A stretch of 36,333 nucleotides of DNA from Macrostomum lignano (taxonomy: Eukaryota), in the NCBI GenBank assembly GCA_002269645.1, contig NIVC01004745.1, positions 1 through 36,333 on the forward strand, read 5' to 3'. Positions within the stretch are counted from its first letter, which is position 1; each line of letters begins with the position of its first letter. Below the pieces are notes generated by a model. The model had not been told where the DNA came from. It was given only the letters and a program-made list of their open reading frames with translations, and did no database searches. Shown here piece by piece: positions 1-36,333 of this stretch. The position numbers were made by a program, and so were the translations under genes.

Positions 1-325
1 ACTGCAGATTGTCCACGTCGATTCCTGCAGAAATTCTTAACTCCTTTTTGCGTTGGTTACGAAATAGTTCATTGCTGATGATGAGAACGCGACCATCCAG
101 CTTGTTTTCATTGATCATTTGCCCATCTCTGAATAGGCTGGCGTCTTCGGTAGCCTGCACTAGCTGCCTTTGGCCTCGTGCATTAGCAGCGCGAATCCGG
201 TTAACGCGCCTCCTTCATTCCTGGAAAGATTCTAAGGTAGCACTTCGAAATAGGGTAACCTTCGATTCAAAGTGGCGTTTCAAGATTATCGATTATATTC
301 ATACTCGTATCCTCAATACTCGATG
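1..325 (-). pseudogene. Caspase-like gene A, distal part (second caspase-like domain begins here and runs off the window)
   Basis: Minus-strand translation near 140-1 reads EDASLFRDGQMINENKLDGRVLIISNELFRNQRKKELRISAGIDVDNLQ, resembling the caspase (peptidase C14) p20 N-terminal strand. It continues the ORF on the far side of the LTR element across the CTAC TSD (..TSIRDV|ASSIEDTSM..). There is a frameshift near 270-280 and an in-frame TGA at 217-215. Confidence 0.6.
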
Positions 326-329
326 CTAC
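326..329. repeat. Left target-site duplication CTAC of LTR element (right copy 10998-11001)
   Basis: CTAC lies immediately before TGTAGAG at 330 and immediately after ..CACATCA at 10997. Confidence 0.93.
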
Positions 330-1385
330 TGTAGAGTGTTCTACCTCCCGTAAGAAGACATGAAAGTGTTAACGTACTACTCACACATTTTATTCAGTAG
401 TAAGTTGAAGAGCATGAATAAAGGTATGCTTTGAATTATAAGTATATTCTGACTAACCAATAGAAGAGAGAGACCTTGAGCATGCTAATTTTAGAAATCA
501 CCCAATCACGTGCGACCAACAACTGTCAATTCAAACCCCACCTTCAAGTCATCATTTGGTTTGCACTCGGGTTGCACCCGGATGAACCAATCAAAGTCTA
601 CCAGCTACGGTAACCAATCATGCGCTTTTACAGTAGACTAGTTGCGCAACTTTCTACCCTGTCATGCTTGACAGCCACCGAATCGTGACCCTTTGACATT
701 TGCGAAGACAGTGATGTACGACCTCGAGAGAGGTCTGAACGCCTATAAATACAAGTGGTCCGGAACGGACCGCGGAGCACAGAATCTCCAAGAGAGAGAA
801 GCTCCGAAGAGGAAGCTCTAGTGAAGCCTTCCTGAAGAAACTCGCGTCGTGGACGAGTTCTTGCGGTAAGCCTTACTCATTTGCGCCGTTGGTTGAGACG
901 TCTCGCTCAAGTCTATTGAGACTTGAGTTTATTTGAGTCTGCTGAGACTCTTGAGTCTGTTTAGACTCCACTGGTTGCAGTCTCCAGAAGGACTGCCCCT
1001 GATAGGTCTTAGAAGACTATCAGTGGTTTCCGGAGCTATACCTAGAGTGCAAGAGGCACTGCTAGAAGGAGTAGGCTTATATTAAACCGCAGTTCGGCGC
1101 AGGGATCCCATTGTTGATTTGGAAGCTTCCCATTGGTCCGCACTACAGATACCGGCCGGAAACGACTTCAGTGGACAAAAGGAACGCGGACCTGGTTACG
1201 AACATAGACGTCTAAAGAAGTTCGAGGGACAAAGGAAGTCAGAGAACTACAGAACACGGAAGAGCTCTCCGAGACAGGACTCAAGGTAATACATACCTTC
1301 ATTTGATTACTGGGTTGCCTAGCTACAGAGCTAGAAGTGATTGTTCCTTGATTACAGTGGAGGACTGGTAATAAGGAACACATCA
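330..1385 (+). repeat. 5' LTR (1056 bp)
   Basis: Starts TGTAGAGTGTTC, ends AAGGAACACATCA; direct repeat of 9938-10997. Confidence 0.97.
744..749 (+). promoter_or_regulatory. TATA box of LTR promoter, downstream of several CCAAT boxes in U3; ATTAAA candidate polyA signal at 1081-1086
   Basis: GCCTATAAATAC at 741-752. CCAAT motifs near 457, 502, 587 and 614, and CACGTG near 507. Confidence 0.6.
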
Positions 1386-1387
1386 AT

Positions 1388-1405
1388 TGGTGATCTCGCC
1401 CTCTC
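1388..1405 (+). other. Putative primer binding site (TGGTGATCTCG...)
   Basis: TGG, complementary to the tRNA CCA end, starts 2 nt after the 5' LTR. The cognate tRNA was not identified. Confidence 0.65.
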
Positions 1406-2081
1406 GGCACTACTCAAACTTTTGAGCAATAGCCTGGCCAAGCTATTGTAAAGTGACGAAAGAGCGACTTCATTAATTTTGCGCGCACGTGTTAGAGGTA
1501 ACACTTTTCGACACTTTTCGATTTTTGTACGATTTGAAACTCGAGTAAAAGTTTAGGTATACAGGCTTGAGTACCTGTCAATTTTGAGTAACGTTTGAGC
1601 ACGCGTGTTAAATTTTTGTTTTTAACGAGCTCGAGCAAGAGTAAACCTTAAACAAAACCGAAAACAACGTCCGGTACACTGAAAACAAACCGAAAAATAA
1701 TCAATACACACTAAAACAAAACCGAAATTAAAAACACTTGACGAAAGCTAAAACAAACCGAAATTTGATAAAACGTGACAAGGCACGTCACGAAGACAAG
1801 AAAGGCCTTTGAAAAAAGCAAGAAGCAGCTGCACTTCAAGCACTTTAAAGATACACTTTGCGGGACGCCGCATAAGTGCGAAAATCAGCCAGCGAATAAG
1901 AGGTCAGACAAAAGCAGCCAAAAGCCGAATTCCGCTCAAGGTCAGACATAACAAATTGAGGTGTCAAAAGCCCGCAAGACAATCAGTTACAACCGAAGTT
2001 TATTTCGAAAGAAACACCACACTGGAAGATCCATTACAAATCGACCCAGACCTAGAGCTACCGTTCTATCCCATCAACAAC

Positions 2082-3741
2082 ATGGCGCGGCGCAATCAAC
2101 GGTGCACAGAGATATCAAAGAGACAGTTGGCACCTTTTCTATGGAAAAAGACTTTAACACCTTTGTTGATCATTTTGACCTGGTATGTAGGGAATACAAC
2201 CTACAAAATCCAGAAAAAGCGCAACTGTTGCCACCACTCCTCCAAGGCACTGCACGAGAGATTTATGGTAAACTAGACGCGGCAACACAGCAAAACTACC
2301 CAGCATTAATCATTCAACTGCGCGCACATTTCAACCGCTGTGGCACAAACAGATCAGTGCTACTGCACAAGTTGCATAACAGAAGGATGCAGCCAACCGA
2401 ATCCTTCCTGACCTTTGTGGACGACATCCGTCAGATAATTAAGGCACTGCATCAGCCAACACTGCCAGCTGCAGACCAACCACCTCTGGGTGCGGCAGAA
2501 TTAGCCGCTAGAGAGCGACAGCGATTGATGGATCGCGAACAAAATCTGATTCTGCACGTAATAAACAATGCACAGCCGTCACTCCGAGATAGACTTCTAC
2601 GCGAAAACATTGAAACCGAGGAAGACCTTTTACGGTGCGGAATGCAGTGGGAAGCAAGCGCTCCACTAATGACAACCGGCAACACAGAAGTGCAGAAACT
2701 GACACAGCAACTAAACAAATTGATGCAACATCAAACAGCCGTTATCGCCGAACAAAAAAGACGAAATGAACGAGCCCAAGCCAGATGCTATTACTGCGGA
2801 CGAGAAGGACACTACCAAATACATTGTCCTCATCGGTCAACAAGAAATGACATGCAGCGACAGCCATTCAACAGAAGGAAGCCGCAAAAACCATGGCAAC
2901 AACATCAAAATTGGCAGCAGCAAAACACGAAACGCTTCGGAAACAATGGCTACAGACCGCGAAACACCAGATACATGCCCAAGCAACCAACGCAAGCGAT
3001 GCAACGATATGCAAACGCCATCACGTACACACCGGAAAGCGAACAGCAAGAGCAGCAAGTCTTCACGATAGACGACTTAGAAATGGACTTCACTATCAAT
3101 GAAATCGACTGGCTCGATGCGGAGAGCAGCGAAAAGACAAAAAACATCAGCATGGTCGAAATGAAAGAAACTAACATTGACAGCGAAGAAGAAAAGTCAG
3201 AAGTGAGCACAGAAAAAACATTGCAAGCGACATCAGTGAAAGAAAAGAAGAAACAAACAAAGGCAACGACAAAGAACTGGCAACGAAGGATGACAACGAA
3301 AGAAGCAACGACGGAAATACAGAGATGGAAGAAGAACAGCAAGAAGAAAGCAGCGATCACGATTATGAGATGCAGAATGACGCTGATGACAACCGAGCCG
3401 CCGACAAAGAACATGAAGACGGAAGGCACAAAGGAATGGAAGAAAGAAATCTAAGCTCCGACAGCGATCAATGCTACGAGATCCGATATAAACGAAATGG
3501 TGAAGCCTACATTCAAACGGTCGACTACAAGGCCGAAGTGAGGTACCGCAGACAATGGAGTGACACAACTACAACATCGGAAGAAAGCAAGGAAGAAAAT
3601 GATGAAGACGACAAGCAGCGGAACGAATCGGATGCCTTGCGCTCGGAAACGCCAATGGAACAAGAGGAAGAATACGATGCGGACGTAGAAGATAACGAAT
3701 GGCAGCCGCAGCCAATGCCAGCAAAGACAACGGCAACGTTC
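2082..3741 (+). CDS. gag: Gag (capsid-like domain, CCHC zinc knuckle, long acidic C-terminal spacer); frameshifted near 2100 and near 3215
   Basis: Likely start MARRNQ at 2082 shifts into HRDIKETVGTFSMEKDFNTFVDHFDLVC, a retrotransposon gag-like helical region. It has a CYYCGREGHYQIHC knuckle (CX2CX4HX4C), then a D/E-rich segment running into the env signal peptide. Confidence 0.85.
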
Positions 3742-5616
3742 AGAAAATGGCGATTCTGGATATTCTGGATCATCATAATACTACTGACGGCAGTAGTCAC
3801 CAAAGCAACAGCAATGGAGAAACCAATGATATGTCCAACGGATGCGCATATCCAACCGATGATCTACAAGATACCAACCGACATCAAATGCAGCTACTTC
3901 AAGACAAACCAGGCGAAGCCAAAAAGATCACAATCGATCTCTACAAAGCCAACATCAAGAAGCATCGACAACTTGGAATCGTGTGCTTCAGAGACAAGCA
4001 CCTAGTCGAAAAAATATGGCGAGGACAATGGAACAGAATCCGATTCCGACAGCATGAGCTACATGTGTCGCACGCTGACTGCCTACGATGGAACCAGACA
4101 TTGTTCTCCAAAGATGGTGTACTAGAACCTGATGAAAAGGTCGGCAACGCACAACTCTTCCGAACAAAGAATGTGGCAAACGGTCGATATGTCCACTATA
4201 ATGAAAGATGGCCTGACTACACGGCACGCAACAGCTACCTAATCAGGAATGTTCCGTTCTACTACAATCCGTACGAGAAAATGGAATCACTGCAACTGCA
4301 ACTAAGTGAATGCCGATACAGCGAAGGATGGTGCCCAACGCCGATATTGCGAAATGCAGAACTCTACAGCCTACCGCTGAGTCCAACGTATCATCCAGAC
4401 TATCGATGGCAGATAGTGCACAGAGCCGATCCACACTACGAAGAGCCATCAAAGTCACGACAATATTTCTTCGCTTGGAAGGTTGAGACGGAAATCGACT
4501 GTCAACTACAAAAGTATCACACAGTGGAAGGAGGCCTACTGTCAAACACGTTTTTGGCAAAGTCAGGAGACTTGGCACTGACGTTTCAAAAGAAACCAGT
4601 CGAGCAAAAACTGAAATGCAAGGATACAGACAAGACACTATTATCTCGGAACAAGAGATACCAGTCTACGTAAAAGAAGACGACAAACAAACCTTTCTGG
4701 CGATCATCAACGGAACGTATCAACAGCAGGAACAACAGAACAGACGACGACGAGACATCGAACGTCCCAAACTGGTGTCAAACCGCTACTGTCAGCAAAG
4801 ATAACGGCTTTGGATCACAATCTACACAACCAGTTAAACCACTTGCATCGAACACTGGTTCAGCTAACTTGCAAAATGCACGCAATCAACTTAAATTATG
4901 CCAGACAAAACTACTATGTCAACCCTACGATGACTTTTCGTAAAATCACCGGAATGACAAACGTTTTGGCAGTTCCAATATACGAGCATCTGTTGATATA
5001 CAAGTGCACGCCGATACAGCACCTTAACATCTTGCCGTCGAACACGTCAACAACCTGCTACGACAAGCCAAGGATTGAAGCGTTCTACGAAGGAAAACGA
5101 ATTCAAGGATTCTTGGACACGGTACACAACATCATCGTCGGCACCGCAATACCGAGACCTTGCACCACGGCAGCAAACTACTATCAACTGGACAATGCAC
5201 TACACGTCATCAAAACAACTGGAACGACAGCAAACATCACAGAACCGGAAGTAATCGTCGACGAAAACTACGACATGGAGGATTTGAAAATCCGATTCAA
5301 CAGAACAAAGTATAGCCATTCGCCGATATCCAACTTGACGAGATAACACCAGGATGGACGATCAACGACTTCTTGCAAGCGTTCATCACCCAACGCAAGA
5401 TGATTCACCAGCTGTTCACAAGAAAGGACAAAGGAACCGGGACAGGAAGATTTCCCGTCCTTGTTTCAATGGACAGCGCCATCAAATCATTTTGGACAAA
5501 CAGCTTCTGAAAGCTGCTCAATGGAAGAGGAAGTCTCTATCAAGGATTCATCTTCTACGGTGCTTGCATTGTGTGGATTGTCACGGCAATCTTCATCATT
5601 TCGTCAATCGTACGGT
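3742..5616 (+). CDS. env: Envelope glycoprotein, class III (herpesvirus gB-like) fusogen; broken by several single-base frameshifts
   Basis: Signal peptide RKWRFWIFWIIIILLTAVVTKATA (3742-3813). Cys-rich ectodomain across ORFs 3325-4005, 3699-4673, 4616-4804 and 4810-5346, with sequons NQT, NGT, NTS, NIT, NRT. RRRR site at 4742-4753. gB-like VNPTMTFRKITG..LIYKCTPI and CYDKPRI..GFLDTVHNII..PRPC segments. TM GFIFYGACIVWIVTAIFIISSIV at 5544-5612. Confidence 0.8.
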
Positions 5617-7424
5617 GCTTCACTCAGACTTGTCCAAGAGCTAAGAAGACAGTGAATGCCATAATGCAAAGAACGACAACGGAAGGCGACAACAGTTTAG
5701 AACTAACAGAAACTGCACATCGTGAGGTTCAAGGGCAACCGACACTAGCAACGCGGCTATATCCATCGATTCCGACAACACCAACGGCACCAAGAATACA
5801 ACCACCCAATTATCAAGCAGAACAGCAAGACCCAAAATGGCCAGAGAACTACGTATGTACTCTACACGCCGAAATTGGCAAAGCAATGGCTCAAGTGGTA
5901 ATCAACAATCTACCATGTCGAGCGCTACTCGACTCCGGCAGCTCCATCACAGTTATATCAAAACAACTGTGCAACAAGCTACGACTTGCTCTACGGCCAG
6001 CAACAATCGCAGTTGCAGGAGCAGGAGGACATTCGCTAAACATTCTGGGAAAAGCCGACATTGATTTAAGAATCGCTAATAAACATTTGACAGTTCCAAC
6101 GTACGTCATCGACAGACTCCCAAACCAGGACGTTATTGTTGGCATCGACACGTTCAAGCAGCTTCGACTACCATTGACCTTCGACTTCAATAAGCAAACG
6201 TTCAAGATCGACTCGGTAGAACAACCATTGATCAACCAGATCCGAGTACTACCAAAAGTAACATTGCAACAAGATGTCATCATCCAACCGGAGAGCGCCT
6301 GCTGGATAAAGGCAAAGGCAACTAACGCAACGGAGGAAGCAATGATATTCGACCCAAACAGAAGAGTCACGGCTAAACACCAAATTATGATGCCTACGGC
6401 ACTAGTACTGGTTGCAAAAGATAAACAGCTGCCAGTACAAATATTCAACCCGAACACAGAAACGGTTCATCTACGACAAGGAATGTGCATCGGTCATCTC
6501 AACACCCAAGCATCGGTTATGCTGATTGAGCAAGCGACTCCACGACTAACAGAGGAAGAATTTCAAAAGAAGATCAATTTGGATGACAGCCCGATTACGG
6601 AACAGCAAAAGAGGAAAGTTCGACAGCTGTTGTGGAAGTACAACGACGCTTTCTGCCACCATGACTACGACATCGGACGAGCCAAGGACATCAAACAGGA
6701 AATCAAACTTCTGCCGCACACGGAACCAATTCAGTGCAAGCCGTACCCGATAGCCAAGCATCTGCAACAACACTTCGACGAAATTATCGACAAAATGCTA
6801 AAGCACGGCATCATCAGCAAAGCAATTTCAGCCTACTCCTCACCGTGCCTACTGGTACAAAAGAAGGAGACTAACGAAAGACGACTCGTATGTGACTTCA
6901 GACTACTGAACAAGTACATACCGACGGATCAGCAAAGCCTACCGAAGATCTCCGAACTACTAGCAAAGCTCAACACGGCAAAATTGTTCACAGTGTTCGA
7001 CCTACGTCATGGATTTTGGCAAATTGAAATCGAGAAAGAGTCACGACAGTACACGGCTTTCAAAACCTACAATGGACAAGTATACGAGTACAATCGATCG
7101 CCGATGGGACTCAGCAACAGCCCAGCAACGATGAGCCGACTAACAGCATACATGCTTGCAGGATGCACGAACCTGTTGCACTATGTTGACGACATCTTAG
7201 CCTACGGAGAAGACTTCGAACGACTCTATGAAGCGACGGAGAAGGCCCTCGCGCTTATCCAACGACAAGGACTTAAGCTACAACCGACGAAATGCAAATT
7301 CTTCCGAGACAACGTACGTTACCTAGGACACCAAGTGACAGCCAAAGGAATTTCACCGGACCCAGACAACGTGGAGAAAGTGAAAAAGTTTCCTACGCCA
7401 ACTAGCAAAACGAAGGTCCAATAA
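5571..7424 (+). CDS. pol: Env TM/cytoplasmic tail fused in frame to aspartic protease and reverse transcriptase
   Basis: ALLDSGS (DSG at 5931-5939), RRLVCDFRLLN, FDLRHGFWQI, PMGLSNSPATM, YVDD (7182-7193). The ORF ends at an in-frame TAA (7422-7424) inside the RT connection motif KVQ*FLGLAQYFRKF. Confidence 0.95.
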   Translation: MWIVTAIFIISSIVRCFTQTCPRAKKTVNAIMQRTTTEGDNSLELTETAHREVQGQPTLATRLYPSIPTTPTAPRIQPPNYQAEQQDPKWPENYVCTLHAEIGKAMAQVVINNLPCRALLDSGSSITVISKQLCNKLRLALRPATIAVAGAGGHSLNILGKADIDLRIANKHLTVPTYVIDRLPNQDVIVGIDTFKQLRLPLTFDFNKQTFKIDSVEQPLINQIRVLPKVTLQQDVIIQPESACWIKAKATNATEEAMIFDPNRRVTAKHQIMMPTALVLVAKDKQLPVQIFNPNTETVHLRQGMCIGHLNTQASVMLIEQATPRLTEEEFQKKINLDDSPITEQQKRKVRQLLWKYNDAFCHHDYDIGRAKDIKQEIKLLPHTEPIQCKPYPIAKHLQQHFDEIIDKMLKHGIISKAISAYSSPCLLVQKKETNERRLVCDFRLLNKYIPTDQQSLPKISELLAKLNTAKLFTVFDLRHGFWQIEIEKESRQYTAFKTYNGQVYEYNRSPMGLSNSPATMSRLTAYMLAGCTNLLHYVDDILAYGEDFERLYEATEKALALIQRQGLKLQPTKCKFFRDNVRYLGHQVTAKGISPDPDNVEKVKKFPTPTSKTKVQ

Positions 7425-9005
7425 TTTCTTGGACTTGCGCAATACTTCCGAAAGTTCTTACCCAACTTCGCGAAGACAGCAAAGCCACTGTACGACCTGC
7501 TCAAGTTCGACAAATGGAAGCAGGAGAATTGGACACAAAAGCAACAAGAAAGTTTTGACGAAATCAAACGACAGCTGACATCAGACGCACTGCTACAGCA
7601 TCCGGACTTCGACAAACCCTTCATCATCGAGACAGACGCCTCAGGAACGGGACTCGGAGCAGTCCTACTACAGGAAACTGAAGACAAAAAGGAACGACCT
7701 ATAGCATACGTCAGTCGAGCACTTAAACCGAATGAGACAAAATGGTCAGCTACGGAACGAGAACTACTAGGAGTTCTGTTCGCCCTACGACAGTTTCACT
7801 ACTACATCTATGGATCTCCATTACAGACGATAGTACGCACAGATCATGCACCGCTGACCTACGTCGTAACTACAAAAGGACAAACAAACAACCGACTCAT
7901 CAGGATGACACTCAAGATCCAGGACTACAACTACAAACTCGTCTACAAACCAGGAATTACTAACAAGGCCGCGGACGCCCTGTCAAGAGCCTACGAAGTC
8001 AACGCCATTCATCCAATCCCTAACATCAAGGAATTGGTGGATGAGACGGAACACGACAACTTCTACATAGCAGTTAAAAACAACGACAAGGACATCAAGC
8101 TCAGCCCCGTGGAACGAAAATTCCTACGCAAGCAACGACAACACCTAGCAATCAATAAGTCACGGCTCTACTGGATGAGCGACAATAAACCTAAGATCTA
8201 CGTACCATATTCGTTTCGGCAAGCAATTCTCAACGAGCTGCACGACAACCCACTCGCTGGACACCTGTCGGCCGCAAAGACCATCGCGAGAGTGGAACAA
8301 TACTACTTTTGGCCAACTATGTACGGCGACATCAAGCAGTATTGCAACAACTGCCATTCATGTGCTGCATCAAAGACAGGACGACGACAGAAACCGCAGC
8401 TACAGTCCATTCCGAAGTCGACTACAATGGACTGTCTAAGCATCGACATCACCGGACCGCTACCACCGAGCTGTCTCCAGGGCATAGCCTACACCTACAT
8501 CCTAACCGCCTTGGATATCTTCTCGAAGTTTGCTATCGCCATACCGATACCGGACATCACAGCTCAGACGGTGGCAATGAGCTTTTTCAACGACATCATC
8601 TGCAAGTACGGCACGCCGAAGAATCTTACGTCAGACAACGGATCGCAGTTTACGTCTCAACTGTTTCAGCAAGTTGTGAAGATTCTCAACATTACGCAGA
8701 TCTACACATCGACCTACAATCCGAAGGCGAACATGGTTGAACGGTTTCACCGCAACCTGCACGAGATGATTACACACTTCGCGCATCAACAGCCGGAAGA
8801 CTGGATCATCTACCTGCAATCAGTAACAATGGCCTACAACAGCGCTATTCATCGATCAACGGACAATACGCCATTCTTTCTAATGTTTGGGCGAGACTTC
8901 CAGCCGCCAAACCTATTGGCACAGCAACTACTACCATCGCAATATGTGGAAGTCCGACGTCCATTCAAAAGTTCGTCACGCAACTACACCTCGCATGGAA
9001 AGTAG
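7425..9005 (+). CDS. pol: RNase H and integrase (HHCC zinc finger + DDE core), same frame as RT
   Basis: FIIETDASGTGLGAVLLQ, WSATERELLGV and TDHAPL (RNase H). ELHDNPLAGH..CNNCHSC (HHCC), IDITGPLP, SDNGSQF, VERFHRNL (integrase core). Frameshift near 8955. Confidence 0.95.
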   Translation, partial: FLGLAQYFRKFLPNFAKTAKPLYDLLKFDKWKQENWTQKQQESFDEIKRQLTSDALLQHPDFDKPFIIETDASGTGLGAVLLQETEDKKERPIAYVSRALKPNETKWSATERELLGVLFALRQFHYYIYGSPLQTIVRTDHAPLTYVVTTKGQTNNRLIRMTLKIQDYNYKLVYKPGITNKAADALSRAYEVNAIHPIPNIKELVDETEHDNFYIAVKNNDKDIKLSPVERKFLRKQRQHLAINKSRLYWMSDNKPKIYVPYSFRQAILNELHDNPLAGHLSAAKTIARVEQYYFWPTMYGDIKQYCNNCHSCAASKTGRRQKPQLQSIPKSTTMDCLSIDITGPLPPSCLQGIAYTYILTALDIFSKFAIAIPIPDITAQTVAMSFFNDIICKYGTPKNLTSDNGSQFTSQLFQQVVKILNITQIYTSTYNPKANMVERFHRNLHEMITHFAHQQPEDWIIYLQSVTMAYNSAIHRSTDNTPFFLMFGRDFQPPNLLAQQLLPSQYVEVRRPFKSSSRNYTSHGK

Positions 9006-9028
9006 CCAAGCACAACATCGACAATCAG

Positions 9029-9394
9029 GTGGCTCTAACCACCGGCACCGACATGAGATCGACAACTCTGACAGCCGGCGACATCGTCTACCTGCACTAT
9101 CCGCCGCAACAGACGCACAAACACGCACAGAAGTACAAAGGACCATATCGAGTGGTCCAACTAACGTCACCGACAACGGCACGCCTGGCCAATGTGCAAG
9201 ATCCTCATCAGCACCAATTCTACGTGCACATTCATCGACTAAAGAAGATCAACACTGACACGACAGCGTTTTTACCGTCACTAGACAACGCTGATCGCAC
9301 GCGTTCGGCGAACCGCCACATCGCAACAAAACACGAGGAGACACAAACATCAACCGAGAACCAGCAACATGGCTACAATCTGCGACCTCGTTAA
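9029..9394 (+). CDS. pol: Integrase C-terminal GPY/F domain (frameshifted continuation of pol)
   Basis: AGDIVYL..KYKGPYRVVQ motif; ends HGYNLRPR*. Confidence 0.88.
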   Translation: MALTTGTDMRSTTLTAGDIVYLHYPPQQTHKHAQKYKGPYRVVQLTSPTTARLANVQDPHQHQFYVHIHRLKKINTDTTAFLPSLDNADRTRSANRHIATKHEETQTSTENQQHGYNLRPR

Positions 9395-9505
9395 GTTGCG
9401 AAAACAACCCGTGTAGAGACCGGGTCAGAATAGCTCTACAGCTTCGCAAGCTTGTCGTAAGAGGCGACTAATCTGAGCGACTTCAAACTTCAAGCGACAA
9501 CGACA

Positions 9506-9718
9506 ATGGGCAACGCACTGTCCAAACAGGCGCCCCAACTACAGCAACTCTACGAATGCCCAATATGTTTAACTGATGACTTGGCTGTCAAGCCACCAAT
9601 TATTTGTGAAAACAGACATCGCATATGCGGACAATGTTTAAGCGACTCACATTATATTCAGCTCTGGCAGAATTGCCCGATAGGTAGAAGTAGTTTGCGG
9701 CAGTGCGCCTATTGTTAG
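9506..9718 (+). CDS. Small RING-finger (C3HC4-like) protein with predicted N-myristoylation site, accessory ORF of the LTR element
   Basis: MGNALS fits M-G-x-x-x-S, with strong Kozak context ACAATGG. Cys/His pattern CPIC..CENRHRICGQC..CPIG; the last ligand is Gly rather than Cys. Confidence 0.75.
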   Translation: MGNALSKQAPQLQQLYECPICLTDDLAVKPPIICENRHRICGQCLSDSHYIQLWQNCPIGRSSLRQCAYC

Positions 9719-9927
9719 TCTTGGCGCACATGTCAATACTGTAACCAAAAACATTTTATTTGCATGCGTATACTTACCTTTAAATAACTTTTATAACCAA
9801 CGCTCTTAACTACCCATTACTAAATACCTGTAACACTTATGACAAATGATTATTATAAAGACATGCTTGAACTTTTTATGCGTTTCAATCCTCTCTTTAA
9901 AACTCGGGACGAGTTTTTTTGTAAACA

Positions 9928-9937
9928 TGGGAGATTT
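9928..9937 (+). other. Short putative polypurine tract
   Basis: TGGGAGATTT immediately 5' of the 3' LTR; short and weak. Confidence 0.4.
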
Positions 9938-10997
9938 TGTAGAGTGTTCTACCTCCCGTAAGAAGACATGAAAGTGTTAACGTACTACTCACACATTTTA
10001 TTCAGTAGTAAGTTGAAGAGCATGAATAAAGGTATGCTTTGAATTATAAGTATATTCTGACTAACCAATAGAAAGAGAGAGACCTTGAGCATGCTAATTT
10101 TAGAAATCACCCAATCACGTGCGACCAACAACTGTCAATTCAAACCCCACCTTCAAGTCATCATTTGGTTTGCACTCGGGTTGCACCCGGATGAACCAAT
10201 CAAAGTCTACCAGCTACGGTAACCAATCATGCGCTTTTACAGTAGACTAGTTGCGCAACTTTCTACCCTGTCATGCTTGACAGCCACCGAATCGTGACCC
10301 TTTGACATTTGCGAAGACAGTGATGTACGACCTCGAGAGAGGTCTGAACGCCTATAAATACAAGTGGTCCGGAACGGACCCGGAGCCACAGAATCTCCAA
10401 GAGAGAGAAGCTCCGAAGAGGAAGCTCTAGTGAAGCCTTCCTGAAGAAACTCGCGTCGTGGACGAGTTCTTGCGGTAAGCCTTACTCATTTGCGCCCGTT
10501 GGTTGAGACGTCTCGCTCAAGTCTATTGAGACTTGAGTTTATTTGAGTCTGCTGAGACTCTTGAGTCTGTTTAGACTCCACTGGTTGCAGTCTCCAGAAG
10601 GACTGCCCCTGATAGGTCTTAGAAGACTATCAGTGGTTTCCGGAGCTATACCTAGAGTGCAGAGAGGCACTGCTAGAAGGAGTAGGCTTATATTAAACCG
10701 CAGTTCGGCGCAGGGATCCCCATTGTTGATTTGGAAGCTTCCCATTGGTCCGCACTACAGATACCGGCCGGAAACGACTTCAGTGGACAAAAGGAACGCG
10801 GACCTGGTTACGAACATAGACGTCTAAAGAAGTTCGAGGGACAAAGGAAGTCAGAGAACTACAGAACACGGAAGAGCTCTCCGAGACAGGACTCAAGGTA
10901 ACACATACCTTCATTTGATTACTGGGTTGCCTAGCTACAGAGCTAGAAGTGATTGTTCCTTGATTACAGTGGAGGACTGGTAATAAGGAACACATCA
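9938..10997 (+). repeat. 3' LTR (1060 bp)
   Basis: Differs from the 5' LTR, by eye, in one substitution (GTAATACA vs GTAACACA) and about six 1-bp indels, mostly at short homopolymers. Confidence 0.97.
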
Positions 10998-11001
10998 CTA
11001 C

Positions 11002-11517
11002 ATCCCTGATGCTAGTGTACTTATCAGGGTACTCGTAATTCTTCAACTCGGCGTCTTGCACTAACTTCATGAATTCCTTGATGAAATCTGTTATCTTTAC
11101 ATGGGTGTCAATCTTCTTTATTATAAAAGCGTTTTTGCACCCAGACTGACCACTCGTATAATTCCCATCTTCGCTTGGATCGCTTGAGTTATTACTTGGC
11201 TCTGACTTGACTTCGCAGTATATGATCAGCTTTGGTGTTTCTTTGGGTATTTTCTCTCCCAACTTCGTCAGGCACTCGCGCAACAAAGGCTTATCGGTCC
11301 AGACTAGCAGAACAACAACGGACGGCGTTGCGAACTTGTAGTCGGTTTGATCATCATTTTTGAATTTAACTGGTTTTAGGCCTCGATCAGTGCAGAATTC
11401 AATAAAATTGTTCGGGACCGGATGACTTTCTTCTTTATCTTCAGCGATCATCTTCAATAACGTCTCTCCATCGACAATGAGAACACCGCAGTCCCCTGGT
11501 GATCCTGAAGTCCATTT
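11002..11517 (-). pseudogene. Caspase-like gene A, proximal part (degenerate caspase-like domain), interrupted by the LTR element
   Basis: Open frame KWTSGSPGDCGVLIVDGE..FIEFCTDRGLKPV..SVVVLLVW..ETPKLIIYCEV..NAFII..ITDFIKEFMKLV echoes the caspase strand/helix order, but the HG and QACRG motifs are absent. It runs into the LTR at the TSD. Confidence 0.5.
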
Positions 11518-12592
11518 TTATTATGGAACCTATACAGTGAATCTATCAATTACCGCACTGCAAGAATAATTACAAATTCAAATAAATAGCGTTGCACTTA
11601 CTAATTGGTGGCACATTCTGAGACACATTTCCTGCAGGCCTGTCTGAAATGTAAATTGTGAATTTTTTTTGTTTCCGGTTCAATTATGTTTCTCATGGTG
11701 CGATAATCTTTCGAAAACTATTCCTTATACAATTAAAATCATTTTAAAGTGTTCTTCTGTTCAATGCCCTTTTCGATATTTTCTATCTTCGAAATGTCGT
11801 TATCCAGTCCTTTTGAGTTGCCCGAATCTGGAGTTCAGAAGTCTTTTTTTACTTCGATAAAGTACATTAATATAATAGTAATGTTGTTACTCTTGCCGTT
11901 GTCAGTATATTCAGAGTTTGTGCTTACTGTTCTGGTTGACGAGTTCTGGTTCGCTGTCAGGGCTAGGCTGCTTGCTTTCAGTTGGGTTCTGGCTACTACC
12001 GCTGCCTGGCTGATTTAATAAAAACTAAATTGCTATTGAAAACTAGCGATAGTTGAAGTTTGACAACTTACCAGCAGACTTAGTGACTGCACCATTGTCG
12101 AGGACTTGTTCCACTGCAGAGCAAATTGGCGGGTGGAAATTTTCTGCTTATCTGCATCAGAAAGCTACGATTACTCGTAGGCGCAAAACTTTTAGATTGA
12201 AATAAAAAATCTGCAGCATACCAACTTCATTCGACATGACTGCGGCTCAAATCTAACAATCTAAAATGTGGTTTTTGTTTAAATACATTTGAAATGAGAT
12301 GATGTACTCGTCATTGAAAAAAGTTATATCAAGTTACTAGAACCAAAAGCTGTGAAATCCGTCAACCGTAGGTGTGGAAATTTTCTTTCTGCCGCAGTCA
12401 TGACGAGGCGCTTCCAAGGCTGTGTACAGCTGTTCAGTCCGCGGGCACCGGGGCTGCCACACCCAAAAATTTTCTCCCCCAGACCGGGATAATACGAAAA
12501 ATACTGTTATATCCAATGGCAAGTGCCAGGTATTATGATGTGCGTCGAAAATCAGTCGGTAATAAAAATAACTCTCCGGGCAGTATATATGA

Positions 12593-14143
12593 AAAACCTC
12601 ACTGTCTATGGCAGAAACATCGCCTTCAAGAAGGAGGTCAAATACCTCGGTGTGACGCTAACACATGACCTGCGCTGGATGAAACACCTTGAGAACGTCA
12701 TCGGTCGGGCAAAACGCTGCTTTGCCCAGCTGCGCAGAGCCATCGGGCCGACTTGGGGCCTCTCGCCTAGAACGGTCCGTTGGATTTATACCGGCATCAT
12801 CCGGCCCAGTATCACATATGCGAGTCTCATCTGGACTAGCGTGCTGGAGCAGAAAACCGCCCGTCAGCGCCTGCACCAGCTGCAGGGCAGCATTTGTCGC
12901 GCCATCACAGGTGCGTACCCGTCTACCCTCTACGAGGGGCTGAACACTATTCTTAATCTTCCTCCGCTTCACCTATTTATTAGGGTGGAGGCTATGAAGT
13001 CCTCCTCCCGACTTTATCAGAGATAAAACGTTAAATAACGTACCCTCTGGCTTTATGCCAATGAAAACATTAATCCCGCATATGGACTTTGTTCGCCACG
13101 ACCTCAACAACATCCACATGGACCTGGGCAATGTGGATAGTCGACTCCCCGCTCTCAACATCAGGAGGGGCTTCCAGACCGCCATCCCTGGCCGAGACAA
13201 CATTCCGCTGGATGTCGGCGTGAACCGGCGCAGCCAGGGCATTCACTGCTTCACTGACGGCTCGCTGTTCAACGGCCGCGCTGGAGCGGGTATTGCCATT
13301 TTCCACGAGGGTAAGATGCTTTTCCAGGAAAGCCTGCACCTCGGTGAGAACACCTCAGTTTTCCAAGCTGAAATTTGCGCCATTGAGCAGTGTGCCCAGC
13401 AACTGCTTCAGGCGAACATTAATAATTTTGACATTAATTTCTACACTGATAGCCAAGCTGCTATTAAGGCCTTGACCACTGTGAATATCTCCGCTGCTAC
13501 AGTATCTCAATGCCACCGCAGTGTGCAATCTCTCTCAGTCCTTAACAGGATTAGAATTATCTGGACACCCGGTCACAGCAAAATCCTGGGCAACGAGCTC
13601 GCGGACTCTCTCGCCAAGGAGGGCAGCAACCCAGACGGCAACCACCGTCTGATGAGGCTACCCACTCCCAGGTCGCAAGTCACCCGCCATATTAACAGGT
13701 GGCTCCATCAGCAGCACCAGCTTCACTGGAACAGCTGCACCGAGTACAGGCAGAGCCGCTCTGCCATGCCTAACCTGAACAGGAAAGTCTCTGATTATCT
13801 GATTTCGCTTAACAGAACCGACCTCAGGGAGATGTGCATGGTCCTAACCGGCCATGGATTCTTCCAGAGACATATATCGTTGCAAACCGGTTGCCCTCCC
13901 ACCTGTCCTTTCTGTGGCATAGGAGAGGAGACCGCAGAGCATCACGTCACCTTCTGCCCTTACTTCAACAAGGCGCGGCACAAATACCTCGGCCACCCCC
14001 AGCGGATGGACGAGCTGACCACCCCGGACAATATCCGAGACCTTCGCGCCTTCGTCCGGGACTCTGGCCGGATGAGGGTCGCCGATGCCTCCACTGCGAA
14101 CCTGCCGACTACTGGCGGGGACTGGGCGCACCCCCAGGGTTAA
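12593..14143 (+). CDS. LINE ORF2 C-terminal part: RT thumb, RNase H, Cys/His domain (1-nt frameshift near 13022)
   Basis: [26 protein letters not shown]; [39 protein letters not shown] (RNase H); [24 protein letters not shown]. Confidence 0.9.
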
Positions 14144-14238
14144 TCCTTGTGCTCTTTTACCTTGGGGTTGCGATAGGGGCCTCGCGGCCTATTCGCGGCG
14201 CCTGCGCCCCCCGTCAGTAGTAAGTAAGTAAGTAAGTA
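12593..14238 (+). mobile_element. 5'-truncated non-LTR retrotransposon (LOA/I-group-like, with RNase H), (TAAG)n tail
   Basis: TSD AGTATATATGA at 12582-12592 and 14239-14249. Begins inside RT ([20 protein letters not shown]). Tail is GTAG(TAAG)5. Confidence 0.9.
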
Positions 14239-15010
14239 AGTATATATGATTGCTAAACAACTTCAGCTTGTCAAAAGGCTTTTAATGACGACTTACGAAA
14301 TTGACAAGTTGTGGAAGCGATACTCCTCAGAGAAGATGTAGCGGTCTTCGGACTGCGATGTGCAGCTGCTCAATTAAAGTTCAATAATTAGATACCTGCA
14401 GCAACTCTTAAGCTTTGTGCGACCGTAAGCCCAATTAGAATTATAAGTTGCTTGGCTTGGGGCTTTACTAATATTTCACAAGGTTAGCATTGTAGTGTTT
14501 GGATTAACAATGTCAGAGCTACTTGTAGGCAACTATAGTGGCTGGGGTAGGAGTGTGCTGACGCACAGAAGTACTGGAGCTGGCAGAAATGGCCAAAGTA
14601 CTTGCGCATTGCTGGATCGGGGTGGCTGTATGGCAGCAATGTCCTGCGCACTAGACAGGCTCTTGCGTATGACTCAGAGCTATGGTAGAGAAAGACTGCA
14701 AAAGCACAGTAGCAATCTCACTGCGCACCTCAATGCGCAATGTACTCAGAATTATCAGCATTTATTATAAAAATCTGAGTCCTGCAGTACACCGATGCAG
14801 CTTTTTCACATGCACGTACAAAACGAAGTTCCGTTTTACATTGATTTGCAGTCGTTCTCTTTGAGTTCGGGACTGGAAAACGGGGTGAAAAAAAACTGCA
14901 GCACCCTGAAACACAGCTGTCGCTTGCAAGCAACATTTCACTTCTCTTCGTCATCCACAATATGAAGTGAATGGGTATAATGACTGGTATATAGAGACGG
15001 GTGTGGTAAA

Positions 15011-17457
15011 ATGAGGAAAGTGTCAGGTAGATGGAGGAAGGTGTCAGGTAAATGGAGGAATGTGTCAGGTAAATGGAGGAATGTGTCAGGTAGATGTAGG
15101 AATGCGTCAGGTAGATGGAGGAAGGTGTCAGGTAGATGGAGGAATGTGTCAGGTAGATGGAGGAATGTGTCAGGTAGATGGAGGAAGGTGTCAGGTAGAT
15201 GGAGGAAAGTGTCAGGTAGATGGAGGAAGGTGTCAGGTAAATGGAGGAATGTGTCAGGTAAATGGAGGAATGTGTCAGGTAGATGTAGGAATGCGTCAGG
15301 TAGATGGAGGAAAGTGTCAGGTAGATGGAGGAAGGTGTCAGGTAAATGGAGGAATGTGTCAGGTAGATGTAGGAAGGTGTCAGGTAGATGTAGGAATGTG
15401 TCAGGTAGATGTAGGAATGTGTCAGGTAGATGGAGGAAAGTGTCAGGTAGATGGAGGAATGTGTCAGGTAGATGGAGGAATGTGTCAGGTAGATGTAGGA
15501 ATGCGTCAGGTAGATGGAGGAAGGTGTCAGGTAGATGGAGGAATGTGTCAGGTAGAAGGAGGAATGTGTCAGGTAGATGGAGGAATGTGTCAGGTAGATG
15601 GAGGAATGTGTCAGGTAGATGTAGGAATGTGTCAGTTAGATGTAGGAATGTGTCAGGTAGATGTAGGAATGTGTCAGGTAGATGGAGGAATGTGTCAGGT
15701 AGATGGAGGAATGTGTCAGGTAGATGGAAGGTGTCAGGTAGATGGAAGGTGTCAGGTAGATGTAGGAATGTGTCAGGTAAATGGAGGAATGTGTCAGGTA
15801 GATGTAGGAATGCGTCAGGTAGATGGAGGAAGGTGTCAGGTAGATGGAGGAATGTGTCAGGTAGAAGGAGGAATGTGTCAGGTAGATGGAGGAATGTGTC
15901 AGGTAGATGGAGGAATGTGTCAGGTAGATGTAGGAATGTGTCAGTTAGATGTAGGAATGTGTCAGGTAGATGTAGGAATGTGTCAGGTAGATGGAGGAAT
16001 GTGTCAGGTAGATGGAGGAATGTGTCAGGTAGATGGAAGGTGTCAGGTAGATGGAAGGTGTCAGGTAGATGTAGGAAGGTGTCAGGTAGATGGAGGAAAG
16101 TGTCAGGTAGATGGAGGAATGTGTCAGGTAGATGGAGGAATGTGTCAGGTAGATGGAGGAATGTGTCAGGTAGATGGAGGAATGTGTCAGGTAGATGGAG
16201 GAAGGTGTCAGGTAGATGGAGGAATGTGTCAGTTAGATGGAGGAATGTGTCAGGTAGATGGAGGAATGTGTCAGGTAGATGGAGGAATGTGTCAGGTAGA
16301 TGGAGGAATGTGTCAGGTAGATGGAGGAATGTGTCAGTTAGATGGAGGAATGTGTCAGGTAGATGTAGGAATGTGTCAGTTAGATGGAGTAATGTGTCAG
16401 GTAGATGGAGGAAGGTGTCAGGTAGATGGAGGAATGTGTCAGGTAGATGTAGGAATGTGTCAGTTAGATGGAGTAATGTGTCAGGTAGATGGAGGAATGT
16501 GTCAGGTAGATGGAGGAATGTGTCAGGTAGATGGAGGAATGTGTCAGGTAGATGGAGGAAGGTGTCAGGTAGATGGAGGAATGTGTCAGTTAGATGGAGG
16601 AATGTGTCAGGTAGATGGAGGAAAGTGTCAGGTAGATGGAGGAATGTGTCAGGTAGATGGAGGAATGTGTCAGGTAGATGGAGGAATGTGTCAGGTAGAT
16701 GGAGGAATGTGTCAGGTAGATGGAGGAAGGTGTCAGGTAGATGGAGGAATGTGTCAGTTAGATGGAGGAATGTGTCAGGTAGATGGAGGAATGTGTCAGG
16801 TAGATGGAGGAATGTGTCAGGTAGATGGAGGAATGTGTCAGGTAGATGGAGGAATGTGTCAGTTAGATGGAGGAATGTGTCAGGTAGATGTAGGAATGTG
16901 TCAGTTAGATGGAGTAATGTGTCAGGTAGATGGAGGAAGGTGTCAGGTAGATGGAGGAATGTGTCAGTTAGATGGAGTAATGTGTCAGGTAGATGGAGGA
17001 ATGTGTCAGGTAGATGGAGTAATGTGTCAGGTAGATGGAGGAAGGTGTCAGGTAGATGGAGGAATGTGTCAGTTAGATGGAGGAATGTGTCAGGTAGATG
17101 TAGGAATGTGTCAGTTAGATGGAGTAATGTGTCAGGTAGATGGAGGAATGTGTCAGGTAGATGGAGGAATGTGTCAGGTAGATGGAGGAATGTGTCAGGT
17201 AGATGGAGGAAGGTGTCAGGTAGATGGAGGAATGTGTCAGTTAGATGGAGGAATGTGTCAGGTAGATGGAGGAATGTGTCAGGTAGATGGAGGAATGTGT
17301 CAGGTAGATGGAGGAATGTGTCAGGTAGATGGAGTAATGTGTCAGGTAGATGGAGGAATGTGTCAAGTAGATGGAGGAATGTGTCAGGTAGATGTAGGAA
17401 TGTGTCAGGTAGATGTAGGAATGTGTCAGTTAGATGGAGGAATGTGTCAGGTAGATG
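15011..17457. repeat. 21-bp minisatellite/satellite (GTCAGGTAGATGGAGGAATGT), about 117 monomers with variant units
   Basis: Direct reading. Variants include 18-bp units, GTAAATGG, ATGCGTC, GTTAGATGG and GGAGTAAT. Confidence 0.98.
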
Positions 17458-17731
17458 AGGTTTCCAGTGAGGTTTCCAAGAATTTTATATGTTAAACAAT
17501 AGAGTATAGCTTTATGAATAAAACGACACATTTAGAAGACTTGAAAATGAAAAATTCAGTTTTCAGTTTCTCTCAGTTTTTATTATTGCTTTTCTTTTCT
17601 CCGCATGTTGTTTTCGTAGATTTTACAGTTGACGCACAGTTTTTGTGGTCACGTGACCTGGCGGGAATCGCTAAACGCATAAACTGAAATTTGATTGCAA
17701 GTCACAATGTTTGTTCTCACTCAGCATAGAA

Positions 17732-17873
17732 AGAGAGGTAATTGGTGTCTATTTGACCACTGGAATTGCATCAGGCATAAGAGAGGTAATTGGTGTCTAT
17801 TTGACCACTGGAATTGCATCAGGCATAAGAGAGGTAATTGGTGTCTATTTGACCACTGGAATTGCATCAGGCA
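17732..17873. repeat. 48-bp tandem repeat, 3 copies
   Basis: AGAGAGGTAATTGGTGTCTATTTGACCACTGGAATTGCATCAGGCATA x3, with no spacers. Confidence 0.95.
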
Positions 17874-18531
17874 TGTTTCTCACTCAGTGCAGCTTCTCCA
17901 CTCAACAGTCCATCTCTGTGTGAGACAATACAACAGACGCAGTGTTGAGACTGTATTCAGAAGGCACTTATGATAAGAACTTGTGCAGTGGCAGGTCTGC
18001 AGCCTCAATATCAAAACGAAGCAGCCAGGGACCTGTGAGTCACAGCTGCAGTGGGAGCGCATCATCATGGGTCAGATCATCAAGTTGCTCAGCCCTGCGA
18101 TGACCGATGATGTAGAGTTTGGAGGCGACGAGACAAACGGCTGAAGGAGCGCTTCTAGCAGGAAACCCATCACTTCAGGTGGTGGTTCGATTCTCATCTG
18201 GGGAGCCTGGGGTGTCAAAACGCATTTTGACTAGTATAGTGTTCAAGCCTGCAGTGATAACAGTGATAACCTGCATGCTAGCGCCCATCCTGCAGCTGGG
18301 CAATGCCCTGTCCAAAGGCTCATGATTTATGATTGCTTCATGAGACCGAAATCCTATAACAATGAAAAACACTATTTCAAGAGATCGGAATTTGCGAACT
18401 TCTTGCATTTGAGCTGACAGTCATTTGGCTTTTTGATCTTGAGTTATTTCCATCTTTCCATGAGATGAAAATTTCTCTCGAAATTCAAGCGTCACTTCTC
18501 TTACTGTTGCCAAGTCTTAATTAAGTCTTAA

Positions 18532-18894
18532 TTAGCCAAGGCAGGCCCAGTGCATCGCACATATTCGTTCATTAGTCAGAGTAGCGACACGGTTAATCAT
18601 AGTTACCACATCTTCTTTATGAGCAAAGAAATGGTAGACCCAGCACAAGCAGGTGATAAACCTTGAGCCACTATAGGCTAAGCCGCTGCTCTCCTCTTCT
18701 GATAGAGTGTCATAGGCCAGAACCAGTCCCGCTCGTTTTGGTACATGTTCCTCGATTTTCACTGTCCGTGTAGCCAAATAGTGCTCGGCGAAGGCCAGCA
18801 CTGATGGGTTTTTTATATCGTTTGTAACGTCTGAAATTTCTTCACCCGTCTCATCTTGTCTCGGTAGAATTGTACTTCGACAAGCGTTGATGAT
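18532..18894 (-). pseudogene. Caspase-like gene B, C-terminal part (catalytic Cys motif and p10)
   Basis: IINACRS (QACRG-like), GLVLAYDT..GLAYSGSRFITCLCWV..EDVVTMINRV (p10-like). It joins 24802-25101 in frame once the LINE and one TSD are removed. Confidence 0.85.
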
Positions 18895-19424
18895 GAGCAG
18901 TCTTGGTAAAGTAATTGATTGATGAAGAAGCCAGTGAAGTATGAGACAGACTAGGCCCATGGGCTAAGGTCTGCGATGCTTCACGCCTGCCCCTATCTTC
19001 AGCAGGTCAAGGCTAGTGGGAGGTCTGCACCCTCTATTTGCCTCTGGAAGCCGCAGACCCCCCCCCCACGCTGTCTCGCAAGTCGACCCAGGGTACTCGT
19101 CCCCGCGTGTGTTCAAGGCAGTCCCTAGGGCTGCTGGACAGACTGGGCTCCGGCGCTGGCGACCCTATCCAGTGGCTTCGGCCGAATTTGGGTATGCGGG
19201 TCTGGCTCGCCAACCTGCAGGCCGTGATACTGCTCAACGTACTCTCTAATGCCTAAGGTGTTGACCGTGCCGATGGGCTGGAAGGCCGGGGAGTAGTCCG
19301 GTCGCAAGCGGTCCCCCTCCTGGTGTCGGGCCAGCCTTGAGGGTTCTATTGGCCTACTGCCCGGTCAGGTGGAGCGGCCGGGTGGGTACCGCGCCCCTTT
19401 GAGGGTAGCCCACCAACCTTTATC

Positions 19425-20926
19425 ATGGCCTTCGAGCCGACTATGGAAAAAAACCCTAGTTCTAGGGACGGGGACCCTTCTAAACCCCAACCTCAGTCCG
19501 AAGGACCGGCCGGCCCTGCTGGCAGATCCCAACCGACTGATTCAACTGTGGCAAAGGAAGGACCGGCTGGCTCTGCTGGCAGATCCGACCAGAGCTACCA
19601 AACTCAAAATACCCAAAGACCTGCCAGCTCCGCTGGTGGATCTAAGGGAACCGCGAGCTCTGAGCCTAAAGGACCGGCCAAATCTGGCAGATCCGATGAA
19701 GCTCAGCGGGCTCAGCTTGAGCGCAAACGCGCTAAACAACGCGCCAAAAGGCAGGCCAAGAAGGGAGCTGCGGGGGCCAAAGCGGCGGCGTCCACCATGG
19801 ATGCTGAAGCGACTGGAGTCCCAAGGCAACCAGGCGGGCCGGCCGGTGGAAGCTCCAGTAGTTCAGCGGCGGCGCTCCCTGGAGATGCTGCCGCGGCTGC
19901 TGAGGCCGAAACCACGGCGCAACAAATGGCCACTGCCAACAAGGAGGTTCCTTCGGGAGCTACCTTTGCGGCAAAGGCCAAGGCCAAAATCCCGGGAGTG
20001 ATCATCCAAGGTCGCGACCAGGACTGGACCACTGATCAGCTTCAAAAAGTGTGGAGTGCTGTTGACTCCTATCTGATTGGCTGACTGTCGAGGAGGGAAT
20101 CTCCATCGGCATTGAGCGGATGGTGCTGCGAAGCACATTCGTTCTTATTGCTCCTAGCAGCGAGGAGGACGCTCGGCAGCTGCTCCAGCGGCTACCGACG
20201 GTCTCCTTGGATGCTGACCTTGGCGGAGCTCTTTTTCTTCGCGAGGGCCAGCGTCCAAAGACGATACCCTATGTGGTTTTCGTCCCTGCTAAGAGCACCG
20301 CAGCTGGACCAGACGTTATCGCCGGGTCCTACTGCGTCTGAACCCGACCTCCCTGCTAGTGGACTGGTGTATCACCGCAAAGTCCGCAGGGGGGAGACGG
20401 GCAACTCAATTGTCCTCGGCCTTTCCAGCACTTGGGCGAGTCGGTACCCTAATGGATCCTCTTTCAGCTGGGTGCCCTCAAGCTCAAGATGCGCCGAGGA
20501 AAGTCTGCCAAAGGGAAGGCTACTGCCAACCCCGGCATCTCCGGCAAGAGCGAGGCGCAGTCTAAGGCCCAAGGAAAGGCGCAAGCCGATCCCAAAGCCA
20601 AAGCTGCGTCTCGCCCTCTGCTAGCAGCAGTTCGGCGACCGCGGTAACGGCTCCGGCCAAGCCCCGGGAACCAAACCTGCCAGTCGGAGAAGGAGTTGAG
20701 GACGAGGCCGGGTCTTCGGAATCCGAGCTCTCCTCGGCCACCCTGGTGGGGTCTGAAGGTAAAGATGCAGATGAGGAAGCTTCCTCCATCCTGTCATCGG
20801 AGCCTGAGGACTCTGCTGGGGGGGGCCGGTGGGGGTGAGGAGGCCATGGACGTCGACCAACTCCCATCTCCCAGTCAAGCCCCAGCGGCCTGGGACGAGG
20901 ACGATCTGTTGTCCAAGTCTCCTTGA
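19425..20926 (+). CDS. LINE ORF1 (low-complexity N-terminus, DUF4780-like domain), frameshifted
   Basis: Pro/Ala/Gly-rich region, basic ERKRAKQRAKRQAKK, then TFAAKAK..WTTDQLQKVWSAVDSYL..FVLIAPSSEEDARQLL..YVVFVP. This pattern resembles DUF4780 of LOA-type ORF1s (recognised by eye). Confidence 0.6.
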
Positions 20927-20965
20927 TGGCCCTGGGCTCTAGCCAGACATTGCATTTAATACAGT

Positions 20966-23900
20966 ATGACTAAGCTCCACGCTGCCAAAGGAGCGACATT
21001 CTGTCTGCAAATAAATTTACAGCATTGCGTATCTGCGTCAGTAAATCTGATGAAGATTGCTGAGCTGTACAGGCCAGGCCTCATCCTGATCCAGGAACCC
21101 TGGATGCGCAACGGTAAGTTGCCCAACATTCCCTCTGGCTACTCTGATTTTTATGTGTGTGGCCCGGGGAACAGCCGCCCTAGAGCGGCTATCCTCGCTG
21201 CTAGCCATCTCCAGGCTTGGCTGAGGACTGATCTCTCTGATGGAGACCTTTGCGTCATCCAATCTAATCATTTCTCTCCGCGTACGTGTCTTGTTGCCTC
21301 GGTTTATATCCCAGGCGACAGAGACCCTGCTCCGAGAGTTTACTGCGCCTCGCGCAGTACTGCGAGTCCCAGAACGCTGAGCTGTGCTTAGGGGGCGACC
21401 TCAACGCGCACCACAAGCACTGGGGCAGCAAAGATACCAACACTAGAGGAGAGGAGCTTCTGGCCCTCATCTCTAACACAAACCTCATGCTCTGCAACCG
21501 CGGCAGCACTCCTACCTTTAATAATGGCAGATGGACCGAGGTCCTCGACGCCACACTCGTTACCCCAAGACTCTTTGACAGAGTTAAGGAGTGGAGAGTC
21601 TGGTCTGAGGAGCCCCTCCCTGTCTGACCACTGCTTTATCGCCTTTAACATCGCGGACACTAAAACCCAGTCTCCGATCACTTGGAGGCGCAATATCCGC
21701 AACACTGATTGGGCGGCCTACAAGGCTGCCCTTGATCTGCACCTGCAGGAACTCACGGACTTACGTCCGATTGAGACCTGCGAGGATGTGGATCATATGG
21801 CTGAGACGCTGACAGGTTGCATTATTGCAGCCTACGAAGCGGCTTGTCCTGCTCGCGCCTACAAAGGCAAGACCTCGGCGCCGTGGTGGAACCCGGAGCT
21901 GGGGAAACTCAGGCGGAAGGCCAAAAGCCTTCATCGCCGTGCCATGAAGACCGGAAACCCGGAGGACATGGAGCTTTTCCGGCAAGCCTCCCGCAATTTC
22001 AAATCTGAAGTGCGCAAGGCCAAGGAATGTAAGTGGCGCCAATTCTGCAATGAATTGGATCAAGACAGACCTACTTCTAGGCTTGTCAAGGCCCTTACAA
22101 TGGACAAAATGTCCAAATTAGCCATGATCAAAAAAGATGATGGCTCTCTTACTAAAGACCCTGAAGAAGTGCTTCAGCATATGCTTAGCACATTCTTCCG
22201 AGGGTACCTACTGCTAGACCGGAGCCCAACCATTCGATGGATGGAGCCACCCTAGCGGCGGGCATTGTCACTGAAGACCTAATCGCTCGTGCGGTCAGAA
22301 CCTTCAAACCCTTCAAATCTCCTGGACCTGATGGTATCTACCCTGTTCTCCTTCGTGAAGCAGCCAAGATACCCTCGTTCCTGAGACTCACCCGCAATCT
22401 TATGCGGGCCTCTATCCAGCTGGGATACGTTCCCAAATGCTGGACTGAAGCTCGGGTAGTCTTTATTCCCAAACCTGGGAAGGGTGACTACCAAAGCGTC
22501 AAGGCCTTCCGGCCTATTAGCTTAACGTCAGCAATGCTTAAGCTCACTGAGAGGCTTATTCTCTGGCGGCTGCTGTCCTGCGAGCTGACAGCGATGCCCC
22601 TCAGCAATAATCAGCACGCCTTCCGTACCGGGAGGTCGACTGACAGCGCCCTGCATGCGATTGTCGAGAAGATTGAACGGGCGGTACTGGGTGACGGTTA
22701 CGCCCTGGCTCTCTTTCTTGACATTGTTGGCGCCTTCGACAACGTTATCTTTGAAGCGTTTCAGAGGGCCCTTCAAAATCGCAAAGCTCATGCTACCCTC
22801 ATACGGTGGATCATGTACATGATCCCAACCGTACGGTCACTGCCCAACTTCTTGGGCAAACTGCCTCCACCAGAGTCTGTAAGGGTGGACCCCAAGGCGG
22901 AGTCCTCACCCCGACGCTCTGGAACCTGGTCATGGACGCTCTTCTGAGTGACTCCCGACCCGACCCCGTCTTCAAAGTCGGGTATGCTGATGACGTCACG
23001 GCCATTGTGGCAGGACCGTCTCCCAGCACGCTCAGGGATCTGATGCAGAGCTTTATCCGCAAAGCAGAATCCTGGGCCAATGACAATGGTCTGGAACTCT
23101 CTGAGCCCAAAACCGTTGCCATTATGTTTACCAGCAGACTACGCTGGAACATACGTCCTCTGCAGCTCTACGGCAGAGATATTGCCTTCGCGCACCAGAC
23201 CAGATGTCTCGGGGTCACACTTGACCACCGGCTCAACTGGTCCTTCCACGTGAAAGCAAAAGCCAAGCGTGCCTCAGCCATCCTGGCCAGCTCCGACGAG
23301 CACTTGGCACTTCTTGGGGTCTATCCCCAAAGCGGCTTTGGTGGATCTATACTTCCGTAGTTAGACCTGCCATTACGTACGCCTCTGTTGTCTGGGTTAG
23401 CGCTACCCAGGTCAAAAGCCATGCAGACCTGCTCAACACGATCCAAGGCAGAGCGTGTAGGCTCATCTGCAACGCCACCAGGTCCACGCCCTTTGCTGGC
23501 ATGGGGGCCTTCCTTAATCTACCGCCTCTTGACCTCTTCGTCAGGGGTGAGGCGGCTAGAACGACGCGGCGTCTAATTGATGCCGGCGTCAAATTCATTT
23601 ACATGAGAGCACCTGCTAAGCGGAACCTTGTCCCGCATAGCGACCTGTGCCTCAACTTTCTCAACGAGTGTCAGGCCAATCGCGTCTTCACCGATGGCAT
23701 TGCCTCAACGCTCAACCTGAGACAGCGCTACTCCATAGCTATCGACTCGCGCGATAACATCAATGACCAATGGAACCTTGATGAGCTTCATTGCTACACC
23801 GACGGTTCTAAGCAGTCAGCCAACACCGGCTTTGGTGTTGGAATCTTTCTGAACGGGAGGGTCATCGCTACCCACGCTCAATACACTGGGGTCAACTCCA

Positions 23901-24703
23901 GTGTTTTCCAAAATGAAGTTCTGGCCATCAGCTCCTGCACTGCAGAGCTTCTCGCCACTGGCGTTATTGGCAAGAACATCATTTTCCATTCGGACAGCCA
24001 AGCTGCCTTGCACGCCATCAGTGGCTGCAGCACCAACTCTGCTACAGTCCTCGACTGTATCAAACTCCTCAACGTGTTGGGTTCCGCCAACAAAATTACC
24101 CTTAAGTGGGTTCCGGGGCATGTGGGGATCCGAGGAAATGAGTTGGCTGACACCCTTGCAAAAGTCGGTGCCTCCGGCTCCTCTCTCGGCCCCGAACCTC
24201 TTGTCCCGATTCCTGGCTGTGTCATCAACTCGCGCATCAAAGCGTGGATCAGGACTCAGCACCGCTCGACTTGGGCGAACCGCACGAACTGCAGGCAATC
24301 CAGAGGCGCTGTCCCTCAGCCCTCTCACCAGCTCCGGAAGCTCCTCTTGCGCCTCTCGCGCAGAGACATCCGGGCTGCCACCATGACCCTCTCTGGTCAC
24401 GGCTGCTTCTCCAGGCACCAGTACCTGCAGGGCAACGCCACCAACGCCACCTGTAGTTTCTGTAACTCAGGTGACGAAACCGCTGAGCATTTCGTCAGCA
24501 TCTGTCCCGACTTTACGCGAGCCAGACTCACTTACCTCGGGCCACACACATCTATTACTGAAGCGTGCAAACCCGAAAACTTTATTCAGCTCATGCGCTA
24601 CCTTCGGGCCACCCGGAGGGCTGAACTCTCCTTTCCAGAGAGCACCATAGCTGCTGGCGACACTGGGGGACCTCCCTGGGCGGCGCCAACCCTCCGTCCA
24701 TAG
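20966..24703 (+). CDS. LINE ORF2: AP endonuclease, reverse transcriptase, RNase H, C-terminal Cys/His; several frameshifts
   Basis: LQINLQH, LIQEPW, GGDLNAHH, TPTF, SDH (APE); KSPGPDGI, FIPKPGK, RPISLTS, LDIVGAFD, GPQGGVLTP, YADD (RT); YTDGSK..VFQNEV..SDSQAA..WVPGHVGIRGNELAD (RH); CSFC..ETAEHFVSICP. Confidence 0.93.
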
Positions 24704-24801
24704 CGACGCGTCGGCCGTTCAGGGATTAGCGGAATGGGCGCCCGCGCCTTTCCGCTGTGTCCCCTCCGGGACAGCCCTGCAGCTAAGTCTAAGTAAGTCA
24801 A

Positions 24802-25101
24802 GAGCAGTCTTGGTTTATTAGCCAACTGATTGGCAGAGAGTTTGTCCATCACAGAAGAGACTGTGATACAATTCGGTAAATCCCTAATCGCTCGCTCCAC
24901 TACGTAAAGCCGACCCTCGCATCCGTATTCTATTTCAATGTTCTGCTCCAGAAAGCCGAGCCTGAGAAATAGGTGCTTCAGATTGGCGCAGTCCATTCTA
25001 GTGCCTCTTCTGCGATTGAGTTCCTTAAAGTTTTCGTTTGCTATTATGAGAACTCTTCCATCTCCCTTGTTCTCATAGAAGCTACCGGCTTCATCGGTCA
25101 A
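24802..25101 (-). pseudogene. Caspase-like gene B, p20 N-terminal part
   Basis: ENKGDGRVLIIANENF..RRGTRMDCANLKHLFLRLGF..GCEGRLY..LANKPRLL, a classic caspase p20 layout cut at the LINE TSD. Confidence 0.85.
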
Positions 25102-25453
25102 TTGTAGTATTTTCTGTTGTTCTATTTTTTAGGTTGTTCTCCAATAACCTATCCTTAAGGTTGAAGGCTCCGATTTGTAGGTTCGGGTTTTTCCCAGTCC
25201 TAAAATGCGTGTAAATGACTTCGCAAGAACCAAGATTGTCTGTATCATTTGAGTGCTCGATTTTTGCTTTTAGGTCATCTAGAAAGCACAATAGATTGTT
25301 CGTATCTCCGCGTTTGTAGATCAAAGAAATGTTCGGATATTCTGTTTTCCAATTCTCATCGGTCAGAGTTACAACATCATTATCCTCCTTGATGTCTGGA
25401 GCTGATTTGTCCTCAGGATCTCTTAGCCTGCAGAATATCAACAGCCTTTGCAA
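25091..25453 (-). CDS. Probable upstream (prodomain-like) segment of caspase-like gene B, one frameshift from the p20 frame
   Basis: 120-aa open frame overlapping the p20 start by 11 nt, with an A-run at the junction. No recognisable family. Confidence 0.4.
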   Translation of the reverse strand: MQRLLIFCRLRDPEDKSAPDIKEDNDVVTLTDENWKTEYPNISLIYKRGDTNNLLCFLDDLKAKIEHSNDTDNLGSCEVIYTHFRTGKNPNLQIGAFNLKDRLLENNLKNRTTENTTIDR

Positions 25454-25916
25454 CTTCGGATTGAAATTTTCTCACAGCTCCTTCAGCACCGTTTCGAGAG
25501 CTGTTGTAAAGTATGCTCGATCATTGTCCTTCTTGACGGACTTCGCAAGGAAAGAAAAATGCTAGTGTGCCGCACGGACTCCTCCCGCACTTTATCCTGT
25601 GGTTGTTTTGAGCCCGATATTCTTCATCAGACCTTCAAACTTAGTTGTTCGTGAAGTACGAGGTCACCATTCTCTAGTTTCTCGTCGGCATAGATGTGCG
25701 CTGTTCCTCGGATTTTGTCAACCAGCCCTGCAAAAACTAATCGCTGTTGATGACATCAATAATCGAAAGATTGCCTGCTTCAGCTATTCGTGTTATGACG
25801 GACATTGGTGAAATAATTTTTGACTACATTCATACACATCGACACCCAAGTGGTTTCTAAGCTGGAACCGTGCTTCTAATCTACGCGCATGCATGGGAGC
25901 CCCTGGGATCAGTCAT

Positions 25917-26540
25917 ATCTATCCTCTATCATCTATTCTCCATCCTCTATCCTCTAACCTCTCTACTCTATCCTCTATCCTCTATCCTCTATCCTCTATT
26001 CTCTATCCTCTAACCTCTACTCTATCCTCTATCCTCTATCCTCTATCCTCTATCCTCTCTACTCTATCCTCTATCCTCTATCCTCTATCCTCTATTCTCT
26101 ATCCTCTAACCTCTACTCTATCCTCTATCCTCTATCCTCTATCCTCTATCCTCTCTACTCTATCCTCTATCCTCTAGCCTCTACCCTCTACCCTCTAACC
26201 TCTCTACTCTATCCTCTATCCTCTATCCTCTATCCTCTATCCTATATTCTCTACCTTCTATCCTCTAATCTCTCTACTCTATCCTCTATCCTCTATCCTC
26301 TACCCTCTACCCTCTAACCTCTCTACTCTATCCTCTATCCTCTATCCTCTAGCCTCTACCCTCTACTCTATCCTCTATCCTCTATCCTCTATCCTCTATC
26401 CTCTATCCTCTATCCTCTAATCTCTCTACTCTATCCTCTATCCTCTATCCTCTACCCTCTACCCTCTAACCTCTCTACTCTATCCTCTATCCTCTATCCT
26501 CTATCCTCTATCCTCTACCCTCTAACATCTCTACTCAATC
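25917..26540. repeat. 7-bp (CCTCTAT)n pyrimidine-rich microsatellite with variant units
   Basis: Direct reading; recurring CTAACCTCTCTACT interruptions. Confidence 0.97.
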
Positions 26541-26571
26541 CTTAAATCGTATCCCAGTGGTTAGAAAAATT

Positions 26572-26621
26572 GGGGCGTACCCTCTAGGCCGGCGCCCCGG
26601 CGGCCCTCAAGGGTACGCCCC
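26572..26621. other. GC-rich hairpin (12-bp perfect stem GGGGCGTACCCT/AGGGTACGCCCC)
   Basis: Inverted repeat at 26572-26583 and 26610-26621. Confidence 0.7.
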
Positions 26622-27364
26622 ATCCCGCAAGATAAAAGTTTGTAGGTTTTCTTCTTTGTACGTATGAAATATTTTTGTGAGGAAATTATGTAAAGAGCAG
26701 AATTTTTAAAGTTGATTTTTTTAGTTTCGGGTGTTTTTGTGCTCGAACCTGACAGTACGCCTTTCAGTACGTGCAGTGGACAGTGGGGCGAACTATTGAT
26801 ATCCTTATTAATTATTTTCTTGTATAATGAGCTCATTATTTATTTGCATTGACCAATCCTCATACTACAGCTAACTTGAACTTTTAACCCTTTGAGCAGC
26901 CATCTCTTTGAAAAATTGCTGCAAGCTCCAAAGTGGGGTATAGGCGACTCGTGCAAATTTTTCTGAGTTTCATACACTTCAGAAATTGGATGTGAACGCA
27001 AAAGTGTGCGTTTTAGCCTACCTACTTATAAGTAATACCTTTTGATCTTCGAAATCAACGCAACAAAAAATATATTTTTTAATACTCCACTACTTAAGCA
27101 CTAGCGCATGTACAATGTTGCTTGTATTCTTAAGTTTTCATTTAGATGAGTCCGATTTGGTGGTCAATTCAGGATTTTTAAAGTAGTGGGGGCAGATTTG
27201 CCCAAATTTTTGTTTTGGTCTAAAAAGCCAAAGTAAGCTCAAAATTTACCCCCCTTATATGCAAGTCCAGCCATGGCAAAGGGGCGGCCGCCGGGTCTAC
27301 TACATCTACGAGTACATTTGACCGCCACAATTTGATCGCCGTTCTATTCAAGGTGAAATAGGGC

Positions 27365-28066
27365 GGCGGGCAAATTGTCTGGCGGGCAAATTGTCTGGCG
27401 GGCAAATTGTCTGGCGGGCAAATTGTCTGGCGGGCAAATTGTCTGGCGGGCAAATTGTCTGGCGGGCAAATTGTCTGGCGGGCAAATTGTCTGGCGGGCA
27501 AATTGTCTGGCGGGCAAATTGTCTGGCGGGCAAATTGTCTGGCGGGCAAATTGTCTGGCGGGCAAATTGTCTGGCGGGCAAATTGTCTGGCGGGCAAATT
27601 GTCTGGCGGGCAAATTGTCTGGCGGGCAAATTGTCTGGCGGGCAAATTGTCTGGCGGGCAAATTGTCTGGCGGGCAAATTGTCTGGCGGGCAAATTGTCT
27701 GGCGGGCAAATTGTCTGGCGGGCAAATTGTCTGGCGGGCAAATTGTCTGGCGGGCAAATTGTCTGGCGGGCAAATTGTCTGGCGGGCAAATTGTCTGGCG
27801 GGCAAATTGTCTGGCGGGCAAATTGTCTGGCGGGCAAATTGTCTGGCGGGCAAATTGTCTGGCGGGCAAATTGTCTGGCGGGCAAATTGTCTGGCGGGCA
27901 AATTGTCTGGCGGGCAAATTGTCTGGCGGGCAAATTGTCTGGCGGGCAAATTGTCTGGCGGGCAAATTGTCTGGCGGGCAAATTGTCTGGCGGGCAAATT
28001 GTCTGGCGGGCAAATTGTCTGGCGGGCAAATTGTCTGGCGGGCAAATTGTCTGGCGGGCAAATTGT
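27365..28066. repeat. 16-bp tandem array (GGCGGGCAAATTGTCT) x about 43.9, apparently perfect
   Basis: Direct reading; no variant unit noticed. Confidence 0.98.
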
Positions 28067-28498
28067 GGCGGTCTCCGCTGTCGGTCTCCCGCGGCCGCGC
28101 CCCCCCCCTTGGATAGTGGCGTAAATAAATACTCATTTCAAAGTTTTACATGTAAGTAGGCGGCATACCCTTGCACAAGGTTGCATAATTATTTGAAAGC
28201 CGTATGCTTGTATGGGGTGGACAGTTGACAGTCAAAATGCCTATATCTACATGTACCTCCATACAGTAATAATTTACCTATTAAACAACAGGTAAGGTCA
28301 AAGATAACATATGCGTATGCCAGCAAAGGTTTAAAATTTTCAATAATTAATTGTACGGTACAATGCGATAGCAAAACAAACTAATCTTAGATGCAGCTAT
28401 TATCTAGAATCTCGATTTATCTTCCAGAATTTTAGAGAAATACAACTAGGACAGGGGAAATCCCGGAAAATCAATCAGGTTTGCCAAGCTGTATTAAA

Positions 28499-29133
28499 GG
28501 GGGACCAAGCGCATTTTTGCCAAAATACAGAGCCACCCCTCCGCCCCCTTGGGTCTTTACCCTTCAGAATCCGCCCCCCCCCACATAAGAAATTCTGCTT
28601 GCGCCACTGCTAACAGTTCAAGTAATTCTGGAGAGCACAGAGTGCTGTCTAGAGAAGCTGTTCAGGCTTGGCACAACGCGCCCGCCAAAATTTTGTTAAT
28701 GTCAACTTTTGCTCATTGTAATGATCGAAATTCCTTGCGAGGGATTGGCTAACTATTTTACTTTAAGTGCCAGATAGAGAATCTAGCTCAAGACTGCGGG
28801 CCAGAAGGAGGAGAGTGGAGGGGAGAGGGGAGAGATGTGAGATGTGAGAGGAGGGAAGAGAGGAGAGAGGCGAGATGAGAGAAAGAAGGGAGATAAAGGG
28901 AGAGAGGAGAGAGGCGAAAGGAGAGATGTCAGAGGAAGGGAGCAAGCAGTAGGGCAACCAGAAATTTTTTGAGGGGGGGGCGGATTCTGGAAGGTAAAGT
29001 CCCGTGAGGGAGGGGCGGATGGGAGGCTCTGTTTTTGGCGAAAATTCGCTTGGTCCCCCCTTCAATTTTTTCTGGGTCTCCGCCTAAGGGGGGGCCCCGC
29101 CCCCCCCCCCCGCCCCCCCTGGTTGCGCCACTG
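28499..29133. mobile_element. MITE-like non-autonomous element(s): about 110-bp imperfect inverted repeats plus a third CAGTGGCGCAACCAG-type terminus
   Basis: 28499-28609 (GGGGGACCAAGC..GCGCCACTG) is an imperfect inverted copy of 28947-29060. CTGGTTGCGCCACTG ends at 29133. GA-rich tracts lie between and after. Confidence 0.6.
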
Positions 29134-29288
29134 GGAGCAAGGAAAGAGGGGAAAGGAGGAGAGAGGGGAGATTTTGATGAGAAAAGGAGAAGAAATTAGC
29201 AAAAAAGCTGAGAAGAGATGCAAACCTTGAGCGGGCTGGATTGTTATTGGCATGGGAAGTTAGAAAGGACCCGAGGGCTGGATAGAGA

Positions 29289-29335
29289 GACTGCGGGCCG
29301 CATGTGGCCCGTGGGCTGGAGTTTGCTGACCCCTG
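29289..29335 (-). mobile_element. hAT (Charlie-like) terminal sequence fragment
   Basis: The reverse complement reads CAGGGGTCAGCAAACT..GGGCCACATGCGGCCC, the terminal/subterminal signature typical of hAT-Charlie MITEs. The partner end was not found. Confidence 0.55.
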
Positions 29336-30213
29336 CAGCCTGCAGTAGGCTATGCATGACGGGCCCAGTTAACTGCATAATGGCAAATAAGAGACATGGG
29401 AGATTGGAGATAGGAGACTGTCTCCCCTGTCTCCCTTCATTTATCTCCCCGATTACGAGTAGGGCACAGTCACTCAGTCACATTTTGATAAGGAGGGATA
29501 CATAGACATAGATATTTTCTCAGTTTTCATATTCAGAGGCGGTCAGAGCTCAAATGGGACAGGTCATGAATAAATAACAATCTAACCCCCGCCTTGTCAT
29601 TTTTCCGGATGAATAAATCCACTGAATCATAAAGGTTTCAAAGTGCCTTTGCGTTCTCATGACAGTTTTTGCCACTCAATTATTCTAGTCTTACTGAATC
29701 CCCGAGTTAACAGAAAATTATAGCTCGGCGCACGTCCGCCAGCTTGAATATTCTCGCTATATTGTTCTCTATTTGCGATCGTCTTTTACAACCCGACATC
29801 AATAAAACCCGTGTGGGCTTTATCTCTCATTAACAGAAATCTCTCATCAATTATAGCCTGTATAAAGCTTACTCATTTTGAGTTGCTCTTAGAAAAATGT
29901 TTTGAATTTCCTGGCCAGTGGCAATAACCCGTAATGACAGGGCAATGCAAGGAATTATTTTAACCTAGAGGTGACAGCTAATTTTGGCCAATTCATTTCA
30001 GTTGGGTGGGGGGGGGTTAGAAGAAAGGCTAGAGAAGTGATATGGGAATTTCTACGTTGTACCGTTCTTGCCTGCTTAAGCGAACCTATGCGAAACAAAC
30101 AAACTGTCCTGACTCCTTATCAGTGCAGGTCATCAAGTTTTTTCTATTCCCATATTGCACCAAAGATAAAGGAAGAACAAAGACGAATTTCGTGCGAGGC
30201 TTGACAAGGTCTG

Positions 30214-30216
<3 letters not shown>

Positions 30217-30268
<52 letters not shown>
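30217..30268. repeat. (TA)n microsatellite, about 26 units
   Basis: Direct reading. Confidence 0.98.
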
Positions 30269-30274
<6 letters not shown>

Positions 30275-31044
30275 AGTTACAACCTAGCATAAACACATAA
30301 ATACTTTGATACGGAAAGTATTGATTCGATCTGACCTAAAATAGGTGCCAGCAAAAGAAAGAAAATATTCATAGCATTTTATATGTGCTTAAAAGTAAAA
30401 CCAGATGGTAACAGATGGAAATTACAGTTGTGCAGCTAGTTGATTATTATCAATGGGATAAGTAAAATATTACAAAAATTCTGTTGGCTTGAATTGGAGG
30501 TAGGAATACTGTATACAATACCATTAGTATTTCATACTCGTATACTGGGTTTAAGAAAATAAATCCCCCATTTCAGCCACATACAGCGGCATCACCTCCC
30601 ACTAAGTTTCCGGCCCCTCCACCCCTCCTACACAGTTTTGAGCTAAATTACCCCTCCGGCCTCTATAACACCGAATTTTAAGCTGTACCTAATTCTAGGG
30701 TTCAAGAATGTAAACAATAAAGATAGAATCAATATAATCAGTCTCTAAAATAACTCCAGTTCATGAATGACCGATCGCCAGGCTTGTAGTAAACTCGTGA
30801 AACTGCGGATCCTAAAAGTAAAGATAAAATGGCAGTTGCGATCGAGTATGCATCGTAATATACTAATATTTAACTCACAATCTACAATCATGTCTGCGTG
30901 TTGAAGCTGAGAACATATACAGGAAGAAATTGCAGAATTGCAGAATACAGGGAATACGAGAATCGAGATAGAAGGAAATCGGATTGATATAAAAAACCAG
31001 AGAAAGATATTTTTAGTACTCACTTGCGACTCACGCGTCCTACA

Positions 31045-33069
31045 TCAGGCCTCCTCGGAGTCACCTGTCAGAGGAATGACAAAAAAATGGCTTGCTGGAT
31101 CCCTGTCCGCTCCAGCAAGATTGGCAAGCAGATTCGCAGGCAAAATCCAGCACTTTCGCTCAGGTGTGCCAGTTAGAACACCAGATGTCATCCTGTACAA
31201 GCCGATTCCCAGACGCAAAGATGGATATGGGTTGGCGTAGATGTTGTCAACTGGGTGTAAAATCCTGCCAGTGACTTGATTAGCTTCACTTACAGCTTCG
31301 ATTAGGACGCATACTTTGTCGATTATGCAACAATTATCACCTCGCTTTGTGCTGAATTTCAACGGTGGAATTCGCTGCTCATTCAACAGAAGATCGCGAA
31401 CTCTGAGCACCTGCTTAACTGAATGCGCTGCCATGTGCCTTGTCACCTTTACGCGGCGCTTTACAGATCCAAGAAAGTTTTCGAAAGGGAAAGTCGAAAA
31501 GTTGTTTAAACTGCCTAGCTTTCGGACAAACTCATCCAAATGAAGAATAGTGTGAAGATTGAAACTTATAAACTTCTGGCCGTAAAGGTGGGCAGCCCGT
31601 TCAACAAAAACTTCAATGCAAGTTTTTGCCTGCGTCCACCACTTGGAGTACCTTTCGTTGGAGTATGCGTAAATGGCGAAATGGAGGTAAAGAAAGTGGT
31701 TATACCTTTCTTCATTTAAAATGCCTTTGAAGAGGACAGGTCCTAGGTACAGCAAGTACTGTCTGAATTCAGTAGCCTTCATGTGCTTCAGTTCCAAGTC
31801 GATTTTCCGGGGTCTTCGTTGAAAGTTTGAAGGTGTCCAACCGGCAGCCATAGTAATTCGGTCGCCCAATAGGCTCATCGGACCGGGATAGACGAGACAC
31901 TTCTTGCCATTAGATTTGTCGAAAAATAGGTAAAATAGCTTCCTTGTGACTCCAAGGCATACGGCATGCTGGTAGTCAGGGGGAAAAGCATCGACAAAAC
32001 TAATGTTAGGCAAATTTAGAAGGGGCGATAGAGCGATTTTTTTATTTTCCTGGTTAGACTCCTTTCCCTCTCGGTATTGTTGGCTGCTACGAGACTCCCC
32101 GACGCTCGTTGAAAATGTTACTCTGTTGTCGGTATAAGGTCCAGTAGCCCTGCAGTACATGCAACCGACGTACGACATGTGCCCTTGAGTTACTGAGACC
32201 CAGGCTCGAGCAGGCGCATCGCAAACAAATCGGATAGTCGAGAAGCTGATGCTTAAATTTTCGATAATTTTTATTGGACCCGTAAGAAAACGTTTAGCCT
32301 CGTCGCAAAATTGTCGAAGATAATCATTCAGAGGTGGCTTGCCACAACCAGCCCATACGCTACTGGAAAAGGTCTGCTGAATATGCTGGGAATAGACATA
32401 AGTATGGCCAAAGACCGAAGTGGCTTGCTCGTACAAAGGCAAGCCGTCAAAATTAACGATGGCTTCAATTTTGTAAACCTTCTCAGTTTCACTATCGTGT
32501 TGTAGATATTCTGGCTTCATGTGCAGCTGGTTTTTGCGAAACATTAGTTCTAGATTTTTCAGAATCGAAATGTAGCGAAAATGGCCTTTTCCCATGGGCT
32601 CCAATTTTTCCGTTGGATCGCCAGCATTGATGACGGCCTCAATAGAGTTGACAGACTTCGGCGCAGGCAAGCCTATGTCTCTTAGACCATCAACAAGGAA
32701 TTTTTTAGATCCACGACTTAGGTTGAAACAAGAAAAGTAGACTACCAGCAAGGCGAATATTTTATCTTCTAAAGAGCGGTCATCCTCTTTCTTGTCAATC
32801 TCCTCATCTTCATCGCTGCAAACTCGCGCGAACTCGTCAAAATCAGGATAGCTGCCATTGTCGTTGTCAAGATCTGGATCCGTACCTTCATTGACTTCTG
32901 CTACAGAGGACTCCGAAGCGATGAAACCGGCGACTCTCCCAGAATCATCTGCTTCGAATACTTTTCTTTTTTTCTCTTGCAGTGCGATGTCTTCCAAAGC
33001 TTCTTGTTCTCCTTCCATGAACAAGCCCAGCAAATCCTTATTTGCTTGTCGCCTCAATTGCCTTGTCAT
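31045..33069 (-). CDS. EnSpm/CACTA (CMC superfamily) DDE transposase, 674 aa
   Basis: NFDGLP, FVCDAPARA..GHMSYVGCMYC, PDYQHAVCLGVTRK, KATEFRQYLLYLGP, HTILHL..GSLNNFSTFPFENFLG. An alternative frame at about 32355-32412 restores LWP-ILMSIPSIFSRPFPVA-VWAG, suggesting two compensating indels. Confidence 0.9.
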   Translation of the reverse strand: MTRQLRRQANKDLLGLFMEGEQEALEDIALQEKKRKVFEADDSGRVAGFIASESSVAEVNEGTDPDLDNDNGSYPDFDEFARVCSDEDEEIDKKEDDRSLEDKIFALLVVYFSCFNLSRGSKKFLVDGLRDIGLPAPKSVNSIEAVINAGDPTEKLEPMGKGHFRYISILKNLELMFRKNQLHMKPEYLQHDSETEKVYKIEAIVNFDGLPLYEQATSVFGHTYVYSQHIQQTFSSSVWAGCGKPPLNDYLRQFCDEAKRFLTGPIKIIENLSISFSTIRFVCDAPARAWVSVTQGHMSYVGCMYCRATGPYTDNRVTFSTSVGESRSSQQYREGKESNQENKKIALSPLLNLPNISFVDAFPPDYQHAVCLGVTRKLFYLFFDKSNGKKCLVYPGPMSLLGDRITMAAGWTPSNFQRRPRKIDLELKHMKATEFRQYLLYLGPVLFKGILNEERYNHFLYLHFAIYAYSNERYSKWWTQAKTCIEVFVERAAHLYGQKFISFNLHTILHLDEFVRKLGSLNNFSTFPFENFLGSVKRRVKVTRHMAAHSVKQVLRVRDLLLNEQRIPPLKFSTKRGDNCCIIDKVCVLIEAVSEANQVTGRILHPVDNIYANPYPSLRLGIGLYRMTSGVLTGTPERKCWILPANLLANLAGADRDPASHFFVIPLTGDSEEA

Positions 33070-33433
33070 TGTTTTCGTCCGAATCAGACTTTGATGATAG
33101 TTGACTGTTGTAATAATAATAAAGTAATTACTACGATTGCTTATTTCGTATTAAAGAAAGGATATGAACAAAAGCTGGGAAGAATTGAAAACTATTCCTT
33201 TGGGGGTTTGTGCGCGCTGATTGGACAGGTATGGATGCGGGGACGGTAGGGCCAATGAAATTGGAAAAGCCAGGGCGGCCTTTTTCATTCGAAGAACTAT
33301 AGAAGACAATTGCTTCTAGAAGCAACCTAAACCACTGAATCATTAAATAAGCATAAACTATAGTGTGAGCTCCAAACTCTTGCTTTATTTGGTACTCAGT
33401 TTTGCACTAGCATAGTCTAGTCTGCATGCTACA
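33070..33433. promoter_or_regulatory. Putative bidirectional promoter between transposase and accessory gene
   Basis: 364-bp gap between divergent ATGs, with ATTGG 33220-33224, CCAAT 33252-33256, ATTGG 33260-33264 and a GGGCGG box near 33272. Confidence 0.55.
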
Positions 33434-36002
33434 ATGAAGTTTTTAGTGATCTTTAAAGACGACCGTCAAATTGTTGAGGTCTCGGAAAGCGAAGTGAAGC
33501 TTCCTGAAGGCTTTCAAAACCTTAAGGAAGAGGAATGGTTAGAAAAGAGGACTCCACTGAGAAGTGGAAGTGTGAAGCCTTGTATGAAGGCTGTTTTTAC
33601 TCTGCTCTAATTATTCAGGTAAGCAACCGATCCCAACGATTGAAATGTTAAAATTCTTGAATCGATCTAATATTTGTACGCTCATATTTTCTCATTAATT
33701 TAAAGGTAATACTAAGCAACAACCTAGAGCCTGGGAGCTTCCGCTTTGTGCGTGAATTGGTGGCCAAAAAGACCCGACTGAACCGAATTCTCGAGTTGGT
33801 TCAACCCAGAGTCTTTCAGGAGCGTGACATGAAGAAAGCACGAAGGCATTACCAGACTAAGGTAAAATTAAGCACAGCCCATATAATTTTTATCGAGAAC
33901 TTTGTTTTCTCCGTTTTACCTTTTAAACTATTTTTTAAGAAAAGGGAAGAAATTAAATGTGAAAATAATCTTTAAAACTGACATTAACTTGATAATTTCT
34001 CATGCCGTAACCATCCCAAACAGAATCTGTCAGACGGCTCAGCCACCGATTCCGAGGCAATCTTCGAAGATAAGAGCAGCCGCTGTTTGCAACCTCCAGC
34101 TTTGCTGCCTAAACAACATCCGCCTACGATTGCACAGTTAGCGCCAATGCCTCCTATTAGTGATGATGAAGCAGAAGCTGGCGTAGACGCCGATATGGAA
34201 GCTGAGGCGGAAGCTGAGGCGGAAGCTGAAGTGGAAGCTGAGGCGGAAGCTGAAGTGGAAGCTGAGGCGGAAGCTTGAAGCGGAAGATGAGGTGGAAGCT
34301 GAGATCGGAGCTGAGGTGGAAGCTGAGATGGGAGCTGAGGCGGAAGCTGAGGCGGAAGCTGAGGTGGAAGCTGAGATGGAGCTGAGGTGGAAGCTGAGGC
34401 GGAAGCTGAAATAGAAGCTGAGTTCGTAGCAGATGATCGATCGACGATTCCTAAGTCGCCTCCCACCATTTCATCTTTTAATTTTGGTTCTGGCTTTTTA
34501 GAAAACTAGAAGAGCAGATCCAAGCCGGTGTTAGCTTTGAGCTGGAAAGTCACAAGAGGCATCAAGTTTCTGTCCTTATATGCCCTACGCGAACTTACTA
34601 TCGCGCAAGAATGAATTGAAAGCATTAGAAAATAGTTTGACCAAACAAATCACCGCAATGCGCACTGAAGTGCAGAGCGTGCTACGCTTTTTGGAACCTG
34701 TTGGCGCTGACATTCCAAACTGATAATTCTGAGCCTTCATTCTGGCCGATCAACTCCTGGGAAAAATATGTGCAATTCGCTTCCAGTCCAAATGAACATA
34801 TTTCTACTTTGGTAAGTCATGACAGAGTTTTTTATTTTCTTTTCATTAGAAGAAATGCTCTAACTACTACTCAAAGCGCACTAAGTACTATCACTGAAAT
34901 AATAATCTATAAGTATTTTCACCTGTAAAAATCTAAACAGAAGAGCCTGCTACGTTCATGCAAGCGAGACAAGTGGTCCGATGCTTTAATGGCAATGCTT
35001 AACGAGAGCTTGTCGAAAGAGATGCAGGCGGTTATTAATTTAATCGGGTCAGACATGCGAAGCCGAGCTGTTGCTGCTGGAGTTGCGACCAACCTTACTG
35101 ATGCGCAGCTTGGATTTCAGAGCACTCTGCTCAGCCATTTCCAAAGTAAGTCTACTTAATCAACGTTCAATGAGACTTTTAGAGCTAAATATCAAGAAAT
35201 TAGTCGAGCACAGTGCATGCTATTCATAGTAACTTTCAACTTTTTTCCTAACAGAAGCAATCACATTCATCTATGGCGCGACCGCTGAAGCCGGCAGGCC
35301 CTCTGAACAATCTGTAAGAAATACTTGCAGACAGCAGCTAAAGCATGGCGGTGACCGATTAAAGGGGCGGTCGCATCGCACAGGAAGCCAGCTGCTTTCC
35401 GGAGTCCAGACTCAAAGCCCCGCTTCTGACAGCGCCGTACAAAGACAGTCTCTGGTGGCAGCGACTCCAACCCGCTTCTGGCAGCGCCGTACAAAGACAG
35501 TCTCTGGTGGCAGCGACTCAAGTCCCGCTTCTGCAGCGCCGTACAAAGACAGTCTCTGGTGGCAGCGACTCAAGCCCGCTTCTGGCAGCGCCGTACAAAG
35601 ACAGTCTCTGGTGGCAGCGACTCCAAGCCCCGCTTCTGGCAGCGCCGTACAAAGACAGTCTCTGGTGGCAGCGACTCAAGCCCCGCTTCTGGCAGCGCCG
35701 TACAAAGACAGTCTCTGGTGGCAGCGACTCCAAGCCCCGCTTCTGGCAGCGCCGTCAAAGACAGTCTCTGGTGGCAGCGACTCCAAGCCCGCTTCTGGCA
35801 GCGCCGTGCAAAGACGGTCTTTGGTGGCAGCGACTCAAAGTCCCGCTTCTGGCAGCGCCTGTGCAAAGACGATCTCTGGTGGCAGCGACTCAAAGTCCCG
35901 CTTCTGCAGCGCCGTGCAAAGACGGTCTTGGTGGCAGCGACTCAAAGTCCCGCTTCTGGCAGCGCCGTGCAAAGACACAGCCATTCATCTTCTTTTTCCC
36001 TA
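33434..36002 (+). CDS. Spliced accessory gene of the EnSpm-like element (DUF4806/BEN-like domain, acidic and Ser/Ala/Gln repeats)
   Basis: Exons 33434-33618, 33706-33861, 34024-34811, 34941-35145 and 35255-36002 have GT-AG ends. Phases are consistent at junctions 1/2, 2/3 and 4/5. Coiled coil ELKALENSLTKQITAMR, FWPINSWEKY.., and C-terminal SVRNTCRQQLKHGGDR resemble DUF4806. Internal 1-nt frameshifts. A possible further exon starts at 36128. Confidence 0.65.
34198..34420 (+). repeat. 12-bp coding repeat (GAAGCTGAGGCG/GTG) encoding (EA/EV)n
   Basis: Direct reading; lies inside exon 3 of the accessory gene. Confidence 0.9.
35410..35975 (+). repeat. About 54-bp tandem repeat (about 10 copies), probably coding (SPASGSAVQRQSLVAATQ/P)
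   Basis: The first unit is in frame with exon 5. Units vary 52-54 bp through C-run indels. Confidence 0.9.
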
Positions 36003-36333
36003 GTGAGTAAAAACGTATCTAAACTGAATAATGAACGATGAATACTATGATTGCTAAGCATTAAATACTACTATCAGTAAGATAAAATGTGCATGCAGTA
36101 ATTTTTGTTTTCTTTCCAATGTCACAGACACCATCGCGACTATCAGCGGGAGAAGTGCGCCACGGCGACAGCAAAGCCGAGCTCCCAATCCAGAAAGCGA
36201 GCGAGTATTCAGTTGGATTCTCAGCCTCGAAAGCGGAACAACCATCGCCCCCGTTCAGCAAAGTCAAAAAACCAACTACCGCACTGACTGCTCTCTCGAA
36301 TCTGATGACGAAACCGAATCAAGTGGATCAAAA

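What the first reader, a model, noticed from the sequence alone, without database searches (positions are those of the whole stretch)
3742..5940. Flavivirus/alphavirus-like polyprotein topology: Gag | signal peptide | Env | TM | PR-RT-IN, with Pol tethered by the Env anchor
Seen: the TM (5544-5612) is followed, with no stop and in one frame, by a roughly 105-aa tail and the protease. Upstream, the acidic Gag spacer runs in frame into the signal peptide, which ends in an A-x-A cleavage motif (ATA|MEK). Inference: a single polyprotein crosses the ER membrane twice. Gag stays cytosolic and anchored by the signal, Env is lumenal, and PR-RT-IN returns to the cytosol. Pol would be packaged through its Env anchor instead of a Gag-Pol frameshift, giving about 1:1:1 stoichiometry. 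This assembly logic is unlike that of canonical retroviruses or Metaviridae.
Basis: partly seen in the sequence, partly recalled or inferred. Interest (0 to 1): 0.85.

Follow-up and report, generated by a model that had tools for sequence, protein, structure and literature searches.

The report
Retroelement polyprotein with envelope before enzymes
This is a flatworm retrovirus-like element that writes capsid, envelope and enzymes in one reading frame, envelope in the middle; the gene order is already described, but the envelope's inner tail carries budding-signal-like motifs and likely cutting sites that suggest how such a particle is put together.

Summary
Largely confirmed, mostly known. The window holds a young Ty3/gypsy LTR element (330-10997). 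This copy is broken, but 16 of 54 loci from the same genome carry Gag zinc knuckle to protease in one stop-free frame, in families down to about 30% identity. The polyprotein has only two membrane-grade hydrophobic segments, an internal signal and one anchor, with basic flanks that put Gag and Pol in the cytosol. Env has a herpes-gB (class III) fold and is under purifying selection. The gag-env-pol order with gB-type Env is published for nematodes, bryozoans and flatworms (PMC13524379); one listed flatworm entry has this primer-binding site. Splicing is not excluded: only contigs of runs guessed to be RNA were laid.

The parts
330..1385 (+). 5' LTR (TG...CA), preceded by the 4-nt target-site duplication CTAC (326-329)
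   Evidence: 1054/1061 identical to the 3' LTR
1388..1399 (+). primer-binding site
   Evidence: its reverse complement equals the 12-nt PBS entry of the flatworm element in supplement 1 of PMC13524379
2082..3010 (+). Gag (capsid-like region and one CCHC zinc knuckle at 2786-2827); no Met-Gly start; one frame break just after the ATG in this copy
   Evidence: zf-CCHC only E 0.03-0.06; motif read directly
3011..3022 (+). A-N-A-I, candidate protease site between nucleocapsid and spacer
   Evidence: inference from recurrence at domain junctions
3023..3741 (+). acidic, fast-evolving spacer (about 245 aa); one frame break in this copy
   Evidence: 55% identity between subfamilies, dN/dS 0.38
3742..3813 (+). 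internal signal sequence: basic n-region, hydrophobic core, A-T-A end
   Evidence: KD19 2.19; 4 basic residues on the N side
3814..5543 (+). Env ectodomain, class III / herpes-gB type, with 12 Cys and 5-6 N-glycosylation sequons; four frame breaks and one stop in this copy
   Evidence: PF24664, E 1.4e-6; profile to gB, E 2.7e-18; Foldseek to KSHV gB, E 8.7e-22
4742..4753 (+). RRRR furin-type site inside Env
   Evidence: motif meaning recalled
5544..5612 (+). single C-terminal membrane anchor (stop-transfer)
   Evidence: KD19 2.43; 4 basic residues on the C side
5652..5663 (+). V-N-A-I, candidate protease site 15 residues after the anchor, same motif as at the RNase H|integrase junction
5757..5813 (+). 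cluster of late-domain-like motifs LYPSI (5757-5771), PTAP (5781-5792), PPNY (5802-5813) in the Env tail
   Evidence: motif classes recalled
5838..5843 (+). W-P dipeptide just before the protease, recurrent in relatives, role unknown
   Evidence: 12 of 22 tails
5862..6161 (+). aspartic protease (catalytic Asp codon 5931); N-terminus inferred
   Evidence: PF13650, E 6.6e-11
6858..7337 (+). reverse transcriptase (YVDD at 7182)
   Evidence: PF00078, E 1.3e-28
7605..7928 (+). RNase H; an in-frame stop lies upstream at 7422-7424 in this copy only
   Evidence: (PF17917, E 4.9e-35)
7998..8009 (+). V-N-A-I at the RNase H|integrase junction
8202..9394 (+). integrase (H2C2, rve core, GPY module); one frame break in this copy; stop at 9392-9394
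9506..9718 (+). 70-codon accessory ORF, Met-Gly start, RING-like; shortened form of a longer ORF in related subfamilies
   Evidence: RING-type Pfam hits below cut-off
9938..10997 (+). 3' LTR, followed by CTAC (10998-11001)

Best explanation
An Env-bearing Ty3/gypsy element (gB-type errantivirus, gag-env-pol order) makes one polyprotein of about 2440 aa from its genomic RNA. Shown from sequence: one frame, domain order, gB fold, two hydrophobic segments. Inferred steps: (1) Gag and spacer are made in the cytosol; the internal signal targets the ribosome to the ER and Env is threaded into the lumen. (2) Signal peptidase cuts after A-T-A, leaving Gag on the membrane by the signal, which stands in for the missing myristoyl or matrix anchor. 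(3) The single anchor stops transfer, so tail-PR-RT-RH-IN faces the cytosol, at first attached to Env. (4) Env trimers, anchored Gag and Env-attached Pol meet on one membrane; late-domain-like motifs in the Env tail recruit ESCRT for budding. (5) The protease cuts after nucleocapsid, 15 residues after the anchor and inside Pol, freeing core and enzymes. Synthesis from this RNA is 1:1:1, but the particle cannot be; most Pol must be left out or degraded, or extra Gag must come by another route.
For: One frame in 16 of 54 loci, including families at about 60% and 30% identity, and Gag-Env-PR in single database proteins, two of them labelled as nematode. Exactly two segments with KD19 above 2 in 5 of 5 long-frame copies; the next peak is 1.51, inside integrase. 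Basic residues outnumber acidic on the N side of the signal in 12 of 13 proteins and on the C side of the anchor in 14 of 15. Env dN/dS 0.05-0.12. gB fold: model pLDDT 78, Foldseek E 8.7e-22. Late-domain-like motifs in 9 of 22 tails against 1.1-1.7 in shuffles, and 4 of 16 against 0.7-0.9 after removing this genome's and species label's six (P 0.002-0.008); spacers 2 of 13, not significant. N-A-I occurs three times in 2480 aa, each at a domain junction (residues 353, 1235, 2017). No local dip in synonymous change at the tail across pairs, so no sign of an overlaid RNA signal.
Against: No protein, topology or particle data. SignalP and DeepTMHMM were not available; hydropathy windows were used. 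In 19 proteins checked, 9 showed exactly signal plus anchor, 6 only one of the two above threshold, 1 none, 1 two adjacent windows at the anchor, and 2 (P0053, P0033) three segments, which would break the parity if real. 13 of 22 tails, including family L065, have no late-domain-like motif. The N-A-I and hydrophobic-YP patterns were defined after seeing the data, and N-A-I after the anchor is not kept in the 60% and 30% families, which have other hydrophobic-x-x-hydrophobic words there. This family has a Met 15 residues before the signal core, so a separate env-pol message would also work. Three of 22 copies share a frame break in the tail and two share one at the signal-Env border.
Confidence: 0.62

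Rival explanations
1. The frame is continuous, but sub-genomic messages set the ratios: a spliced or early-ending gag message gives excess Gag, and/or a spliced env-pol message starts at the Met before the signal. Compatible with the two-pass topology, but then Gag need not be signal-anchored.
For: Packing arithmetic demands excess Gag. Met at -15 from the signal core here, and a Met within 60 residues in 9 of 13 proteins. Donor-like GT sites in the LTR at about 866 and 1285. Drosophila errantivirus Env comes from spliced RNA (PMC12992720) and foamy virus Pol too (PMC7828637). A slippery heptamer with a -1 stop 9 codons on lies in the spacer of L002 and L008.
Against: No Met within 60 residues in L061, L063, P0040, P0042. 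My pyrimidine-tract scan found one acceptor-like site in 1386-9936, at 9284. None of the 15 joints shown (of 24) skips Env with GT..AG ends (contigs, RNA status guessed, weak). No precisely env-less in-frame gag-pol copy among the 54 loci. The slippery site is absent from L074.
Confidence: 0.25
2. The topology is right but the tether does not package Pol: the protease cuts itself free at the ER soon after synthesis and Pol enters cores by binding RNA or Gag, as in foamy viruses. The fusion is a by-product of env having landed inside a gag-pol frame, and the motifs in the tail are leftovers of an ancestral Gag end.
For: Candidate site 15 residues after the anchor. Motifs absent from 13 of 22 tails. 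Foamy virus packages free Pol through RNA (PMC7828637). Env trimer clustering could activate a dimeric protease early (inference).
Against: Tail dN/dS 0.09-0.38 and motif enrichment outside this genome show that the tail is kept. The order arose in several clades (PMC13524379), which suggests a benefit.
Confidence: 0.25
3. The single frame is an artefact of assembly or of decayed copies, and the element normally has stops or programmed shifts at the junctions.
For: The window copy is broken; 38 of 54 loci lack a continuous knuckle-to-protease frame; a few breaks are shared by 2-3 copies.
Against: Breaks are scattered and mostly private; continuous frames occur in families at 30-60% identity and in other taxa; many of the 38 are partial loci; the apparent shared shift at residue 499 is an alignment-edge effect, since L011, L015, L074 and L075 are stop-free across it.
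Confidence: 0.02

Closest known systems
GAG-ENV-POL HSV/gB-type errantiviruses of Nematoda, Bryozoa and Platyhelminthes (Chary and Hayashi, eLife, PMC13524379; abstract, passages, section 5 part 1 of 2, section 14 and supplement rows seen)
   Same: Ty3/gypsy Pol, gB-type Env, gag-env-pol order, flatworm host label; one Macrostomum entry (16 copies) has the same 12-nt PBS as the window.
   Different: The main text has no hit for fused, polyprotein, frameshift, late domain or single open, and uses topology only for trees and folds; it does not discuss one-frame translation or membrane topology. Figures could not be seen.
Nematode endogenous retroviruses, NERV (Sacco et al. 2022, J Gen Virol, doi 10.1099/jgv.0.001739; only the citation seen; text not held)
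   Same: Env placed before Pol (as cited). Recalled, not checked: a continuous gag-env-pro-pol ORF and extra 3' ORFs. Nematode-labelled single proteins with Env before protease are among the Env relatives.
   Different: Host phylum; RT identity to the nematode-labelled relatives is only about 29%. Whether that paper already drew this topology is unknown.
Atlas virus and other nematode belpaoviruses (PMC9094657; passages seen)
   Same: One stop-free polyprotein holds Gag, Pol and Env (2828 aa), so Env must be entered through an internal signal.
   Different: Order Gag-Pol-Env, class II Env, Bel/Pao; nothing has to return to the cytosol after Env.
Hepatitis C virus core-E1 and flavivirus/alphavirus structural polyproteins (abstract start of PMC5402940 seen in listing; the rest recalled)
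   Same: Capsid protein ends in the signal of the following glycoprotein, stays anchored after signal peptidase cleavage and is freed by a second protease; enzymes follow the glycoproteins in flaviviruses.
   Different: Analogy only, no homology. Env here is class III; the enzymes must be packaged, whereas flavivirus enzymes are not.
Foamy viruses (PMC7828637; passages seen)
   Same: Gag lacks myristoylation; Pol is not made as Gag-Pol; the Env leader has a type II anchor and stays in the particle.
   Different: Pol and Env come from spliced RNAs; the leader is not fused to Gag.

Membership tests
Ty3/gypsy (Metaviridae) LTR element | Paired LTRs with TG...CA ends, PBS and target-site duplication | tested here: met
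Ty3/gypsy (Metaviridae) LTR element | Pol order PR-RT-RH-IN | tested here: met
Ty3/gypsy (Metaviridae) LTR element | RT placed within Ty3/gypsy by phylogeny or Gypsy-database profiles | not tested
   no tree built; only pairwise RT identities; no Bel/Pao Pfam family above E 0.1 in Pol
GAG-ENV-POL HSV/gB errantivirus | Env between gag and pol | tested here: met
GAG-ENV-POL HSV/gB errantivirus | Env of gB / class III fold flanked by signal and anchor | tested here: met
GAG-ENV-POL HSV/gB errantivirus | Same family as the catalogued Macrostomum entry | tested here: inconclusive
   PBS 12 of 12 identical, same Env type and order, species label on a 97% identical protein; the entry's own sequence was not among the supplement rows seen
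NERV (nematode clade) | Monophyletic nematode RT clade (recalled) | tested here: inconclusive
   RT only about 29% identical to nematode-labelled relatives; PMC13524379 says gag-env-pol elements are not monophyletic; works like NERV, membership not claimed
Belpaoviridae single-ORF Gag-Pol-Env | Env after integrase; Pao protease | tested here: not met
Flavivirus/alphavirus polyprotein | Class II glycoproteins and RNA-dependent RNA polymerase | tested here: not met
   class III fold, reverse transcriptase; analogy of topology only
Flavivirus/alphavirus polyprotein | Measured multi-pass ER topology with signal peptidase cleavage | not testable with these tools
   predicted only

The most novel reading that the evidence does not exclude
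Gag-env-pol retroelements assemble by a route not described for any reverse-transcribing virus: the Env signal replaces the matrix anchor of Gag, the Env cytoplasmic tail both carries the ESCRT late domains and delivers Pol, and the element's protease cuts both tethers on maturation, with a still unknown step that removes surplus Pol.
Probability: 0.35. Interest if true: 0.72.

Novelty: new member of a known kind. Interest (0 to 1): 0.42.

Why it matters
The gene order is known and this family is probably catalogued, so the element itself is no surprise. What appears unaddressed in the texts I could search is how such a polyprotein works. If the model holds, it shows one step by which an LTR retrotransposon becomes enveloped: dropping a type I glycoprotein with its signal and anchor into a gag-pol frame gives Gag a membrane anchor and keeps Pol attached, with no splicing or frameshift. 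It also moves budding signals from Gag to the Env tail and poses a sharp stoichiometry problem that can be measured in a laboratory flatworm with dozens of young copies.

Tried and rejected
Single-sequence fold of the ectodomain: pLDDT 31, unusable; redone with a 61-row alignment. RNA evidence: no RNA holder listed on record; four runs laid were contigs, three guessed RNA, so they say nothing on expression, strand or level; no Env-skipping GT..AG joint among 15 of 24 shown is not evidence of absence. Word-index homolog search at near length gave only 2 proteins. Low synonymous divergence at anchor and tail between L002 and L008/L074 looked like an overlaid RNA signal; other pairs show 37-43% there, so it is mosaic recombination. 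The shared 'frameshift' at residue 499 is an alignment-edge effect. Programmed -1 frameshifting: heptamers found in L002/L008 are absent from L074. Precisely env-less gag-pol copies: none among 54 loci. Sacco 2022 not held. A search for the Tf1 precedent (surplus Pol degraded; recalled) found no paper. PMC4604429 and PMC12801592 passages do not mention this Env or ORF. ESM Atlas hits for the accessory ORF were all under 0.9. No earlier scan findings. No complex prediction and no phylogenetic tree were run. Tails of 6 of the 22 proteins were cut at a fixed 110 residues after a hand-placed anchor.
Full report
What is there. Positions 330-10997 are one LTR element: LTRs 330-1385 and 9938-10997, 1054 of 1061 nt identical with 1 substitution and 6 gaps, TG...CA ends, a CTAC duplication on both sides and a primer-binding site at 1388-1399. 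Pfam finds protease, RT, RNase H and integrase in Ty3/gypsy order and, upstream of protease, the viral fusion family PF24664. A protein 97% identical over 44% of the Env-tail query is labelled Macrostomum lignano by its source, so the host is a flatworm by that label.

The observation. The anchor starts at 5544 and runs stop-free to the protease Asp at 5931; the acidic spacer runs in frame into the signal at 3742-3813, ending ATA|MEK. But this copy has seven frame breaks and two stops after its ATG, one stop 11 codons before the anchor. All but one are private among the 22 copies compared. The decisive evidence is from sister copies: 4 of the first 18 have a single frame of 2480-2489 codons, and 16 of 54 loci, partial ones included, have zinc knuckle to protease in one stop-free frame. 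These include families at about 60% (2502-2503 codons) and 30% identity (2458 codons). Against: 3 of 22 copies share a break in the tail, 2 at the signal-Env border and 3 in the spacer; none is family-wide. In-frame slippery heptamers in L002 and L008 are missing from L074.

Env. A profile of 61 aligned relatives hits herpesvirus gB chains (E 2.7e-18); the model (pLDDT 78) matches KSHV gB at E 8.7e-22. dN/dS in the ectodomain is 0.05-0.12 in three pairs, so Env is maintained, not a relic. An HMMER search of 1.84 billion representatives gave 61 relatives. I scanned 27 of them, mostly the long ones, with Pfam: many have Gag features before the Env match and protease after it in one protein, and one (P0054) is a Bel/Pao with Env last. 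Two of ten looked up are labelled Panagrolaimus and Globodera.

Topology. In 5 of 5 long-frame copies only two 19-residue windows exceed KD 2, the signal and the anchor. Basic residues outnumber acidic on the N side of the signal in 12 of 13 proteins and on the C side of the anchor in 14 of 15, as the positive-inside rule (recalled) predicts for cytosolic Gag, lumenal Env and cytosolic Pol. Among 19 proteins, 9 show exactly these two segments, 6 one of them, 1 none, 1 two adjacent windows at the anchor and 2 three segments; the last may be gene-model errors but were not resolved. This is prediction, without SignalP or DeepTMHMM.

Three additions. First, the tail between anchor and protease holds LYPSI, PTAP and PPNY within 19 residues, the three late-domain classes (recalled). 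0 of 20,000 shuffles of the tail gave all three. At least one such motif is in 9 of 22 tails (expected 1.1-1.7), and in 4 of 16 outside this genome and species label (expected 0.7-0.9, P 0.002-0.008); spacers, 2 of 13, are not significant. Thirteen tails have none, relatives are not independent, and one pattern was set after seeing the data. Second, N-A-I occurs three times in 2480 residues: after nucleocapsid, 15 residues after the anchor, and between RNase H and integrase (P 0.0065 for three or more of the wider pattern, post hoc). Beta-branched residues at P2 and P2' are common in retroviral protease sites (PMC3185560, passages). I infer that the protease frees Gag from its signal anchor and Pol from Env; distant families have other hydrophobic words at the tail position. 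Third, stoichiometry: the Ty3 core has 540 capsid copies and about 50,000 nm3 inside (PMC6525542, passages), while 540 PR-RT-IN need about 85,000 nm3 (with a recalled protein volume). Unless the particle is much larger or built differently, 1:1:1 cannot be packaged.

Splicing. Not settled. No holder is on record as RNA. Four runs laid as contigs show no Env-skipping GT..AG joint among 15 of 24 joints shown. A pyrimidine-tract scan found one acceptor-like site, at 9284, no env-less in-frame copy turned up in 54 loci, and synonymous change is not suppressed at the tail. But this family has a Met 15 residues before the signal core, donor-like sites lie in the LTR, and related systems splice (PMC12992720, passages; PMC7828637, passages).

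What is known. PMC13524379 (abstract, passages, section 5 part 1 of 2, section 14, supplement rows; figures not seen) reports gB-type errantiviruses with GAG-ENV-POL order in Nematoda, Bryozoa and Platyhelminthes, in several clades, and lists a Macrostomum element with 16 copies whose PBS entry equals the window's. It credits the flipped order to Sacco et al. 2022, of which I saw only the citation; I recall that it describes a continuous gag-env-pro-pol ORF. A single Gag-Pol-Env polyprotein is known in Atlas virus (PMC9094657, passages). The eLife main text has no hit for fused, polyprotein, frameshift or late domain. Searches listed no paper on the membrane topology or tail motifs of such elements (judged from titles and abstract starts); subscription papers, Sacco 2022 and the eLife figures are outside what I could see, so the topology may be in print.

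Verdict. A real feature and a member of a known kind. One frame: about 0.95. Two-pass topology: about 0.85. Pol brought in through the Env tail, with ESCRT motifs there in use: about 0.35-0.5. 1:1:1 in the particle: about 0.1. It works like a flavivirus or HCV polyprotein in topology only. Interest 0.42.

Noticed in passing
window 9506-9718; L008:1097-1885 and 404-1048 (minus strand); L015: Accessory ORFs between integrase and the 3' LTR. Related subfamilies carry two Cys-rich RING-like ORFs (about 220 and 210 aa), the first starting Met-Gly like a myristoylation signal; the window's subfamily keeps only a 70-codon piece of the first. Pfam RING hits are below cut-off; Atlas look-alikes are giant-virus RING/SAP proteins under 0.9. 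Could be a ubiquitin ligase or matrix-like helper.
   Followed up: partly
L002, L008, L011, L074, L109, L112: Copies are mosaics: synonymous divergence switches between about 2% and 40% in blocks of a few hundred codons, differently in each pair; the gag side is 78% identical where env-pol is 91%. Fits template switching between co-packaged RNAs.
   Followed up: partly
window 5838-5843 and relatives: W-P shortly before the protease in 12 of 22 tails against 2.5-3.3 expected, and 7 of 16 outside this genome; unexplained.
   Followed up: partly
L107, L108, L125: These families have a PPxY word in the spacer just before the internal signal, so late-domain-like motifs may sit on either membrane-proximal cytosolic side.
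   Followed up: no
window 1385 to 4575: A joint from the LTR end into mid-Env is seen in contigs of runs X8 and X16: an internally deleted copy, probably genomic.
   Followed up: no
L061-L067, L070-L073: At least three more gag-env-pol families at 22-30% identity in the same genome, some with three zinc knuckles; L065 lacks a knuckle and tail motifs.
   Followed up: partly
window 12493-14143 and 20960-24703: Two frame-broken non-LTR retrotransposon-like stretches with endonuclease-, RT- and RNase H-like sequence, judged by eye.
   Followed up: no
window 14868-17500 and 27344-28159: Tandem arrays: a 21-nt unit in about 118 copies and a 33-nt unit giving open frames on both strands.
   Followed up: no
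window 31045-33150 (minus): 701-codon ORF that looks like a DNA-transposon transposase by eye.
   Followed up: no
window 24598-25128 (minus): Frame with a caspase-like stretch by eye, abutting the non-LTR element end.
   Followed up: no

Follow-up and report, generated by a model that had tools for sequence, protein, structure and literature searches.

The cytosolic tail of the envelope protein (Env) in a family of Macrostomum lignano errantiviruses carries short motifs of the late-domain type, and their recurrence in copies, families and distant relatives suggests that they are very probably selected ligands of the ESCRT machinery. With less assurance, we lean towards the view that they are late domains that would recruit ESCRT to the errantivirus Env tail and serve particle budding and scission. 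The copy from which this analysis starts lies in a stretch of 36,333 nucleotides, called here the window.

The translation of window positions 5757-5813 on the forward strand, LYPSIPTTPTAPRIQPPNY, holds three motif classes. These are LYPSI, a YPx[L/I] motif of ALIX type (5757-5771); PTAP, of TSG101 type (5781-5792); and PPNY, a PPxY motif of NEDD4/WW type (5802-5813) in which x is N, I, G or T in close copies. Sequence read-out, family counts and close-copy comparison were the basis for the first two. The initial annotation had placed the three motifs at these same positions, which translation confirms; its description of LYPSI as an imperfect ALIX match, with Ile in place of Leu, was wrong, since YPXL/I is the published PalA/ALIX consensus (PMC10532540). 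All three match the consensus of their late-domain class (P[TS]AP, YPx(n)L/I and PPxY). The ligands of these classes are ESCRT-I for PTAP, ALIX for YPDL-like motifs and NEDD4-type ligases for PPxY (PMC2958808). A single open frame (5511-7424) unites the Env helix, the motif stretch, the protease DSG and the reverse transcriptase YVDD, and apart from this PTAP and this PPNY none of the six frames of window 1-11100 contains a P[TS]AP or a PPxY. When the 83-residue tail was shuffled 300,000 times at constant composition, all three motifs appeared jointly once; this figure is post hoc, and it is therefore the cross-family tests described below that carry weight.

The element itself spans 330-10997 and is a Ty3/gypsy LTR element with GAG-ENV-POL order and a herpesvirus gB-like Env, all features lying on the forward strand. 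Its 5' LTR (330-1385, TG...CA) and 3' LTR (9938-10997) differ at seven of 1061 columns (six one-base indels and one substitution) and are bordered by target-site copies CTAC at 326-329 and 10998-11001; the primer-binding site is at 1388-1399. Paired TG...CA LTRs, target-site duplication, primer-binding site and the Pol order protease, reverse transcriptase, RNase H, integrase are those of Ty3/gypsy, and Env placed between Gag and Pol is the mark of the HSV/gB-type errantiviruses. The gag region (2082-3200, with a frame break near its start) comprises a capsid region and one CCHC knuckle (2786-2827; weak zf-CCHC profile match, E 0.056) and is followed by an acidic spacer. A hydrophobic stretch resembling an internal signal peptide (3742-3813) stands at the junction of the Gag-side spacer and Env; hydropathy and position point to it, and its cleavage is presumed. 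Next come the Env ectodomain, of gB/chuvirus-like class III type (3814-5543; PF24664, E 1.4e-6, at its cut-off), with a furin site at 4742-4753, the transmembrane helix predicted by hydropathy (5544-5600), and the cytoplasmic tail or protease linker, about 84 Pro/Thr-rich residues (5601-5852). Soon after the helix, VNAI (5652-5663) is a candidate site for the element protease, and it recurs between RNase H and integrase. Pol consists of the aspartic protease (5853-6161, DSG at 5931-5939), the reverse transcriptase core (6858-7337, YVDD at 7182-7193, with a stop downstream at 7422-7424), RNase H (7605-7928, by profile match) and an integrase with zinc finger, core and C-terminal part (8202-9394, with a frame break near 8950-9000).

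Several sister copies consist of one uninterrupted frame of 2,480-2,538 residues. The window copy is interrupted: its ectodomain frame is broken near 3900-3930, 4640, 4790 and 5320 and, immediately ahead of the helix, meets a stop at 5508-5510. Because of this stop, that at 7422-7424 and the several frame breaks, the window copy cannot make the Env-tail protein as sequenced. The family of HSV/gB-type GAG-ENV-POL errantiviruses to which it belongs is intact, and the window copy is a broken representative. The earlier placement of the motifs on the Env tail, between the transmembrane helix and the protease, thus stands as to layout; continuity of the protein comes from the sister copies and not from the window copy. 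The ectodomain of sister copy L061 was modelled with pLDDT 65 and pTM 0.42 and gave TM-scores to gB of about 0.25; every match listed by Foldseek for this model was a herpesvirus gB, the best at E 8e-20. The acidic spacer, seen at window 3181-3740 and in L061 and L062, is long (370 residues in L061), extends from nucleocapsid to Env signal, and varies strongly between families. Ectodomains of three other families (C, D and E; copies L067, L070 and L074) contain mucin-like Thr/Pro-rich inserts of 204-266 residues directly before the furin site, which recall the mucin-like domains of filoviruses.

Open frames flank the LTR element at 10780-11517 (reverse strand) and at 3-353; a 245-residue frame reaches the 3' LTR and has no Pfam match, and the site of insertion may have been a gene or a further repeat. 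A pair of broken non-LTR retrotransposons, whose endonuclease, reverse transcriptase and RNase H-like frames were recognized by eye, lies at 12493-14143 and 19297-24703 (forward strand), and tandem arrays occupy 14870-17500 (about 118 copies of a 21-base unit) and 27220-28150 (a 24-base unit). On the reverse strand, a 700-residue frame without a Pfam match (31045-33150) appears transposase-like by eye, and the frame at 24598-25128 has, also by eye, a caspase-like N-terminal stretch.

The order of features supports a tail exposed on the cytosolic side. The signal-like stretch is followed by a Cys-rich ectodomain with six sequons and the furin site, then by one helix, and the tail behind it has no sequon. 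Since the tail continues into protease and reverse transcriptase, which are necessarily cytosolic, the tail would be cytosolic as well. Hydropathy, sequon distribution and continuity with protease and reverse transcriptase therefore agree with the cytosolic topology proposed in the initial annotation, and the check for a lumenal tail was passed. In the seven families checked, the first Met of the long frame never precedes Gly.

Copies of the window element at 92-100% identity number at least 40 in the genome, and more distant local families have Env identities of about 67%, 32%, 29% and 21%. A UniRef protein named Macrostomum lignano is 98% identical over the matched part. Among 30 copies, the motif stretch is identical in 27; in two, the codons for PPNY contain a gap of one base, and one reads LYPLI-PTAP-PPNY. 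Comparison of 27 close-copy haplotypes, drawn from the 64 of 100 loci that lay above the score threshold (many of the loci represent one place twice, and gapped codons were skipped), revealed amino-acid change at none of the 10 key motif positions versus 26 of the 45 positions that flank them (Fisher p 8.7e-4), while silent changes are present at five of the 10 key positions. The predicted protein P0001 lacks the motif block. A splice excising this block was considered and rejected, as no such joint was found in the contigs of four runs; contigs cannot prove absence, and P0001 is likely a gene-model artefact.

At greater distance, 10 Env-bearing families of the Macrostomum genome were compared, one copy each, with expectations from composition shuffles. 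P[TS]AP occurs in eight of the 10 tails (0.27 expected) and YPx[LI] in seven (0.44 expected), the two together in six families. PPxY occurs in only one (0.53 expected) and is not enriched, so that by these tail sequences the three-motif cluster is specific to the family of the window element. P[ST]AP ranked first of all 4-mers in the local tails with no motif assumed, each of 11 permutations of its letters occurred in three families at most, and it was found eight times in 885 tail residues as against once in 15,687 residues elsewhere. Exceptions are family G, without any motif, and family I, with PPAP in five of five copies; L063, a long-frame copy of family B, has PNAP, and tails were unreadable at L080, L093, L094 and L099. 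In a reverse transcriptase tree of elements of the Macrostomum genome, which is without families G and J and whose long-branch joins call for caution, the Env-bearing elements fall on one side of a branch (98/96) and form three deep sub-branches, each with P[TS]AP. The families share ancestry, and the shuffle P-values therefore overstate the evidence. A better argument is the low identity of the tails between deep branches (19-33%) together with a changing motif order: YP stands ahead of PTAP in family A and behind it in B, B2, D, H and J, a variability that short linear motifs would be expected to show. The P[TS]AP and YPx[LI] motifs of the tail thus look to be under selection.

Distant relatives give a similar picture. 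Querying a word index with the Env of the window family gave two proteins only; a profile of the ectodomain alone matched 496 proteins, and the best 150 of these were taken. From 151 proteins, 65 without a helix after the Env match, three with a short or mis-called tail and three from local families were set aside, which left 80 tails, some perhaps with mis-set boundaries. In these 80 tails, from the best 150 of 496 relatives, P[TS]AP was found in 10 (0.70 expected), PPxY in 11 (1.56 expected) and YPx[LI] in nine (2.40 expected), and six decoy patterns stood at chance. Any motif was present in 24 tails (4.5 expected) and none in 56. In the ectodomain, each motif-bearing relative among the 80 shares 26-60% identity with the closest other protein that has a motif. 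The four relatives that bear an organism name are nematodes, and a Caenorhabditis clade has a motif in only two of 11 proteins, both near-identical, as PPAY at the protease boundary. The motifs are thus conserved above their flanks and flexible in position, as late domains are, PPxY being so only within the family and in the distant tails. The suggestion of the initial annotation that these are ESCRT-binding motifs withstands comparison both with the surrounding linker and with related elements.

Several distant relatives are unusual in structure. In P0025, P0156 and P0033, the Gag-Env frame stops a short way beyond a tail with P[TS]AP; the stop falls at the same residue in P0025 and P0156, which suggests that Pol lies in another frame. 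P0167 (Caenorhabditis briggsae, annotated CBR-DCT-10) and P0166 (C. japonica) have Env and, replacing the reverse transcriptase, helicase-type Pfam domains, and possibly represent a captured or domesticated element. P0016, a relative of 2,741 residues, appears with two protease-like domains.

The host encodes candidate receptors for P[TS]AP and YPx[LI]. Family matches to the TSG101 UEV domain occur at three loci (E 6.7e-39), and matches to the ALIX V-domain and Hrs families were also found. In alignment with human TSG101 (E 9.7e-45), the host UEV has His and Val at two pocket positions that are Tyr and Phe in the human protein, which we take to be pocket residues Tyr63 and Phe142; Thr58, Tyr68, Asn69 and Met95 (human numbering) are, by our assignment, kept. 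Complex prediction for the host TSG101 UEV (L142) with the window tail scored 0.27, the mark being 0.34, and is weighed neither for nor against binding. A PSAP of the host Hrs was sought over the 10 kb ahead of its helical exon and was not found.

The sequence shows one polyprotein that runs from Gag through signal, Env ectodomain, helix and tail to protease, reverse transcriptase, RNase H and integrase, and a budding route may be proposed for it. The signal would be cut in the endoplasmic reticulum, which would leave Gag and Env-Pol as two membrane-tethered chains. Gag would assemble under the membrane that holds Env-Pol; the tails would recruit TSG101 (ESCRT-I) and ALIX and, in the family of the window element, also a NEDD4-type ligase; and ESCRT-III would cut the bud neck. 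More speculatively, the element protease might then trim the tail and free Pol. VNAI-like sequences, presumably protease cleavage sites, occur 18-21 residues after the helix in four of 10 local families and in seven of 80 distant tails (2.3 expected, for a pattern picked post hoc), all seven among the 24 motif-bearing ones. It is possible, and we put it forward only tentatively, that budding here is unlike that known from any retrovirus in having one polyprotein threaded through the endoplasmic reticulum, Gag held by its C-terminal signal peptide, Pol held by the Env helix and ESCRT recruitment shifted from Gag to the Env tail, and that after release the protease excises the late-domain peptide between two sites, freeing Pol and trimming Env in one step. 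Such a peptide would resemble p6 and the R-peptide combined. If ESCRT recruitment has indeed shifted to the Env tail, only membrane that contains Env and Pol could be cut.

The main rival to scission, which sequence cannot separate from it, is sorting of Env into vesicles. The motifs would then be real ESCRT or NEDD4 ligands that steer the traffic of Env or Env-Pol to multivesicular bodies, exosomes or lysosomes, or that limit the fusogen at the surface, and they would not cut a budding virion; we assign this a modest probability. Motifs of this kind are able to direct a membrane protein into vesicles with no virion budding involved, as for E-cadherin (PMC9511404), and when the Env leader of foamy virus is ubiquitinated, surface Env falls and subviral release is suppressed (PMC7828637). 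All conservation results fit this explanation equally well. However, viral late-domain cassettes cluster several motif classes, and two to three classes gathered in one short tail, as in the local families that combine P[TS]AP with YPx[LI], are close to such cassettes. Moreover, the Gag-side spacers of 39 distant proteins contain motifs at chance, so that in distant relatives Gag shows no apparent late domain besides. One could also regard the linker as an ordinary p6-like spacer between Gag and Pol, with late domains, that was displaced behind Env when env inserted upstream; it would act as a freed or Pol-attached peptide, and its position on the Env tail would be incidental. Retroviral p6 sits directly before the protease, as this linker does, candidate protease sites flank it in some families, and three of six local Gag-side spacers do have a motif. 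Furthermore, in one gypsy family without Env (L114:788-1753, L118:576-1814) a separate Gag frame ends with PTAP plus two residues. An env located after Pol was sought in this family and rejected, the Env profile finding no match between Pol and the 3' LTR, and the family therefore remains a counter-example. We nevertheless judge such displacement improbable. In 13 Env-less gypsy families, the 130 residues that precede the protease are free of motifs throughout; these families came from 40 control loci after removal of two without protease and of L130, which we take to resemble a host DDI1-type gene, the loci reaching about 1.8 kb past the protease and the search for env after Pol covering the one family. 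In addition, among 36 distant tails behind which no protease was seen, nine nevertheless bear motifs (2.18 expected), and once the signal is cleaved the linker would be joined to Env and not to Gag.

Chance matches in a proline-rich linker, or a constraint of another kind, for example from protease recognition, from RNA structure or from a partner outside ESCRT, would make the motifs irrelevant to ESCRT altogether. The tails are indeed rich in Pro and Thr, the majority of distant tails are motif-free, and the PPAY of P0083 aligns with protease-boundary sequence. P[TS]AP is also present in five of the 80 distant ectodomains (0.77 expected), at two homologous positions, so that its conservation for structural reasons is possible. 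Against this, composition shuffles, permutation decoys and the unbiased 4-mer ranking all single out the motifs in the tail, key codons change silently and never in amino acid, and motif order and spacing shift. Lumenal Thr/Pro-rich inserts contained a motif in none of three cases (0.3 expected, a weak control). We give this explanation very little probability, and retain selected ESCRT ligands on the Env tail, with particle budding as their presumed role, as the preferred reading.

HSV/gB-type GAG-ENV-POL errantiviruses were reportedly described by Sacco et al. in 2022, and Anakin elements are said to be retroelements that carry a chuvirus-type (Monjiviricetes/gB-like) glycoprotein. The layout is known from Nematoda, Bryozoa and Platyhelminthes (Chary and Hayashi, eLife 2026, PMC13524379), and the window element shares with these errantiviruses the Ty3/gypsy Pol, the LTRs, a gB-like Env between Gag and Pol and many near-identical copies; a supplementary row for a Macrostomum HSV/gB-type element has the same 12-base primer-binding site, and Anakin is placed in BEL/Pao, not Ty3/gypsy (PMC13524379). 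The accessible main text of that article has no mention of late domain, ESCRT, budding, cytoplasmic or PTAP and states that the transmission mechanism outside Drosophila is unknown; by term search, seven of its supplementary files contain no PTAP and three PSAP, two of these in ectodomain rows (PMC13524379). The accessible part of a paper on Cer1 likewise has nothing on budding or late domains (PMC3315495). Among titles and abstract openings, mostly of papers outside subscription, we found no report of late domains in the Env tail of a retroelement. The element type and its layout are therefore already described, and the tail motifs are the new addition.

Retroviral Gag and matrix proteins (PTAP and LYPxnL of HIV-1 p6, PPxY of other Gags) offer the same three classes in a short proline-rich cluster upstream of the protease. 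Unlike theirs, the window motifs come after the Env helix and stand apart from Gag, with a signal peptide and a lumenal ectodomain (about 575 residues) in between. Foamy viruses have their PSAP late domain in Gag, and their Env is encoded by a separate gene and has a different fold. In bluetongue virus NS3 a late-domain motif is found on the cytosolic side of a membrane glycoprotein. E-cadherin has P(S/T)AP on that same side (PMC9511404); both it and NS3 differ from the Env discussed here in that they are not fusion proteins and are not fused to a Pol polyprotein. The cytosolic part of foamy virus Env governs particle release (PMC7828637), as we propose for this tail.

An intact fusogen informs about entry only, and selected ESCRT motifs in the Env tail would provide evidence, at the level of sequence, on the exit step. 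In this element they sit on a fusion glycoprotein, whereas the textbook location of late domains is Gag or matrix. The family has many young copies and Macrostomum lignano is a laboratory flatworm, which brings host-side tests within reach, and the motifs name the host proteins that may be involved in a possible exit of Env-carrying retrotransposons.

Follow-up and report, generated by a model that had tools for sequence, protein, structure and literature searches.

The window (the whole 36,333-nt stretch of Macrostomum lignano DNA that was analysed) contains, on the plus strand, a Ty3/gypsy errantivirus with the gene order gag, gB-like env, pol. A CTAC target-site duplication (326–329, with the right copy at 10998–11001) encloses a 5' LTR of the form TG...CA (330–1385) and a 3' LTR (9938–10997), and the two LTRs are 99.34% identical over 1061 columns, which suggests that the insertion is young. 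The 5' LTR is followed by a primer-binding site, TGGTGATCTCGC (1388–1399), by gag (2082–3454), which starts with MARRN, has a zinc knuckle and lacks a glycine at position 2 (Gly2), by the env region (several frame pieces, approximately 3600–5655) and by pol (5664–9394), where protease, RT, RNase H and integrase follow one another; LTR pair, primer-binding site, target-site duplication and domain order are all those of a Ty3/gypsy errantivirus. The env region is predicted to encode a gB-like (class III) glycoprotein, placed between gag and pol: its pieces align with residues 628–1138 of the polyprotein of a distant family, PF24664 matches residues 964–1093 of a relative's polyprotein (E 6.8e-5; 21.5 bits, under the curated cut-off of 27), and the region contains two hydrophobic segments, one signal-like and one anchor-like. 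Late-domain-like PTAP and PPNY motifs lie between the env anchor and the protease (5781–5813); among 11 elements checked, PTAP is present in the polyprotein of 10 and PPxY in that of eight.

The window copy itself is damaged. Its gag frame is disrupted soon after the start, pol has stops at 7422–7424 and 9003–9005 and shifts frame close to the integrase tail, and the polyprotein frame as a whole is interrupted at several points; among 20 further copies of the same subfamily, gag-env-pol is a single open frame in two, while the other 18 are broken at sites that largely differ. The element splits an unrelated open frame on the minus strand (11451–10998 and 329–270, with about 150 codons in the right flank), for which Pfam gave no match. 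Elsewhere the window holds two decayed non-LTR retrotransposons (12535–14143 and 19425–24703), whose frames we take to be endonuclease-, RT- and RNase H-like, long tandem repeats (14990–17495 and 27348–28136: a 21-nt unit, and a repeat with a 14-residue periodic frame) and an intact 674-aa ORF on the minus strand (31045–33069) that has no Pfam match and presumably resembles a DNA-transposon transposase.

Errantiviruses of the HSV/gB type with the arrangement GAG-ENV-POL have been described in Nematoda, Bryozoa and Platyhelminthes (Chary et al., PMC13524379); as far as the accessible parts of that paper go, they have the same gene order and env type as the present element, and one row of its supplement is an M. 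lignano gag-env-pol errantivirus with the identical 12-nt primer-binding site. In the window (2082–9394) and in sister elements, gag, env and pol apparently form a single polyprotein of about 2500 codons with the signal-like and anchor-like segments internal, an unusual topology; the terms "single ORF", "fused" and "in-frame" never occur in the accessible text of PMC13524379.

Between the end of the integrase tail (9394) and the start of the 3' LTR (9938) lies a 70-codon ORF (9506–9718, plus strand; stop at 9718), which begins MGNALS at an ATG (9506) in strong context (A at -3, G at +4), just as the preliminary description had reported. Its placement at "the usual env position" was correct as a position, but the env of this element sits between gag and pol. 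A RING-like pattern occurs in one of the 77 ORFs of the window and in none of 2072 ORFs from 50 shuffles, which indicates that it is not there by chance; the myristoylation-type MG start (two of 77, compared with 29 of 2072 after shuffling) is weaker evidence than the RING pattern. All Pfam RING matches to the ORF were under the cut-off (zf-RING_2, E 0.023). While the pattern is real, the C3HC4-like set read from it is short of one ligand: CPIG brings the count to seven of eight and leaves Gly at the eighth position, where 22 of 22 full-length members of the family described below have Cys.

Comparison with sister elements shows that the ORF is a piece of something larger. Homology with the sisters passes straight through the stop, ends at 9767 and resumes at 9897; the sister frames are 198–222 aa long, and the ORF is therefore not a whole gene. 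It comprises the first 70 codons of a gene that we call paralog A (the MG arm, a RING1 short of one of its eight ligands and the start of RING2), cut by a premature stop, and is followed by a coding remnant of RING2 (9719–9767, plus strand, read with an X at the break) and by 129 nt without sister homology (9768–9896, plus strand), in place of which full cassettes have about 1270–1310 nt (the rest of paralog A and the whole of paralog B). The ORF is almost certainly what decay has left of the 5' third of the leading gene in an accessory cassette, a remnant of little importance in itself, and the mini-protein architecture first proposed for it falls, the sister elements carrying a gene of 198–222 aa of which this is the damaged residue.

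The intact cassette consists of at least two tandem paralogs of 198–222 aa, each with RING1, RING2 and a helical domain: paralog A (216–222 aa) comes first and is followed by a second, third or further paralog of 198–219 aa. In an alignment of 22 natural full-length members (non-identical open frames picked from sampled loci), two tandem units of the form C-x2-C...C-x3-H-x2-C-x2-C...C-x2-C are followed by an invariant WP and a helical tail; the 16 ligand columns are invariant or nearly so, and the eight-ligand spacing of both RING1 and RING2 is conserved in 21–22 of the 22. Pairwise dN/dS (leaving out pairs that were saturated or had dS above 1.5) is 0.12–0.28 for eight paralog-A pairs and 0.14–0.31 for five pairs of downstream paralogs, so the intact family is under purifying selection. 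No positive selection was seen in these pairwise values, and purifying selection alone is no sign of an arms race. The paralogs are only about 20% identical to one another, and across eight elements cassette DNA (76–84% identity) diverges faster than integrase DNA (90–95%), which, together with the repeated loss of the cassette (see below), is what one would expect of an optional accessory function. The position after the integrase is fixed, even between families about 70% identical in integrase DNA.

An AlphaFold model of the full-length protein (pLDDT 87.6; residues 1–11 disordered) superposes on RING folds over residues 16–65, and the matches from whole-protein structure searches are confined to RING1. 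The C-terminal domain is modelled as all-helical; searched alone, it had no BFVD match by Foldseek at E 0.001, and the best VIA Z, 5.6, was unconvincing. A profile HMM scan of 1.84 billion representatives returned 167 proteins at E 0.001 and six at 1e-10, namely an M. lignano model, three full-length proteins (206–214 aa), a 130-aa piece and a SIAH-like repeat protein, and within that scan the RING-RING-helical architecture was confined to the present family. No sequence in this genome is more than about 50% identical to any of the three full-length relatives (P0003–P0005), which suggests that the family reaches other organisms. A UniRef protein from M. lignano, on the other hand, matches sampled loci at 90–98%, and the host is very probably that flatworm. 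A word-indexed homolog search with the family alignment yielded 421 candidates, none at E 0.001 or below.

The cassette also turns up in other surroundings. A non-autonomous, pol-deleted family is represented by two copies in which gag, the greater part of env and both intact RING genes survive, which would fit supply in trans, and ten matches of the protein search share the frame length of this family. At four loci, cassette fragments adjoin Polinton-like genes, among which Pfam identifies an adenoviral-type protease and an integrase (capsid, ATPase and PolB are presumably present as well). We considered and rejected the cassette as a Polinton gene; at two loci beside capsid-like genes the piece begins within a gypsy integrase tail and is thus of gypsy origin there. 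On four contigs, LTR and cassette fragments crowd together on one strand, in dense clusters that might be traps of the piRNA-cluster kind.

Within the subfamily of the window the cassette is decaying. A DNA search (40 of 97 candidates scored) gave 22 copies of at least 98% identity and another 18 of 82–87%, and a protein search of the same genome gave 109 matches among 132 scored. Twenty of the 22 closest copies are ungapped in the alignment; all 20 share the stop at codon 71, the ATG and Gly2, none of them retains ligand 8, and ligand 6 is missing from 15 and ligand 7 from two. Variants common to several copies number two synonymous and five non-synonymous in the ORF versus 68 and 16 in the integrase core beside it (Fisher p 0.007; the integrase counts are inflated by recombinant copies), with 4 to 5 in the integrase tail, and the full set of just 14 ORF variants (four synonymous, 10 non-synonymous) is consistent with neutrality (p 0.49). 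The ORF thus seems to drift near-neutrally in this subfamily, as judged from these variants. Compared with eight sisters, on the other hand, the 70 codons of the window have dN/dS of 0.13–0.21, suggesting that they were under selection until recently. Two other subfamilies have been shortened in other ways, to frames of 113 or 124 aa with about 250–270 nt remaining, so that three subfamilies have most of the cassette gone. That of the window, with its premature stop, ligand losses and deletion of about 1.2 kb, still has at least 22 copies; it multiplied despite the loss, which argues that the cassette is optional in cis, and the existence of three such subfamilies suggests that its benefit is limited or shared.

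Upstream of the ORF we found a second conserved feature, a predicted structured RNA (9408–9469, plus strand) made up of a hairpin whose loop would pair with a downstream 7-mer, an AGAATA linker and the core GCTTGTCGTAAGAGGCGACT. All 63 exact matches to the core in the genome lie within 150 nt upstream of a RING ORF match; 36 matches to a one-base variant do so as well (compared by eye), and a second variant had no genome match ahead of a RING ORF. The same element was found elsewhere at two viral, three genome-bin and 40 metagenome loci. Across 45 distinct copies, which are related and hence not independent, the loop-to-downstream duplex averages 6.7 bp and the closing stem 4.2; the corresponding averages over 200 partner swaps are 5.3 (maximum 5.7) and 3.5 (maximum 3.8). 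Single-strand folding z-scores, computed without pseudoknots, were unremarkable in three of four cases. Three Rfam scans, which divergent members can escape, assigned no family, and no ribozyme family, whether HDV-like, twister, pistol, hatchet or hammerhead, appeared at E up to 5–10. The element looks like a pseudoknotted RNA that none of these scans could place. By-eye mapping of the element onto the HDV, twister, pistol and hatchet folds failed, and the HDV-like ribozyme of Chilo iridescent virus was rejected since its sequence, as printed in PMC6265322 and PMC8266583, differs.

Six loci have an ORF of the non-LTR endonuclease type downstream of the RNA element. One further locus places the element after an integrase tail and before an F-type env, another has a weak F match downstream of it, and most other loci have no clear ORF. 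A viral contig of 212 kb contains the element, and so do tandem repeats. According to the accessible parts of PMC6765202 and PMC8501958, HDV-like and twister ribozymes at the 5' ends of non-LTR elements release the RNA and support translation; the present element is like them in being a pseudoknotted RNA before endonuclease-RT ORFs, but it matches nothing in Rfam and sits inside an LTR element. By position and by analogy with these ribozymes, it may act through self-cleavage or internal initiation.

Several observations bear on how the genes might be expressed. An AG ends within two nt of the ATG in nine of 12 downstream paralogs compared with none of 10 first genes, the 5' LTR contains a GTAAG splice donor that begins at 866, and a public gene model (a prediction) links this donor to a downstream paralog. 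Contigs of two presumed-RNA runs have a loose end at 865 and continue with sequence like LTR position ~1150, and none of the joints listed leads to a RING gene. Four contig sets, which by their nature do not show level or strand, cover 29–30 of 30 element bins, and no RNA record was among the listed holders of the ORF. The host also resolves operons by trans-splicing (PMC8629364, in its accessible part). Paralog A could accordingly differ from its neighbours in its mode of expression: it would be expressed via the RNA element ahead of it, by internal initiation or RNA processing, and the downstream paralogs by splicing to the AG acceptors beside their start codons.

What, then, do the intact proteins do? 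They are most likely optional accessory RING E3 ligases. RINGs that bind an E2 typically have hydrophobic residues at ligands 1–2 and a proline and a basic linchpin at ligands 7–8, and some RINGs with these hallmarks are inactive. RING1 of the family has the motif C-P-hydrophobic-C-R, with Arg in 22 of 22 members, Pro in 21 of 22 and hydrophobic residues beside ligands 1–2; this retention favours a ligase role, while in RING2 the Arg is missing from all 22. Sina_RING matches 19 of the 22 members and the best PDB sequence matches are E3 RINGs. The spacing of RING1 (C-x3-H, C-P-x-C-R) is like that of SIAH/Sina and other RING E3s, but the Pfam, PDB and BFVD matches are weak, and those to SIAH/Sina, to other RING E3s and to viral RING E3s (ICP0 and the RING proteins of giant viruses are known examples) all reach RING1 only. 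SIAH/Sina proteins have a beta-sandwich substrate-binding domain after the RING; the C-terminal domain here is modelled as all-helical, and the family was not placed among them. The counter-defence or E3 half of the preliminary description is plausible for the intact family, which is element-borne, conserved and under purifying selection and has the E2-binding hallmarks in RING1, and we regard an E3-type counter-defence function as fairly probable. RING1 would recruit a host E2, RING2 and the divergent helical domain would choose substrates, and each paralog would probably address a different host factor and so blunt silencing or restriction; one paralog-A clade would have gained an N-myristoylation arm for membrane targeting, and cassette-less subfamilies would probably be supplied in trans.

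The other half of that description, a matrix or budding function like that of arenavirus Z, fares worse. Z combines N-myristoylation on a disordered, flexible arm with one central RING and C-terminal late motifs (PMC3509680, accessible part), and in one clade of the present family there is indeed a likeness, an N-terminal Gly on a flexible arm and then a C3HC4 RING; the arm is disordered in the AlphaFold model, as in Z, and five full-length members that differ from one another by a dS of about 1 or more still have MGxxxS[KR]. The premise that Gag has no myristoylation signal of its own was also sound: it starts MARRN, without Gly2, at 11 of 11 loci checked, including families with Gly2-less RING genes. 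However, Gly2 is present in the window ORF and five of 22 full-length members and absent from 17, and the five form one clade (100/99 support) nested among MG-less relatives in a midpoint-drawn tree with long branches flagged; it is also missing from all of P0003–P0006. The signal in this clade may be real, but it would be a local gain. Two outcomes would have counted against the preliminary description: a Gly2 that is not conserved, which is what we see family-wide, and a neutral host fragment, which we do not see. The natural product, unlike Z, has two RINGs and a helical domain in about 220 aa and is dispensable, at least 22 copies having spread with the gene broken; a single complete C3HC4 RING in about 100 aa is found neither in the window (seven of eight ligands) nor in the family. 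PTAP/PSAP and PPxY occur in none of the 22 members (there is one YP-x3-L) nor in the window ORF, whereas the polyprotein carries PTAP/PPxY, and Z chains score no better against the model than ordinary RINGs (Z 3.9–4.0, rmsd 2.4–2.6, 46–50 residues, tied with unrelated RINGs). A Z-like matrix or budding factor, or a membrane E3 assisting ESCRT budding of element particles, is accordingly improbable; the double-RING genes probably encode ubiquitin ligases directed against host defences rather than a budding protein.

A different possibility, unlikely in our judgement though the likeliest of the alternatives, is that the proteins are non-catalytic zinc-finger regulators of the element's own cycle (RNA export, translation, chromatin binding), accessory factors of the Rev/CERV type. 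RING2 lacks the E2 hallmarks, no fold could be matched convincingly to the helical domain, SAP-domain viral proteins are among the language-model look-alikes (0.85–0.86; Atlas scores of 0.90 or less are leads only), and Cer1 reportedly offers the precedent of an accessory export protein; such a role is hard to reconcile with RING1 Arg and hydrophobic positions that are invariant across paralogs about 20% identical, repeated loss of the cassette fits an essential cis function poorly, and the N-myristoylation arm speaks against a nuclear role in the clade that has it. That the 70-aa product is itself a selected mini-protein, for instance a myristoylated decoy, we hold to be very unlikely: the stop, ATG and Gly2 are common to all 20 ungapped copies, the RNA element upstream is intact and two other subfamilies keep N-terminal pieces of 113 or 124 aa, but common descent accounts for the shared stop, and the ligand losses and near-neutral variation described above speak against it. 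Least credible of all is the idea that the element passively picked up a fragment of a host RING gene and that this fragment evolves neutrally; although RING1 resembles SIAH-type RINGs, the dN/dS of 0.12–0.31 contradicts it, the position after the integrase is fixed between distant families, and no host gene of such architecture was among the matches examined, where several solitary copies had no retroelement genes within the 6–7 kb surveyed.

Invertebrate LTR elements are generally regarded as having no genes beyond gag-pol(-env), and to our knowledge few element-encoded counter-defence proteins have been identified. Extra 3' ORFs in LTR elements (PMC5408684, accessible part) and viral RING ligases are, for their part, already known kinds. 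Bdelloid LTR retrotransposons have additional ORF3 genes (GDSL, DEDDy, TM or coiled-coil) that resemble the present cassette in being non-env genes captured 3' of pol, with family-specific gain and loss and spliced messages, but, within the accessible part of PMC5408684, these include no RING and no paralog arrays. The cassette and RNA element of the present family likewise go undescribed in the accessible parts of PMC13524379, where RING has no occurrence in the text or seven supplement files and ribozyme, pseudoknot, IRES and splicing have none in the text, and a term search of the accessible part of PMC12801592 found no mention of either. In a wider search, outside which lay bioRxiv supplements and most subscription papers, we found no description of a gypsy-borne RING ORF, of the cassette or of the RNA core.

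A more far-reaching picture, which we hold to be rather unlikely, is that a flatworm errantivirus lineage has an accessory operon like those of complex retroviruses: a variable array of double-RING ligases, one of them myristoylated, would act against restriction or piRNA factors; a self-cleaving or ribosome-recruiting RNA of a class not yet described, found also at non-LTR 5' ends and where pol meets env in another errantivirus, would express the first gene; and cassette-less subfamilies would cheat on relatives that carry the cassette and in some cases lack pol. Because the flatworm is ready for transgenesis, an array of RING ligases under selection would offer a direct route to host restriction factors by way of their degradation, the natural subfamilies with and without the cassette make cheating and complementation testable, and the shared RNA element may explain, in a way that can be tested, how translation of genes located 3' of pol comes about.
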